The notes under the pieces are model-generated. The model searched no databases, was not told where the DNA came from, and worked only from the letters and a program-made list of their open reading frames with translations. Below are positions 1-64,000 of a stretch of 64,000 nucleotides of DNA, piece by piece (within the stretch, counting starts at the first letter, position 1; the number at the start of each line of letters is the position of its first letter). Origin of the DNA: an uncultured Pseudomonadota bacterium (lineage in GTDB: Bacteria > Pseudomonadota > Alphaproteobacteria > JACZXZ01); NCBI GenBank assembly GCA_963749075.1, contig CAVVLJ010000016.1, forward strand, positions 320,001-384,000. Reading direction: 5' to 3'. Made by a program: the position numbers and the translations under genes.

Positions 1-1421
1 ACGACGCAGGCCTTGACCTCCTCGCCACGCGTCGGGTCCGGCACCGGCACCGCTGCCGCCTCGACGATCTCCGACATGCCGCGCAGGACTGCCTCGATCT
101 CGCGCGCCGAGATGTTCTCCCCGGCGCGGCGGATCATGTCCTTGATGCGGCCCACGATGTAGAAGTAGCCGCGCTCGTCCTGGCGAAAGAGATCGCCGGT
201 GCGGAACCAGTCGCCATGGAAGGCGGCGGCGGTCGCCTCCGGCTTGTTGTAGTAGCCCTTGAGCAGGCCCGGCCCGCGGACGACGAGCTCGCCCACCTCG
301 CCGGCCGCGACGCTCCTCCCCTCCGGATCGGCGACGCGCGCCTCGCGGAACGGCGAAGGAATGCCGCAGGAGCCGGAGCCCACCATGTCGGTCGCCTCGA
401 TCGGCATGAAGAGGCCGGAGCCGATCTCGGTCATGCCGAACGCTTCGCGAACGATGAAGTCGAAACGCTCCTCGAGCGCGCGGTGGTTCTCCTTGTGCAG
501 GCCGTAGACGTTGACCCGCACGATGTCGTTGTCACGGTCGTCGGGCGAGGGCGGCTGCTTGAAGACGACCTCCGGGAACAGGCAGAAATTGATGCGGTAT
601 TGCCGCAGCCAGCCCATGAACCGGCTTGCGCTCTGCCGCCGTGCCACGAAGAGCGTGGCCCGCCGATAGAAGCTCATCAGCATCATCCATTGCGGGTCCA
701 TGTAGAAGAACGGCGTCGCCGCCAGGATCCGGCGGTACGCGCGGCCGTCGCGTTCGGCGCTCACCTTGCCCATGGTCAGCCAGTAGCGCTGCGACAGCAT
801 GCAGCCCTTGGGGAAGCCGGTCGTGCCCGAGGTGTATTGGATGTTGAGGAGATCGTCGAGCGCGGCCGGAGCACCGCCCGTGAAGTCGCTGCGCTCGCCG
901 TCCAGGAGATCCTCGAAGGACACCATGTCCCGCCGAGCGCCGCCGACCACGATGACGTGCCGGTCCGTGAGCCCGGCGGGCCGCTCGGGCAGCTCGGCGA
1001 GCGTCACGAGGCAGGACTTGTCGATGACCAACCACTCGACGGCGCCGTCGCCGATCAAGTAGCTCATCTCGCGCGGCGTATAGGCGATGTTGATCGGCAC
1101 CATGACGGCGCCGAGCCGCGCGAGTGCCAGCCAGGTAACCGGCAGCGCGGAGAGGTTGGGCGTCATGACGCCGACATGGCTGCCCTTGCCGATGCCGCGC
1201 CGCGCCATGCCGTTGGCGAGGCGATTGACGCGCTCCCTGAGCTCGCGATAGCTGAGCCGCTCGCCTTCCTCGAAGAAATCGAGGGCGATCCGCTCCGGCG
1301 CCTCCGCCGCGGCCTCGTCGAGGAGCGCCGCCACGCCGGCCGGAAGCGGCCCGCTCTCGATCCGCCGCCGCCGCTCGGGCCAGGGCGGAACTACCGCGCC
1401 GAGAACTTCACGGCGCGACAT
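1..1421 (-). CDS. AMP-binding acyl-CoA ligase (CaiC-like), 3' end runs off the window
   Basis: Minus-strand reading gives MSRREVLG...NIQYTSGTTGFPKGCML...FGMTE...WFRTGDLFRQDERGYFYIVGRIKDMIRRAGENIS...VPDPTRGEEVKACV. Paralogous to 2479-4104. Not in the ORF track because it is open-ended. Confidence 0.9.
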   Translation of the reverse strand, partial: MSRREVLGAVVPPWPERRRRIESGPLPAGVAALLDEAAAEAPERIALDFFEEGERLSYRELRERVNRLANGMARRGIGKGSHVGVMTPNLSALPVTWLALARLGAVMVPINIAYTPREMSYLIGDGAVEWLVIDKSCLVTLAELPERPAGLTDRHVIVVGGARRDMVSFEDLLDGERSDFTGGAPAALDDLLNIQYTSGTTGFPKGCMLSQRYWLTMGKVSAERDGRAYRRILAATPFFYMDPQWMMLMSFYRRATLFVARRQSASRFMGWLRQYRINFCLFPEVVFKQPPSPDDRDNDIVRVNVYGLHKENHRALEERFDFIVREAFGMTEIGSGLFMPIEATDMVGSGSCGIPSPFREARVADPEGRSVAAGEVGELVVRGPGLLKGYYNKPEATAAAFHGDWFRTGDLFRQDERGYFYIVGRIKDMIRRAGENISAREIEAVLRGMSEIVEAAAVPVPDPTRGEEVKACV

Positions 1422-1534
1422 GGCGTGCACCGAACGCGGTAACGGCCCGCAGCTCCGCCCGGCTAGCAGCCGAAACGAAAGTTTCCATGGCCGCCTCCCG
1501 CACCTGCCCGCCTCATCGGGCTCGCGCTTCTACC

Positions 1535-1582
1535 ATGATAGAACAAATCGTCTCTCTGTCAATATGACGGAACATTTGTTCC
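1535..1582 (-). promoter_or_regulatory. Sigma70-like promoter with upstream palindromic operator (candidate RpiR site)
   Basis: Minus strand TTGACA (1562-1557), 16-nt spacer, TATCAT (1540-1535). Near-perfect palindrome GGAACATTTGTTCC at 1569-1582, directly downstream of the RpiR gene. Confidence 0.55.
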
Positions 1583-1603
1583 TTCGCGCCGGCGTGCCTT
1601 CCG

Positions 1604-2482
1604 TCAATCCCGGTCTGTCCAGTAGACGCCGAAGTTCTCGCGGCGGCGGAATTCCTCCTTGACGCGCCCGACGATGCGCGGTCCCCCGCGTGCGACGAGA
1701 TAGCAGACGAGGCTCTCGAGCAGGGACATGGTCGGCACCAGGGACTGGTAGAAGGAGGTGCCGGCGGTCGGCAGCACGAACACCCGCGCGGCGTTGAGCG
1801 CGATCGGCGACAGCGTGTTGTCGGTCAGGGCGATGACCGCCGCACCGCGCTCGGCCGCGTGCTGCACGGCTTTGACCGCGTCGACGGCATAGGGCTCGTA
1901 GCTGAAGGCGAGCAGCGCGTCCTTGGCCCCGATCTCGCCGAGCTCGTCGATCAGCATGCCCATGCGGTCTTCGAGGAGGAAGACGTTGGCCATGAAGGTG
2001 CGCAGCAGATAATAGAGGTAGAACGAGAGGCTGTAGTTGCAGCGCAGCCCGAGAATATAGACCCGGCGCGCCTTCTTCATGATCTGGCCGGCGGCGGCGA
2101 TGTCGGCGGCGCCGATTGAGGAGAAGGCCTCGGCGATGTTCTTCTCGATGAGGGCGCCGGTATCGCGGTAGAGCACCTCGAAGTCGGCCCGCGCGCGAAA
2201 ATGCAGCAGCCGCCGGGCCTTGACGGCATAGCGGTCGGCGCCCGAGCGCAGGCCCTCGCGATATGCCTCGCGAAACGCGTTATAAGAGGCGAAGCCGAGC
2301 TGCGCCGCGAGCCGGACGAGCGTGGTCTGCCCCACTCCGGCGCGCGCCGCAATCTGGCGCAGCGAGTAGAGAGCCACCTCCGTCGGCGCCTTCACGATGT
2401 AGCGCGCCGCTTTGCGCATCTGCGGCGGCAGGTTGCGGTATTCGCCCTCGAGCCGGCGCGTGACGGCGGCGATGTTGCTCAT
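1604..2482 (-). CDS. MurR/RpiR-family transcriptional regulator (HTH + SIS domain)
   Basis: SLRQIAARAGVGQTTLVRLAAQLGFASY HTH; ARRVYILG and VIALTDNTLSPIA SIS motifs; ATGA overlap with the upstream ligase stop. Confidence 0.9.
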   Translation of the reverse strand: MSNIAAVTRRLEGEYRNLPPQMRKAARYIVKAPTEVALYSLRQIAARAGVGQTTLVRLAAQLGFASYNAFREAYREGLRSGADRYAVKARRLLHFRARADFEVLYRDTGALIEKNIAEAFSSIGAADIAAAGQIMKKARRVYILGLRCNYSLSFYLYYLLRTFMANVFLLEDRMGMLIDELGEIGAKDALLAFSYEPYAVDAVKAVQHAAERGAAVIALTDNTLSPIALNAARVFVLPTAGTSFYQSLVPTMSLLESLVCYLVARGGPRIVGRVKEEFRRRENFGVYWTDRD

Positions 2483-4104
2483 CGGCGCCAGACCGCATCG
2501 ACGCGGTCGTAAGTGCCGTGTGGCAATTCCCGACCCGCCTCCGTCAGCAGGTGCCTCGCGATCTTGTTCGAGGAAGTGCGCGGAAAGGCCTCGATGTAGG
2601 CGTAATAGCGCGGCACCTTGAATGGCGCCAGAAGGCGGCGGCAATGCTGCTCCACCCGATCGATGGAGCAATCCGCCGGTGCGAAGCCCGACTTCAGCTG
2701 CATGTAGAGCATGACCTCCTCACCACGCCGCGGGTCCGGAACCGGGACGGCCGCGGCGTCCTCGATCTCGCTCAAAAGGAGCGCCACGGCCTCGACCTCG
2801 CGGGCCGAGATGTTTTCGCCGCTGCGGCGGATCATCTCCTTGATGCGGCCGACGATGTAGTAGTAGCCCCGCTCGTCGCGCCGAAACAGATCGCCCGTGC
2901 GGAACCATTCGCCGCGGAAAGACGAGCGGTTCGCCTCGGGCTTGTTCCAGTAGCCTTTGAAGATTGCGCGGCCGGCGATCTCGAGCTCGCCGGTTTCGCC
3001 GGACCCGAGTTCCCGTCCCTCGCCGTCGCAAATGCGCGCGTGCCGCCACGGCCCCGGCAGGCCGCAGGAGCCCTTGCCGACCATATCGAAGGCGTCGAAC
3101 GGCATCGCGGTGCCGGTGCCGATCTCTGTCATGCCGAAGATGTCGCGCCCGACGGCCTTGAAGCGCTGCTCGAACTCGTGCTCGGCCTCAGGCCGCCAGC
3201 CCGAGAGGAAGGCCTGCTTGAGGCGCGTCCGGGCATCGTCGGGCGCCTCGGGCTGCTTCAACGCGAGCTGCGGGAACTGGCACCACTCGATGCCGAACTC
3301 CTTGAGCCAGCCGACGTAGCGGCCAAGCGACGGCCGCCGCGCGCAATAGACCGCAGCACCGGACCATAGCGCCTTGAGGAAATGCCATTGCGGATCCATG
3401 TAGAACCACGGCTGCGCCGAGAGGAGGCGTGCCGCCAGCTCGCGGTCGACGGTAGAGGCCGAGCGCGCGACCACCAGCCAGTAGTCCTGGCTCAGCATGC
3501 AGCCCTTCGGAAAGCCGGTAGTCCCCGAGGTATATTGGATATTGAGGAGATCGTCGGCGCCGACCGGCTCGCTCGGCGCATGCGTCGCGGCACCGGCCGC
3601 GGCAAGATCGCTCCAGTGCCGCGCGGGCGCCGGCAGCGCCGCGCCGACCACGATCACACGGTCGTCGCCGAGGGCGGCAGGTCGATCGGCGCAGGCGGCG
3701 AGCGTCGGCAGGCACTCTTCCTCCAGGACGAGCGCCGAGGCGCCGGAGTCGATGAGGACGTAGGCAAGCTCGCGTGCCGTGTAGCTCGGGTTGATCGGCA
3801 CCATGACGGCGCCGATGCGGGCGAGCGCTATCCAGGTGATCGGGAATTCGGCGCGATTGCCGAGCATGACGCCGACCCGCGCGCCTTTCCCGATACCGAG
3901 CGCGGCCAACCCGTTGGCGAGGCGGCAGGAAAGCTCCTGCAGCTCGGCGTAGCTCACCGTGCGCCCGTCCTCGAAGAACACCAGGACCGGCCGCTCGGCA
4001 AACCGCGCGGCGGCCGCGTCGACGAATGCGGGGACCGACGCGGGCAGCGCGCAGCCCTCGACCAGGCGCATTCTCGCCTGCCAGCACTCGACGACTGCGT
4101 CCAT
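2479..4104 (-). CDS. AMP-binding acyl-CoA ligase (CaiC-like)
   Basis: YTSGTTGFPKG, FGMTE, WFRTGD, GRIKEMIRRSGENIS and PRTSSNKI motifs; start MDAVVEC chosen from an upstream GAGG. Confidence 0.9.
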   Translation of the reverse strand: MDAVVECWQARMRLVEGCALPASVPAFVDAAAARFAERPVLVFFEDGRTVSYAELQELSCRLANGLAALGIGKGARVGVMLGNRAEFPITWIALARIGAVMVPINPSYTARELAYVLIDSGASALVLEEECLPTLAACADRPAALGDDRVIVVGAALPAPARHWSDLAAAGAATHAPSEPVGADDLLNIQYTSGTTGFPKGCMLSQDYWLVVARSASTVDRELAARLLSAQPWFYMDPQWHFLKALWSGAAVYCARRPSLGRYVGWLKEFGIEWCQFPQLALKQPEAPDDARTRLKQAFLSGWRPEAEHEFEQRFKAVGRDIFGMTEIGTGTAMPFDAFDMVGKGSCGLPGPWRHARICDGEGRELGSGETGELEIAGRAIFKGYWNKPEANRSSFRGEWFRTGDLFRRDERGYYYIVGRIKEMIRRSGENISAREVEAVALLLSEIEDAAAVPVPDPRRGEEVMLYMQLKSGFAPADCSIDRVEQHCRRLLAPFKVPRYYAYIEAFPRTSSNKIARHLLTEAGRELPHGTYDRVDAVWRR

Positions 4105-4192
4105 CTTACCCGGATCCTCGAATTTATCGCCGCGCGGCCAAGCATAAGCGCGCGTGTCGCTCGGGTACAAGGGACGCGCCCATCCGGCGAAA

Positions 4193-5506
4193 TCAGAGCG
4201 CGGCCATCGCCCTGTCCACCCCGTCGCGCAGGCGGTACCAGCCGGCGACGAGCGGCACGAACCATGGCGTGCCGTTGTAAAAGGGCGGCGCGGGGAATGC
4301 ATCGCTATCGAAGGCGCAGCGCCGGTTCTGCTTGCCGAGCAGTTTCCGCGCGGTCTGGTAGCCGAGGTAGCTCATCATCGCGACGCCGCTGCCGTTGCAG
4401 CCGACCGCATAGTGAATGCCGTCGTGCAACCCCATGTGCGGCAGGTGATCGGCCGTCATGCCGACGAACCCGGCCCAGCAGAAGCCGATGCGCACCGGCC
4501 GCAGCTCCGGCCAGACCCCGCAGAGCTTGCCATGCAGACGCCGCGCCGCGGTGCGCGCATCGGCCTCGAAGATGCCCGGACGCGCGCCGAAGATCATCCG
4601 CGTGCCGTCGGGCGACAGGCGGATCCAGTAGAGCTCGCGCTGCGTATCGGACAGCATGCGCCGGCGAGGGATCAGCGCCTCGGCCATGCCAGGCGGCAGC
4701 GGTTCCGTCGCGACGACGTAGGCGTTGACCGGAACCACGCGCCGCCACAGATATGGCATGGCGCGGTCAGCATAGCCGTTGGTCGCCACCACCACGTCGC
4801 GCGCGCGGATGGGGCCGCGTGCGGTCTCGAGCAGGAAGCGGGCGCCGTCGCGCGCGATGGCGAGCACGCGGGCATGGGAGGCGAGGTGCGCTCCCCTGCG
4901 GCGCGCCGCCTCGCGCAGGGCCCGGTGATATTTCGCCGGATGCAGGCCACCGTAGTCCTCGATCAGCATCCCGCCGTGATAGCGGCGCCCGCCAACCTCA
5001 CGAGCCAGCTCGGAGCGGGAGAGCATTGACGCCGTCGAGCCGGCATGCTCGCGCAGCAGTTCCGCCCACTGCGCGAGTTGCGCAACATGCCGTGGAACAT
5101 GGGCGAGGATGACGCGACCGTAACGCACGTAGTTGGCATCCAGTTTGTACCTGTCGACGCGATCCCGCATCATGCGCAGCGACTCGCCGGCATCCTCTAG
5201 GATTCGCTCTCGCCGGCCGGCGTCCATGCCGCGAACCGCACCGGAAACGACGAATTTCTGCCCGCCGGTGACCATCGCCCCGCTGCGCGTGCTGGCACCC
5301 GTGCCAAGCGGCCCCGCATCGAGGACGACGCATGTCACCCCGCAATCCGCCAATTCCAGCGCACTGCATAGGCCGGCGTAGCCGGATCCGACGATGGCTA
5401 CGTCCACTTCGTCCGGCAAAGGCTGCGACGAAGTATCCTCGGGCGGCGCCGCCTCCCACCAGTAAGGCGTATCCTTGAAATCCTGGCTAAGTACATCGTC
5501 ACGCAT
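4193..5506 (-). CDS. FAD-dependent oxidoreductase (DAO/PuuB-like family)
   Basis: DVAIVGSGYAGL Rossmann motif; GASTRSGAM, LHPAKY, VVVATNGY and GCNGSGVAM motifs. Confidence 0.88.
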   Translation of the reverse strand: MRDDVLSQDFKDTPYWWEAAPPEDTSSQPLPDEVDVAIVGSGYAGLCSALELADCGVTCVVLDAGPLGTGASTRSGAMVTGGQKFVVSGAVRGMDAGRRERILEDAGESLRMMRDRVDRYKLDANYVRYGRVILAHVPRHVAQLAQWAELLREHAGSTASMLSRSELAREVGGRRYHGGMLIEDYGGLHPAKYHRALREAARRRGAHLASHARVLAIARDGARFLLETARGPIRARDVVVATNGYADRAMPYLWRRVVPVNAYVVATEPLPPGMAEALIPRRRMLSDTQRELYWIRLSPDGTRMIFGARPGIFEADARTAARRLHGKLCGVWPELRPVRIGFCWAGFVGMTADHLPHMGLHDGIHYAVGCNGSGVAMMSYLGYQTARKLLGKQNRRCAFDSDAFPAPPFYNGTPWFVPLVAGWYRLRDGVDRAMAAL

Positions 5507-5945
5507 GTCAGAGCCGCGCATTGCTCGAGCGTTCCTAACTGCCAAAGCTATAGTCCCGCGTCTCTGCAGGCAACTGCGGCTTCGCACCTTGCCGCTGGCC
5601 ACCCCGACCTTCGCTGCGACATGTAATAACGCTTCGGGCGGGCGGCGGACGCGTCTGCTGCGACGACCACCGAGAGGTTGGCCGCCCTCGCGGGGGCCCA
5701 GATCTGAATTTCGTCGCGCTGGTTGCGCCGGCATCCGAGGAGCGCGATGGAATCCATCATCGGTCCATCTTTTTCGATTGTGCTGACGAGAGGTGCCGAA
5801 TGTAACCGCTTGCCGGCGTCACGGTTGGCTGCCTCAACATTCCGTCAGCCATCGTACCACAGCCCAATGCGACTCGGTGCGAAACCGGCGATCCATCCTA
5901 TCTCGCGCGATGGTTGAGGGTGGGCCAGTGCTTCACGCGCGGTCC

Positions 5946-6170
5946 TTATTGATCGTTGTGCGCCGCCGCCGTGAGAATGAGATCGGTCAGCGATTTGCGC
6001 ACAGCTGGATCCGGGATGCGAGCGAAGGCACGTACGAACTCCAATGTCTCGCGCTTGTATAGAGGATCCTTTTCTTGGCGGGCTCCCCGGCGCGTGCCGC
6101 GTGGCTTGGGTGCCGCGCCCTCAAAGAAGAAGGACACCGGTACCTTCAGGACACTCGCAAACAGATAAGG
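5946..6170 (-). pseudogene. C-terminal remnant of an XRE-family HTH regulator
   Basis: ASVLKVPVSFFFEG...RETLEFVRAFARIPDPAVRKSL resembles the C-terminal half of alphaproteobacterial XRE proteins; no HTH N-terminus is present. Confidence 0.6.
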
Positions 6171-6210
6171 ACTCGCGGAAACTTCCGTGCTGCGCGAAAT
6201 GAGATCGCTC

Positions 6211-6513
6211 TTAGGTCGACCGCCACTTCTTGAGGCCTTCGCCGAGAATCCGGCCGAGTCGGAATGCAATCTTTGATGTGCCACTGCTTGAAGGCGGAGG
6301 AGATGTTGCTTTCTTTATCTCTTGCACCTTCCGGCCCAACCGAAACACGACATCGGTCCAATCTCCCTCGGGAATGCCCTCATCTATGAGTTTCTTTTCC
6401 AAGCGTGTCTTAAGCGCTTTCGCATTTGCTCGCTCATGCTCGGTTGCGGCTGCGTCTTTGAGTACAGCACCAAGGCTCGCCAGTTTCCGACGAATAGCCT
6501 CGACAGGCTTCAT
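6211..6513 (-). CDS. Hypothetical protein, N-terminus DUF2786-like
   Basis: 100-aa ORF, visibly more AT-rich; IRRKLASL...ATEHERANAKALKTRL helical hairpin pattern. Confidence 0.55.
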   Translation of the reverse strand: MKPVEAIRRKLASLGAVLKDAAATEHERANAKALKTRLEKKLIDEGIPEGDWTDVVFRLGRKVQEIKKATSPPPSSSGTSKIAFRLGRILGEGLKKWRST

Positions 6514-6758
6514 GGCGTTTTCCAACCGTGAAAGAGAGACTGTAACATAAACGTCTGCCGTGTCCATGGCCGATGGTCAGCACGCTCCGCCTACCCAGGC
6601 TGGCGTCGGCGTTAGATTGGCACGAAAACCGAACGCCGGTTTCGATGATTGCGAGCCCCAGGATTTGGACCTCCGGTCGCCGTCCCAACCCAGTACGAAA
6701 TCGGCCTTTTGCACTGAGTTGCCCTTTTCGGCCTCTCACCGATTGGTAAAGCCGGTTA

Positions 6759-7611
6759 GGACGAATCGACATTTAGCGCATCCAGATCATGGCGCTGGCG
6801 AGGTAGAGCGCGCCGAGGAAGTGAACCGCGCGTCGGTCATAGCGGGTTGCGATGTGGCGAAAGTGTTTGAGCTTGTTGAAGAAGCGCTCGATGCGGTTGC
6901 GCAGCTTGTAGGCGACGACGTCATGCGGGATGAGGATTTTGCGGGAGCTGAGCGAAGGGATGACGGCGGCCGCGCCGGACTGTGCGATGAGCTCACGCAA
7001 AGCGTTGTTGTCGTAGGCCTTGTCGGCGATGATGCCGGCTGGGGCGAAGCCGGCGAGCAGTTCGGCAGCGGTGGTGCTGTCATGCGCCTCGCCACCTGTC
7101 AGGACGAAGCGCAACGGCCGACCGAGGGCGTCGGTGAGGGCGTGGATTTTGGTCGTCAGTCCTCCTCGGGAACGCCCCAGAGCCTGATTTTTGGCCCCCC
7201 TTTTCCGCTCGCCGCTTGCTGGTGCACCCGGACAAGCGTGGTGTCGAGCATGAGATACTGGTTGTCGGGGTCGCCCGTGAGCGAGGCGAAGACCTTCTCC
7301 CACACCCCGGCCTTGGCCCAACGTGTGAAGCGCTTGTGCACGGTCTTCCATTTGCCGTACCGCTCCGGAATGTCCTGCCACCGCGCGCCGGAGCGCAGCA
7401 TCCAGAGAACGCCGTTCAAAAACAAACGGTTATCCAAACCCGTCCGGCCCGGATCGCCGGGCTTGCCCGGCAGCAAATCAGCAATCCGCGACCACTGCGC
7501 CTCCGACAACTCGTATCGCTTCATCATGGCTGGACCTCCAGATCGTCGAATCCAGAGCTCCATGAGAATCACACATTCAGGAACAAGGGAATCCTGAATG
7601 TCGATTGTACC
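6759..7611 (-). mobile_element. IS5-family insertion sequence (IS427-like group), 853 bp
   Basis: Imperfect terminal inverted repeats GGACGAATCGACATTTA / TGAATGTCGATTGTACC; flanking TA at 6757-6758 and 7612-7613; two-ORF transposase inside. Confidence 0.9.
6773..7527 (-). CDS. IS5-family transposase, orfA (7156-7527) plus orfB joined by a frameshift near 7190-7205
   Basis: orfA MMKRYELSEAQWSRIADLLP...LRSGARWQDIPERYGKWKTVHKRF; orfB ALGRSRGGLTTKIH...ADKAYD...RNRIERFFNKLKHFRHIATRYD; slippery tract GGAAAAGGGGGGCCAAAAA. Confidence 0.9.
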
Positions 7612-8077
7612 TAGGCCGCATCATGACGATCAGATCGAAGGGAAACTCAAAGATCAAGAACGCGGCGGCCGTGCCGATGACGGCACTGGCCAGCGCGATC
7701 TTCCAGCCCCAACGCCGCGTGAGGTAGAGAATCACGAAGAAGGCCACCAGTGCGTCGACGAACGTAAACTTACCGACGATCACTCGGGGCGCGACGAAGC
7801 TCGGATAGGCCTGCTTCAGTTTCAGTCCATAGACGAGCGTGGCGACAATGACGGTGTAGAGCGCCAGCAGCCAGATCGCGATCATGAATGTGGCGGCTGT
7901 GCCTCCTGGCCGCGTGACCCTGAGCGGAGCACGCAGCCGTTTGCCGGCATGGGCAAATCCGCCGGCCACCACGAGCAGCACGATCGCCAGGAGGATCGCC
8001 TCGCCGCCGCCATAGGAAACCCAGGAGGCGGGCGCGTACGGCGGCGGCGCGGCTCCTTGGGCCTGCGCAAGCCACAT
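7612..8077 (-). pseudogene. Multi-pass membrane protein truncated by the IS5 element
   Basis: MWLAQAQ... with several hydrophobic segments; the frame runs directly into the IS terminal repeat after FEFPFDLIVMMRP. Confidence 0.6.
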
Positions 8078-8131
8078 AAGCGCGCCGGCGCGCGCTAATC
8101 CTTCAGAACGTCCCTGGCCCCATCGATCGAG

Positions 8132-8242
8132 ATACCTCACGCAGAGCTGCGCATCTTCGAGGAGAGCAGCGATTCGATCCGCGCCGACGAGCCGCAAGCG
8201 CTGATCGACGCGATCAAAGGGCTTGTCGGCTACAAGGGCTAA
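8132..8242 (+). pseudogene. C-terminal remnant of an alpha/beta hydrolase
   Basis: IPHAELRIFEESSDSIRADEPQALIDAIKGLVGYKG* resembles a hydrolase C-terminus; the position expected to be His reads D; no start. Confidence 0.5.
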
Positions 8243-8250
8243 TTCTCGGC

Positions 8251-8880
8251 TTATCCCACCTGCGCATCGCTTGTGAAGGGCTCGACCGGGTAGCCGGGGC
8301 CGATCGCGGCGGCGACGTGATCCAGCCAAGCCACGACCCTCGGGTAGGGGCCAAAGGCGAAGCCACAATCCTCGGCGCGGTGGGTGTAGGCGTAGACCGC
8401 GATGTCGGCGATGGTCATGGCGTCGCCGACAAGGAACGACCCTCCGGTCAAGCTGCGCTCCAGGGCGGAGAGGGCACGCGCTCCGGTCTCGCGCCGGCTC
8501 TCGACCATGCGCCCGGCATTGAGCTCCAGCCGTCCGGTCAGCGTCCAGAAGCGCAGCGAGCCGATCGCCGGCTCGACATAGTACTGCTCGAAGAACAACC
8601 ACTGCATGACCTTGGCGCGGCGATAGCGCTCGTCCGGCAGAAAGCGCGTCCCTTCGCCGAGGTAGGTCAGGATCGCGTTCAATTCGGCGATGGTCCGCCC
8701 GTCTTGTAGCTCGAGGACAGGAATGGCGCCGACCGGATTGAGCCTGAGGAACGGCTCGCTCCGGCTTTCGCCCGCGAAGAGCGCGACGTCCTTGCGTCGG
8801 TAGGAAATTCCGAGCAGCCCGAGCAGCACCCGGACCTTCCAGCCGTTCTGCGACGACGGGTAATCGTGGAGTGTCAGCAT
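8251..8880 (-). CDS. Glutathione S-transferase family protein
   Basis: SQNGWKVR, LNPVGAIPVL, NAILTYL and TIADIAVYAY motifs. Confidence 0.92.
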   Translation of the reverse strand: MLTLHDYPSSQNGWKVRVLLGLLGISYRRKDVALFAGESRSEPFLRLNPVGAIPVLELQDGRTIAELNAILTYLGEGTRFLPDERYRRAKVMQWLFFEQYYVEPAIGSLRFWTLTGRLELNAGRMVESRRETGARALSALERSLTGGSFLVGDAMTIADIAVYAYTHRAEDCGFAFGPYPRVVAWLDHVAAAIGPGYPVEPFTSDAQVG

Positions 8881-8919
8881 GATGATTTTTCCTCGAAAAA
8901 GTGGACGGTTGCGAGGATT

Positions 8920-9783
8920 TCAACGCCAACCCACGCGCTGGAAGAAGGCCGCGATCTCGGCTGCGGCGCGATCGGGATTTTCGCGATGGGGAAAGTGCCC
9001 GACGCCCGGAAAGAGCGCGAGGTCGAGATCGCTAAAACTCGCGCCAAGCCGGTCGGTCCAGTCGTACGGAAACAGCGGATCGTGCTCGGGCCACCGCAAG
9101 CAAGTTGGCACCGTGATCGCGGGGAGGAGAGGGGCCTCGCCCTTCATCATGCGGATCCGGGCGGCATGGGCGGCGCGATAATAGGCAAAGCCGCCGGCGA
9201 GATTGCCGGGCTTCAGGAAATTGTCGGTGAAGGCCTCGATCACATCGTCGAACGCCTCCTTGCGGTGCGACCAATGGCGTAGGAAGTGCGCGATGAATGT
9301 GCGGCAGCTGTCGCGCGTTGCGCCGACCAGGCGCGGCGCCATCTCCATCTGGTTGAAGGACTGGTACCAGATCTCGTTGAGCCGGTCGGGCGCCGCCATC
9401 CGGGGGCCGATGCCGGGATAGACGAAGTCGAAGAAAAACAGCCCGGCGAGCCGCTCCGGCGCCGTCCGCGCCAGCGGCTGCATCGCCGCGCCGCCGACGT
9501 CGTGGCCAATGACGCCGACCCGCGCAACGCCGAGCGCGTCGAGCAGCGCCAGCATGTCGGCGGCATGGTCCGCGGGGCCGAACGGACCCGCGGGCTTGGC
9601 GCTGTCCCCGAAGCCGCGCAGGTCCGGGGCGATCAGCGTGTAGCGATCGGCGAGCCGCTTCATGACCGGCTCCCAGGCGAGCCAGAACTCCGGCCAGCCG
9701 TGCAGTAGCAGCAACGGCTGCCCCGCGCCGGTCCGCGCGACATGGAAGCTCGCGCCGTTCGCCTCAACCGTCAGATGTTCCAT
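8920..9783 (-). CDS. Alpha/beta hydrolase (epoxide hydrolase/dehalogenase-like)
   Basis: LLHGWPE, APDLRGFGDS, GHDVGG nucleophile elbow and GHFPHRE. Confidence 0.9.
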   Translation of the reverse strand: MEHLTVEANGASFHVARTGAGQPLLLLHGWPEFWLAWEPVMKRLADRYTLIAPDLRGFGDSAKPAGPFGPADHAADMLALLDALGVARVGVIGHDVGGAAMQPLARTAPERLAGLFFFDFVYPGIGPRMAAPDRLNEIWYQSFNQMEMAPRLVGATRDSCRTFIAHFLRHWSHRKEAFDDVIEAFTDNFLKPGNLAGGFAYYRAAHAARIRMMKGEAPLLPAITVPTCLRWPEHDPLFPYDWTDRLGASFSDLDLALFPGVGHFPHRENPDRAAAEIAAFFQRVGWR

Positions 9784-9807
9784 GGGGTTCGATCCCATTT
9801 GATGTCT

Positions 9808-9880
9808 CCAGCAATCTTGATCAGCTTCTCCCTGAGCGTCGTCATCGACCAGTCCTTGAGCGGCTCGGACGTCGCCAGCC
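9808..9880 (-). pseudogene. IS1380-family transposase C-terminal remnant
   Basis: Reads LATSEPLKDWSMTTLREKLIKIAG, resembling the WSLTSLREKLIKIG-type segment of IS1380 transposases. Confidence 0.6.
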
Positions 9881-9969
9881 CGTCGTACACTTTATCGGCA
9901 TCGGAGAGCGTTTCGATCGATCCCGGCGCGCGCTGAACTCGACTTCCACGCCTGTCCACCACAGCCAGA

Positions 9970-10791
9970 CTAGGTCTCGAGCAGCTTCCCCACCTCCGCC
10001 CAGCCGATCGTCTCGCGCATCCACGCAAAAGAGCCGTGCTCCTGCATGGCGCGGCTGGCCTTGACGAAGGTCGCAAGCACGTGCCGGGCGAGTGCGCCCC
10101 CCACGCTGATGCGTTTCGCGCCGGCCTCGCTTAGCTGAGACAAAGTGATGTCCGGATCGAGCCACCCCGTCACCACGTTGACCGGCAGTTTCACCGCGCG
10201 CACGACCTCGCGCACTTCTGGAATGTTCCGCAACCCGGGCGCGTAGACAACATCGGCGCCAGCTGCCTCATAAGCTTGTAGCCGCCGGATCATATCCGCC
10301 CTGTCCATCCGGCCGCGGATCAAATTCTCTGCCCGCGCCGTGAGCACGATCGGCACGGGCAGAGCACGTGCGACCTTGACCGCGGCGCGTACCCGGGCGA
10401 CCGAAAGATCGAAATCGTAAATCGGTTCCTTTGGGTCGCCGGTGAAATCCTCGATCGAGGCACCGACTGCGCCGGCCTCGGCGGCAAGGCGGATCGCCTC
10501 GGCCGCCGCCTCGGGCTCATGCGCGAAGCAATTCTCGAGATCGGCGTTGATCGGGAGATCGGTTGCATCCGCGATGATCCGACAATTCTCGATAACCTCG
10601 GCGCGGCTGACGCGGCCGTCGGCGCGGCCGAGCATCTGGGCAAGGCCCGAGCTGGTGGTCGCGAGCGCCTCGAAACCCATGCCGGCCAGCAATTTCGCGG
10701 TGCCGACTTCCCATGGATTGGGGATGATGAAGGCGCCGGGTCGCTCGTGGATCGCGCGGAATGCCTGAGCTTTCTCTGCTTGGGTGCGCAT
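9970..10791 (-). CDS. Isocitrate lyase/PEP mutase family protein
   Basis: FIIPNPWEVGTAK, ATTSSG, NADLENCF, SIEDFTG, LTARAEN, GADVVYAPG and KRISVGG motifs. Confidence 0.9.
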   Translation of the reverse strand: MRTQAEKAQAFRAIHERPGAFIIPNPWEVGTAKLLAGMGFEALATTSSGLAQMLGRADGRVSRAEVIENCRIIADATDLPINADLENCFAHEPEAAAEAIRLAAEAGAVGASIEDFTGDPKEPIYDFDLSVARVRAAVKVARALPVPIVLTARAENLIRGRMDRADMIRRLQAYEAAGADVVYAPGLRNIPEVREVVRAVKLPVNVVTGWLDPDITLSQLSEAGAKRISVGGALARHVLATFVKASRAMQEHGSFAWMRETIGWAEVGKLLET

Positions 10792-10882
10792 TTCCATCTC
10801 TCCTTTGTCCGGCGACATCGAGCTCGTGGGGAATCTCGGATTGGCGCAATCGATTGTCCAATGCATAATGTCTCTAGAGGCC

Positions 10883-10897
10883 ATCAGGAATCCTGAT
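10883..10897. promoter_or_regulatory. Palindromic candidate LysR binding site
   Basis: ATCAGGAATCCTGAT inverted repeat in the divergent intergenic region just before the LysR start. Confidence 0.4.
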
Positions 10898-10899
10898 CG

Positions 10900-11847
10900 A
10901 TGGAAATCGACGAGATCCAAACCTTCCTCACGATCGCCGAGCTCGGCGGCTTCACCCGCGCGGCGCAGCGGCTGCACCGCTCGCAGCCCGCGATCAGCCG
11001 TCGCCTGAGCATTCTCGAGCAAGAGCTCGGCGCGCCCTTGTTCGAGCGCCTGCGCGGCCGGGCGCGGCTGACCGAGGCCGGCCGCGCCTTTCTGCCCCAT
11101 GCCGAAGCGGCGTTGGCGTCTCTCAGGGATGGGCGCGATGCAGTGCACGGTCTGCAGTCGCGTATCGAGGGCACGGTCTCAGTCGCCCTCGTCGGCACGC
11201 TCGCCGACACGCACATCATCGAAGCGCTGCGCCGGTTCGCGGCCCAGTCCAAGAATATCCGGCTCGTGCTCCGCACGGCCTCGAGCCGAGAGGTGAGCGA
11301 TCTGGTGCGACGCGGCGAGGCGACCCTGGGCCTGCGCTACAACGCCAGCGAGCGGCCGGAGCTGGTCTCGTTGGATGCCGGGAGCGAGACGATGCTGGTG
11401 GTCGCGGCGCCCGGACATCGTCTGGTCGGCCGCCGGATCCGCGAGGCACGGCTATTGGCCGGCGAGCGCTGGGTCGGCTTTCCGTCGACCCCCGGCGAAC
11501 GGGGCACCGCTCAAACCCTGGAACGCCAACTGATCCGGGCCGGCCTCGAGGGTGCCGAAGTCACCCTGATCGACAGCCTGACCGCCCAGAAGCGTCTGGC
11601 ACAGGCAGGCTTCGGTCTGGCGCTGGTGCCGGAGAGCAGCGTGCGCGACGAGCTGCGGCAAGGTTCGCTGGTGGCGCTCGACATCCCGCCCATGCGAACC
11701 ACGATCCCGATCACCGCCCTTTACCGACGCGCCGGCTATCTCAGCGCGGCCGCCAAAGCCCTCCTATCGCTGCTGACGGGCGGCGCGACCCCGACGCCGA
11801 AAGCGCGCAAATCTTCGGTGACTAGACCAGTGCTCAATTCGAGGTAA
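10900..11847 (+). CDS. LysR-family transcriptional regulator
   Basis: GGFTRAAQRLHRSQPAISRRLSILEQELGAPLFER HTH; divergent from the mutase-family gene. Confidence 0.95.
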   Translation: MEIDEIQTFLTIAELGGFTRAAQRLHRSQPAISRRLSILEQELGAPLFERLRGRARLTEAGRAFLPHAEAALASLRDGRDAVHGLQSRIEGTVSVALVGTLADTHIIEALRRFAAQSKNIRLVLRTASSREVSDLVRRGEATLGLRYNASERPELVSLDAGSETMLVVAAPGHRLVGRRIREARLLAGERWVGFPSTPGERGTAQTLERQLIRAGLEGAEVTLIDSLTAQKRLAQAGFGLALVPESSVRDELRQGSLVALDIPPMRTTIPITALYRRAGYLSAAAKALLSLLTGGATPTPKARKSSVTRPVLNSR

Positions 11848-12189
11848 TCCCAATTGGCACTTCTCGGCTTCATCGAGCGGATAGGCCGCGAGATCGGGCC
11901 GCTGCATCGACCAGGAACCCTTCGGCTGCCTTCTAACCTCGATGCGGCAGCCGCAGTATCCGGCTTCCACACCCATACCGCATCCCGCCGAATGACGCCT
12001 CTCGAGGCTAGACTATGCTGACGAGGTGATTGAGTAAGGCAATCTATGTCTGGAATTGGCACCTTGCGGCGGTGCCGGCAGCGTGCGGACGCGTCCGGAG
12101 CTGAAGGAATAGCTGCTGCGCCACCGACGTGGTGCGATGGCTCAGGACGGCACATCCCCGAAGCCCCGCCTGCCACGAGCAACGGCCCA

Positions 12190-12554
12190 TTACCGATCTC
12201 AATAATCCCGTAGTTCGGTGGGTAAATCCGAGGACCGTTCACCCGTTCTATGGAGATGGCGGATTCCTTAACAAAACGGCAGAGGTATCGTTTCCATTGA
12301 CGCCCAAGCTGTTGCTCATCATGGCGTGGAAAGATGTGTTCGCCGCTGGAGCACTTGATCGAGACCCCGTCGAGCAAGTCAATAGGGCACGGGCGGCCCA
12401 TTCGGATCGGTACCTATATGCCCATCTACATGATAAAAGGCTGGTGAAGTTGGCAGCGGAGTTCAAAAATATGCGGCCCGGGATGACCAGTGAAGGGTTC
12501 GGCCCCCGGAAATTCGCTGCTGTAAAGGTGGTGCGCCGCATTCGGCAGAAATAA
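12190..12554 (+). pseudogene. 5'-truncated DUF4238-like protein
   Basis: NNPVVR...AEVSFPLTPKLLLIM...VEQVNRARAAHSDRYLYA resembles a DUF4238 C-terminus; more AT-rich; no credible N-terminus. Confidence 0.5.
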
Positions 12555-12699
12555 AGGGCGGCCCAATTTCCTACTTGCACAAAAACCCGTCTCCCTGCAC
12601 AAAAACTCAGAGATATTCAGAGGTTTGTGTGCACCGCCCCATGAGGGGGAGGGATGGGGTGGGGGGTACCCCATGCTTCAACGAAAGTGAGTGCTGGCC

Positions 12700-14493
12700 A
12701 TGGCGACCTACAAGGCCCCGCTGCGCGACATGCGCTTCGTGCTCGAGGAGCTGCTCGGCTCAGGCGAGCTCGCGAAACTGCCCGGCTATGGCGAGGCCAC
12801 GGCCAACGTGGTCGAGGCCATCCTCGAGGAGGCCGCCAAGCTCTGCGAGAACGAGCTCCTGCCGCTCAACCGAACCGGCGACGAGGAGGGCTGCCATTAC
12901 GAGAACGGCGTGGTGCGCACGCCCAAGGGCTTCAAGGAGGCCTACAAGCTCTTCACGGAGGCCGGCTGGACGGCGCTCTCCTGCGCCCCCGAATACGGCG
13001 GCCAGGGTCTGCCCAAGGTGGTGAGCCTCGCCGTCGAGGAGATGATCTGCTCGGCCAATCTCTCCTTCGGCATGTATCCCGGCTTGAGCCTCGGCGCCTA
13101 CAACGCGATCGAGGTCCATGCCTCTGAGGCGCTCAAGACGCTCTATCTCCCCAAGCTCGCCGCCGGCACCTGGGCCGGCACCATGTGCCTGACCGAGCCC
13201 CAATGCGGCACCGACTTGGGCCTCGTGCGCACGCGCGCCGAGCCCGACGGCGACGGCGCCTACAAGATCACCGGCACCAAGATCTTCATCTCGGCCGGCG
13301 AGCACGACCTTGCCGAGAACATCATCCATCTCGTGCTGGCGCGCCTCCCGGATGCGCCGACGGGAACGCGCGGCATCACCCTCTTCCTGGTGCCCAAGTT
13401 CCTCCCCGATGCCGCGGGCGGGCCGGGTGTGCAGAACGGCGTGCGCTGCGGCTCGATCGAGCACAAGATGGGGATCAAGGCCTCGTCAACTTGCGTGATG
13501 AACTTCGACGCGGCGAAGGGCTGGCTCGTCGGCCGGCCGAACGAGGGCATGCGCGCCATGTTCGTGATGATGAACGAGGCGCGCCTGGGCGTCGGCATCC
13601 AGGGCCTGGGGCTCGCCGAGACCGCCTACCAGAGTGCCGCCGCCTACGCCAAGGAGCGCCTCGCCGGCCGCTCGCTCGCCGGTGCCAAGCGCCCCGACCA
13701 GCCGGCCGATCCCATCATCGTGCATCCCGACGTACGGCGCATGCTGCTCACCATGCGCGCGCAAGTCCAGGCGGCGCGGGCGCTCGCCTATTGGGTCGGC
13801 ATCGAGAGCGACAAGGCGAGGAAGCATCCCGATCCCGCCGCGCGCGAGGCGGCGGACGATCTCGTGGCGCTCATGACGCCCGTCATCAAGGCCGCCTTCA
13901 CCGACCTGGGCTTCGAGGCGGCCAACCTCGCGGTGCAGACCTACGGCGGGCACGGCTACATCCGCGAGAACGGCGTCGAGCAGCTGGTGCGCGACGCGCG
14001 CATCACCCAGCTCTACGAGGGCGCCAACGGCATCCAGGCGCTCGACCTCGTCGGGCGCAAGCTCGGCCAGCACGTGGGCCGCCTCTTGCGCCGCTTCTTC
14101 CACCCCGCACTCGCCTTCGTCGAGGCGCACCAGGCGGATTCGGCGATGGCCGAGTTCATACTACCATTCGCCAAGGCGCTCGGCCGCCTGCAGCAGGCGA
14201 CCGCCTGGCTCGCGGAGCAGGGCTTGCGCGACCCCGAGGAGGCGGGTGCCGCGGCCTCGGACTATCTCAAGCTCATGGCGCTCACCGCCTTCGGCTACAT
14301 GTGGTGCCGCATGGCCGAGGTGGCGCTCGCCAAGCGCACCGATGACGCCGCTCGCGACAAGGAGTTCTACGAGGCCAAGCTCGCCACCGCGCGCTTCTTC
14401 ATGGCGCGCCTGTTGCCCCAGACCGGGACGCTCTTCGCCACCCTCATGGCCGGGAAGAAACCGCTCATGGCGCTCGCCGAGGCGGCGTTCTGA
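12700..14493 (+). CDS. Acyl-CoA dehydrogenase (long type with C-terminal domain)
   Basis: MATYKAPLRDMRF, GTMCLTEPQCGTDL, ITGTKIFISAGEHD, EHKMGI, GGHGYI and YEGANGIQA motifs. Confidence 0.95.
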   Translation: MATYKAPLRDMRFVLEELLGSGELAKLPGYGEATANVVEAILEEAAKLCENELLPLNRTGDEEGCHYENGVVRTPKGFKEAYKLFTEAGWTALSCAPEYGGQGLPKVVSLAVEEMICSANLSFGMYPGLSLGAYNAIEVHASEALKTLYLPKLAAGTWAGTMCLTEPQCGTDLGLVRTRAEPDGDGAYKITGTKIFISAGEHDLAENIIHLVLARLPDAPTGTRGITLFLVPKFLPDAAGGPGVQNGVRCGSIEHKMGIKASSTCVMNFDAAKGWLVGRPNEGMRAMFVMMNEARLGVGIQGLGLAETAYQSAAAYAKERLAGRSLAGAKRPDQPADPIIVHPDVRRMLLTMRAQVQAARALAYWVGIESDKARKHPDPAAREAADDLVALMTPVIKAAFTDLGFEAANLAVQTYGGHGYIRENGVEQLVRDARITQLYEGANGIQALDLVGRKLGQHVGRLLRRFFHPALAFVEAHQADSAMAEFILPFAKALGRLQQATAWLAEQGLRDPEEAGAAASDYLKLMALTAFGYMWCRMAEVALAKRTDDAARDKEFYEAKLATARFFMARLLPQTGTLFATLMAGKKPLMALAEAAF

Positions 14494-14584
14494 GGGGGCG
14501 GCCGCTCGTGCGGCCCGCCATTGCCTAAGCCCCGGCCCGCCTTTATCGTGGCGCGCGCGGAAGTGCGGGCAATGGAGGTGGGGG

Positions 14585-15202
14585 ATGGCAGAGCCCAGGC
14601 GGCTCATCGTGGGCTTGAGTGGTGCTTCCGGCGTCATCTACGGCGTGCGCGCGCTCGAGCTCTTGAAGGGCAGCGGGGTCGAGACCCATCTCGTCATGTC
14701 GCGCTCGGCCGAGGTCACGCTCGCCTACGAGACCCGCCTCAAGGTCAAGGAGGTGCAGGCCTTGGCCGACGTGGTGCATCCCATCCACGACATCGGCGCC
14801 GCGATCTCGAGCGGCTCGTACCGCACGCTCGGCATGCTCGTGGCACCCTGCTCGATCCGCACGCTCTCCGAGATCGCGACCGGCGTCACCTCGACCCTCC
14901 TCACGCGTGCCGCCGACGTGGCGCTCAAGGAGCGCCGCCGCCTCGTCCTCATGCTGCGCGAGACGCCGCTCCACACCGGGCACTTGCGGACCATGACCGC
15001 GGCCTCCGAGATGGGGGCGATCCTGGCGCCGCCCATTCCGGCCTTCTACTTCGGGCCCGAGACGGTCGACGACATCGTCAACCAGTCGGTCGGCCGCGCC
15101 CTCGACCTTTTCGGCATCGACCTCGGCATCGTCAAGCGCTGGGGCGAGGGGGGGAGCGGCGAGGCGAGGCAGCGCAACCCCGCCCGGCGCCGCTCGCGCT
15201 GA
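14585..15202 (+). CDS. ubiX: UbiX-family flavin prenyltransferase
   Basis: IVGLSGASGVIYG, ISSGS, APCS, RAADVALKERRRLVLMLRETP and PAFY motifs. Confidence 0.93.
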   Translation: MAEPRRLIVGLSGASGVIYGVRALELLKGSGVETHLVMSRSAEVTLAYETRLKVKEVQALADVVHPIHDIGAAISSGSYRTLGMLVAPCSIRTLSEIATGVTSTLLTRAADVALKERRRLVLMLRETPLHTGHLRTMTAASEMGAILAPPIPAFYFGPETVDDIVNQSVGRALDLFGIDLGIVKRWGEGGSGEARQRNPARRRSR

Positions 15203-15334
15203 GGCTCCGCCGCCCGGCCGAAATTTGGTGGACCCTCTTGCCGGGTCTGGTAGAATGCCTCGTTGATTTCGCTGCTGGAGACTCGTGACGGTTGTCACTT
15301 CTCAGCGCAGCAACTGCCACTAATATCCGCCGCC

Positions 15335-15967
15335 ATGCTGAACCGCCGAACGCTCCTCATCGCCGCCTGTTGTGCCGCATGGTGGCCCGCGTTGGTCTCG
15401 CGCGGCGCCCGCGCGGGCGATCTGCCGGAGGAGGCCTCCCGCTTCGTCGCCCAGGTCGCCGAACAGGCCATCGGCGTCGTCAAGCGCAAATCGCTCAGCA
15501 GGGAAGAGCGCATCAAGGCCCTCAACGACATTCTTCTGCAGAATTTCGACGTGCCCGCGATGGCGCTCTTTGCCCTCGGCACCTATGCGGGCCGGGCCTT
15601 GGCCGAGCAGCGCGACGCCTATATCGACGCGTTCAAGTCCTATGTCATCGAGCATTACTTCGCGCGCCTCGACCAGATCGGCGACGTCTTCACCATCGGC
15701 AAGGCGGCGCCCGACGGCGAGAATGTCGCCTGGGTGCAGAGCTGGGTCGGCGGCGCGAACGACAGCAATCCCTTCAGGGTGGAGTGGCGGGTACGCCGGG
15801 AGGACGGCGCGCTCAAGATCTTCGACGTCATCGTCCAGGGCTCGAGCCTGATGTGGATCCAGCGCACCGACTTCGCCACGGTGCTCCAGCGCAACAACGG
15901 CAGCATCGCGCGCTTGACCGAGCTCATGCGCAAGCAGAAGGTCGTTAGCGACACGCCGAACGGCTAG
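15335..15967 (+). CDS. MlaC/Ttg2D-family periplasmic lipid-binding protein
   Basis: Twin-Arg-like signal (NRRTLL); NFDVPAMALFALG and VEWRVR...KIFDVIVQGSSL...QRTDF motifs. Confidence 0.85.
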   Translation: MLNRRTLLIAACCAAWWPALVSRGARAGDLPEEASRFVAQVAEQAIGVVKRKSLSREERIKALNDILLQNFDVPAMALFALGTYAGRALAEQRDAYIDAFKSYVIEHYFARLDQIGDVFTIGKAAPDGENVAWVQSWVGGANDSNPFRVEWRVRREDGALKIFDVIVQGSSLMWIQRTDFATVLQRNNGSIARLTELMRKQKVVSDTPNG

Positions 15968-16085
15968 GGCGCCTCGGCCTCCGCCCTTGCATTCCCATTG
16001 CCAATCGCCCGGCGAAAGCGGAAGACTCGGCGCGCGTGGCGCCGGTGCCGGCTGCCGGTCGGCCTGGCGGGGAGCGGAGGGGCGC

Positions 16086-17534
16086 ATGGCTCACGGCCAC
16101 ATCGGCGATCTCGCGGCGATCATCGCGGACCTCGACGCGCACGGCCGGCTCGTGCGCATCCGCTCCGAGGTCGCCCTCGAGCACGATCTCGCAGGTCTTG
16201 CCGCCAAGCTCGAGGGGGGCCCGCGCGCGGTGCTCTTCGAGCGCGTCAAGGGCCACACGGTGCCGGTCTTCACCGGGCTCTACTGGTCGCGCGAGCTCCT
16301 CGCCCAGCTCATGCGCCGTCCGGAGCGCACGCTCCCCCAATATGTCTCGGACTGCATCAAGGCCTGGCAGATGCGGCCGCGGCCGCCGGTCATGGTGGCG
16401 GGCGGCCCGGTCCTCGAGGTGACGGAGCGCCAAGTCGATCTCGCGCGCATGCCGGTGCCGATCCATGCCGTCGGGGACGGCGGCCCCTATTTCGATGCCG
16501 GCGTCGTCATCGCCATCGACCCCGAGAACGGCGTGCGCAACGCCTCGATCCAGCGCTTCATGGTGGAGAACCGCAACACGCTCCACGTCAACATCGACGC
16601 GGGCCGCCACCTCGAGCTCTATCTCAACAAGGCGGCAGCGCTCGGGAAGTCCTTGCCCTTCTCGCTCAATATCGGGGTCGGTCCCGGCCTCCACTTCGCA
16701 GCAGCTACGCCCGCCGAGGCGGCACCCGCCGACACCGACGAGCTCGGCATCGCGAGCGAGTTCCACGATGCACCCCTCGAGCTCGTGAGCGGCAAGGTGC
16801 TGCCCGTGCACATGGTGGCGAACGCCATGTACGCGCTCGAATGCGAGATGATCCCGGGCGAGCTCGCCCCCGAGGGGCCGTTCGCCGAGGTGACCAACTA
16901 TTACGCCAAGCGGGCACCGCGCCCGGTCGTGCACGTGCGCGCCATCCATCGCCGCGCGAACCCGGTATTCCACACCATCCTCTCGGGCGTCGAGGTGTGG
17001 AACTCGGTCGGCCTCTTGGGCGAGGCCAACGTGCTCGCCCTCCTCCAGCGCCAGGTGCCCGGCGTGCGCGACGTCTACTTCAGCCACGGCGGCTGCGGCT
17101 TCTACCACGCCGTCGTGCAACTCCAGCAGAAGCGCGCCGGCTGGTCGAAGCAGGCGATCATGGCCGCCTTTGCCGCCTTCCCGCCGCTCAAGATGGTGAC
17201 CGTGGTCGACGACGACGTGGACATCAGGAGCGCGAGCGACGTGGAGTGGGCGATGGCGACGCGGCTCGATGCCGAGCACGGCATCCTCCGCATCGGCCAG
17301 GTCTTCGGCCACGGGCTCAACCCGAGCTTCCCCGACTACATCGGCACCAAGGTCGGCTTCGATTGCTGCCGCCCTTATCCGCACACGTCGGATTACGACC
17401 GCGCCTCCTACAAGGCGATGACGCTCGCGGGCGTCGACATGGCGGTGCCGGAGATCAGCAAGCCCGAAGCACCCGCGAAGAAGAAGAAAGCGCGCGCCTC
17501 GGGCCGGCTCGCACCCGGCGGCAGCGCGATGTAG
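16086..17534 (+). CDS. UbiD-family prFMN-dependent (de)carboxylase
   Basis: DGGPYF, RNASIQR, EGPFAEVTNYY, VVDDDVDI and VEWAMATR motifs. Confidence 0.92.
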   Translation: MAHGHIGDLAAIIADLDAHGRLVRIRSEVALEHDLAGLAAKLEGGPRAVLFERVKGHTVPVFTGLYWSRELLAQLMRRPERTLPQYVSDCIKAWQMRPRPPVMVAGGPVLEVTERQVDLARMPVPIHAVGDGGPYFDAGVVIAIDPENGVRNASIQRFMVENRNTLHVNIDAGRHLELYLNKAAALGKSLPFSLNIGVGPGLHFAAATPAEAAPADTDELGIASEFHDAPLELVSGKVLPVHMVANAMYALECEMIPGELAPEGPFAEVTNYYAKRAPRPVVHVRAIHRRANPVFHTILSGVEVWNSVGLLGEANVLALLQRQVPGVRDVYFSHGGCGFYHAVVQLQQKRAGWSKQAIMAAFAAFPPLKMVTVVDDDVDIRSASDVEWAMATRLDAEHGILRIGQVFGHGLNPSFPDYIGTKVGFDCCRPYPHTSDYDRASYKAMTLAGVDMAVPEISKPEAPAKKKKARASGRLAPGGSAM

Positions 17535-17552
17535 GGCGGAGGGCGGAGCGGT

Positions 17553-17640
17553 CCCTCACCCGGCTCGCTGCGCTCGCCACCCTCTCCCGCAAGCGGGAGA
17601 GGGAAGGGGCCCATCGCGCAAGCGATGGGAAGGGTGAGGG
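17553..17640. repeat. REP-like palindromic element (CCCTCTCCCGC/GCGGGAGAGGG family) between convergent genes
   Basis: Hairpins CCCTCTCCCGCAAGCGGGAGAGGG and CCCATCGCGCAAGCGATGGG within outer CCCTCACCC/GGGTGAGGG; near copy at 40690-40833. Confidence 0.8.
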
Positions 17641-17656
17641 ACAGCTGCGCCGCCGC

Positions 17657-19024
17657 CTACTCCGCCGCCACCTTTGGCAATGCCGCGAGCGAACTGGTGA
17701 GTTCCGCGGCGTCGTAGTCGCGGTCCTCGAGCTTGCCGGCGAAGTAATCGATATAGGCCTGCATGTCGAAATGGCCGTGGCCGCAGAGGTTGAAGAGGAT
17801 GGCGCGCGCGGTGCCCTCCTCCTTGCAGACGAGCGCCTCGTCGATCGCCGCCTTGACCGCGTGGTTGGCCTCGGGCGCCGGCAGGATGCCCTCCGTGCGC
17901 GCGAACTTGACGCCCGCGTCGAAGCAGGGCGTCTGGTGGTAGGCGCGCGATTCGATGAGGCCGAGCTCCTGGATCAGGCTCACGAGCGGCGCCATGCCGT
18001 GATAGCGCAAGCCGCCCGCGTGGAAGCCCGGCGGCACGAAGGCGGAGCCGAGGGTGTGCATCTTGACGAGCGGCGTGAGGTGTCCGGTGTCGCCGAAGTC
18101 GTAGGCGTATCTGCCGCGCGTGAGCGTCGGGCAGGCCGAGGGCTCGACGGCGATGACGCGCACCTTCCTGCCGCCGCGCAGCTGGGCGCCCAGGAAGGGG
18201 AAGGCGATGCCTGCGAAATTGCTGCCGCCGCCCGTGCAGCCGATGACGATGTCGGGATAGTCGTCCGCCGTCTCGAGCTGGGCCAAGGCCTCCTGGCCGA
18301 TCACGGTCTGGTGCAGGAGCACGTGGTTGAGCACGCTGCCGAGGGCGTATTTGGTGTCGCCGTGCTGGGCCGCCACCTCGACCGCCTCGCTGATGGCCAT
18401 GCCTAAGCTCCCGGTCGAATCCGGGTGCGCCGCGAGGATCTGCCGCCCGGCCGCGGTCTCGGCGCTCGGGCTCGCCACGCATTCGGCACCCCAGGCCTCC
18501 ATCAGCGCCTTGCGGTAGGGCTTCTGCTGGAAGCTCACCTTGACCATGAAGACCTTGACCTCGAGGCCGAAGAGGGCGCCGGCGAAGGCCAGCGCCGAGC
18601 CCCATTGCCCGGCACCGGTCTCGGTCACGAGGCGCGCGACACCGGCCTCCTTGTTGTAGAAGGCCTGGGCGACCGCGGTGTTGGGCTTGTGGCTGCCGGC
18701 CGGGCTGACGCCCTCGTACTTGTAATAGATGCGCGCCGGCGTGCCCAAGGCCGCCTCGAGGCGCCGCGCGCGGAAGAGCGGCGTGGGCCGCCACTGGCGG
18801 TAGATGTCGCGCACCGGCTCGGGGATTTCGATTGCGCGCTCGGCCGAGACCTCCTGCTGGATGAGGGCCATGGGGAAGAGCGGCTCGAGATCGGCGGGCC
18901 CGATCGGCTTCAGCGTGCCCGGGTGGAGCGGCGGTTCGGGCGGCCGCGGCAGGTCGGCCAAGATGTTGTACCAGGCCTTGGGAATGCGCTGCTCGTCGAG
19001 CACGTATTTCACGGTTGCGGACAT
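17657..19024 (-). CDS. trpB2: TrpB2 (TrpB-like PLP-dependent enzyme)
   Basis: [48 protein letters not shown] and NLCGHG motifs. Confidence 0.93.
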
Positions 19025-19173
19025 CGCAAGCCCTCCCAGAAGCCCCGGTGCGGGGCGGGGATTTTAGGGGTATCTCTTTGTGGCGGCAACGGAAATGGCG
19101 CCCGCGCCGATTGCGCTAGTGCGCCGCTTCGGCTAGTTTGAAGCCGCTCATGCGCGCAATCCCGGGCCCCATC

Positions 19174-20592
19174 ATGACCGCGCCCAACCGCCAGCAGGTG
19201 CTGCTCGTCGAGGACACGGCATCGCTCGCCCGCGTCTACACCGAATATCTGCGCAAGGAGCCCTACGAGCTCTCCCACGCGGAGACGGGTGCTGCGGCGC
19301 TCGAGCGCATCGCGCGCCAGCCGCCCGACGCCATCCTCCTCGACCTCGGGCTCCCCGACATGAACGGCCTCGAGATCCTGAAACACGTGAAGAGCGCGGA
19401 GCTGCCGACCTCGGTCGTCGTCATCACCGCACACGGCTCGATCGCCACCGCCGTCGAGGCCATGCGCGCGGGCGCCTACGATTTCCTCGTCAAGCCCTTC
19501 AGCGCCGACCGCCTGCTCGTCACCCTGCGCAACGCGCTCGAGCGCCAGCACCTGGCCCGCATCGTCGCGACCCTCAAGGACGACTTCGGGCGCGAGCAGT
19601 ATTTCGGCTTCATCGGCGCCTCGCTCGCCATGCAGAGCGTCTACCGCATCGTCGACAGTGCGGCGGGCAGCAAGGCCACGATCTTCATCACCGGCGAGAG
19701 CGGCACGGGCAAGGAGGTCTGCGCCCAGGCGGTGCACCAGCGGAGCCCGCGCCATGCCGCGCCCTTCGTCGCGATCAATTGCGCCGCCATCCCGCGCGAT
19801 CTCATGGAGAGCGAGATCTTCGGCCATGTGAAGGGCGCCTTCACCGGTGCCGTGGCCGAGCACGAGGGTGCCGCCGCGCGCGCGCACGAGGGCACGCTCT
19901 TCCTCGACGAGATCTGCGAGATGGACCTCGATCTGCAGACCAAGCTCCTGCGCTTCGTGCAGACCGGGAGCTTCGTCAAGGTCGGCGGCCGTACCACCGA
20001 GAAGGTCGACGTGCGCTTCATCTGCGCGAGCAACAAGGACCCGCTCAAGGAGGTCGAGGCCGGCCGCTTCCGCGAGGACCTCTATTACCGCCTCCACGTC
20101 ATCCCGGTGCATTTGCCGCCCTTGCGCGAGCGCGACGAGGACGTGATGGCCTTGGCGCGCCATTTCCTGACGCTCTTTGCGCGCGAGGAGAAGAAGCGCT
20201 TCCAGGCCCTCTCGCCCGAGGTCGAGGCGGTCTTCCGGAGCTATGCCTGGCCGGGCAACGTGCGCCAGCTGCAGAACGTGCTGCGCAACATCGTCGTGCT
20301 CAACGACGGCGAGACGGTGACGCGCGAGATGCTGCCCCCGCCGCTCGACCGTGTCGAGGCGCAGGGGCACACGACGGCGCCGGGCGCTCCGCGCGCCGCG
20401 CCACCGGCCGCCCCGGCCGACGGCGGCTCGCCGGGAAGCATCCGCCCGCTCTGGGAAGTCGAGAAGGAGACCATCGAGGAGGCCATCCGGCGCTGCCAGG
20501 GCAATATCCCCAAGGCCGCGACCCAGCTCGGCATCAGCGCCTCCACCATCTACCGCAAGCGCATGAGCTGGCAGGCGGGAGGGGATGGGTGA
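19174..20592 (+). CDS. Sigma54-dependent response regulator (REC-AAA-HTH), LuxO-like
   Basis: VEDTASLA and LLDLGLPD receiver; ITGESGTGKE, GAFTGA, FLDEICEMDLDLQTKLLRF, WPGNVRQLQNVLRN; IRPLW and STIYRK. Confidence 0.93.
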   Translation: MTAPNRQQVLLVEDTASLARVYTEYLRKEPYELSHAETGAAALERIARQPPDAILLDLGLPDMNGLEILKHVKSAELPTSVVVITAHGSIATAVEAMRAGAYDFLVKPFSADRLLVTLRNALERQHLARIVATLKDDFGREQYFGFIGASLAMQSVYRIVDSAAGSKATIFITGESGTGKEVCAQAVHQRSPRHAAPFVAINCAAIPRDLMESEIFGHVKGAFTGAVAEHEGAAARAHEGTLFLDEICEMDLDLQTKLLRFVQTGSFVKVGGRTTEKVDVRFICASNKDPLKEVEAGRFREDLYYRLHVIPVHLPPLRERDEDVMALARHFLTLFAREEKKRFQALSPEVEAVFRSYAWPGNVRQLQNVLRNIVVLNDGETVTREMLPPPLDRVEAQGHTTAPGAPRAAPPAAPADGGSPGSIRPLWEVEKETIEEAIRRCQGNIPKAATQLGISASTIYRKRMSWQAGGDG

Positions 20593-20627
20593 GAGCACGC
20601 CGGCACTTAACGTCCTTGAAGCCGGCG

Positions 20628-20730
20628 TCACCCCCTCCCCACCCTCCCCCCTCAAGGGGGAGGGGGCGGTTTGTTGCATTGACACGCCGTTTCCCTCCCC
20701 CCTTGAGGGGGAGGGTTAGGGAGGGGGGTG
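20628..20730. repeat. REP-like inverted pair (CCCTCCCCCCTCAAGGGGGAGGG family)
   Basis: Two inverted hairpin units between convergent genes; closely related pair at 24787-24885. Confidence 0.8.
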
Positions 20731-20768
20731 CGATGCCTCGACGGTGGCAGTAACCAAGCCCCGCCCTC

Positions 20769-23700
20769 TCACCCCGCCGCCTGGAAGTGGCGCACCATGG
20801 CGTGGGCGGCGGAGGCCACGAGTGCCGGGAGGTTGCCGGCGAGCGCCACCGCCGTCTCGCCCTCGCCGTTCTTGCAGGCGAACTCGACGGCCTTGGCGCG
20901 CTCGGCGAGCGCCAGTGCTCCGAAGGTGCCGGAGCTGCTCTTGAGCGAATGGGCCTCGCGCTCGAGAGTGGCGAAGTCGCGCGCCTCCGCGGCATGGGCG
21001 ATGTGATCGACGCGCGCCACGGTTTCGAGCACGAAGGTCTTCACCAGGTCCTGGGCGACTGCGGCATCCGTATCGGCCTCGAGCTGAGCGAGCGTCGCGT
21101 CATCGAGTGCTGCCGTGTCTGCGCCGCCCTCGAGCACGGCGCCCGCCGCGACGGCTGCCGCCGCCGGAGCGAGGGCGCCCTCGAGCGCCTCGCGCAATGC
21201 CGCCGCCGTCTCGGGCCCGGGCGCCTGGAGTGCCGCCTCGAGCGCCTTCTCGAAGGGGCCTCGCGCGCTCCCGGGCGAAGCGTTTTCCGGCAAAGCGCTC
21301 TCCGGCGCCGCGGCGGCAGGCTCGCCGGACGCCCGCTGGGGGAGCCAGCGGGCCACCGTCTCGATCAGCTTGGCGCGCTCGATCGGCTTGGTCACATAGT
21401 CGTTCATGCCGGCATCAAGGCAGCGCCGGCGGTCGCTCTCGAGCGCGTGCGCCGTCATGGCGACGATCGGCACGCGTCCCTTGGGCGCCGGCATGGCGCG
21501 GATGGCGCGCGTGGCCTCGAGCCCGTCCATCTCGGGCATGGCCACGTCCATGAGGATCACGTCGTAGTCCTTGGCTTGCACGGCCGCGATCGCCTCGCGG
21601 CCGTTCTCCGCCGTGTCGACGGCGCCGACCAGCTTGGCGAGCATGGCGGTCGCCACCATCTGGTTGACCGGACTGTCCTCGACGAGGAGCAGGCGCGCGC
21701 GCGCGAGCCGGCGTGCCGCACCTTGAGGGACCGCTCGGGATGCCGCTGCCCGCGGCCGCGGCGAAATCCGCCCGCGCGCCTTCCCGGCGGCGGCGAGCTG
21801 GGCCAGGGCATCGGCGAGCGTCTCCTGGTGCACCGGCTTGTTGAGCACGGCCTCGAAGCTGCGGCCGGCAGCGGCGTCCGCCTCGCTGCGCCCGCCCAAG
21901 GGGGCGAGGAGCACGAGGCGGGTGGCGGCGAGGGCGCTTTGCCGGCGGATCGCCGCCGCGAGATCCTCGCCGCTTTGCCCGCCGAGCTGCTGGTCGATGA
22001 GTGCCAGCGCAAAGGGCTGCCGGGAGCGCGCGGCGCCGTCGAGCACGACGAGGGCGGTATCCGGGTCGCCGGTGGCGGTGACCGCGAGACCGAGGGCTGC
22101 GAGCTGGCGCTCGAGGATGCCGGCCGAGACGGGATTGTCGTCGACGACCAGCACGCGCGCCTGGGCGAGTGCCGCAAGCGGCGGGGTCGCACCCTCGGCC
22201 CGCGCCCGGCACTCGAGCTCGACCGTGAACCAGAAGGTGCTGCCACGGCCGAGCTCGCTCGTGAAGCCGATGGTGCCGCCCATGAGCTCGGTGAGCTTCT
22301 TGGAGATGGCGAGGCCAAGGCCGGTGCCGCCGTAGCGCCGGCTGTAGGAGGGGTCGACCTGGGTGAATTCGGCGAAGAGGCCGTGGCGCTGCTCCTCGGG
22401 GATGCCGATGCCGGTGTCCACGATCTCGAACTTGACGCGCGCCCGCCGCCCGGCCGCCTCGGCGAGCGAGACGAGGAGCGAGACGCCGCCCTCCTCGGTG
22501 AACTTGACCGAGTTCCCCGCGAGGTTGAGCAGGATCTGGCGCAGCCGGCCGGGATCGCCGGCGACGGCGTCGGGCACCTCGGGGGCGATGAAGGCGGCGA
22601 TCTCGACGCCCTTCTCGAGCGCGCGCGGTGCCAGGAGATCGACGACGCCCTCGACCAGGCGGCGCAGCTCGAACTCGGCATGCTCGAGATCGAGCTTGCC
22701 CGCCTCCATCTTGGAGAAATCCAGGATGTCGTCGATGATGGCGACGAGCGCCTCGCCCGACTTCCTCGCCGTCTCGGCGTAGCTCTGCTGCTCGCGCGCG
22801 AGCTTCGCATCGAGCAGCAGGTCGATCATGCCGAGCATGCCGTTCATCGGCGTGCGGATCTCGTGGCTCATGGTGGCGAGGAATTGCGATTTCGCCCGGC
22901 TCGCGAGCTCGGCCTGCTCCTTGGCGGCGACGAGCTCGACCTCACTCTCCTTCCGGAGCGTGATGTCGTGGTTCACCCAGATGATGGCGATGCGGTTGCC
23001 GCCGTCGTCGCGCAAGGGGACCACCACGGTGTCGGCCGTCCCGGCACTGCCGTCCTTGCGCCGGAAGGCGAATTCGCCCGACCAGCCGCCCTGGCGCTCG
23101 ACGGCCGCGAGCGCCGTGGCGAGGAGATCGTGGCCGTCGGGTCCCTCGAGGAGCCGCGGCGTCTGGCCGATGGCTTCGGCGGCCGGATAGCCGAACATGC
23201 GCTCGGCCGCGGGGTTCCAGTTGGTGATGCGTCCTTCGAGGTCGGTCACGATCACGCCGTCCGACATCTGTCCCCAGATGAGCGCCTCGCGCCTCAGGGC
23301 CTCCTCGCGCCGCTTCTGGTAGGTGATGTCGATGAAGGTGCCGACCTGCCAGCGGTTCTCCAGGATGGTCTCGCGCGCCTGGATCCAGCGCCCGTCCTTG
23401 ACGCGGAAGTCGTAGGGCCCGTGCGTCTGGCGGTGCTGCGCCAAGCGCTCCGCGACCCACGCCTCCTCGCGCCCGAGCGCCTCCGGGAAGGCGCCGCGGA
23501 AGGCGGCACCCCGCATGATCGTCTCGAAGTGCTGGCCGGGCTCGGGGCCATGGCCGGCCTCGCCGTAGATCTCGCGGAAGCGGGTATTGCACTGGACCAG
23601 CCGGTCCTGCGGGTCGAAGACCGCGAAGCCCTCGTCGAGGGACTCGACGGCCTCGGCTAGCAGCGTGCGCGCCCGCATGGCCTCGATCTCCGCCTCGACC

Positions 23701-24713
23701 TGGACCGTGAGGTCCGTGCCGGTGCCGCGATAGCCGAGGAAGGCGCCCTCGGGGTCGAAGAAGGGCACGCCGCTCACCTTGATGTGGCGGACGGCACCCT
23801 GGGCAGCCATGCGGTATTTGAAGTCGCGGAACGGCTCGTGGTGCGCCATCACCTCGGTCTGGCGCTGCCAGGCCGCCTCGTCGCCCGCGACGAGGGCGAT
23901 CTCCTCGTGCGTCTTGCCCAGGATGGCGAGCGCGTCGAGCCCCACCTTCTCGAGATAGCCCTTGGAGAAATAGGTGAAGCGGCCGCGCTCGTCCGTTTCC
24001 CACAGCCAGTCGGAGGAGGAGGAGGCGTAGTCGCGGAAGCGCTGCTCGCTGTCGCGCAGGCGCTCCTCGGTCAGCTCGCGCTCCGTCAAGAGCCGGTTGG
24101 CGCGGCCCATGCCGCGGAAGAGGAGGAGCAGGAGGAGCGTTCCCGCCACCGCCACCCCGGCGAAATAGATGACGAGGCGCAGGTAGGCCTCGCGCAGGCG
24201 CTGGCGCTGGCTCTCCACCAGCTGGTCGGCCTGCTGCAGGGTATTCACGGTGAGCGTGTTGAGCGGCCCGCTGAACAGGCGCAGGCCGTCGATGACGACC
24301 GCCGCCGCCGCGCGGTCGCCCTTCTTGAGGCCGGCGATCTCGGCGCCGATGGCATTGAGCCGCGCCACGAGATCGGTGACGATGCCCTCGGCGCCCTCGA
24401 TCTCGCGCAGCTTCGCCGCGTTGCCGCCCTCGTTCAGGCGCTTCAAGCGTCCGGCGAGCACGTCGAAGCGCAGCTGCAGCTCGTCGTGGTTGGTGGCCGA
24501 GTCGGGGATGGCGTACTCGCGCAGCGTATCGAGCAGGCGGAAGAGGTCGACCTCGGCCTCGGTCGGCGTCCACACCACGTTCTCCTCGGCCGTGCTGGAG
24601 ATCTGCTCTTCCTCGTTCAGTATCTTGTCGAAGCTGAAGAAGATGCTGGCCGAGAAGAGCGCGAGCGCCACGCTGAGGATGCCGTAGCCGCGAAAGCGCG
24701 TGAGAAGGCTCAT
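20769..24713 (-). CDS. Hybrid sensor histidine kinase (2 TM, three PAS, HisKA, HATPase, two REC, Hpt)
   Basis: FLATMSHEIRTPMNG, DPGRLRQILLNLAGNSVKFT, DTGIGI, GGTGLGL, VILMDVAMPEMDG and AHSLKSSSGTFG (Hpt) motifs. Confidence 0.95.
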   Translation of the reverse strand: MSLLTRFRGYGILSVALALFSASIFFSFDKILNEEEQISSTAEENVVWTPTEAEVDLFRLLDTLREYAIPDSATNHDELQLRFDVLAGRLKRLNEGGNAAKLREIEGAEGIVTDLVARLNAIGAEIAGLKKGDRAAAAVVIDGLRLFSGPLNTLTVNTLQQADQLVESQRQRLREAYLRLVIYFAGVAVAGTLLLLLLFRGMGRANRLLTERELTEERLRDSEQRFRDYASSSSDWLWETDERGRFTYFSKGYLEKVGLDALAILGKTHEEIALVAGDEAAWQRQTEVMAHHEPFRDFKYRMAAQGAVRHIKVSGVPFFDPEGAFLGYRGTGTDLTVQVEAEIEAMRARTLLAEAVESLDEGFAVFDPQDRLVQCNTRFREIYGEAGHGPEPGQHFETIMRGAAFRGAFPEALGREEAWVAERLAQHRQTHGPYDFRVKDGRWIQARETILENRWQVGTFIDITYQKRREEALRREALIWGQMSDGVIVTDLEGRITNWNPAAERMFGYPAAEAIGQTPRLLEGPDGHDLLATALAAVERQGGWSGEFAFRRKDGSAGTADTVVVPLRDDGGNRIAIIWVNHDITLRKESEVELVAAKEQAELASRAKSQFLATMSHEIRTPMNGMLGMIDLLLDAKLAREQQSYAETARKSGEALVAIIDDILDFSKMEAGKLDLEHAEFELRRLVEGVVDLLAPRALEKGVEIAAFIAPEVPDAVAGDPGRLRQILLNLAGNSVKFTEEGGVSLLVSLAEAAGRRARVKFEIVDTGIGIPEEQRHGLFAEFTQVDPSYSRRYGGTGLGLAISKKLTELMGGTIGFTSELGRGSTFWFTVELECRARAEGATPPLAALAQARVLVVDDNPVSAGILERQLAALGLAVTATGDPDTALVVLDGAARSRQPFALALIDQQLGGQSGEDLAAAIRRQSALAATRLVLLAPLGGRSEADAAAGRSFEAVLNKPVHQETLADALAQLAAAGKARGRISPRPRAAASRAVPQGAARRLARARLLLVEDSPVNQMVATAMLAKLVGAVDTAENGREAIAAVQAKDYDVILMDVAMPEMDGLEATRAIRAMPAPKGRVPIVAMTAHALESDRRRCLDAGMNDYVTKPIERAKLIETVARWLPQRASGEPAAAAPESALPENASPGSARGPFEKALEAALQAPGPETAAALREALEGALAPAAAAVAAGAVLEGGADTAALDDATLAQLEADTDAAVAQDLVKTFVLETVARVDHIAHAAEARDFATLEREAHSLKSSSGTFGALALAERAKAVEFACKNGEGETAVALAGNLPALVASAAHAMVRHFQAAG

Positions 24714-24786
24714 GGTCCTCCACATATACCATGCCCGGCATGGCGTTCACGAGAGCAAGTTCCCACGCGATTGGGCGCGGGGCACG

Positions 24787-24885
24787 CCCCCCTCCCTACC
24801 CTCCCCCTCAAGGGGGGAGGGGAAGAGTGGCGGGTAAAACAAATACCCCCTCCCCCTTGAAGGGGGAGGGTTGGGGTGGGGGTGA
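24787..24885. repeat. REP-like inverted pair
   Basis: CCCTCCCCCTCAAGGGGGGAGGG ... CCCTCCCCCTTGAAGGGGGAGGGTTGGGGTGGGGG; same family as 20628-20730. Confidence 0.8.
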
Positions 24886-24909
24886 CGCTCGAATTCGCGT
24901 GAGCTGGCA

Positions 24910-25641
24910 CTACCGCACCGCGACCGGGCTGCCGACGGCGATGCCGAGCGTGCGGTCGGCGCGGCCGCAATTGACCGCGACCTCGGCAAGGCCGTTGGCG
25001 TTCTCGTACCACAAGGGGGCACCGGACGGCACGTCGGCAAAGGTGCGCGCGCGCGGGATGCGCCGTCCGGCGATCTCGAGGGCGGCATCCGCGGGGAGTG
25101 CTGCCGCGCGCATGCCGGTCATGGCATTGCCGAAATGGTCGCAATAGACGATGCGGGGAAGCTCGTCCGGCCAATCGGGCCGGCGCAGTTCGGCGACGGC
25201 GAGGGGTGCTGCCCAGGGTTCCGGCTGCTCGCCCCTGGCGAGGCGCGCCGCAACGGGCGCAAAGAGGTCGCGGCCATGGAAGCTCGCCGAGAGCCGCTGC
25301 GGCCGCCAGGTCACCTCCCAGGCGCGCGCCTCCCGGGCGCGGCGGAGGAGGGGCTCGAAAAGGCCGTTCTCCGGACCGGTGAACCAGCGGCCGTCGATCT
25401 CGGCGACCGCCGCGCGCCGCGCGCTGCCGACGCCGGGGTCGACGACGGCGAGGAAGACGCTGCCGGGCGGGAACTCTCCCGCCAGGGCCGCGAGCAGATA
25501 AGCGGACGACATGGGATCATGGGCCGGCGCATCGGCCAGGAGATCGATGACCGCCGCGCCCGGTGCCGCACTTTCGAGCACCGCCCTGAGCTGCCCGAGA
25601 TAGGGCCCGGCGGGGCCGAAATCGGTGAAGAGCACGATCAT
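24910..25641 (-). CDS. SAM hydrolase / SAM-dependent halogenase family (DUF62)
   Basis: LFTDFG, VVDPGVGSARR, SASFHGRDLFAP, DHFGNAMT and EVAVN motifs. Confidence 0.9.
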   Translation of the reverse strand: MIVLFTDFGPAGPYLGQLRAVLESAAPGAAVIDLLADAPAHDPMSSAYLLAALAGEFPPGSVFLAVVDPGVGSARRAAVAEIDGRWFTGPENGLFEPLLRRAREARAWEVTWRPQRLSASFHGRDLFAPVAARLARGEQPEPWAAPLAVAELRRPDWPDELPRIVYCDHFGNAMTGMRAAALPADAALEIAGRRIPRARTFADVPSGAPLWYENANGLAEVAVNCGRADRTLGIAVGSPVAVR

Positions 25642-25735
25642 CGCGCGAGTATGGGGAGGGCCCTAGCGCGGCGCAAGGCAGCGCTAGCCCATCGAAGGAA
25701 GCGCACCGCCGGGGATTTCCGGGTAGGATGGCGCC

Positions 25736-26530
25736 ATGCGCAGAGCGGAGTCTTCGAGTCGCATCGAGCCGAAGCTGCGCGGGCCCGAGCCGGTGGTCGG
25801 CGCCGGTGCCCCGCCGGTCGAGCTGCGCCAGCTGCCGCGCGCGGCACTCTCCGAGATGGCGGCGGCGGGGCGCGAGGCGATCGAGTGCCAGCGCGTGCTG
25901 GCGAAGAGCGGCGACAACGTGGTCGCCCGCCTCCTCGAGGGCCAGGGCACCTTTTACGAGTGGAACCACTACCCGACCGGCAACGTCTACGACTACGAGT
26001 CGGGCGCCCAGTACTACTACCACGCCCACCCCAAGGGGGAGCGCCCGGGCGAGCACGGCCATTTCCACGCCTTCCTCAGGCAGAAGGGCATGCCGCCCGG
26101 CGTCAGGCCCGCGGTCCTCCCAGGCGGCACTGCCGGCGCCGAGGGCGGCGACGCGCTCACGCACCTGATCGCCGTCGCGATGAGCGACAAGGGCGAGGCC
26201 ATCCAACTCTTCACCACCAACCGCTGGGTCACGGGCGAGACCTGGTACGCGGCTGCCGACGTGAGCGCCATGCTCGAGCGCTTCGTCATCGACCTGGCGC
26301 GCCCGTCGTGGACCGTCAACCGCTGGATCACGGCGGTGGTGCGCCTGTTCCGGCCGCAGATCGCAGCCCTCCTCGTCGAGCGCGACCGCGTCGTGGCCGC
26401 CTGGCAGCGCCGCAACCCCGAGGGCCAGGCCTTCGAGGACCGCCGCCTCGAGGTCGCCTCGAAGGCGGACATCTCGATCGCGGAGCAGACGGGCCGCGTG
26501 CTCGCGGCGCTCAAGCGCGCGCCGCGCTGA
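25736..26530 (+). CDS. Conserved hypothetical protein (DUF6969-like, His-rich)
   Basis: WNHYP, QYYYHAH, EHGHFHAF and LFTTNRWVTGETWY motifs; coding-like codon usage. Confidence 0.75.
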   Translation: MRRAESSSRIEPKLRGPEPVVGAGAPPVELRQLPRAALSEMAAAGREAIECQRVLAKSGDNVVARLLEGQGTFYEWNHYPTGNVYDYESGAQYYYHAHPKGERPGEHGHFHAFLRQKGMPPGVRPAVLPGGTAGAEGGDALTHLIAVAMSDKGEAIQLFTTNRWVTGETWYAAADVSAMLERFVIDLARPSWTVNRWITAVVRLFRPQIAALLVERDRVVAAWQRRNPEGQAFEDRRLEVASKADISIAEQTGRVLAALKRAPR

Positions 26531-26551
26531 GCGCAGCCCTGCCGGAGGCGG

Positions 26552-26935
26552 CTATTTCGCCGCCTCGTGCAAGTAGGCGATGACGTCCTGGCGGTCCTGC
26601 GCGTCGGGGACGCGGAAGGCCATGCGCGCGCCCGGGCTGAACTTCTGCGGGTTGGTGAGGTATTCCTCGAGCCTGGCGTCGTCCCACTTTTCGGTCGAGC
26701 CCTTGAGCCCCTCCGAGTAGTTGTTGTAGCCGGGCCCCTTGCCGGTGCCGCGCTCGAAGAGGCCGTGCAGGTTCGGCCCGACCCTGTTGGGCTCCCCCGC
26801 GTTGATGGTATGGCAGATGGTGCAGCGTTTGAAGACCTGAGCGCCCTTGGCGGCATCGCCGGCGGCCTCGGCCGTGCCGGCGGCGAGCAGGCATGCGGCG
26901 GCGAGGGCAATGGGTAGTGCCTTGATATTCGTCAT
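26552..26935 (-). CDS. Class I cytochrome c (c2-like)
   Basis: Signal peptide; GDAAKGAQVFKRCTICH haem motif; GPNLHG; PGARMAF with the Met ligand. Confidence 0.93.
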   Translation of the reverse strand: MTNIKALPIALAAACLLAAGTAEAAGDAAKGAQVFKRCTICHTINAGEPNRVGPNLHGLFERGTGKGPGYNNYSEGLKGSTEKWDDARLEEYLTNPQKFSPGARMAFRVPDAQDRQDVIAYLHEAAK

Positions 26936-27225
26936 GGAACAGCCCCTGGGATCGAGTCCGTGAGCGAGCGTATGCAAGCAATCTGCGCCGCATCCGAGCG
27001 GCAGGCAAGCTCGTGCGGCAAGCTCGTGCGGCAAGATGCGCCACTCTTGCGCAGTCCCGCCGGCCATGCCAGAGTTTTCCGGGGATTCCCGGATATTTGC
27101 CATGAGCCAGCGACGGACTGAGGACGCCGCACGTCACGAGCGGCCGCGGAAGCGGCGATGAACACGGCGCAGGCCCTGCCGGCGGCGGCCCGCGAGGCCG
27201 AGGCGATGCTCGAGAGAGAGGCCGT

Positions 27226-27642
27226 ATGAGGCGCTCGCTGCAAACGCGCCAGGTGAACTTCGCCGACTGCGACCCCGCGCGCATCGTCTTCTACCCGCGC
27301 TATTTCGAGTGGTTCGACCGCGCGACCGAGACGTTGTTCCGCTCGGTCGGCCTGGAGTGGGCGGCGATCTTCGCGGCGGGTGAGTGGAACGGCGTGCCGC
27401 TCCTCGACGCGCACGCGAGCTTCAAGCAGCCCTGCCGCTTCGGCGACACCATCGAGATCGCGAGCTGGATCGAGGAGTGGCGCGGCAAGACCTTCCTCGT
27501 GCGCCACGAGATCCGCAACGGCGGCGCCATCGCGGTCGAGGGCCGCGAGCTGCGCGCCTGGACCGTCGTCGACAAGTCGCGGCCCACGGGCCTGCGCGCC
27601 GAGCCGGTGCCGGCCGACGTCATCGCGCGCTTCCAGGCTTAA
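27226..27642 (+). CDS. Acyl-CoA thioesterase (4-HBT hotdog fold)
   Basis: FADCDPARIVFYPRYFEWFD motif. Confidence 0.9.
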   Translation: MRRSLQTRQVNFADCDPARIVFYPRYFEWFDRATETLFRSVGLEWAAIFAAGEWNGVPLLDAHASFKQPCRFGDTIEIASWIEEWRGKTFLVRHEIRNGGAIAVEGRELRAWTVVDKSRPTGLRAEPVPADVIARFQA

Positions 27643-27669
27643 GCTGCGGAGCGGGGAGAGAGCGCCGCC

Positions 27670-28074
27670 ATGCCGAAAGAGATCGTGACCGCGCGGAAGG
27701 CACCCACCACGGGCTTCACCGACAAGGCGAAGGCGCCGCCCATCGTGCAGGCCGTGCGCTTCGGCAACATGCTCTTCGTCTCGGGCCAGGGGCCGCTCGA
27801 CCCCGCGACGCGCGAGGCGGTGGCGGGCGACATCGAGGCGCAGACGCGCCAGACCCTCGGCAACCTCAAGGCCGTGCTCGCCGAGGCAGGTGCGAGCTTC
27901 GCCAACGTGGTCAATATGCGCGTCGTCCTGCGCGATGTGGCGGACTTCCCGCGCTTCAACGAGGTGTTCCGCGAGATGCTCGCCGGCGAGAAGGTGACGC
28001 GCACCTGCGTCGGCGGCACGCCGCACCGGAAGGGCGTCAACGTCGAGATCGACTGCATCGCCATGTTCGATTAG
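27670..28074 (+). CDS. RidA/YjgF family protein
   Basis: LFVSGQGPLDP, QTRQTLGNL, RTCV and VEIDCIA motifs. Confidence 0.9.
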   Translation: MPKEIVTARKAPTTGFTDKAKAPPIVQAVRFGNMLFVSGQGPLDPATREAVAGDIEAQTRQTLGNLKAVLAEAGASFANVVNMRVVLRDVADFPRFNEVFREMLAGEKVTRTCVGGTPHRKGVNVEIDCIAMFD

Positions 28075-28105
28075 TAATGGACGCCAGAGGGCAAGGAGAA
28101 CGGCC

Positions 28106-28927
28106 ATGAGCGGAGAGGTCATTCGCGCCGGCGTCATCCCGCACACCCCGCGCATGGGGATCGAGGACAAGGCACCGCCCTTCGTCAAGGAGCTCATCAA
28201 GGGCTCCTATGCCATGGGCGAGGCGCTGCGCGGCGCCAAGCCCGACGTCATCGTCATCAACTCGGCCCACTGGGTGTGCACCTTCAACTGGTACGTGACC
28301 TGCCAGGCGGTGCACGAGGGGCGCTGCGTGGCCGACGAGGCGCCCGACCTCATCCCCGGCGTGCCCTACCGCTTCAAGGGCGATCCCCAATACGGGCACG
28401 CGCTCGTGGACGAGATCAGGGCGCTCGGCTATCCGTGCAACCCCAACGAGAGCCCGCACTTCAAGTGGGACTACGGCTCGTGGGTGCCGGCCCATTACCT
28501 CGACCCCGAGGGCGAGGTGCCGGTCGTGCTCGTAGGCACGGTGGTCTCCGCCGACCTCGCGGAGGCGATGGACGTGGGACGTGCTGTCCAGCGCGCGGCG
28601 GAGAAAACGGGACGCAAGGCGGCCTTCTTAGCTAGCTGCAGCTTCACCCACAAGCTCGTGCGCGGACCCGAGCAATGGCCGAGCGAGGAGCGCCAGGCGC
28701 TCGACCGCAAGTTCATCGACATGCTGTCCGCGGGCCGCGTGGGCGAGGCCAAGGCCTGGTACCCCGAATACGCCCACGCCGCGGTGTGCGAGATGGGCGG
28801 GCGCAACATCGCGACCATGCTCGGCTGCCTCGACGAGAGCCGGCACTACAAGGGCCGCGTCTTCGGCCCCTACGGCCAGTCCTCGGGCAGCGGCAACGCC
28901 AACTTCCTCATGGAGCCGGCCAGCTGA
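28106..28927 (+). CDS. Extradiol ring-cleavage dioxygenase, LigB/HpaD-like
   Basis: PHTP, PDVIVINSAHW, KGDP, DYGSWVP, ASCSFTH and EMG motifs. Confidence 0.82.
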   Translation: MSGEVIRAGVIPHTPRMGIEDKAPPFVKELIKGSYAMGEALRGAKPDVIVINSAHWVCTFNWYVTCQAVHEGRCVADEAPDLIPGVPYRFKGDPQYGHALVDEIRALGYPCNPNESPHFKWDYGSWVPAHYLDPEGEVPVVLVGTVVSADLAEAMDVGRAVQRAAEKTGRKAAFLASCSFTHKLVRGPEQWPSEERQALDRKFIDMLSAGRVGEAKAWYPEYAHAAVCEMGGRNIATMLGCLDESRHYKGRVFGPYGQSSGSGNANFLMEPAS

Positions 28928-28938
28928 GCGCCGCCGAT

Positions 28939-29110
28939 CCCCCTCTCCTCCTTCAGGAGGAGAGGGTCGGGGTGAGGAGGTGGCTCCGTTAGGCACATCA
29001 TCGGCCACAGCAGCGCGTGAGCGCCCGGCCTCCTCACCTTCCCATCCCCCCGGGACGAAGCGCCCGGGGGTCGCGATGGGCCCCTTCCTCTCCTCCTGAA
29101 GGAGGAGAGG
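28939..29110. repeat. REP-like inverted pair (CCCTCTCCTCCTTCAGGAGGAGAGGG)
   Basis: Hairpin near 28941-28966 and an inverted copy near 29086-29110, with an additional internal hairpin. Confidence 0.75.
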
Positions 29111-29200
29111 AACGATACCGCGTCTCCTCCTGCGCAAACCAAAACTCACAGTGCCCGGTTGCCAAGGCCGGGTGCGGCGGGATATAACCCCGCCTCGCGC

Positions 29201-29277
29201 CGGGGAGTAGCTCAGCCTGGTAGAGCACCACGTTCGGGACGTGGGGGCCGGAGGTTCGAATCCTCTCTCCCCGACCA
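29201..29277 (+). tRNA. tRNA-Pro(CGG), copy 1
   Basis: Acceptor stem CGGGGAG/CTCCCCG; anticodon arm CCACG-TTCGGGA-CGTGG; GGTTCGAATCC T arm; encoded CCA. Confidence 0.96.
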
Positions 29278-29318
29278 AACGGCGCGCAAATATCGACTTC
29301 TCCCCACCGCGATCCTCC

Positions 29319-29810
29319 TCACTTGCGCTTTGCCCGAGGCACTCGCCGAACTGCCGGCCTCCGCTCGGCATGTGCAGGCTGCCCCTTGGCATTCCGCGCC
29401 GCGCGCCCGGCGCGAGCCGTTCCGGCGGCGGCACTTGCGATGCGATAGGGCTTGATCAGGCTCTCGGCCGGGATGCCCCATTCGCGGCTGAGCTTCCAAA
29501 TTGCTGCGATCGTGAGGGGACGCTTGCGGTTGAGGATCTCGGAGGCGCGCGAGCGCGAGCCGATCAGCCTGGCGAAGTCGGCCTGCCGGCGCCCGGCGAG
29601 CCGCATGCTGTACTTGATGGCTTCGACCGGGTCGGGCGGGTCGATCGCCCAGCGCTTGCGCTCATAGTCCTCGATCACGAGCGCCAGGAGGTCGAAGCGG
29701 TCGCCCTCCGGCGTGCCGGGCTCCGGCTCGTGCTCGAAGTAGCGCTCGATCTCCTTGAGTGCTGCGTCATAGTCCGCTTCGGACTTGAGCGGGCGAATTT
29801 CAGTCGACAT
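29319..29810 (-). CDS. higA: HigA-type antitoxin (HTH)
   Basis: IRPLKSEADYDAALKEI, DLLALVIEDYE and IGSRSRASEILNRKRPLT motifs; overlaps the toxin stop. Confidence 0.88.
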   Translation of the reverse strand: MSTEIRPLKSEADYDAALKEIERYFEHEPEPGTPEGDRFDLLALVIEDYERKRWAIDPPDPVEAIKYSMRLAGRRQADFARLIGSRSRASEILNRKRPLTIAAIWKLSREWGIPAESLIKPYRIASAAAGTARAGRAARNAKGQPAHAERRPAVRRVPRAKRK

Positions 29811-30105
29811 CCACCGTCTCCGGGTCAATTTCGTCATAGGCGTCGTGCCGGCCGACGAACTTGACCAGCACGCGGCGAAAGCGGTAGGCGACGTGGACGA
29901 CGAGCCGGTACTTGTTCCCGGCGATGTCGAAGATGAGCCGGTTGTCCGCGATGAAGTCGACCGTGGCACCGAACTGGGCCTTCACATCGGCCGGCGTCGC
30001 CCGTTCTGATGCCTTGACCGCCGCGTACCATGTTCCAAGCGGCGTCTCCGCCTGCGGGTCATCCGCCCAGAACCGCTTGAGCGTGCGGAGCGCGATGATC
30101 TGCAT
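29800..30105 (-). CDS. higB: HigB-type toxin (RelE-like)
   Basis: MQIIALRTLKRFW, RLIFDIAGNKYRLVV and KFVGRHDAYDEID motifs. Confidence 0.9.
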   Translation of the reverse strand: MQIIALRTLKRFWADDPQAETPLGTWYAAVKASERATPADVKAQFGATVDFIADNRLIFDIAGNKYRLVVHVAYRFRRVLVKFVGRHDAYDEIDPETVDVD

Positions 30106-30121
30106 GACGCCCATATATCAC

Positions 30122-30138
30122 GTTCCATGTTTGGGAAC
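30122..30138. promoter_or_regulatory. Candidate HigBA operator palindrome
   Basis: GTTCC-ATGTTTG-GGAAC inverted repeat just upstream of the higB start. Confidence 0.5.
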
Positions 30139-30205
30139 AATGGTCGGCATGCACTCGAGCGCCCTGATCAGCTGCGCAAGGCCAAGCGGAGAGAGAGGAC
30201 TGCCT

Positions 30206-30521
30206 ATGACCGCGCGAAAGCCCCGTAAGCCCCCCCACGTTGCCCGGCGCGATTGGGACGCCGTCGAACTCGCCGCCGCTCAGCGAGGCGATGCTCGCGA
30301 CGATGCGCCCCGTGAGCGAGGCGTCACCCGAGCTCATCGCACTTGAGAGGCGGCGCGGCCGGCCGAAGCTCGAGGCGCCTAAGCAGGCGATCAAGATCAG
30401 GCTGTCACAGGACGTGCTTGCCGGCTTCCGCGCGACCGGTCCCGGCTGGCAGACCCGGATCAACGATGCGCTGCGGCAATGGCTCAAGCGGCGGACGGGC
30501 GCCACGGCTCTCAGATCTTGA
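30206..30521 (+). pseudogene. BrnA-family antitoxin with a one-base frameshift near 30267, preceded by a BrnT C-terminal remnant
   Basis: DWDAV-(shift)-SPPLSE...RGRPKLEAPKQAIKIRLSQDVLAGFRATGPGWQTRINDALR. Upstream 30165-30210 reads IS/LRKAKRRERTAY, like a BrnT end. Confidence 0.78.
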
Positions 30522-30575
30522 AGGCAAGGGCCCATGGGATCGCGGATGATCACCCTTGAAGAGGAGGCCGCGCGG

Positions 30576-30652
30576 CGGGGAGTAGCTCAGCCTGGTAGAG
30601 CACCACGTTCGGGACGTGGGGGCCGGAGGTTCGAATCCTCTCTCCCCGACCA
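30576..30652 (+). tRNA. tRNA-Pro(CGG), copy 2
   Basis: Sequence identical to 29201-29277 over all 77 nt. Confidence 0.96.
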
Positions 30653-30936
30653 AGCGGCGCAATTTTTCCCTATAGAGCAATTGCCGAGGGCTTTTGCGGT
30701 CATCTATCCGCTCCGGCAGCCCGGGCACCCGAGCTGTGACGGCGGGCCCCCGGGGTGCGCCTCAAGCGGCAGGCGCCTCGACCGAACCCGGCCTTGGCGC
30801 GCGAGCCGCTGAGCGGGCCAGAGAGAACGTCACGCCGAGTGGGCTCAGAGCTGCGACCGCGCAAGCCGCCGGGGCAGGTGAAGGCAACGTGCGAGCCGCG
30901 CTCGACAGCAACTGCGGGCAGCCGTAGAGTAGTGTC

Positions 30937-31164
30937 ATGGCTGAGGCACCTGAAAGCCTCGTTTTGACCTTCCTGCGGCGCCTCGACGAGAAGGTCGACC
31001 GGGTGCTCGGCGATATCGCGGACTTGAAGCACCGCATGACCTCGCTCGAGGGTCAGATGGCGGGCGTGCGGAGCGACATGGCCGGCATGTCCGGGCGTAT
31101 CGACCGTATCGAGGTCCGGCTAGACCGGATCGAGCGCCGCCTCGAGCTTCTGCCGGCTTCCTAA
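30937..31164 (+). CDS. Small coiled-coil hypothetical protein
   Basis: Heptad-like LRRLDEKVDRV...RIDRIEVRLDRIERRLEL. Confidence 0.7.
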   Translation: MAEAPESLVLTFLRRLDEKVDRVLGDIADLKHRMTSLEGQMAGVRSDMAGMSGRIDRIEVRLDRIERRLELLPAS

Positions 31165-31398
31165 AGCACGGCTGCGGACGTTGCGCCCTCGGGGTGGCGG
31201 CCCGCTATGGTCTCGATTTCCTGAAGGATCACGCCCATGGCCGCGTGCGCAGGGCCCTCCACCCAGGTTCGCCGCCAAGGCCTGATCTGCCGCGTCGAAG
31301 TCCAGCTCGCCCGCATCGAGGATGCCATGCAGCGGATCACGCGAGCGCAGGTCGAGGCCGGCAAGGTCGAGATAAGCGGTATCGTCACGGGGAAGCGC

Positions 31399-31692
31399 AT
31401 GCGGCCGGTTCCGCCTGGCGAGATCCTGCTCGAGGAGTTCATGAAACCCGTCGGGCTCAGCGCGAATGCGCTTGCCCTAGCACTCCGGGTGCCCACCACC
31501 CGCATCGGCGCCATCATCCGCAAGGAGAGCCCGCGCTCCATCACCGCCGATACCGCCATGCGGCTCGGGCGCTACTTCGGCAGCTCGGCTGAATTCTGGC
31601 TCAATCTGCAAACCCATTACGACCTCGAGGGCGCGCGCCGCCAAAACGGCAAGGCGATCGAGCGCGACGTGCGGCGGCGCGAGGCGGCATAG
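31399..31692 (+). CDS. HigA/VapI-family antitoxin (orphan)
   Basis: PPGEILLEEFMKP, ITADTAMRLGRYFG and FWLNLQTHYDL motifs; start uncertain. Confidence 0.85.
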   Translation: MRPVPPGEILLEEFMKPVGLSANALALALRVPTTRIGAIIRKESPRSITADTAMRLGRYFGSSAEFWLNLQTHYDLEGARRQNGKAIERDVRRREAA

Positions 31693-31801
31693 CGCGCTCT
31701 ACGGACGGACGGCGCTCGTCGGCGCGCTCGCGGCCCCGTATCCGGTATCCGCTGGAGAGCATATTAGCATCTACCGACCCACCCGCCTCCAAGGAGCCGC
31801 G

Positions 31802-32257
31802 ATGCGCGTGATCGGCCTCATGCTCTCTTGCCTCCTCCTTGCGAGCTGCGCCGCCTCCGAGCCGGCAGCTCAGGCGCCGGCGGCGCGCGCCGCGGCCGTG
31901 CTTCCCCCCGACCTCAAGGAGTGGGGCGATACCGAGATCTGCCGGGCGGCCGCGCGGGCGCCGGACCGCGAGGTGCTTGCCGAGGCGGCGCGGCGCGGGC
32001 TCGGCGATTGCACGGCCGGTCACTTGCGCTGCCGCGTCAACGGCTACCAGCCGGGGAGCGATGCCTATCGCGCCTGCCGGCAATATCTCGCGGAGATGGA
32101 GGCGTTGGCCGAAGGCAGGGATGTCCGCCTGCCGCTCGGGATCGAGAGGCTGCCGAGCGCGGGCCCGGCCGGCAGCGGCAAGACCATGAGCTATGCCTTC
32201 CCCGACGGCCGGCGGCTCAGCTGCACCACCCTGGTCAATTTCATCTCGTGCTTCTAG
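31802..32257 (+). CDS. Cys-rich putative lipoprotein
   Basis: AAGGAG RBS; lipobox LLLASC; C...GYQPGSDAYRAC motif. Confidence 0.7.
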   Translation: MRVIGLMLSCLLLASCAASEPAAQAPAARAAAVLPPDLKEWGDTEICRAAARAPDREVLAEAARRGLGDCTAGHLRCRVNGYQPGSDAYRACRQYLAEMEALAEGRDVRLPLGIERLPSAGPAGSGKTMSYAFPDGRRLSCTTLVNFISCF

Positions 32258-32344
32258 GGCGGATTTCGCTCAAGCCGAATTGCCGACCCGGTCGTCATTC
32301 CCGCGAAAGCGGGAATCCAGCCGCTCTGGACCCCCGCTTTCGCG

Positions 32345-32584
32345 CTAGCAGATGCACAAATCTTGAGGAGGCTTGCAAATCCGCCGTGGGTCCTTCGAGA
32401 CGCGCCCCTTCGGGGCGCTCCTCAGGATGAGGCAAATCTGTGTGTGGCAGAAAGACTTTTCCTCATCCTGAGGAGCGAGCGTAGCGAGCGTCTCGAAGGA
32501 CGCACCGCGGCCGGTCCGAGGCCCCTTTGCAGCGCGCAACATCATGATTTGCCGGTGATCTTAGAAATTGTGTGCATCAACTAG
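32345..32584. mobile_element. MITE (240 bp) inserted into a REP hairpin
   Basis: Ends CTAGCAGATGCACA / TGTGCATCAACTAG; perfect 10-bp duplication CGCTTTCGCG at 32335-32344 and 32585-32594; internal CTCATCCTGAGGAG-type REP pair. Confidence 0.85.
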
Positions 32585-32649
32585 CGCTTTCGCGGGGGTG
32601 ACGCGAGAGGCGGATCCACCTCATCGGGACAAGGTCTCGTAGCACCCGC

Positions 32650-33993
32650 TCAGAAGCGGAAGAAGAGGAGCGTGAGGAGGAGATAGAGCGGTGCCAGCAC
32701 CGCGAGCGCCCAGAGGATGTAGGCAAAGAAGCTCGGCATGGCGATGCCGCGCTCCTCGCAGATCGACTTGACCATGAAGTTGGGCGCGTTGCCCACGTAG
32801 CTGTTGGCGCCCATGAAGACCGCACCCGCCGAGATGGTGGCGAGCGTGCCGGCGAGCGGGCCCATGAGCTGAGCCGCGTCGCCGCCGGCCGTGTTGAAGA
32901 ACATGAGATAGGTCGGCGCATTGTCGAGCACGCTCGAGAGCCCGCCCGTGAGCCAGAAGTAGAGCGCCTCGATCGGCCGGCCGCCGGCGCCGCTCACGAG
33001 GCCAACCAGCGGTGCGAGCGCGCCTTCGCTGCCGGCGCGGAGGATGGCGACCGCCGGGATGATGGTGAGGAAGAGGCCGGCGAAGAGCTTGGCCACCTCG
33101 AGCATCGGAAACCACGAGAAGCCGTTCGCCTGGTGGATGGTGGCGTGGGTGATGCGCAACGAGACGACCGTCACGGCCACGAGGATGAGGTCGCGCAGCA
33201 GGTTCTCGAGCTCGAGCTCGCTGCCGAGCACCGTGAAGCGCACGCCCGAGTCCCAAGCGCCGCTCATCAGCACGGCCCCTACCACCACGGCGAGGAGCGC
33301 GAGATTGCGCTTGCCCGCGAGCGTTAGCGGCACGACGCGCCTCTCTGGAGGCGGTGTCTCGCGGCGGTAATGCCGGCGGTCGATGACGAAGAAGAGCGGG
33401 AAAAGCACGGCCAAGAGCACGGCCGTGGGGGCGAGGAGGTGAAGCGCCGGCCAGAAGAAGCCGACGCCCGCGAGGAAGCCGAGGAAGAGCGGCGGATCGC
33501 CGAGCGGCGTGAGCGCGCCGCCGATGTTGCAGACGAGGAAGATGAAGAAGACGAAGACATGCACCGGCGCCCGGCGCCAGGCATTGGCCGCGATGAGCGG
33601 GCGTATGAGCAGCACCGCGGCACCCGTCGTGCCGGCGACGCTCGCGAGCGCCGTGCCGAGGGCCAGGAGTGCCGTATTGGAGGCGGGGCTGCCGGTGAAG
33701 CCGCCCTCGATGCGCACGCCGCCCGCCACCGTGAAGAGCGCGAGAAGCAGGATGACGAAGGGCAGGTACTCGAGGAAAAACGTGTGCGCGATCTCGTGGG
33801 CCGTCAGTGCCAAGCCATAGCGCGAGGCGAGAGGAAGGAGGAACGCGAGCGCCCAGAACGCCGCGATCTTGCCGTAGTGGCGGTGCCAGAAATGCTGTGC
33901 CAGGAGCGGCAGCAGGGCGATCGAGAGGAGGAGGCCGGCGAAGGGCAGGCACCAGAGGAGGCCGAGGCCGCGGCCGTCGAGTGCCGGCGCCAT
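32650..33993 (-). CDS. Sodium:proton antiporter (IT-superfamily membrane protein)
   Basis: Many TM segments; GTTGAAVLLIRP, NIGGALTPLGDPPLFLGF, LDNAPTY and YVGNAPNFMVK motifs. Confidence 0.88.
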   Translation of the reverse strand: MAPALDGRGLGLLWCLPFAGLLLSIALLPLLAQHFWHRHYGKIAAFWALAFLLPLASRYGLALTAHEIAHTFFLEYLPFVILLLALFTVAGGVRIEGGFTGSPASNTALLALGTALASVAGTTGAAVLLIRPLIAANAWRRAPVHVFVFFIFLVCNIGGALTPLGDPPLFLGFLAGVGFFWPALHLLAPTAVLLAVLFPLFFVIDRRHYRRETPPPERRVVPLTLAGKRNLALLAVVVGAVLMSGAWDSGVRFTVLGSELELENLLRDLILVAVTVVSLRITHATIHQANGFSWFPMLEVAKLFAGLFLTIIPAVAILRAGSEGALAPLVGLVSGAGGRPIEALYFWLTGGLSSVLDNAPTYLMFFNTAGGDAAQLMGPLAGTLATISAGAVFMGANSYVGNAPNFMVKSICEERGIAMPSFFAYILWALAVLAPLYLLLTLLFFRF

Positions 33994-34012
33994 CGCGCGT
34001 CCGCCGCCAGCC

Positions 34013-35036
34013 TCAATAGGCGCGCTGGATGCAGAAGTCGATGAGCTCGACGAGCGCGCGCTTCTCGCCCGAGTCGGGGAAGATGCCGAGCGCGTCGCGC
34101 GCGATCGAGCCGTAGTGCCGCGCGCGGGCGACGGTGTCGCGCAGCGCCGCGTGGCGCTCCATGAGCTCGATGGCCTCCTCGAGGTCGCCCGGCTTCTGCT
34201 CGAGCTCCTCGAGGGTGCGCCGCCAGAAGGCGCGCTCCGCCTCGCTGCCGCGGCGGAAGGCGAGCACGATGGGAAGCGTGATCTTGCCGTCGCGGAAGTC
34301 GTCGCCGACGTTCTTGCCGAGCTTCTCCAGGCGCGCGGAATAGTCGAGCACGTCGTCGACGAGCTGGAAGGCGATGCCGAGGTTGAGCCCGTAGCTGTCG
34401 AGCGCCTCGGCCTCGACGCGCGGCCGCTCGGCGACGAGTGCTCCGATCTCGCAGGCGGCGGCGAAGAGGGTGGCGGTCTTGGCGCGGATCACCTCGAGGT
34501 AGGCGGTCTCGCTCGTCGCCGTGTCGTTGGCGGTGATGAGCTGGTGCACCTCGCCCTCGGCGATCACCGCGGAGGCGTTCGAGAGGATGCGCAGAGACGT
34601 CGAGCGAGCCGTCCTCGACCATGAGCTGGAAGGCGCGGCTGAAGAGGAAATCGCCGACCAGCACACTCGCCTTGTTGCCCCACACGGCGTTGGCGGTGGC
34701 GAGGCCGCGGCGGCGGTCGCTCTCGTCCACCACGTCGTCGTGCAGCAGCGTCGCCGTGTGGATGAACTCGACGCAGGCGGCGAGCCGCACGTGGCGCTTG
34801 CCCTCGTAGCCGCAGAGCCTGGCCGCGGCCAGCGTCAGCATGGGCCGCAAGCGCTTGCCGCCCGCCGCCACGATATGGCCGGCGAGCTGCGGGATGAGCG
34901 CCACCGGGCTCGCCATACGCTGGAGGATGACCTCGTTGACCTGCTGCATGCCAGGGGCGACGAGGGCCTGCAGGCGCGCCAAGGCGGCCTCGGGTCCCTT
35001 GTCCCGCCCTTCCTCGAGATTGACGATGACGGCCAC
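34013..35036 (-). CDS. ispB: Polyprenyl (octa/decaprenyl) diphosphate synthase with an apparent one-base insertion near 34595
   Basis: GGKRLRP, HTATLLHDDVVD, KTATLF, FQLVDDVLDY and GKNVGDDFRDGK split across two frames. Confidence 0.9.
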
Positions 35037-35196
35037 GATCCCTTCTCGTCCTGCTTGACGCGGTGGAGCCTGACGGGGAGCATAGACCCCGGGCGGTGGC
35101 GGTCAAGTTGCCTCTCGCCGCATGACCAGCGCCGTGCTTGCGTATCAGCCCTGGGGCGCCCGTCTGCAGCGCCGGACCAGGACCGAGGAGGGCGGC

Positions 35197-35415
35197 TTGA
35201 AGGAGCTTTTGCGGACCAACGACCCGGTGCTGCTCTCCTTCGCCACGGCGCTCCTCGCCGGGCAGCACATCGAGGCCGTGGTCCTCGACGGCCACACCAG
35301 CGTGCTCGAGGGCAGCGTGGGCGCCATCGCGCGGCGGCTCATGGTGGCGGACGACGACCATGCGCGCGCCAAGCGCGTCATCGAGGAGGCCGGCGGGCTG
35401 CCGAGGGATGGCTGA
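35197..35415 (+). CDS. DUF2007-family small protein
   Basis: TTG start after GGAGG; KELLRTNDPVLLSF...SVLEGSVGAIARRLMV. Confidence 0.8.
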   Translation: MKELLRTNDPVLLSFATALLAGQHIEAVVLDGHTSVLEGSVGAIARRLMVADDDHARAKRVIEEAGGLPRDG

Positions 35416-36151
35416 GGAGGAGGTGACCGCGGACGCGCTGCTCGGCGGCCGCGTGCGGCTCACCCAGCTCGCCGCGGGCTACCGGGTCGCCATCGATCCG
35501 GTGCTGCTGGCCGCATCCGTGCCCGCGCGCGAGGGCGAGCACGTGCTCGACGTGGGCACCGGCGTGGGGGCAGCCGCCCTCTGCCTGGCGCGGCGCGTTC
35601 CCGGCTGCCGCATCGCCGGCCTCGAGCTGCAGCGCGCCATGGTGCGCCTCGCCAACGACAATGCGGCGCTCAACGGGCTCGAGGACCGCGTCGTGGTCAT
35701 GGAGGGCGATCTCCTGCGCCCGCCGCCGCGCCTCGCCCCCGGCAGCTTCGACCACGTCATGACCAATCCGCCCCACCTCGAGCCCGGCCACGGCACCGCC
35801 TCGCCGTCGCCGGGCAAGCAGGCAGCACACGTCGAGGGCGAGGCCCAGCTCGGCGCCTGGATCGCCTTCTGCCTCCGCATGGTGCAGCCCAAGGGCAGCG
35901 TCACGGTGATCCACCGCGCCGACCGCCTCGATGCCGTGCTGGCGGCATTCCATCGCAAGGCGGGCGAGATCGTCGTCTTTCCCCTCTGGCCGGCGGACGG
36001 CCGCTCGGCGAAGCGCGTCATCGTGCGCGCGCGCAAGGACATCGAGACGCCGACGCGACTCTCGGGCGGCCTCGTGCTGCATCGCCCCGACGGCGGCTTC
36101 ACCGCGGCCGCGGAGGCCGTCTTGCGCGAGGGTGCTGCGCTCGAGCTCTGA
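35408..36151 (+). CDS. tRNA1(Val) A37 N6-methyltransferase-like SAM methyltransferase
   Basis: GYRVAIDPVLLAA, VLDVGTGVG and FDHVMTNPP motifs. Confidence 0.88.
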   Translation: MAEEEVTADALLGGRVRLTQLAAGYRVAIDPVLLAASVPAREGEHVLDVGTGVGAAALCLARRVPGCRIAGLELQRAMVRLANDNAALNGLEDRVVVMEGDLLRPPPRLAPGSFDHVMTNPPHLEPGHGTASPSPGKQAAHVEGEAQLGAWIAFCLRMVQPKGSVTVIHRADRLDAVLAAFHRKAGEIVVFPLWPADGRSAKRVIVRARKDIETPTRLSGGLVLHRPDGGFTAAAEAVLREGAALEL

Positions 36152-36198
36152 GGGGGGCCGAGGTTGGCAGGGAACGCGCCGCGGCCTATCTTGCTGCC

Positions 36199-37068
36199 AT
36201 GGCGCTCGCGACTTGGCTCGATCGACTGCCTTTGGGCGGCCTGCGCAAGGCGGCACCGCAAGTGGCCGTGCTGCGTCTCGCGGGCGCCATCGGCCCCGTG
36301 GGCCCGTGGCGCGGCGGACTTGGCTTGGCCTCGCTCGCCGCACCCATCGAGCGCGCCTTCGGCCTGAAGCCGCTCGCGGCCGTGGCGCTTGCCATCAACT
36401 CGCCCGGCGGGGCTGCCACCCAGTTGGCCCTCATCGCCGGCCGCATCCGCCAATTTGCCGAGGAGAAGAAAGTGCCGGTGCTCGCCTTCGTCGAGGATGT
36501 GGCGGCCTCCGGCGGCTATTGGCTCGCCACCGCGGCGGACGAGATCTATGCGAGCGAAACCTCGATCGTCGGCTCGATTGGCGTCATCTCGTCGGGCTTC
36601 GGCCTCAACGAGTTCATCGAGCGCTTCGGCATCCGCCGCCGCCTCTACACGGCCGGCGAGCGCAAATCGCTGCTCGATCCCTTCCTTGCCGAGAAGCCCG
36701 AGGATGTGGCGCGCTTGAAGGCGCTGCAGGGCGACATCCACGAGGCCTTCAAGGCGCAAGTGCGCTTACGCCGCGGCGCCAAGCTCAAGCGGCCGGAAGA
36801 GGAGCTCTTCTCGGGCGAGTTCTGGACCGGCCGCAAGGCGCTCGAGCTCGGCCTCGTCGACGGCATCGGCGAGCTGCGCGGGACGCTCCGCCAGCGCTTC
36901 GGCGAGAAGGTTCGCCTCACCCCCGTGGGCGGCGAGCGCAGCTGGCTGCGCCGCCGGCTCGGGCTCCCGTCAGGCGGCGGCTTTGCTGCCGAGACGGGAA
37001 CCGAGTGGGCGCCCGAGCTCTTGGCCGCACTCGAGGCGAAGGCGCTCTGGAGCCGCTACGGCCTCTGA
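36199..37068 (+). CDS. S49 family peptidase (SppA/SohB-like)
   Basis: INSPGG, DVAASGGYWLA, GSIGVI and FSGEFWTG motifs. Confidence 0.92.
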   Translation: MALATWLDRLPLGGLRKAAPQVAVLRLAGAIGPVGPWRGGLGLASLAAPIERAFGLKPLAAVALAINSPGGAATQLALIAGRIRQFAEEKKVPVLAFVEDVAASGGYWLATAADEIYASETSIVGSIGVISSGFGLNEFIERFGIRRRLYTAGERKSLLDPFLAEKPEDVARLKALQGDIHEAFKAQVRLRRGAKLKRPEEELFSGEFWTGRKALELGLVDGIGELRGTLRQRFGEKVRLTPVGGERSWLRRRLGLPSGGGFAAETGTEWAPELLAALEAKALWSRYGL

Positions 37069-37077
37069 AGGCCCCGT

Positions 37078-37860
37078 CTACTGCATGAACCAGCCGTGGC
37101 TCACCACGACCGACTGCCCGGTCAAGGCATTGCTCGGGAAGGCGGCGAGGAAGACCGCGAGGTCGGCCACGTCCTGCAGAGTGGTGAACTCGCCGTCGAC
37201 GGTCTCGCCGAGCATGACCTTCTTGACGACCTCCTCCTCGCTGATGCCGAGCTCCTTGGCCTGCTCGGGGATCTGGCGCTCGACGAGGGGCGTGCGCACG
37301 AAGCCGGGGCAGATCACGTTGGCGCGCACGCCGTGCGCCGCACCCTCCTTCGCCACCGTCTTGCAGAGGCCGATGAGGGCGTGCTTGGCCGAGACGTAGG
37401 GCGCCTTGAGCGGCGAGGCCTCGTGGGAATGCACCGAGCCCATGTAGATGATGGAGCCGCCGCGCCCGGCCTTGTACATGACGCGGAGTGCGGCCCGGGT
37501 CACGAGGAAGCCGCCGTCGAGGTGGATGGCGACGACCTTGCGCCAGTCGGCGAAAGCGAGCTTGTCGATCGGGTCGATGTGCTGGATGCCCGCGTTGCTC
37601 ACCATCACGTCGAGGCCGCCGAAGGTCTTGACCACCATCTCGACGGCGCCGTCGACCTCGGCCTCCTTGGTCACGTCCATGCGCAGCCCGATCGCCTTGC
37701 CGCCGCCGGCGCCGATCTCCTTGGCGACCACATTGGCGCCGTCGAGGTTCATGTCGGCGATGCCCACCTTGGCCCCCTCGCGTGCAAAGGCGAGCGCTAT
37801 CTCGCGCCCGATGCCGCTCGCGGAACCGGTGACGACGGCGACTTTGTCCTTCATCTGCAT
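37078..37860 (-). CDS. bdhA: 3-hydroxybutyrate dehydrogenase
   Basis: [44 protein letters not shown] and VSHGWFMQ motifs. Confidence 0.92.
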
Positions 37861-37907
37861 ATCGGCTCTCCTCGTTGTCCCTTGTTGTCCATTCTCCGGG
37901 CAGGCGT

Positions 37908-39059
37908 TCAGCTCCGCGGCCCCCGGTCCTTCCTCGGCTGAGCGCTTTCGTAGATGCGCACGGCGTCGGGCCGGCCCGCGGGCGCGCACCAGCCGCGCGA
38001 TCCGAGGAGGTGCTTGGCCTGGGCGTAGCCTTGCGCCTGGTGCCGCGCCACGGAGGAGCGCGAGAACTCGTAGTCCTTGGAGGCGAGCTCGAAGGCCGCC
38101 TCCTGGTAGACGAGATGCAGGATGTCGATGGCGTGCGGGCAGCCGAGCGACTGCACCTGCAGCCACAGGCCCTCGGGGTCGCCGTCGACCGGCAGCTTGC
38201 GGTAGAGCCGGTCGACGAGCGCGCGCAGCTCGTTGATGCGCTCGAAGGCGCGGATGTGCTGCGTGGCGCGGCTCGCGTAGGTGATGTCCTTGAGCCGCCC
38301 CTCGACCTCGAAGATCGTCTTGGGCTCGTGCCCTTGCGGATTCCACAGGTCGACGACGAGGATGAGCCAGTCCGCTTCCGGTGGGGTGTCGAGCAGCACC
38401 TCGAGCGGCGTGTTCGAGACGATGCCGCCGTCCCAGTAGAACGTGCCGTCGATCGCCACGGGCGGGAAGGCCGGCGGCAAGGCGCCGCTCGCCATCACGT
38501 GCTCCGGGCCGATCTTGCGCTCGTGGTTGTCGAAATAGACGGTCTTGCCGGTCTCCACCTCGACGGCACCGAGGCTCAAGCGCATCTCGCGCGCATTGAT
38601 GCGATCGAAATCGACCAGCCGCTCGAGCGTGCTCTTAAGGGGCGTCGTATCGTAATAGCTGATTGCCGCGGGCCCGCCCGGCGGGGCTGCGCTCGGCGGC
38701 ACCACGCGGGGCACGAAGAAGCCCGGCTGGCCGGTGAGCGCCGTGCGCTGGGCGCTCCAGTAGCTATAGAGCTGGCGCGCGCCGACGAGGCTCGCGTGCG
38801 GGGCGAAGGGGTCGGAGGTGGAGACGAGGTCCCAGAACTCGTCGAGCCGCTCATGGCCGCGCTCCCGCTCGTTGCCGGCGATGATCGCCGCATTGATGGC
38901 GCCGATCGAGGTGCCGGCCAGCCAGGCGGGCTTGAGGCCGAGCTCGCAGAGCGCTTTGTAGGCGCCCACCTGGTAGGCACCGAGCGCGCCGCCGCCCTGG
39001 AGCACGAGGGCGAGCGGGCGATCGCTGCGCGCGGCTGGAAGGGGGGCGCTCTCGTTCAT
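37908..39059 (-). CDS. Patatin-like phospholipase/esterase (DUF3734 type)
   Basis: [14 protein letters not shown] and DGGIVSNTP motifs; co-oriented upstream of bdhA. Confidence 0.9.
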
Positions 39060-39394
39060 GGCAGGCTCCGTCCTGGTTGATTTCGCAAGAGCCCGCACCG
39101 GCCGGCAACGGGCAGCCGGCGGGCGATCGCGCCCCGGCTCCCCTTTATGTGGGGAGCCCCATGACCGGATGCTTGCCGCAACATGAAGATTTCGCGGCGG
39201 GTTGCCGCGCAATTCTCCGTGGGACCGGTGTATAATTCGCCGCAACGCTGGAGGAACGGCGATCTGCAGTCGATGCCCCTTTTGATATGGGCACGATGGA
39301 GAAGGCGCTCAAGCGCGCGCGAGGCGGCTCGGCAGCGCTGCGGAGGAGGGCGGTTTCCCTTGACCGCGCCCGCCGCCGCAGCCTAGATGGCGCC

Positions 39395-39658
39395 ATGTTC
39401 GCCTTCTCGCTCAGCAAGCTCGTCGTCCTCGTGGGCATCGTGGTGGCGGTGGTCTACGGCTCCAAGCTCCTCGCCCGCTTCCAGGAGATGCGCGAGGCCG
39501 AGGCCCGGCGCCGTCAGAAGGATGCGCGCATGGCCGGCGGCGGCGGTGCCGCGCTCGGCGACGTCGAGGAGACCGTGCGCTGCCGCGTGTGCAACGCCTA
39601 CGTGCCGCAGCAGGGTGCGACGAGCTGCGGCCAGCCGGGCTGCCCCTACGGCCGCTAG
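39395..39658 (+). CDS. Small membrane-anchored protein with a C-terminal Cys cluster
   Basis: MFAFSLSKLVVL TM segment; CRVCNAYV...CGQPGCP. Confidence 0.7.
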   Translation: MFAFSLSKLVVLVGIVVAVVYGSKLLARFQEMREAEARRRQKDARMAGGGGAALGDVEETVRCRVCNAYVPQQGATSCGQPGCPYGR

Positions 39659-39670
39659 GAGCGGGTCGCC

Positions 39671-40561
39671 ATGGCTACCGCGCGAGCCTCGTCAAGGAGC
39701 TTCCAGTCGCTCATCCTGACGCTCCAGCACTATTGGGCGGAGCAGGGCTGCGTCATCCTGCAGCCCTACGACGTGGAGATGGGCGCCGGCACCTTTCATC
39801 CGGCGACCACGCTCCGGAGCCTCGGCCCCGAGCCGTGGCGCGCCGCCTACGTGCAGCCCTCGCGCCGGCCGGGCGACGGGCGCTACGGCGAGAACCCCAA
39901 CCGCCTGCAGCACTATTACCAGTTCCAGGCGATCCTCAAGCCCTCGCCGGCCGACGCCCAGGAGCTCTACCTCGCGAGCCTGGTGCGCCTCGGCATCGAT
40001 CCCAAGCGCCACGACATCCGTTTCGTCGAGGACGACTGGGAGAGCCCGACGCTCGGCGCATGGGGCGTGGGCTGGGAGGTGTGGTGCGACGGCATGGAGG
40101 TCAGTCAATACACCTACTTCCAGCAGGTGGGCGGCATCGATTGCGATCCCGTCTCGGTCGAGTACACCTACGGCCTCGAGCGCCTCGCCATGTACGTGCA
40201 GGGGGTCGAGAGCATCTTCGCGCTCGACTTCAACGGCGCCGCAGGGCCGTCTCGCATGACATACGGCGACGTTTTCCTGCAGAACGAGCGCGAGTTCTCT
40301 GCCTACAACTTCGAGCGCGCCGACACCGGACGCCTCTTCCGCCATTTCGAGGATGCCGAGAAGGAGTGCGCCTCGCTCCTCGATGCCAAGCTCGCGCTGC
40401 CCGCCTACGACCAGTGCATCAAGGCGAGCCACCTCTTCAATCTCCTCGATGCGCGCGGGGTCATCAGCGTGACCGAGCGCCAGGCCTATATCGCGCGCGT
40501 GCGCGCGCTCGCCAAGCAATGCTGCGAGGGCTGGCTCAAGAGCCGCGGGCATTTGAGCTAG
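39671..40561 (+). CDS. glyQ: Glycine--tRNA ligase alpha subunit
   Basis: [42 protein letters not shown] and YGLERLAMY motifs. Confidence 0.97.
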
Positions 40562-40611
40562 GTATGATCCGATCCGATAGACCCGCGTCTACCGTCACCC
40601 CCGCGAATGCG

Positions 40612-40877
40612 ATAGGTTATGCACGCATCGTCGCGCCGCGCCCAGTCGCGATGAGTCCCTGTTCCACGTCCACGGGAGAAGGCAATAAATCCCTCTCCCG
40701 CTTGCGGGAGAGGGAAGGGGCCCATCCCGAGGGGATGGGAAGGGTGAGGGAACGCCGGATGTCAGCGCTGTCCCTCACCCTCCCACGGCCTTACGGCCGC
40801 GGGCCCCTCCCTCTCCCGCAAGCGGGAGAGGGGCTTAGCGAGACCGGGGCCCTCGGAAAGATGTGCGCCTCAACAAG
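40612..40877. mobile_element. MITE (266 bp) of the same family inserted into a REP hairpin
   Basis: Degenerate ends ATAGGTTATGCACGCAT / ATGTGCGCCTCAACAAG; 10-bp duplication CGCGAATGCG (40602-40611) / CGCGAAAGCG (40878-40887); internal CCCTCTCCCGC-type REP pair. Confidence 0.75.
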
Positions 40878-40971
40878 CGCGAAAGCGGGGGTCCACGGCC
40901 GCTGGATTCCCGCTTTCGCGGGAATGACGAAGAGAGCGGCGATTTCGTTCGAGCGGCTGACGTTCTAAGCC

Positions 40972-43066
40972 ATGGCCGAACTGCTTCTAGAGCTCTACTC
41001 CGAAGAGATTCCGGCGCGCATGCAGGCGCGCGCGGCGGACGACTTCGAGCGCCTGGTGACGGAAAAACTCAATGAGGCCCGCCTCGCGTTCAGCCACGCG
41101 GAGGCGCATGTGACGCCGCGGCGGCTGGCGCTCGTCGTGGACGGCCTGCCGAAACGGCAGCCGGATCTCCTCGAGGAGCGCAAGGGTCCGCGTTTGGGCT
41201 CTCCCGAGCAGGCGATCCAGGGCTTCCTCAAGGCGGCGGGATTGACCTCGCTCGCCGAGTGCGAGGTGCGCGCGGTCGGCAATGCCGAGTTCCATTTCGC
41301 GGTGCGCAAGGTGGCCGGACGGCCGACGCCGGAGGTCGTTCGCGATATCGTCGCGGGCATCGTTCGCAACTTCCCGTGGCAAAGGTCGATGCGCTCGGGC
41401 GCGGGCTCGTTCCGCTGGGTCCGTCCGCTCCACGCCGTGCTTGCGGTGCTCGACGGGAGGGCGCTCAAGGGTGCCCTCGATCTCGGCGATGCCGCGCTTG
41501 CCTTCACCAACAAGACGCGCGGCCACCGTTTCCTCGCACCCAAGCCATTCGCGGTCGCAAGCTTCGCCGACTACCGGGATAAGCTCCGCGCTGGCTTCGT
41601 CATCCTCGACCGCGAGGAGCGCAAGCGCATCATCGTCGCCCGCGCCGCCGAGCTCGCGGCGGCCGAGGGGCTGGCGCTCAAGGAGGACGCGGCGCTGCTC
41701 GACGAGGTGGCGGGCCTCGTCGAGTGGCCGGTTCCCCTCATTGCTTCGATCGACCGCACCTTCATGGCGCTGCCGCGCGAGGTGCTCGTCACCACCATGC
41801 GCACGCACCAGAAGTATTTCGCGCTCGAGACGCAAGACGGCGGCCTGGCACAGCACTTCGTCGTCGTGGCCAACATCGCGGCCACGGACGGCGGCCGGGC
41901 GATCGCCGCGGGCAACGAGCGGGTGCTGCGCGCGCGCCTGGCGGACGCCAAGTTCTTCTGGGACCAGGACCGCAAGATCAAGCTCGAGGAGCGCGTGCCC
42001 AAGCTTGCGACCCTCGTCTTCCATGCCAGGCTCGGCAGCGTGGGCGACAAGGTGGCGCGCCTCCAGGCGCTCGCCGCCGAGTTCGCGCCCTACATCCCCG
42101 GCTGCGAGGTGGGCCGCGCGCGCAGTGCCGCCCTCCTCGCCAAGGCCGACCTCGTGACCGGCATGGTCGGCGAGTTCCCCGAGCTGCAGGGCGTCATGGG
42201 GCGCTATTACGCGCTCCACGAGGGCGAGGCGCCGGCGGTGGCCGAGGCCATCGCCGAGCATTACGCGCCGCTCGGCCCCAACGACCGCTGCCCGAGCGCA
42301 CCCGTCTCGCTCGCCGTGGCGCTTGCCGACAAGATCGACACGCTCGTCGGCTTCTGGTCGATCGACGAGAAGCCGACGGGCTCCAAGGATCCCTATGCCT
42401 TGCGGCGCGCGGCCTTGGGCGTCATCCGGCTCGTCGTCGAGAACGGCTTGCGCCTGCCGCTCGCCAAGGCATTTGCAGCGGCTGAGCGGCTCTATGGCGA
42501 GCAGGCGGCAGGTGCCGCCGACGCCGGCAAATTCGACGCCGCCGACCTCCTCGCCTTCTTCGCCGAGCGCCTCAAGGTGCATTTGCGCGAGAAAGGCGTA
42601 CGGCACGATCTCGTCTCGGCGGTCTTCGCAACGAGCGGCGAAGACGACCTCGTGCGCCTGCTCGCGCGCGTGGAGGCGCTCGGCGCATTCCTTGCCAGCG
42701 ACGACGGCGCCAATCTGCTCACCGCCTACCGGCGGGCCGCCAACATCGTGCGCATCGAGGAGAGGAAGGACAAGGCAACTTACGACGGCGGCATCGACGA
42801 GGCACTTCTCGCTGCCGAGCGAGGAGAAGGCGCTCCATGCCGGGCTTGCGCGCGCCGGGAGCGAAATCCATATCTCGAGCGGCCGCGAGGATTTCGCCGG
42901 CGCCATGGCGGCGCTGGCGCGGCTCCGAGCACCGCTCGACGCCTTCTTCGACAAGGTCACGGTCAACTGCGACGACCCCGGGCTGCGCGCGAACCGCCTG
43001 AAGCTCCTGGCGGGCATCCGCTCGGCACTCGGCGGCGTCGCCGACTTCTCGAAGATCGAGGGCTAG
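40972..43066 (+). CDS. glyS: Glycine--tRNA ligase beta subunit with an apparent frameshift near 42805-42815
   Basis: [26 protein letters not shown] and [12 protein letters not shown]; the C-terminus FFDKVTVN...RANRLKLL...DFSKIEG is in another frame. Confidence 0.93.
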
Positions 43067-43069
43067 CCG

Positions 43070-45760
<2,691 letters not shown>

Positions 45761-45803
45761 GGCGCTGCCGGCGGCGAAGCGAGCATCGGCCCCTTCCCTT
45801 CGG

Positions 45804-45995
45804 CTCGTTGATGCACACGTCGGACGGACGGACATCGAGGCGCGCCAATCAACTACAGCGTCATGGCCGCGAAAGCGGGCATCCACGAGTTGCAGGGACG
45901 TCCGCTGACGCGCCGCTCGCGAGTTCCGGCTTTCGCGGGAACGGCGCATAACCTATTGCGACGACGATGCCTTTCGAGATGTGTGCGTCAACTAG
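45804..45995. mobile_element. MITE (192 bp), third family member, without a target duplication
   Basis: Ends CTCGTTGATGCACAC / GTGTGCGTCAACTAG; internal CGTCATGGCCGCGAAAGCGGGCATCCA-type REP pair; the flanks do not match each other. Confidence 0.75.
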
Positions 45996-46575
45996 CTTCA
46001 TCTCAGGAGCAGAGAGCCGGTCACGCTCTGGCTGCGACAGGTTTTGCGGCCGCTTTTCTTCCAGAATCGCCGCTGACACGGGGCCGGTGCGCGGCGCGGG
46101 CTCGCGCATGGCAGCGAGAGTATTTGCGTTGGGGGCAAACAGGCGCTCGTAATGGAGGACGCGGGCGGCCGCGTCGCCGGGGAGTGCCGCGACGAGCTCT
46201 CGATTGGGCGGGACATGCGCCTTCACCGCGAAGGCCCGCGAACGGGCCGTGTCCAACAGGATCTCGAGGACCTCGCCTTCAAGCGAACCCGGATAGTCGC
46301 GCGAGTTGAGCGTGATCTCGCGGCCGGCGATCGTCTGGCGCGTGGTCGGGTGGCCGACGGCCGACAGGCGAGGAGGGCTCCGGACGGCACCGGCCGTCCG
46401 GAGCGCCAAGAACGCGGGCGGTCAGAGGACCGGTGCGGATCCCGATACCGCTCCAGGGCTGGTGGTGTTGCCACCGACTAGGTTGTTCCCCGTGGAGAGC
46501 ACCGTCCCGCCACTGGCGGTCGATATGCCGGTGGTCGCCCGGGACGGCCAGCGCAGGGACGCATCACTCGCCCGA

Positions 46576-47538
46576 TCAGTTGAGCGGAGTGCCGGTGAGC
46601 GGCGTCCCATCGATCGTTGTGTTGCCGTTGATGCCGTTGTCTTTGTATGAATATATCGCGCCGCCGCCGGAGCCGACGCCGGTGGCGTTGAGCGTGACCG
46701 TCGAGTTGCCCATCAGGAGGGTAGAGCCCGTACCGTTCGCGATGACGCCTGTGGTGCCGTTGCCGACGGAGGCGCTGCGATCCATCATCACGAGCGGAGG
46801 CCGCCCGCCCGCCGGCCCGGTGACGGTGATGCCGGAGTTGGCGCTGCCCGAGACCACGGTGTCCCGGATGAGGAGTTCGATAAATGGGCCGGTGCTGCCC
46901 GTGCCGTCCGCCGTGATTCCGGACGCGTTCCCCTCCACGCGAATGCCGTCGAGGAAGGCTTGCGCAGAGCCGGATCCGTTCGGCTTGACCAGGATGCCGC
47001 CGCCGTTGGCGCCGCTGCCGTTGTTCGATATATAGGTGTCGGACACGAAGAGCTGGGCCGCGCCGGTGGGAGCGAAATTGATGCCGATCGCGGAGCCGCT
47101 ATTGAACCCGCGGATGATGCAATCCTCGACGTGCAGCAGCCCGGCCCCGGTGAAGCTGATTCCGATGAGCCCGGTCGTGACTCCCTCGAAATCCAAACCT
47201 TGCAGCTTCACGATGGATCCTGCGGGCGTGCTGACGGTAATGCCGTTGGTCCCCGACGCCAGCACGCCCGCCGTCCCGACTTGGCAGATGATGGCGATCG
47301 AATTGGTGATGGTGAGCCCGCCGAAGGCGCCGGGATCCAAGCAGTTGATCTCGCCAGCCACGGCCGTCTTCGAGATGGCGCCGGCAAAGGTCCTGCAGGG
47401 TGCGGTGCGGCTGCATGGATTGGCATCGTTACCGACGCCGGAAACCCAGGTCTGTGTCGCTTGAGCCTGAGCGGGTGCCGTGTGCAAGAGCGGCAGGCAT
47501 ACGGCGCCGGCGAAAGCCAAGACTGTCGAGATTCTCAT
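46576..47538 (-). CDS. Secreted right-handed beta-helix repeat protein
   Basis: Signal peptide ending AQA; TWVSGVGNDANPCSRTAPCRTFAGAI N-cap; repeated I-x-N/G strands. Confidence 0.85.
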   Translation of the reverse strand: MRISTVLAFAGAVCLPLLHTAPAQAQATQTWVSGVGNDANPCSRTAPCRTFAGAISKTAVAGEINCLDPGAFGGLTITNSIAIICQVGTAGVLASGTNGITVSTPAGSIVKLQGLDFEGVTTGLIGISFTGAGLLHVEDCIIRGFNSGSAIGINFAPTGAAQLFVSDTYISNNGSGANGGGILVKPNGSGSAQAFLDGIRVEGNASGITADGTGSTGPFIELLIRDTVVSGSANSGITVTGPAGGRPPLVMMDRSASVGNGTTGVIANGTGSTLLMGNSTVTLNATGVGSGGGAIYSYKDNGINGNTTIDGTPLTGTPLN

Positions 47539-47791
47539 GATCCTTCTCCCCTTGCTCGTCTGTAGATAGGTGAGCGCATTGGCACGCCACGTGATCTGGC
47601 GTTCGGCATGCCCAGGGCCTCGACCCGTCCGTGTCTTGCGGGGGGGGGGGGCGAAATCTGCCCTCTTTTCGCTCAATCGGCGTCGATTATACGCCCAATA
47701 TGTGATATCGCGTGCAATGCTGGCCCTTCCAGCTCGCGCGTCGGAAGAAAATCGCGAACTTCCCCTTCGGAGCACGCGAAAGGCGATCGGC

Positions 47792-47990
47792 TCAGGGATG
47801 GGCATGCGGCGGCAGGAGCGGCACCGGCGCCTCGATGCCGCCCTTGGTGAAGGCGACCGATTCCGCGGTGATGCGCTCGACGCGCCAGCCCTCGACCACG
47901 TCGCCGGTCCGCACCTGGTAGGATTTGCCCGTCGACTGCGAGACGATGAGCGCATCCTGCTCGCGTGCGGAAACCACGACCCCTTGAGCT
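47792..47990 (-). pseudogene. C-terminal remnant resembling a T2SS GspC/GspN or PilP-type domain
   Basis: GVVVSAREQDALIV...QVRTGDVVEGWRVERITAESVAF beta-strand pattern; no start, abuts an Rhs fragment. Confidence 0.5.
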
Positions 47991-48044
47991 GGAATTGCCG
48001 CGCACCGCCGTCTGCTTCGCCAGCCGAGGACGGCGGCGGCCGGC

Positions 48045-48535
48045 GCGTCGTCGAGCACGCGGCCGGCGGCGGTCGGCTTGTCGTAGCTGCCGCCGAAGAT
48101 CGAGCTCGCCTGCCCCGGGTAATTGAACCAGATGCGGTTCTCGAGCGGGTATTTGACGCTCTCGACGGCGGTCGATTTGACGGCCACGTTATAGACGTGC
48201 ACGAAATGCCGGTCCCGCGCCTTGGTGTAGTCGCAGCCGCCCGTAGGCGTGCAGCCCGCCGCGACGTAGGCGTCCTTGTCCCAATGGAAGCTGTCGCGGT
48301 AGGTGAGGTACTGGTTCGTCGTCGCCATGCCCTGCGGCACGGTCGCGGCCGCGTCGCTGTTCGTAGGCGAGCACGGCACTGCGGTTGAACGGATCGGTGA
48401 TCTCTGTCACCAGGAGGGGCTGGCCGACGCGGCCGTATGCGAAGGTGGTCTGCCGCCCGGCCGCGTCGGTGAGGGAGACGAGGCGCTCCTGGCCGTCATA
48501 GGTGAGCGTAAGCGCATTGCCTTGCGGGTCGATCC
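48045..48535 (-). pseudogene. Internally deleted Rhs core fragments
   Basis: IDPQGNALTLTYD...PFNRSAVLAY and NQYLTYRDSFHWDK...PLENRIWFNY...AAGRVLDD are diverged copies of about 54210-54935, with the middle missing. Confidence 0.85.
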
Positions 48536-48544
48536 AAGTGTCGT

Positions 48545-49126
48545 TCAATGTTCCGACTTCGCGTAAGCCTGCAGCAGCTTATTGCGCCATTCTAGCGGCA
48601 ACACGCGTTGAGAAAGTCCATAACTGGGAGGGTTCTCGATGGCTTTGTCAATAGGCAGAGCATTGAGCTGTACGATCACCGACCTGAATATGTCGTGCAC
48701 TCCGTTCTCGCGAACCGCGAGCACTGCTATTTCGTTATTTCTTTCGCAATAAATGCACCAGCGGTTGGCGTCGGACGTGCACCCATAACGATCCATTTGA
48801 TATAGCCATCCAGAGCCGATACTAGAACCACGTATGAGCGACATGTAGGTCTCAGTTCCCATGCTTCCATCCAGAAACAGAGAGGCTTGCTCCAGATCGC
48901 CCTTAGCACGTGCTTCTTCTAGGTTAGTCAAACAGGCACAAGATCCACCCTCTTCTCCGAGAAGGATTCCAACTCGTCCAACAAATTGGGGCTCGAAAAT
49001 CCATTCAGGGTCAAAGAAAAAAAATTGATCCCAGCCGTTCCGAAAAACATTTTTGGGGAATCGGCAGTCGAGCCTTAGCTCCGTGCTTAGGTTTGATAAG
49101 GCCTTTTTTCTCAGATCATCGTACAC
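48545..49126 (-). CDS. Putative immunity protein for the orphan Rhs tip
   Basis: 193-aa AT-rich ORF immediately downstream of the orphan Rhs C-terminus; function inferred from position only. Confidence 0.65.
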   Translation of the reverse strand: MYDDLRKKALSNLSTELRLDCRFPKNVFRNGWDQFFFFDPEWIFEPQFVGRVGILLGEEGGSCACLTNLEEARAKGDLEQASLFLDGSMGTETYMSLIRGSSIGSGWLYQMDRYGCTSDANRWCIYCERNNEIAVLAVRENGVHDIFRSVIVQLNALPIDKAIENPPSYGLSQRVLPLEWRNKLLQAYAKSEH

Positions 49127-49178
49127 CGAGCTTCTCCGATCGTCGCAAATAACAAGTCAAAACCATCTTGGTCATGTC

Positions 49179-51063
49179 TCACGGGCCGCCTAACCGAATC
49201 TTCAACAGTGTTCGCCCAGCTGAATTAAATACCTGAGCGCTCGCTTCTCCTGTGCTGGTCGCCGTGTATATTGTGTAGGTTGTCTCGCCATTGCTAAGGG
49301 TAATAAACGGGCCGTTCGTTGAGACTCCCTGTCTTACAATGTTAAATCCCATCGAGGTTAGATTAGTTTCAAAATCTGTCGCCGTCACATCGGTCCCGAT
49401 ATTGAGAATTTCGCCGGTCTGTGCAATCGTATCGTCCCAAAGTGATGTAGCTCCCGCTTCCTCTGCCGCGGCTATACCTTCCTCGGCGACCGCCAGCTCC
49501 GGTGCCACCAAGCCGAGCGTGGCGCCCAGCGCTGCTCCAATACCAGCAGCAGCGGCGACTTGGCCCCAGTTCACGCACCCGAGATTGCCGCCGTTACCGT
49601 AGAGCTGCGCCGCCAGATCACCGAAACCACCGAGAAGGGCGCCGACCCCGGCACCGACGAGGCCGAACCTCCCGCTTGGATCTGTTAGGCTGACCGGGTT
49701 GCCGTTGACATAACGGTACAGATTTGCGGCCGGATCGCTCCTTTCGCCAAAGGTGTCGCGCGAGAGCCATCGCCCGGAGACGGGGTCGTAGGCCCGGTAT
49801 TGCGTCAGGTACAGCCCGCTGTCGGAGTTGTAGAACATGCCGGCGTAGTTGAAGTCGGTCACCGGCGCCGTGGTCTGCAGCGGGTTGCCGTAGGGGTCGT
49901 AGGCGTAGGCCGGCGCGCTCGTGGCGCTGGCGAAGGCGCGGCGCACCGAGCCGAGCTGGTCGGGGCCGTAGTAATAGGGCTGCGCCGGGGTGCCCGGAAC
50001 GAGCTCGCCCTCGGCAACATATTCCCGCGTCGGTGCATTGGCGGCGTTGCGCGCCTGGCAGATGCGGCCGCCGCACCAGAGGTAGGAGGTGGCGACCGCA
50101 CCGCTGCCGCCGGCGGCGCGGCTATGATGGCGCGCCCGCGAGATGAAGGAGCTCGTGATCGGGGCGCCGCCGCCCCAGAGCGTGCTCGTGATCGCGGTGC
50201 GCCGGCCGAGCCCGTCGTAGGCGAAGGCGGTCCGCTTGCCCGTCTGCCCCGGATATCCCGGATAGCCGATGGCGAGGAGCCGGTTCTCGGCGTCCCAGGC
50301 GTAGGTGCGCAGCCCGTCGGAGAGCAGGTTGCCGTTGGCGTCGTAGGTGAAGGGCTGGCCCGAGAGGCTGGTCAGCGCATTGACGTTGTTGTAGCCCGCG
50401 GTCTGAGTCCCCGGGCTCGGATAGACGGTCGGGCTGTCGCTCGTCTCGCTGATGGCGGCGATGAAGTTCTCGGGCGTCGTGGTGTAGGCGTAAGTCGAGT
50501 ACTGGCCCGAGGAGAGCCCGACGTTGCTGATCCCCGCAAGGCGGCGGTCGCCCGAGTTGGGGAGATAGCTCCAGGTGGTCGCCAAGGTCGAGCTCGCGAG
50601 CTGGCGGCTCGTGATCTGCCCGGTCTGGCCGAGGTAGGCGAGCGCGAAGGCGCCGAGGTCGCTCGCGTGGCTGGTGAGCCGGCCGATGGCGTCGTAGCCG
50701 AAGGTCTCGGCCCCGGCGGCGCCGACGGTGCGCGAGGCGAGCCGCCCGAGCGCGTCATAGACGTAGCTGATGGCACTCACCGGCAGCGCGCTGCTCTCCT
50801 GCCGCAGGCGCAAGGCGCCGAGCGAGCCTATCGCGACATAGGCGTAGCTCGTGGTGCCGGTGCCGTCCGCCATCGAGACGAGGCGCGGGAAGTAGGGGTC
50901 GTAGGCGAAGGCGACGTTGGGCGTGGGGTTGGCCGCGTTGAGATAGGCGATGCCGGCCAGCCGGTCGTCCTCGAAGTAGCTGTATTGCTTCACCTGCGCG
51001 AGGGCGTCGGTGACCGATGCGAGGCGGCTCGTGGTGCTCTCGTAGGCGTAGCCAAAATCCATT
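49179..51063 (-). CDS. Orphan Rhs module (partial core plus variable C-terminal toxin)
   Basis: About 1.35 kb nearly identical to 52130-53475; YLTQYRAYDPVSGRWLSRD...YVNGNPVSLTDPSGR followed by a distinct tip. Confidence 0.88.
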
Positions 51064-51212
51064 CTGATCCAACAATTTCTCACCGATCGACGTGCAATTA
51101 CACGAAGCCTACTCCCAATCAACCCCGAGCCCTCATTCGTCCAGTTACGCCGCTCTGGGACCATGCGCCGATTGCATAGCGTGCTGACTCGCGGTCGAAG
51201 CGCTGCATCCAA

Positions 51213-51503
51213 TCATCGGTCCGACCCTTGCGACCTTTCTTTGGCTTTCGATATGTCGAATCCACATTGTCGACAACTAACTGGAAAGAACGGCGTAGCC
51301 AACCGGGTCGGTGGAAACAGGCGCGCCCGACATCGAGGGCAACGAAAGCGAGCGGCGTAGATATAAAACGCAGGAACTATACATGACGGGGCAAGGAGAT
51401 AGATCCAACCGTTCGCATTTAGAAGGTGCAGGGTTTCGAACGCGATGAGGAGCGCGATCAAGCCGGCTGTTTGGGCTATATGCAGCTTCGTCGTGACGCT
51501 CAT
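51213..51503 (-). CDS. Putative immunity protein (2 TM plus CxxC...CxxC)
   Basis: Directly downstream of the main Rhs; two hydrophobic segments, then CPRC and CRQC. Confidence 0.6.
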   Translation of the reverse strand: MSVTTKLHIAQTAGLIALLIAFETLHLLNANGWIYLLAPSCIVPAFYIYAARFRCPRCRARLFPPTRLATPFFPVSCRQCGFDISKAKERSQGSDR

Positions 51504-51580
51504 ACTAGGCCTTCGCGATGCGCGTTTATCACAAGGTCCGATTAGATCACGTCGGCGCCATTGCGCTTGCCGCTGCTCCT

Positions 51581-54500
51581 TTAGGGGCCAAGTATGAAAC
51601 GATGGCTGACCCCTGGAATGGATGCCGCAGGACCAATCCGCGTCGCTGCGGCGGTATCTCCGTTCGCTGCCGCCAATGCAGCGGTTACTGCGCCGGTCGT
51701 CTCATAGGTCGTAGATTGTTGAACACTCATGGCTAATGGAACGCCAGTTAGTGCCTGTACTCCGGATGCGCCAATCGATATCTGGAATCCCGACGGATTT
51801 TGATAGCTGGACGGCTGACTCGGATTGAAATTTGCGCCATATGTCGGTCCACCTCCAATTGGACCACGTGCTCCCGCAAATGCACTTCCGAACTGATTTC
51901 CAAAAAAATTCTCCGGTCCGCCGAATGTGTTCTGGAGAATAATGTTTGCCGAAATGTCCACGCCGCCCCCACAACCAATAGTGGCAAACGTGCCAAATCT
52001 TCCGGTATCGGTGTTGAAGTAGATACCAGCAGTGATCGAGCCTCCGCCGCCGAAAAATCCGCTCAGGTTCAGTCCAAGCGACCATGTATCCAGACCGCCG
52101 GGATCGGTGTTATTTAGCGGATCATTATTGACATAGCGGTACAGATTTCCGGCCGGATCGCTCCTTTCGCCAAAGGGATCGCGCGAGAGCCATCGCCCGA
52201 TGGCCGGATTGTAGGCCCGGTACTGCGTCAGGTAGAGCCCGCTGTCGGCGTTGTAGAACATCCCGGCGTAGTTGAGGTCGGTGACCGGGGCGGTCGCCTG
52301 GAGCGGGTTGCCGTAGGGGTCGTAGCTGTAGGCCGGCGCGCTCGTGGCGCTGGCGAAGGCGCGGCGCACCGAGCCGAGCTGGTCGGGGCCGTAATAATAG
52401 GGCTGCGCCGGGGAGCCGGGGACTACCTCGCCCTCGGCAACATATTCCCGCGTCGGCGCATTGGCGGCGTTCCTTGCCTGGCAGATGCGCGCGCCGCACC
52501 AGAGGTAGGAGGTGGCGACCGCACCGCTGCCGCCGGCGGCGCGGCTATAGTGGCGCGCCCGCGAGATGAAGGAGCTCGTGATCGGGGCGCCGCCGCCCCA
52601 GAGTATGCTCGTGATCGCGGTGCGCCGGCCGAGCCCGTCATAGGCGAAGGCGGTCTCCTTGCCGGTCTGCCCCGGATATCCCGGATAGCCGATGGCGACG
52701 AGGCGGTTCTCGGCGTCCCAGGCATAGGTGCGCAGCCCGTCGGAGAGCAGGTTGCCGTTGGCGTCGTAGGTGAAGGGCTGGCCCGAGAGGCTGGTCAGCG
52801 CGTTCACGTTGTTGTAGCTCGCGGTCTGGGTCCCCGTGGTGGGGTACACCGTGGCGCTGTCGCTCGTCTCGCTGATGGCGGCGATGAAGTTCTCGGGCGT
52901 CGTGGTGTAGGCGTAGGTGGAGTACCGGCCCGAGGAGAGCCCGACGTTGCTGATCCCGGCGAGGCGGCGGTCGCCCGAGTTGGGGAGATAGCTCCACGTG
53001 GTCGCCAAGGTCGAGCTCGCGAGCTGCCGGCTCGTGATCTGCCCGGTCTGGCCGAGGTAGGCGAGCGCGAAGGCGCCGAGGTCGCTCGCGTGGGAGGTCA
53101 GCCGGCCGATCGCGTCGTAGCCGAAGGTCTCGGCCCCGGCGCCGCCGACGGTGCGCGAGGCGAGCCGCCCGAGCGCGTCATAGACGTAGCCGATGGCGCT
53201 CACCGGCAGCGGGCCGCTTTCCTGCTGCAGGCGCAAGGCGCCGAGCGAGCCTATCGCGACATAGGCGTAGCTCGTGGTGCCTGTGCCGTCGCTCATCGAG
53301 ACGAGGCGCGGGAAGTACGGGTCGTAGGCGAAGCCAACGTTGGGCGTGGAGTTGGCCGCGTTCAGATAGGCGATGCCGGCGAGCCGGTCGTCCTCGAAGT
53401 AGCTGTATTGCTTGACCTGCGCGAGGGCGTCGGTCACCGTCTTGAGGCGGCTCGTGGTGTTCTCGTAGGCGTAGGCGATGGTGCTGCTGTCGGCGTATTG
53501 CTTCGCCGTGAGCCGGCCCTCAACGTCGTAGCTCCAGCCCGTGACGTTGCCGTTGGGGTCGGTCAGGCCGGTCAGCTCGCCGATGCCGTTGTAGGCGAAG
53601 AGCGTGCGGTTGCCGAGGGGGTCGGTGATCGCGGTCAGGCGGCGGTCGGCATCGTGGGCATAGAGCCACGTCCGGAACTGGCGGTCCTGGTAGGAGGCGA
53701 GATCGAGATTGTCGTAGGTGTAAATGTCCGTCGTGCCGTCGGGGTAGGTTATCTTCGTGACGCGGTCGGCGGCATCATAGCCGTAGGCGACGGTCCAGCC
53801 CTCGGAATCCGTGTAGCTCGCGACCCGGTCGAAGGCATCGTAGGTGAAGCTCGCGGCGGTGGCGCCGTTGGCGTTGACGATGGCGCTCAGATCGCCCGCG
53901 GCGTCGTACTGGAAGCTCGTCGTCTGGTTGAGCGCGTTGGTGAGGGAGGTGAGCTGCCCGGCGGCATTGTACGCATAGCTCGTGGTCTCGCCCGCCGCGT
54001 CGGTATAGAGGAGCGGCCGGTGGTGGCTGTTGTAGGTGAACTGGGCGACCGGCGTCTGGATGCCGGGCGCCGTGGTCTGGCTGACCGTGGCGAGATCGAC
54101 GTGGTTGGCGGCATAGGCGAAGGAGGTGGTGCGGCCGAGGGGATCGATGGCCTGGGTGAGATTAAAGAAGCCGGCCGCGTCGTAGGAGAACTGGCGGAGC
54201 TGGGTCGAGCCGTCGTCGAGCACGCGGCCGGCGGCGGTCGGCTTGTCGTAGATGCCGGCATCGGTGGAAAACGGCTGCCCCACATAGTTGAACCAGATGC
54301 GGTTCTCGAGCGGGTATTTGACGCTCTCGATGCTGGTCGATTTGACGGCGATACGGGGCACGTGCAGGAAATGCCGGTCCCGCGCCTTGGTGTAGTCGCA
54401 GCCCCCGCTCGCGGTGCAGCCGGCCACGACGTAGGCGTTCTTGTCCCAATGAAAGCTGTCGCGCGTGTCGAGATATTGGTTCGTCACCGCCAAGCCTTGC

Positions 54501-56473
54501 GGCAGCGTGTTGCCGGCATCGCTGCCCGGGACCCCCGGGATCGGCGCCGGGGGGTTCTCCAGCCATTCCTCGCGCTCGTTGAGGCCCAGCGGGTCGGTCA
54601 CTTGCACGAAGCGCGGCGGGGCGCTCGTGCCGGGTGCCGTGTAGGCGAAGCTCGTCGTGCCGTAGGGCGTGGTCATGGCATCGACGAGCGAGTTGGCGTC
54701 GTAGCTGAAGCTCGAGGTCAAGCCGAGCACGTCAGTGATCGAGACGAGGCGGCCGTAGAGGTCGTAGGTCAGGACGGCACTGCGGTTGAAGGGATCGGTG
54801 ATCCCGGTCACGAGCAGCGGCTGGCCGATACGGCCGTAGGCGAAGGTCGTTTGCCGTCCGGCTGCGTCGGTCAGCGAGACGAGCCGCTCCTGGTTGTCGT
54901 AGCTGAGCGTGAGCGCGTTGCCTTGCGGGTCGATCATCTGGCTCAAGAAGACGTTGCGCGGAAAGGCGGTGCTGCCGTCGGATTGGGCATAGACCTCGAT
55001 GCTCCCGTCCCGCAGCTGGCGCTGATAGTTGACCGGCGTCTCGGACTTGAGCACCAGGATGGAGCCGTCATTGTCCTGGGCTGTGAACTGGCCGGTGCTG
55101 CCGTTATAGCCGCTGTATTGGAAGGAACCTCCGCCGGCGAGATAACGCGTGACGCGGGCACCCGGATTGGTCGGGTCGTCCGTCACATAAGTGAGCCAGT
55201 TCAGCGTCCACTTCTGGCTGACGTTGAAGAAGGCGAAGTTCGCCGGCTGGCTGTCCTCGCGCTGGTTATAGGTGATACGGGTTTTCGCCGAGGGCCCGAT
55301 GGGCGGGTCGTAACCGACCGGCACGTCGGACAAGGTGACGCTGACGGTCAATTCGCCGATATTGTAGCCGCACAGCGGGCAGGTGCCGGACGCATTCGCT
55401 TGCACATCCCTGGCGCCGGCAGCGCCCGGGGCCGTGCTGCTCGTCGGACCCCTCCCCCACACGCCGCCCGCCTCCTTCTCGTCCACCGCCCTCCAGCCGG
55501 CGCCGTCCTGAGCGCCGGCCGGCGCCAGGAAATAGCCGCTCGCCTCCTCGTCGAGCGCCGCCGCCGTGACCCAAAGCTCCTGGCCCGCGAAGACCGGGTC
55601 CGCGACCTGGAAGCGGCCATTGGCCTGGCCGGTGATTGCGGCAAAATGGCCGAGCTTCCAATGCACGATCGAGGGCACCGGCACCGGTTGGCCCGGCTTG
55701 CGGAAGACCAGGCGGTGGGGAAACTTCGTCTCCTCGGCGAGATGCGCCACCTCCGAGAGGCTCGTGCCGTTCGGCCCGGCGCGATACCACTGGAGGGACA
55801 GGACCTGTGCCTGCTTGGCGCCCTGCGCGAGCATCAGCGAGCCGAGCGCCAGCGGGCCGCAATTGAAGAGGTATCGGGGGTTGCTCTTGGCCAGCGACAG
55901 CTCCTCCCGTGCGGCTTGCACCGCTTCGGTCGCGGAGCCGGTCACCGGACGATCGCCGATCTCCTCGAAGAGGGCTGCGAGGCTCTCGACATGCCCGAGG
56001 GCGCCATGGAGCCGCGCGAGCTCGCCGACCGCCCGGTCGACGAGTGCCTTGGCCTGCGGCTCGGTGGCGCCTTTGCCCTCGTGCCAAGCCTGGTTCCAGG
56101 CGTCGAGTGCCCGCGAGAAATAGCCGTAATGGAGGTAGGAGATGCCGAGATTGGTGAGCAGCGCCGCGGCCCAGCCCGAATGCGGATAGCGCGCCAGGAA
56201 GGCGGTGAGGCTGCCAACGTCGTCGGGTGTGGCGCGCTTGCCGTAGGCCGCCAAGGCCTGCAGGAGGGCCTGGTCTTCCGCGGGCGTGGTGGGGCCGGTC
56301 GCCATGAGCGGCTCGGCAAGATGCGCGGCCCGGATTGCCGCCGCGACGGGCTCGGCGGTGCCGGGAGCGCTCGCCGCCTCTGCCGCACGCGGGAGGCATG
56401 CTGCGTACAACAGCAGCAGCGCCGCCATGGCGATCGAGGCCGCGAACAAGGCCGGCCGCCTCGGCAGCTTCAT
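51581..56473 (-). CDS. Rhs/YD-repeat protein with signal peptide, TPR-like helices and a C39-like peptidase domain
   Basis: MKLPRRPALFAASIAMAALLLL...AEA signal; NCGPLAL, VHWKLGHFAAI and VADP C39-like residues; many YD repeats; core RAYNPAIGRWLSRDP...PLNNTDPGGL. Confidence 0.92.
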   Translation of the reverse strand: MKLPRRPALFAASIAMAALLLLYAACLPRAAEAASAPGTAEPVAAAIRAAHLAEPLMATGPTTPAEDQALLQALAAYGKRATPDDVGSLTAFLARYPHSGWAAALLTNLGISYLHYGYFSRALDAWNQAWHEGKGATEPQAKALVDRAVGELARLHGALGHVESLAALFEEIGDRPVTGSATEAVQAAREELSLAKSNPRYLFNCGPLALGSLMLAQGAKQAQVLSLQWYRAGPNGTSLSEVAHLAEETKFPHRLVFRKPGQPVPVPSIVHWKLGHFAAITGQANGRFQVADPVFAGQELWVTAAALDEEASGYFLAPAGAQDGAGWRAVDEKEAGGVWGRGPTSSTAPGAAGARDVQANASGTCPLCGYNIGELTVSVTLSDVPVGYDPPIGPSAKTRITYNQREDSQPANFAFFNVSQKWTLNWLTYVTDDPTNPGARVTRYLAGGGSFQYSGYNGSTGQFTAQDNDGSILVLKSETPVNYQRQLRDGSIEVYAQSDGSTAFPRNVFLSQMIDPQGNALTLSYDNQERLVSLTDAAGRQTTFAYGRIGQPLLVTGITDPFNRSAVLTYDLYGRLVSITDVLGLTSSFSYDANSLVDAMTTPYGTTSFAYTAPGTSAPPRFVQVTDPLGLNEREEWLENPPAPIPGVPGSDAGNTLPQGLAVTNQYLDTRDSFHWDKNAYVVAGCTASGGCDYTKARDRHFLHVPRIAVKSTSIESVKYPLENRIWFNYVGQPFSTDAGIYDKPTAAGRVLDDGSTQLRQFSYDAAGFFNLTQAIDPLGRTTSFAYAANHVDLATVSQTTAPGIQTPVAQFTYNSHHRPLLYTDAAGETTSYAYNAAGQLTSLTNALNQTTSFQYDAAGDLSAIVNANGATAASFTYDAFDRVASYTDSEGWTVAYGYDAADRVTKITYPDGTTDIYTYDNLDLASYQDRQFRTWLYAHDADRRLTAITDPLGNRTLFAYNGIGELTGLTDPNGNVTGWSYDVEGRLTAKQYADSSTIAYAYENTTSRLKTVTDALAQVKQYSYFEDDRLAGIAYLNAANSTPNVGFAYDPYFPRLVSMSDGTGTTSYAYVAIGSLGALRLQQESGPLPVSAIGYVYDALGRLASRTVGGAGAETFGYDAIGRLTSHASDLGAFALAYLGQTGQITSRQLASSTLATTWSYLPNSGDRRLAGISNVGLSSGRYSTYAYTTTPENFIAAISETSDSATVYPTTGTQTASYNNVNALTSLSGQPFTYDANGNLLSDGLRTYAWDAENRLVAIGYPGYPGQTGKETAFAYDGLGRRTAITSILWGGGAPITSSFISRARHYSRAAGGSGAVATSYLWCGARICQARNAANAPTREYVAEGEVVPGSPAQPYYYGPDQLGSVRRAFASATSAPAYSYDPYGNPLQATAPVTDLNYAGMFYNADSGLYLTQYRAYNPAIGRWLSRDPFGERSDPAGNLYRYVNNDPLNNTDPGGLDTWSLGLNLSGFFGGGGSITAGIYFNTDTGRFGTFATIGCGGGVDISANIILQNTFGGPENFFGNQFGSAFAGARGPIGGGPTYGANFNPSQPSSYQNPSGFQISIGASGVQALTGVPLAMSVQQSTTYETTGAVTAALAAANGDTAAATRIGPAASIPGVSHRFILGP

Positions 56474-56508
56474 CTTCCACGCTCCGGGCGCCCGGAGAGC
56501 TCGCGCTA

Positions 56509-56808
56509 TCAGGGCGTCCAAGTGAAGCAACCCCATACGCCCGTGCCCCATGTCGGCTGCTCGGGCGCGCTGGAGATGGTATTGGTTTGCGCTGTCCGAT
56601 TGCCGTTCGCGTCGTAGCTGTAGGCGATGCATAGGCCGTTGTCGTAAAGACCCGTCGTGAGGCGCCCAAGCTGATCGTAGGTGTAGGAAACCGAGCCGAT
56701 CGCGCCGCCGGGAATCAAGATGCCGAGCAACGCCAGCAGCGCAGCCGCGACGCGCGCTCTTGCGGGCTCAATCGTCACGCGATCGTCTTCCGGGCGCATG
56801 GGGCTCAT
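56509..56808 (-). CDS. Small secreted YD-repeat protein
   Basis: Hydrophobic signal AAALLALLGILIPGGAIG, then SYTYDQLGRL...YSYDANGNRT and a WGTGVWGCFTW tail. Confidence 0.8.
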   Translation of the reverse strand: MSPMRPEDDRVTIEPARARVAAALLALLGILIPGGAIGSVSYTYDQLGRLTTGLYDNGLCIAYSYDANGNRTAQTNTISSAPEQPTWGTGVWGCFTWTP

Positions 56809-56813
56809 CAAGG

Positions 56814-57767
56814 TCAGGGGTAGGTGATTTCCAGCGAATCGATGGTGATATTCGTGTCGATCCCGCCGCCTTGTCCACCGCACATGATGCCGGCGTAGGC
56901 GATGGGCGCCCCGATCCACGAATTGTTATCGGAGTTGGTTTCGGCCCAGACGCGGCCGTTCTGGCTGATATAGAAGCTGTTGCCGGACGACGTGCTGACG
57001 ACGCGCAGCCAGATGGCGTCCGAATAGGTGATGGCGACACGCGACGAACTGGCATAGGTCCAGCCCGCATTCCAGTAGCTCCACTCGTTCGACAATCCAC
57101 CGGTATAGATCGCCGTGAACATCTGGACCTTGCCGCCGGTCATGGCTGACGAGGCGAGCACGATACCCTGGACCTGATAGTTCACGGCGACGAGGCTGGG
57201 CCGTATTCTCGCCGTGATGGTGAAGCTCGTCGCGGTGACGGGCAGCATTAGCCCTGCATATGCGGAATTCGACACCGGGTTGGTGAAATTCACGAAATTG
57301 CCGTCCTGCACGGCCGTCGCGGTCCCCTGCACCATCCAGACCATATTCGCCAGCACCGGCGGCGTGAAGGTCGCGTCCGAGCCGTTGTTCCCGGCCGCCC
57401 CGCCGCCGGTGATCGTAATGCTGCCGGGGCCATTCGTGATGGCGATACCCGATCCCGCGGTCAGCGTCGTCGCTTGCGGAGGTCCCCCGCTCGAGCCGAT
57501 GGCGAGCTGACCGTTGGTCAAGGGACCGGCGCCGCCGAAATTTCCGGCGCCGCCGTTATATTGAACGGCGTTGGCAGCACCCCCGGGGGCGGCGTTGTTG
57601 ACGCAAGCCAACAGCGCATTGAAATTTGCCATGACCTGCGAAGCGTCCGCGGTCTGGCCGTTGGTGAATTGATAGGGCAGCGTGCACTCCGCCTCGGCGG
57701 CATTGCTACCAGGCAAGATCACGCAGGCGAACGCCGAGAGCGCCGCGAGAACGGAATTCCATCGCAT
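56814..57767 (-). CDS. Secreted tail-fibre-like protein with a probable C-terminal beta-sandwich/lectin domain
   Basis: GAGG RBS; signal ending AEA; FTNGQTADASQVMANFNAL, AVQYNGGAGNFGG and LTAGSGIAITNGPGSITI segments; aromatic beta-rich C-terminus. Confidence 0.7.
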   Translation of the reverse strand: MRWNSVLAALSAFACVILPGSNAAEAECTLPYQFTNGQTADASQVMANFNALLACVNNAAPGGAANAVQYNGGAGNFGGAGPLTNGQLAIGSSGGPPQATTLTAGSGIAITNGPGSITITGGGAAGNNGSDATFTPPVLANMVWMVQGTATAVQDGNFVNFTNPVSNSAYAGLMLPVTATSFTITARIRPSLVAVNYQVQGIVLASSAMTGGKVQMFTAIYTGGLSNEWSYWNAGWTYASSSRVAITYSDAIWLRVVSTSSGNSFYISQNGRVWAETNSDNNSWIGAPIAYAGIMCGGQGGGIDTNITIDSLEITYP

Positions 57768-58017
57768 GACGTTACCCTCGCATGCTTGCACGGATCGGCC
57801 CGCGCAGCATGTCGGATAACCTACGATTATGTACACGTATCAGTCGAGTAAATTTATGACGACAATATGATAGATTGTCAGATTATGCAGGCATTCACCA
57901 TGGCGCGCATGGATCGAGCTTATTGCGCAGCCTATGCGCGTTCGTTTGTTTTTGCCCTTGCGCTGCGCTTATGTTCATGATACGTTCCAAGCCGCGTGCA
58001 GCGACGGAGGGCGGGCG

Positions 58018-58440
58018 ATGGAGCGCGATCCCGATTGCATCTTCTGCAAGATCGCGGCGGGCGAGGCGCCGTGCTTCAAGCTCTACGAGGACGCGGCGAC
58101 GCTCGCCTTCATGGACATCAACCCGGCGAACGAAGGCCATTGCCTGGCGATTCCCAAGGCGCATTTCGTGGACATCTACGGGGCGTCCCCGGGCGAGGTG
58201 GGGCGGGTGGCCGAGACCGCGCGCAAGGTGGCGAAGGCGGTGCGCGACGTGGTCAGGCCCGACGGCCTCAACCTCGTGCAGTCGAACGGTCCGGGTGCGG
58301 CCCAGTCGGTCATGCACTTCCACATCCACGTGCTGCCGCGCACGAGCGGCGACGAGCTCAAGATCAACTGGCCGCTCGTGCCGGGGGACCGCGTGGCGAT
58401 CGGCTTGCTCGCCGAGAAGATCAGGGCGAGGCTCTCTTAA
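58018..58440 (+). CDS. HIT family nucleotide hydrolase
   Basis: DCIFCKI, AFMDINP and QSVMHFHIHVLPR motifs. Confidence 0.95.
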   Translation: MERDPDCIFCKIAAGEAPCFKLYEDAATLAFMDINPANEGHCLAIPKAHFVDIYGASPGEVGRVAETARKVAKAVRDVVRPDGLNLVQSNGPGAAQSVMHFHIHVLPRTSGDELKINWPLVPGDRVAIGLLAEKIRARLS

Positions 58441-58457
58441 GCGCGGGCGTGCGTGCC

Positions 58458-58697
58458 ATGGTCAAGCTCAAGGTCATCGCGGTCGGCAGCTCGCTCGGCG
58501 TGGTGTTGCCCAAGGCGGTGCTGGCGCGCCTCAAGGTGGCGAAGGGCGATTGCCTGTTCTTCACCGAGGCGCCGGACGGCTTCCGGGTGACGCCCTACGA
58601 TCCCGACTTCGAGCGGCAGATGGTACTCGCCCGCCGCATCATGGGCGAGCGCCGCGACGTGCTCAGGGCGTTGGCCAGGAGGGAACTGGCCAAATGA
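58458..58697 (+). CDS. AbrB/MazE-type antitoxin
   Basis: LKVIAVGSSLGVVLPK, TPYDPDFERQM and RRDVLRALA motifs. Confidence 0.88.
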   Translation: MVKLKVIAVGSSLGVVLPKAVLARLKVAKGDCLFFTEAPDGFRVTPYDPDFERQMVLARRIMGERRDVLRALARRELAK

Positions 58698-59092
58698 GCG
58701 GGCGCGCCTGGCGCTGGCTCGGCGAAGAGGCGGCGCTCGCCATCCACGATGCGCAGTTGGCCGAGCATGGCGGTGCCGGCGGCCCCGGCGAGCGCGCCCT
58801 CGTGCAAGCGGCCTTGGCGCGCCCGCGCCGTCTCGCGGCCGGGGGCGAGCCGGACGCGGCGGAGCTTGCCGCCGCTTACGCCTGCGGCCTCGCGCGCACG
58901 GAGGGCTTCGCGGACGGCAAGAGGCGGACGGCCTACGTGGCGGCACTCGCCTTCTCGCTCGACAACGGCTACCGGTTCACCGGCGGCGACGTCGAATCCG
59001 CCGAGGCGATGCGGGCGCTCTCCGCCGGCGACATGACGGAGGAGGAGCTCGCCCGCTGGTTCCGCGCCCGGCTGGTCGCGGCCGGGTCCTGA
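58694..59092 (+). CDS. Doc/Fic-family toxin with a degenerate active site
   Basis: IHDAQLAEHGG, SALARP-like and LAAAYACGLAR segments; the Fic motif reads EGFADGKRRTA; ATGA coupling to the antitoxin. Confidence 0.82.
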   Translation: MSGRAWRWLGEEAALAIHDAQLAEHGGAGGPGERALVQAALARPRRLAAGGEPDAAELAAAYACGLARTEGFADGKRRTAYVAALAFSLDNGYRFTGGDVESAEAMRALSAGDMTEEELARWFRARLVAAGS

Positions 59093-59097
59093 GAGGC

Positions 59098-60010
59098 TCA
59101 GCCGGCGAGCCAGGCGGGCCTGCCCGGACGGAGCACGGCTTGCCCCGCGCGCAAGCTCTCGCCCTTCGCCGCCGCGGCAGCGACGGCCTCGAGCTTGAGG
59201 AGGGCGAGGCCGATGCCGCTTGCTATGGCGCGCAGCTCGCCCACTTCCGCGCCGCCGAGGAGGACCGGCGTGCCCGGCGCCGGCTCCGGCCCCTCGATGG
59301 CAACCGGCAAGAGGCGCTTCTTGACGAGCGCCCGGTACTTCATGCGCGCGGTCACTTCCTGGCCGATGTAGCAGCCCTTATTGAAATCGACGCCGTCCAG
59401 CTCCTCGAAGCCGTTCTCGAGGAGGAGCGCCTGCTCGGCCGGCAGCTCGGCGCTGCCCTCCGCCACGCCGAGCGAGAGGCGCAGGCGGCGGTGCTCGGCC
59501 AGAGCACCCTCCGCGAAGCCGGCCGCTGCGAGCGCGGCTGTGCCTTGACACGGCAGGATGGCGCGGCAGCCGAGCGCCGCCAGGCGCGGATCGACGAAGA
59601 CGCTGCCGCCGAAGGCCGCGCGCGCGGCACCCCGCTCGGCCGCGAAGCCCGAGGGCAGCTGCGGCGCCCTCCCCCCAGAGGAGCGCCGGCACGAGCCTCT
59701 CGCGCGCATCCGCGATGGTCACCTTGGCGCGCAGCTTATAGAGCGCGAGCCGGCGCCTGAGATCGTCGAGCCGCGCCGCCTCGCCCTCAAGGACGAGCTC
59801 GCCCTCGAGATCGCCCTTTGGCATTTCCACGATGAAGAAATCGTGGAGGAAGCGGCCCTGCGCGTTGAGCAGGCTCGCATAGATGGCCCGCCTCTCGCTC
59901 GCCTTCTCGATGTCGTTGGAGATGAGGCCTTGGAGGAAGGGCCGCACATCCTCGCCGGCGAGCGTGAGGCAGGCGCGCTCCCCGTTGAGCGCATATCGCA
60001 GGTCCGCCAT
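59098..60010 (-). CDS. ygfZ: Folate-binding protein YgfZ with an apparent frameshift near 59645
   Basis: FLQGLISND, LLNAQGRFLHDF and YKLRAKV in one frame; DPR and GVDFNKGCYIGQEVTARM in another. Confidence 0.9.
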
Positions 60011-60113
60011 CGTTTCTTCGTCCCCAGAGGTCCCTGAGCCAAGGAGCAGGGGAGAAGTGGTTCGCCCTCCGGCGCTTGGCAAGCCGGCCGGGCGGCCCTA
60101 TAAGGCGCACGCC

Positions 60114-61145
60114 ATGCACATCGTCCTTGTCGACAACTCGATCCCCTTCGACGGCCAAAGCCCCCTGAGCCAGCCCTTGGGCGGCGCCGAGAAGGCGTTC
60201 GCCAGCCTGCCGGGGGCACTCGCGGCGCGCGGCCATCGCGTCCAGGTCTTCAACCGCGCGGCGGCGGCGGGCGAGATCGAGGGTGCCTCGTGGGAGAGCT
60301 GGCAGGGCGCGCGCCCCGCCGCCTGCGACCTCCTCGTCGCCTACCGCCGGCCGGAGTTCTTGGGCTTCGTCGCGAGCCCCGCCCAGCGCATCCTCTGGCT
60401 CGCCGGTGCCGCGCAAGAGCTGAGCGGGGACAGGGAGACCGGCCTCCTCCTCGCCTACCGCCCGGCCCTCGTCTTCATGGCCGAGGCCGAGCGGGCCGCC
60501 TACCGCCAGGGCGAGCCTGCGCTCAAGACGGCGGCGGTGCCGCCCGGCATCCGCGCCGTCTATCTCGCGGAGGTGCTACCTTCGCCCGCAGCGCAGCCCT
60601 ATGCCTTGGCGACCAGCCATCCCGGGCCGGGCCTCGAGTGGCTTATCAAGCTATGGGTCGCGGAGGTCAATCCGCTCTGCCCGCATGCCGAGCTGCGGCT
60701 CTTCTCGGCCATCCTCGACCGCGCGCTCCGCGGGGGTGCCGTGGCCGAGCCGTTCAAGGCGGTGGCGGACCTCGCCCTCGCGTCGCGCGACAAGGGCATC
60801 GCCATCCGGCCGCCCGGCTCCGACCCCGTCATGGCGGAGGCCTATCGCGGCGCCCGCGCCCACCTCTATCCCGGCGACGCGCGCGAGGTCTATTGCTTCA
60901 CCCTGGCCGAGAGCCAGGCCTGCGGCGCGCCGGCCGTGGCGCGGCCGTTCGCCGCCACGGCCGCGGAGATCGGCGTCGACGTCTCGGGTCACCTGGCGGC
61001 CGACGACGCGGCCTTCGCGCAGCGCACCCGGTCTCTCCTCCTGGACGATGACATCTACCTCAGGTTGAGCGCGGGCGCCCGGGCGCGGACGCGCGAGCGG
61101 AGCTGGGAGCGCGCCGCGGCGGCCTTCGAGGCCATTTGGCAATGA
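60114..61145 (+). CDS. GT-B glycosyltransferase (family 4-like)
   Basis: PLGGAEKAF, EVYCFTLAESQACGAPAV and SWERAA motifs. Confidence 0.85.
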   Translation: MHIVLVDNSIPFDGQSPLSQPLGGAEKAFASLPGALAARGHRVQVFNRAAAAGEIEGASWESWQGARPAACDLLVAYRRPEFLGFVASPAQRILWLAGAAQELSGDRETGLLLAYRPALVFMAEAERAAYRQGEPALKTAAVPPGIRAVYLAEVLPSPAAQPYALATSHPGPGLEWLIKLWVAEVNPLCPHAELRLFSAILDRALRGGAVAEPFKAVADLALASRDKGIAIRPPGSDPVMAEAYRGARAHLYPGDAREVYCFTLAESQACGAPAVARPFAATAAEIGVDVSGHLAADDAAFAQRTRSLLLDDDIYLRLSAGARARTRERSWERAAAAFEAIWQ

Positions 61146-61173
61146 TCCCGCTTGGGGCATAATCGGCGCCGCC

Positions 61174-62136
61174 ATGCGCATCCTCTACATCACCCATACG
61201 CGGGTCGGCGACGCGGTGCTCTCGACCGGGGCGCTCGCCCGTCTCCTCGAGCGCCATCCCGGGGCGAGCGTCACGGTGGCCTGCGGGCGGGCGCCGGCCG
61301 AGCTCTTCGAGTTCGTGCCCGGGCTCGCGGAAATCTACATCATCGACAAGGAGCCGCGCGGCCGGCACTGGCTCCGGCTGTGGCGCCACGTGGTGGGGCG
61401 GCGCTGGGACGTGGTGGTCGACCTGCGCGCCTCGGCCATTGCCTATCTCCTCTTCGCGCGCGAGCGCTACGTCACCAGGCCGAGCAAGGAGCCGGTGCAC
61501 CGCCTCGTCCATCTCGCGCGCGTGCTCGGCGAGACGCAGCCGCTCGAGCCGCGCATGTGGACGGGCCCGCAGCACTGGGAGGCGGCGAGGGAGATCCTGC
61601 CCGACGGGCCGCCGGCGCTCGCGGTGGCGCCGACGGCGAACTGGCGCGGCAAGATGTGGCGCGGCGCACGCTTCGCCGAGCTCATCGAGCGCCTGACGGC
61701 ACCCGACGGCATCCTGCCGGGCGCCCGGGTCGTGGTGCTGGGCGCGGGGCCGGAGCGCAACCTCGCCCAGCCGGTCCTCGCCTCGATCAGGCCGGCGCGG
61801 CGCGTCGATCTCATCGGCAAGGTGACGCTGCTCACCGCCTATACCGTGCTGCGGCGCTGCGCCCTCTTCGTCGGCAATGATTCGGGGCTCATGCATCTCG
61901 CCGCCGCCGCCGGCATCCCGACGCTCGGGCTCTTCGGCCCGAGCCGGCCGGAGAACTACGCGCCGCGGGGCCCGCGCGCCGGCTACGTCTCGACCCCCAT
62001 CCCCTACGAGACGCTGGTGGGGCAGCCCGGCTACGACCACCGTACCACCGACACGCTGATGGACAGCCTGACCGTCGACATGGTCGAGGCCGCCGCCGTC
62101 GAGCTCTGGCAGAGAAGCATGGGTGCCGCGGCATGA
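61174..62136 (+). CDS. Glycosyltransferase family 9 (heptosyltransferase-like)
   Basis: RVGDAVLS, KMW and FVGNDSGLMHLAAAAGIPTLGLFGP motifs. Confidence 0.92.
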   Translation: MRILYITHTRVGDAVLSTGALARLLERHPGASVTVACGRAPAELFEFVPGLAEIYIIDKEPRGRHWLRLWRHVVGRRWDVVVDLRASAIAYLLFARERYVTRPSKEPVHRLVHLARVLGETQPLEPRMWTGPQHWEAAREILPDGPPALAVAPTANWRGKMWRGARFAELIERLTAPDGILPGARVVVLGAGPERNLAQPVLASIRPARRVDLIGKVTLLTAYTVLRRCALFVGNDSGLMHLAAAAGIPTLGLFGPSRPENYAPRGPRAGYVSTPIPYETLVGQPGYDHRTTDTLMDSLTVDMVEAAAVELWQRSMGAAA

Positions 62137-62915
62137 GCGAGCCGGAGCTCGCCCAGCGCCCGGAGGCCCAGCACCTCTCCGCCCTCGTCGTCGCGCGCAA
62201 CGAGGAGCGCCAGCTCGCCCGCTGCCTCGCGGGCCTCGGCTTCGCCGACGAGATCGTGGTGGTGCTCGACCGCACGAGCGACCGCTCGAAGGAGATCGCC
62301 CTCGCCGCGGGCGCGCGCATCATCGAGGGCGCCTGGGAGATCGAGGGGCCGCGGCGCATGGCCGGGATCGCGGCCTGCCGCGGTCCGTGGATCCTCGAGG
62401 TCGATGCCGACGAGCGGGTGCCGCCGGAGCTTGCCGCCGAGATCCGCGCGGCCCTCCCGGGTGCCGCAGCCGGCTATTTCCTCATCCCCTTCGACAACTA
62501 CATCGGCGAGCATCTGGTGCGCTACGGCTGGGGCGCCTCCTGGGGCGTCTCGGCCGCGGTGCGGCTCTTCACCAAGGGCGCCAAGGTGTGGGGCGACCAG
62601 CGCATCCATCCCAAGCTGGCGCTCTCCGGCGAGCGGCGCTGGCTCAAGGTGCCCATGGTGCACTACGTCGACCGCAACATCTCGGACATGCTGGCGCGCC
62701 TCGACCGCTACACCACGGCGCGCGCCCGCGACCTGCGCGCCGCGGGCGACATCGGCAGCTACGCACACAATGTCCGGCGGCTGTTCTCGCGCTTCTTCAA
62801 ATGCTATGTCTCGCACCGCGGTTATCGCGAGGGGCCGTACGGCTTGCTCGTCGCCCTCATGGCGGCACTCTACCCCTTGATCTCCTATCTCAAGGCGAGA
62901 CTGGAAAAGGACTGA
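62133..62915 (+). CDS. Glycosyltransferase family 2
   Basis: VARNEE, DEIVVV, WILEVDADE and IH motifs. Confidence 0.9.
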   Translation: MSEPELAQRPEAQHLSALVVARNEERQLARCLAGLGFADEIVVVLDRTSDRSKEIALAAGARIIEGAWEIEGPRRMAGIAACRGPWILEVDADERVPPELAAEIRAALPGAAAGYFLIPFDNYIGEHLVRYGWGASWGVSAAVRLFTKGAKVWGDQRIHPKLALSGERRWLKVPMVHYVDRNISDMLARLDRYTTARARDLRAAGDIGSYAHNVRRLFSRFFKCYVSHRGYREGPYGLLVALMAALYPLISYLKARLEKD

Positions 62916-63946
62916 TGGCGCGCCTTCGTGTGCTCCAGGTGATGGCCGGCGCGCGGCACGGCGGTGCCGAGGCCTTCTTCATGCGCTTGGTGCCGGCGCT
63001 CGAGCGGGCAGGGCTCGAGCAGCGCGTCGTCATCCGGCGCGACGGCGAGCGCGCAGCCAAGCTGCAGAGCGAGGGCATCGAGACGCTCGAGCTCTCCTTC
63101 GGAGCCGTGCTCGACTGGCGCACGCCGCTCTCGCTCGGCGCCGCCATCCGCTCGTTTGCACCCCAGGTGGTGCTGACCTGGATGAGCCGCGCCAGCGCCG
63201 TCTGCCCCAGGGGCCGCTTCGTGCACGCCTCGCGCCTCGGCGGCTATTACGATCTGCGCTACTACCGCAAGAGCGACCATCTCATCGGCAACACGGCGGA
63301 CATCGTCGCCTACCTGCGCCGCGCGGGCTGGCCCGAGGAGCGCACGCATTATCTGCCGAATTTCGTCGATACGGCGGCAGCGCTGGCCACGCCGCGCGCG
63401 AGCTTGGCGACGCCCGAGGGGGCGCCGCTCCTCCTCGCCCTCGGCCGCCTCCACTCCGACAAGGCGTTCGACGTGCTTCTCGCAGCCCTCGCCGAGCTTC
63501 CGGGAGTATACTGCTGGCTCGCGGGCGAGGGGCCCGAGCGCGCGGCACTCGAGCGCCAGGCGGTACGCCTCGGGCTCGGCGGGCGCCTGCGCTTCCTCGG
63601 CTGGCGCGAGGACACGGCGGCCCTCATGGCCGCGGCCGATCTGCTCGTCTGCCCCTCGCGCATCGAGCCGCTCGGCAATGTGGTGATCGAGGCCTGGGCG
63701 CGAGCGCTGCCCGTGGTCGCGGCGGCGAGTGCTGGCCCCAAGGGCCTGATCACGGAGGGCGAGAACGGGCTCCTCGTGGCGCTCGAGGACGCCCGCGGGC
63801 TCGCCGCCGCGATCGGGCGCGTGCTCGCGGAGCCGGCGTTGGCCCGGCACCTCGCCGAAGGCGGCGGTGCAGCTCACCGGGCGGCCTTCACCAAGGAGCT
63901 CGTGGTGGCGCGCTACATGGAGTTTTTCGAGAAGGTGGCAGCCTGA
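62915..63946 (+). CDS. Glycosyltransferase family 4
   Basis: GGAEAFF, LGRLHSDKAFD, RFLGWR and PSRIEPLGNVVIEAW motifs. Confidence 0.92.
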   Translation: MARLRVLQVMAGARHGGAEAFFMRLVPALERAGLEQRVVIRRDGERAAKLQSEGIETLELSFGAVLDWRTPLSLGAAIRSFAPQVVLTWMSRASAVCPRGRFVHASRLGGYYDLRYYRKSDHLIGNTADIVAYLRRAGWPEERTHYLPNFVDTAAALATPRASLATPEGAPLLLALGRLHSDKAFDVLLAALAELPGVYCWLAGEGPERAALERQAVRLGLGGRLRFLGWREDTAALMAAADLLVCPSRIEPLGNVVIEAWARALPVVAAASAGPKGLITEGENGLLVALEDARGLAAAIGRVLAEPALARHLAEGGGAAHRAAFTKELVVARYMEFFEKVAA

Positions 63947-64000
63947 TGTGCGGCATCGTCGGCGTCATGATGAAGAACGGCAGCCCGCCCGACCAGGCGC
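63946..64000 (+). CDS. N-terminus of a class II glutamine amidotransferase, probably asparagine synthase-like (partial)
   Basis: MCGIVG start overlapping the previous stop codon, within a glycosyltransferase cluster. Confidence 0.65.
   Translation, partial: MCGIVGVMMKNGSPPDQA

Follow-up and report, generated by a model that had tools for sequence, protein, structure and literature searches.

A putative Sec-exported Rhs toxin and its fibre-like and mini-YD partner genes: a candidate secreted toxin module from an uncultured alphaproteobacterium

How might an Rhs toxin that begins with a signal peptide, and that is encoded directly after two small genes with similar starts, be exported and aimed at a target? 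This question is raised by a locus in the window, meaning the whole stretch of 64,000 nucleotides that was analysed (C16:320001-384000; other positions are those of the window unless marked C16). The sequence derives from soil metagenomes. The initial annotation saw here an undescribed secreted toxin system, composed of a tail-fibre-like protein, a mini-YD protein and an Rhs protein with a C39 peptidase.

The trio occupies exactly the coordinates first assigned to it, 51581-57767. ORF calling with the most plausible starts, together with a crude hydrophobicity/AXA script, confirmed that it consists of three tightly packed, co-oriented genes with signal-peptide-like starts. All are on the minus strand, as are the other features described below. 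The fibre/lectin gene (56814..57767) encodes 317 aa, the mini-YD gene (56509..56808) 99 aa, of which about 61 form the mature protein, and the Rhs toxin gene (51581..56473) 1630 aa. Only 5 nt separate the fibre stop codon from the mini-YD ATG, and 35 nt the mini-YD stop codon from the Rhs ATG. Upstream of the fibre gene is an intergenic region (57768..57933), in which a Shine-Dalgarno-like GAGGG precedes the ATG at 57767. This region is visibly AT-richer than its surroundings at roughly 68% GC and is likely to be the operon promoter region; a scan of 46000-58500 for the sigma-70 consensus gave no sites, and thus no promoter is shown. Pfam scans identified ppdK, HIT and Doc as neighbours of the trio and found no phage genes around the locus. 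A search of the producer genome placed all of its RHS repeats in the trio locus.

The N-termini of the fibre, mini-YD and Rhs proteins each display a basic n-region, a hydrophobic core and a small-x-small site; in the Rhs protein the signal peptide spans aa 1-33 (nt 56375-56473). Among the homologues, 30 of 30 fibre, 20 of 26 mini-YD and 42 of 46 Rhs proteins passed the signal-peptide heuristic, these calls coming from our own crude script and not from SignalP. The six failing mini-YD homologues look like truncated gene calls. From the sequence, the trio proteins appear to be Sec substrates with a cleavable N-terminal signal peptide.

In the Rhs protein the signal peptide is followed by a TPR-like helical domain (aa ~53-200) and a C39-fold peptidase (aa ~200-343, nt ~55445-55876), and a linker, then the plug and YD shell, lie between the peptidase and the core. 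RHS_repeat matches in nine stretches (209.5 bits) and YD_repeat_2x at 163.4 bits (Pfam, NCBIfam). The Rhs-associated core (aa 1384-1461, nt 52091-52324) scores 73.9 bits with TIGR03696 (Rhs_assc_core), against a cut-off of 32.5 bits, and ends in D-P-G-G-L. Its residues D1432 and D1457, which we take to be the catalytic pair, are invariant across 46 Rhs relatives.

The Peptidase_C39 match of the Rhs protein, 19.7 bits, falls under the Pfam cut-off of 22 bits, and the relatives P0023, P0075 and P0093 pass it with 22.5-24.8 bits. Conservation of the residues Cys205, His276 and Asp292 reaches at least 95% in 120 relatives, and 23 sequences from several phyla show no variation in them. When a model of the N-domain (pTM 0.76) was compared with solved structures by Foldseek, 6mpz, 5xe8/5xe9, 3k8u, 3b79 and 7n87 were matched (E 8e-4 to 1.4e-2, TMt 0.56-0.68), and the fold resembles the peptidase domains of LahT, ComA and PCAT1. 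A sequence search of solved structures with the Rhs N-terminus returned no C39 chain. The domain thus shares with bacteriocin-processing C39 peptidases the fold and the Cys/His/Asp spacing, His276 and Asp292 being 16 residues apart. Unlike these, it is not fused to an ABC transporter, as neither Pfam nor NCBIfam detects an ABC domain in the protein, and it is predicted to be periplasmic rather than cytoplasmic. No double-glycine leader substrate was identified; a small-small residue pair in the fibre N-module is also present in phage fibres, and is thus not a specific leader site of this type. Databases already label Rhs relatives 'peptidase C39'.

The C-terminal toxin (169 aa, nt 51584-52090) is Gly-rich and uncharged and matches no Pfam family. 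The C-termini of the family are polymorphic, with Tox-REase-9, Ntox37 and PT-HINT found in three of five homologues scanned. Downstream lies a gene for 96 aa (51213..51503), a putative immunity gene by position. Its product consists of two hydrophobic helices and a CxxC...CxxC ribbon; it has a weak match to NCBIfam ECs_2282_CxxC (16.3 bits, under the cut-off) and no relatives in any fetched locus. Next comes an orphan Rhs C-terminal cassette (49179..51212; Rhs_assc_core 73 bits), a copy of Rhs aa ~1000-1460 with a different C-terminal toxin. BLASTP aligns 504 aa of it with the Rhs protein at 85% identity; almost every mismatch precedes about aa 1000, and the two diverge after the T-D-P motif. 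The cassette is followed by its own putative immunity gene (48545..49126), likewise named by position, whose 193-aa product matches no Pfam or NCBIfam family. Further on are decayed Rhs remnants in two overlapping frames (47792..48548), similar to Rhs aa ~510-575 and ~650-760; RHS_repeat matches 48189-48548 with 46.4 bits, and in the genome search RHS_repeat matches lie at C16:368390-368536. We infer the toxin and immunity functions at the locus from position and composition only.

The mini-YD protein has a signal-peptide-like start, two YD repeats (Pfam RHS_repeat, 31.3 bits) and a Trp/Gly-rich tail, W-G-x-G-x-W-G-C-x-x-W, which is absent from the Rhs repeats. At least 25 cluster representatives are stand-alone small proteins (70-138 aa) that are 46-65% identical to it, and in a protein atlas, clusters of 'RHS repeat' proteins of 85-99 aa have 58-81 members. 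In the alignment D45, G48, R49, C60, Y63, D66, N70, W87, G93 and W97 are invariant, and the conserved cysteines C60 and C94 could form a disulfide. The suggestion that the protein completes or caps the YD shell is a guess.

The fibre protein is built from a signal-peptide-like start, an N-module (aa 27-135) with two cysteines that are invariant among aligned homologues, and a C-domain (aa ~135-317). Pfam and NCBIfam assign it to no family, and its 127 homologues are all without a name or a Pfam family. The C-domain is modelled as a ConA-like lectin jelly-roll (pLDDT 79-95 over aa 135-317), with Foldseek matches to 3o12 and 3mep (E 5.6e-9 to 5e-8, TMt 0.73-0.74) and also to legume lectins; in the monomer model pLDDT is 42-54 over aa 61-130. 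The N-module is 42-80% identical to that of homologues, while the C-domain is only 13-26% identical in 23 of 29. The N-module is common to 200 viral-contig stretches, and three of four viral-contig ORFs tested that carry it match PHROG tail proteins. The fibre protein of the window itself matches phrog_31660 weakly (22.3 bits), and a tblastn search with it against 50,697 phage records gave no match. In transglutaminase-class loci a Tail Collar domain replaces the lectin domain, L006 and L016 each encode three tandem fibre paralogues, and distant C39-Rhs loci have, instead of the fibre, a giant upstream protein with fn3, Laminin_G_3 (ConA-like) and Big_7 domains. A conserved N-module joined to a variable lectin domain is the build expected of a target-binding part, and as judged from sequence and model a targeting role fits. 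Of the target binding first ascribed to the fibre, the build, with its phage-fibre N-module and swapped ConA-like C-domain, thus suits the role, while carbohydrate binding itself is a prediction.

A check of gene neighbourhoods upheld the expectation that the three-gene order is conserved elsewhere. The order fibre, mini-YD, Rhs is retained in a genome of the same genus (G129) and is also found in L004, L006, L029, L030, L032 and L033, as well as in L031, where the C-end of the fibre is present. In metagenome loci found with mini-YD as seed, a signal-peptide Rhs with a papain-like N-domain comes next in 13 of 13 assessable cases (six C39, seven Transglut_core), and all 12 that can be assessed for it have a gene with the fibre N-module no more than about 1.5 kb upstream. 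Among 401 sampled genomes of the class, the same two are matched by the fibre profile and by the Rhs N-domain. When the search starts from C39-Rhs genome loci, mini-YD and fibre are found in only four of 21 assessable ones (L004, L005, L006, L016), and the alphaproteobacterial loci L007, L008 and L013 are without both. For the C39-Rhs family as a whole, these gene neighbourhoods indicate that the accessory pair is not needed. Nor is the gene order rigid, since the fibre gene lies downstream of Rhs in L005, the mini-YD gene is divergent and non-adjacent in L016, and the fibre gene is transcribed divergently in the transglutaminase-class loci.

The T6SS is the route of most characterised Gram-negative Rhs toxins, and the producer possesses one, with TssC on C20, VgrG and Hcp on C17 and a single, free-standing PAAR at C16:507418, about 131 kb from the Rhs locus. 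Its use in this strain is thus possible. The Rhs protein could then be T6SS cargo, with a hydrophobic N-terminus that anchors it in the membrane or is bound by a chaperone, and with the TPR/C39 part loading it onto VgrG. However, neither PAAR, VgrG nor the EagR-type family is found in or beside the Rhs gene, and the T6SS genes are unlinked to it. The window contains no T6SS or Tc genes, so the early remark that PAAR, VgrG, Hcp, EagR and Tc genes are missing is borne out within C16:320001-384000, and a search of the producer genome for DcrB/DUF1795 (EagR-type) gave no match. Pfam and NCBIfam detect no PAAR, VgrG or prePAAR in the Rhs protein; where such a part might have been hidden, the N-terminus has the TPR-like domain and the C39 fold instead. 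That 42 of 46 Rhs relatives begin with the n/h/c arrangement of a cleaved signal peptide also argues against T6SS cargo, as do the signal peptides and conserved Cys pairs of the fibre and mini-YD proteins. Furthermore, TssC was not found in four of the six trio-bearing genomes (G404, G407, G408 and the same-genus G129, which is 100% complete), nor in two (G401, G402) of four other C39-Rhs genomes that do not carry the trio. It is present in the producer (G000) and in G406; the latter result, like the L004 locus, rests on an unpublished genome. Because four of six trio-bearing genomes lack a TssC match, T6SS independence of the Rhs protein, as proposed at the outset, appears the better and a well supported reading of the gene content, and transport as T6SS cargo is very unlikely. 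The link to a T2SS that was also suggested was not supported: GspD exceeds the curated cut-off in only two of the six trio genomes (G000, G129), so that not all hosts of the module are seen to have a T2SS; the other four, MAGs for which completeness is not given, have sub-threshold secretin-domain matches only.

The two accessory genes might be mere neighbours, left behind by a prophage tail or by Rhs recombination, with the Sec-exported Rhs acting alone like WapA. Their absence from 17 of the 21 assessable C39-Rhs genome loci agrees with this, as does the frequency of the fibre N-module in viral contigs, and Rhs loci gather fragments, such as the remnants at 47792-48548. It is nevertheless unlikely, as the mini-YD proteins form a conserved family that has a signal peptide of its own, residues that do not vary and a tail foreign to Rhs repeats; mini-YD precedes a peptidase-Rhs with either of two N-domain types in all 13 assessable independent loci and is accompanied by a fibre N-module gene in 12 of 12, and the surroundings (ppdK, HIT, Doc) are free of phage genes. 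Quite unlikely is a module directed against eukaryotes (amoebae, fungi, nematodes or plants) as a small Tc-like complex whose lectin fibre binds host glycans. It would suit a YD-cocoon system that has several components, among them a separate binding protein, as well as the frequent binding of eukaryotic glycans by ConA-like lectin folds and the origin in soil, but a search of the producer genome for SpvB (TcB) gave no matches and Pfam scans of the locus revealed no TcA-like protein. An immunity-like gene after each tip, together with orphan cassettes, is instead the signature of toxins able to harm the producer's own kind, and nuclease-type tips occur in relatives. Most improbable is that the Rhs protein, periplasmic or on the surface, serves regulation or adhesion rather than acting as a toxin, with the small protein as its ligand. 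The model for this would be Bd0108 and Bd0109 of Bdellovibrio, which PMC4267844 describes as two Sec-exported proteins, one small and the other an RHS protein, with affinity for one another, and a route across the outer membrane is not evident for the trio. Unlike Bd0109, however, the Rhs protein has a full core with conserved Asp, a variable tip, an immunity-like gene and orphan cassettes, and known toxin domains are found among the tips of the family.

The locus is thus, with somewhat better than even confidence, a polymorphic Rhs toxin-immunity island in which a Sec-exported, T6SS-independent Rhs and two secreted accessory proteins form one conserved functional module. The three proteins would enter the periplasm via Sec, where disulfides can form within conserved Cys pairs. 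The fibre, which like the phage fibres that share its N-module is probably a trimer, would join the Rhs complex through this module, and its exchangeable ConA-like lectin domain would bind a surface glycan of target cells. The mini-YD protein may serve the peptidase-Rhs as an adaptor or in its assembly, since it is invariably placed directly before one, be it of the C39 or the transglutaminase-like type. The papain-like N-domain would process the complex, either itself or a partner, and the Rhs core would cut the toxin loose inside the shell. The Gly-rich, uncharged toxin would most likely attack a membrane, with a membrane-embedded immunity protein shielding the producer, and the orphan toxin/immunity cassette would be available for tip switching.

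Signal-peptide RHS polymorphic toxins were catalogued in 2012 as a 'T2SS' class (Zhang et al., PMC3482391). According to the available passages of that paper, these resemble the present protein in the signal peptide, in the diversity of their C-terminal toxins and in having processing peptidases, either N-terminal or ahead of the toxin; transglutaminase and papain-like proteases appear together with RHS in the tables of the paper. In those passages C39 occurs only as a C-terminal toxin domain (Tox-PL-C39), in contrast to the N-terminal C39 found here, and they contain no N-terminal C39-Rhs, mini-YD or fibre partner, although the additional files may list such. T6SS Rhs effectors linked to PAAR, VgrG or clade domains (RhsA, Tse15) resemble the protein in the YD shell, the core ending in D-P-x-G-L, the polymorphic C-terminal toxin, the downstream immunity gene and the orphan cassettes; it differs from them by its Sec-type signal peptide, by TPR and C39 in place of PAAR, VgrG or prePAAR, by being without EagR and by its presence in genomes without TssC. 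Gram-positive Rhs/YD toxins of the WapA type are likewise exported by a signal peptide and independent of the T6SS (PMC12704120 and general background), but act from a monoderm cell wall, whereas the trio includes two conserved accessory genes and its products must also pass an outer membrane. Tc (ABC) complexes also combine a toxin-holding YD cocoon with a separately encoded binding component; the partner here is a 317-aa lectin fibre and not a pentameric injection channel, and putative immunity genes are present. Bacterial teneurin-like proteins from several phyla, as described in passages of PMC13018210, are YD-shell toxins with Sec signals, adhesion domains and immunity proteins, and their superfold includes further teneurin parts; their adhesion domains are fused in cis, while the trio has a separate fibre and an N-terminal peptidase. 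The Bd0108/Bd0109 pair of Bdellovibrio bacteriovorus also combines a Sec-exported protein of ~100 aa with a Sec-exported RHS protein and interacts in the periplasm. As described in the passages of PMC4267844, Bd0108 seems set apart from the conserved YD/Trp-tail family of mini-YD by being intrinsically disordered and without homology to known families, and Bd0109 is without the core and toxin of the trio Rhs. The word 'undescribed' therefore needs narrowing: signal-peptide Rhs toxins are already known, in PMC3482391 and from relatives already named 'peptidase C39', while the module of fibre, mini-YD and peptidase-Rhs was not found in print. What may be new here is the accessory pair.

More speculatively, and with considerable doubt, the trio may form a self-contained, fibre-guided Rhs particle assembled outside the cytoplasm. 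In such a particle the mini-YD adaptor would join a phage-derived lectin fibre to a toxin-filled YD cocoon, and the papain-like N-domain might fix or release the fibre. The particle would need neither T6SS nor classical T2SS to get out of the producer, and it would dock on glycans of target cells. If so, it would represent a further mode of Rhs delivery beside the T6SS, Tc complexes and the Gram-positive WapA/T7SS routes, and the range of targets would depend on the exchangeable fibre heads and on the fibre paralogues found in tandem. The trio looks like an unstudied way to aim and deliver Rhs toxins.

Calling of the open reading frames (ORFs) bore out the coordinates and gene sizes that the initial annotation had given for the three genes of the trio, all of which lie on the minus strand. 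The fibre gene (56814-57767, 317 aa) starts with an ATG at 57767, the mini-YD gene (56509-56808, 99 aa) with an ATG at 56808, 5 nt past the fibre stop, and the Rhs gene (51581-56473, 1630 aa) with an ATG at 56473, 35 nt past the mini-YD stop. On the same strand follow a putative immunity ORF of 96 aa (51213-51503), an orphan Rhs tip of 677 aa (49179-51212) recognized by BLASTP to the Rhs, a putative immunity ORF of 193 aa for the orphan tip (48545-49126), and two overlapping Rhs-like fragments (47792-48548). Past these Rhs remnants a minus-strand gene (46576-47400) encodes a signal-peptide protein with Gly/Thr/Asn-rich repeats and the look of a right-handed β-helix, for which Pfam and NCBIfam gave no family.

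Most 2-kb bins of the window have a GC content of 0.66-0.74, and the stretch from 46000 to 58000 has 0.59-0.67 compared with 0.70-0.74 on either side. This low-GC stretch between ppdK and the HIT gene has a composition that fits a horizontally acquired island. The genes bordering it are housekeeping or unrelated; glyS and ppdK on the plus strand form the upstream flank, and a HIT and a Fic/Doc gene the opposite one. The plus strand at 57934-59092 carries the HIT-family gene (87.7 bits) and, after it, a small frame with the look of an AbrB/MazE-like antitoxin and a frame with a Fic/Doc domain (28.7 bits); these two frames are likely to be a Phd/Doc-type pair. Elsewhere in the window a 1318-aa hybrid sensor kinase with PAS domains, HisKA, HATPase, two receiver domains and Hpt is encoded at 20769-24725 on the minus strand. 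A scan for sigma-70-like promoters, which is uninformative in so GC-rich an organism as this one, gave 0 sites, and the terminator-like sites of the same scan were no more frequent than chance. The three sequencing runs listed as containing this DNA are soil and lake metagenomes of DNA type, with no RNA run among them.

The Rhs protein matches RHS_repeat (209.5 bits) and YD_repeat_2x (163.4 bits) in Pfam and NCBIfam, as well as the Rhs-associated core (73.9 bits, cut-off 32.5 bits), and every RHS repeat of the genome falls in this locus. A PAAR or other domain for loading onto a type VI secretion system (T6SS), hidden in the N-terminus, had been named as the finding that would speak against the initial interpretation; Pfam and NCBIfam detected neither PAAR, VgrG nor other T6SS-loading parts in the Rhs. 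The 677-aa ORF is a copy of Rhs residues ~1000-1460 (BLASTP, 85% identity across 504 aa); nearly all mismatches lie ahead of residue ~1000, and past the core the two sequences diverge, which marks the ORF as an orphan toxin tip, accompanied by a putative immunity gene of its own. Among the relatives of the Rhs, Tox-REase-9, Ntox37 and PT-HINT tips were found in three of the five scanned, and since the tips differ the family is polymorphic in the usual sense. The tip of the Rhs in the window comprises ~170 residues, 32 of them Gly, has hardly any charged residues and gave no family match, while the product of the adjacent gene at 51213-51503 shows two hydrophobic helices and a Cys ribbon. From composition alone we infer that the tip might be a membrane-directed toxin and the immunity protein membrane-embedded. 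This tip, both immunity proteins and the β-helix-like protein have no relatives in the other loci, and they are thus placed outside the conserved module.

After its signal-peptide-like start the Rhs has a conserved region of ~310 residues. It scores 19.7 bits against Pfam Peptidase_C39, under the cut-off of 22; three relatives pass this cut-off, and 'peptidase C39' is found among the database names of the relatives. A putative triad, Cys205/His276/Asp292, is conserved to at least 95% in 120 relatives and is invariant in 23 sequences spanning several phyla (alpha- and gammaproteobacterial, acidobacterial, verrucomicrobial, melainabacterial, fibrobacterial and gemmatimonadal records). An AlphaFold2 model of the N-domain (pTM 0.76, pLDDT mostly 79-97 for model residues 21-310) displays a domain of helical repeats and, after it, an alpha/beta domain. 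In Foldseek searches the helices match TPR proteins, and the alpha/beta domain matches LahT, ComA, PCAT1 and other C39 domains with TMt of 0.56-0.68. A sequence search of solved structures with the N-domain gave chance-level matches only and no C39 chain. Because of the C39 fold matches and the conserved Cys, His and Asp, the N-domain is by its model C39-like in fold and catalytic residues, in a setting without an ABC transporter.

Two candidate sequence features were rejected. One was a specific double-glycine C39 cleavage site in the fibre N-module, as the same motif occurs in a phage tail fibre without a C39 partner (L049). By our own count the small-small pair of this module is GG in 17 of the 30 aligned fibre sequences, and in the signal region of the mini-YD alignment GG is confined to the window's copy. 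The other was a W-G-x-G motif common to the Rhs linker and the mini-YD tail, of which just the Gly is invariant across phyla.

When it comes to the mini-YD protein, most matches of an exhaustive profile-free search were giant Rhs proteins, picked up because they contain many repeats. At least 25 others were stand-alone proteins of 70-138 aa, which aligned end to end in one stretch each and are 46-65% identical to the window's protein. In their alignment a signal peptide precedes two YD repeats, and the tail is rich in Trp and Gly; ten columns are invariant, including one Cys, and a second Cys is nearly invariant. In two of the relatives (P0366 and P0372) the tail motif is doubled in tandem. 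A protein atlas holds clusters of mini-YD-type proteins of 85-99 aa with 58-81 members each. On these sequence grounds, the mini-YD is a genuine conserved small-protein family rather than a stray Rhs fragment.

The fibre protein has 127 relatives, all unnamed, and Pfam families are absent from them apart from two single matches. The alignment comprises a signal peptide, a conserved N-module with two invariant Cys, and a C-terminal domain. Identity to the window's copy is 42-80% in the N-module of all 29 aligned relatives; in the C-domain it is 66-85% in six of them and 13-26% in the other 23. The C-domain gave a confident model that matches ConA-like lectin/glucanase folds. For the N-module, 200 matching stretches were obtained from IMG/VR viral contigs, and three of four tested viral ORFs carrying it match PHROG tail fibre or tail proteins, as the window's own protein weakly does with one PHROG tail fibre family. 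A tblastn search of 50,697 GenBank phage records gave no match, and the link to phage fibres thus comes from IMG/VR contigs and PHROGs alone. 'Tail-fibre-like lectin' is a fair description of the protein, its sugar binding and trimeric state being predictions. Three tandem fibre paralogues, all keeping the N-module, precede the Rhs in a Reyranella MAG (L006:4756-7700) and in Rhizobium sp. C4 (L016:4867-7960).

More than 570 relatives of the Rhs N-domain were found by one search, with hosts among rhizobia, Burkholderia, Reyranella, acidobacteria, verrucomicrobia and other groups. The Rhs N-domain was used as seed to collect 25 genome loci, in which every ORF was scanned with family HMMs; 21 were assessable, L009, L011 and L014 being left out for short flanks and L028 as a fragment. 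Genes for both mini-YD and fibre N-module are present in four of these 21 (L004, L005, L006 and L016), all alphaproteobacterial. Full-length mini-YD genes score 82-143 bits, and repeats within Rhs genes at most 27.5 bits. The fibre gene of L005 is found downstream of the Rhs, and the mini-YD gene of L016 is divergent. G129, a genome of the same genus, shares the order fibre, mini-YD and Rhs, and its fibre (42% identity overall) differs in the C-domain. The Rhs N-domain and fibre profiles match the same two genomes of a 401-genome sample of the class, the present one (G000) and G129; as these two are kin, this co-occurrence counts as one observation.

The mini-YD alignment served as an independent seed in metagenomes and gave 14 true family loci, the repeat-only loci L043-L045 being dropped. 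A peptidase-Rhs is the next gene in all 13 assessable loci (L038 has no downstream sequence); six are of the C39 class, and seven are signal-peptide Rhs with a Transglut_core N-domain that exceeds the cut-off at 28-29 bits. All 12 assessable loci have, no more than ~1.5 kb upstream, a gene with the fibre N-module, which has the same orientation in the C39 class and is transcribed divergently in the transglutaminase class. Loci L035-L042 represent a sister class in which a signal-peptide Rhs with a transglutaminase-like N-domain is accompanied by a mini-YD gene and the same fibre N-module. One fibre of this class (L036) carries a phage Tail Collar domain (57 bits) as its C-terminal part, and Pfam gave no family for two further ones. 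The proposed co-occurrence of the three genes therefore recurs in genomes and metagenomes, although it is seen in just four of 21 genome loci, with a different arrangement in L005 and L016.

More distant C39-Rhs loci have other partners. In L017-L024 and L026, where the Rhs starts near 7700-8000, a giant secreted protein of 960-2442 aa is the product of the gene immediately upstream; these loci are fibrobacterial, verrucomicrobial, gemmatimonadal and melainabacterial. Close ahead of the Rhs, the giant proteins of L017 and L020-L024 end in a short motif that is similar among them, A-P-x-I-T-L-x-x-P-x-N-A. The one that was scanned (L021) contains fn3, Laminin_G_3 (ConA-like) and Big_7 domains, and owing to this ConA-like domain a carbohydrate-binding partner may be a general theme of C39-Rhs loci. 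Two acidobacterial loci have upstream a secreted protein of ~237 aa (L010:967-1680 and L012:7002-7718), the C-terminus of which we take to resemble a PEP-CTERM sorting signal.

The signal-peptide-like starts noticed on all three proteins were borne out across the families, as members of all three passed a home-made heuristic test (fibre 30 of 30, mini-YD 20 of 26, Rhs 42 of 46) in which the failures look like truncated gene calls. The genome does have a T6SS, its parts being unlinked to the Rhs locus: the marker TssC is on contig C20, Hcp and VgrG are on C17, and one PAAR is 131 kb away. Of six genomes that have the trio, G000 and G406 gave a TssC match, and G129 (100% complete), G404, G407 and G408 gave none, completeness figures not being given for the genomes reached through loci. 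Four more C39-Rhs genomes lack the trio, and two of them likewise gave no TssC match. As predicted from these sequences, Sec export of the trio and independence of T6SS, as initially proposed, are well supported. The accompanying expectation of type II secretion (T2SS) genes fared less well, as GspD exceeds its curated cut-off in only two of the six trio genomes (G000 and G129), the other four having secretin-domain matches below threshold; dependence on a classical T2SS is not supported. The source of locus L004, and of its results for TssC and GspD, is the unpublished genome G406. Given the Sec signals and the genomes without T6SS, another exit from the producer and entry into the target must exist.

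In the accessible part of one survey, many signal-peptide RHS toxins are listed under 'T2SS' and transglutaminase and papain-like domains are among the processing peptidases, with C39 there as a toxin domain only (Zhang et al., 2012; PMC3482391). Accessible parts of other papers describe WapA of Gram-positive bacteria (PMC12704120) and bacterial teneurin-like proteins (PMC13018210) as Sec-exported YD-shell toxins, and a Sec-exported RHS protein of Bdellovibrio with a small Sec-exported partner (PMC4267844). The literature outside most subscription journals and supplements gave no description of an N-terminal C39-Rhs with mini-YD and fibre, and no paper in which 'peptidase C39' and 'RHS repeat' occur together. 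The initial claim of an undescribed system thus apparently stands for the accessory pair, but not for signal-peptide RHS toxins as such, which had already been catalogued (PMC3482391). The observation itself is confirmed, and its first interpretation partly supported.

The best-supported reading is a three-part module of Rhs, fibre and mini-YD. The Rhs cocoon would carry the toxin and cleave itself, its N-terminal C39 or transglutaminase-like peptidase apparently being active and periplasmic, and the fibre, built like a receptor-binding protein, would provide target recognition. The mini-YD, encoded directly before the papain-like-peptidase Rhs, would serve the latter as adaptor, assembly factor or regulator. 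Alternatively, this protein may be a small glycan-binding unit, or it may bind the peptidase domain as ligand or inhibitor. Completion or capping of the YD shell by the mini-YD, as initially proposed, is a conjecture. With the three-part module as the preferred reading, the locus encodes a polymorphic toxin system of the Rhs type, in which the accessory pair is conserved and apparently undescribed and the route starts with Sec and is independent of T6SS.

Rhs cocoons belong to the most common toxin carriers of bacteria, and to our knowledge their delivery in Gram-negative bacteria is understood for T6SS and Tc systems only. Non-T6SS delivery of Rhs in diderm bacteria is an open question that now becomes directly testable, through an accessory pair of which one member has the architecture of phage receptor-binding proteins, and through the N-terminal peptidase. 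If it is the fibre that sets the target range, competition at strain level in communities of the soil and rhizosphere could be explained by the module, which could also be a source of retargetable protein-delivery parts.
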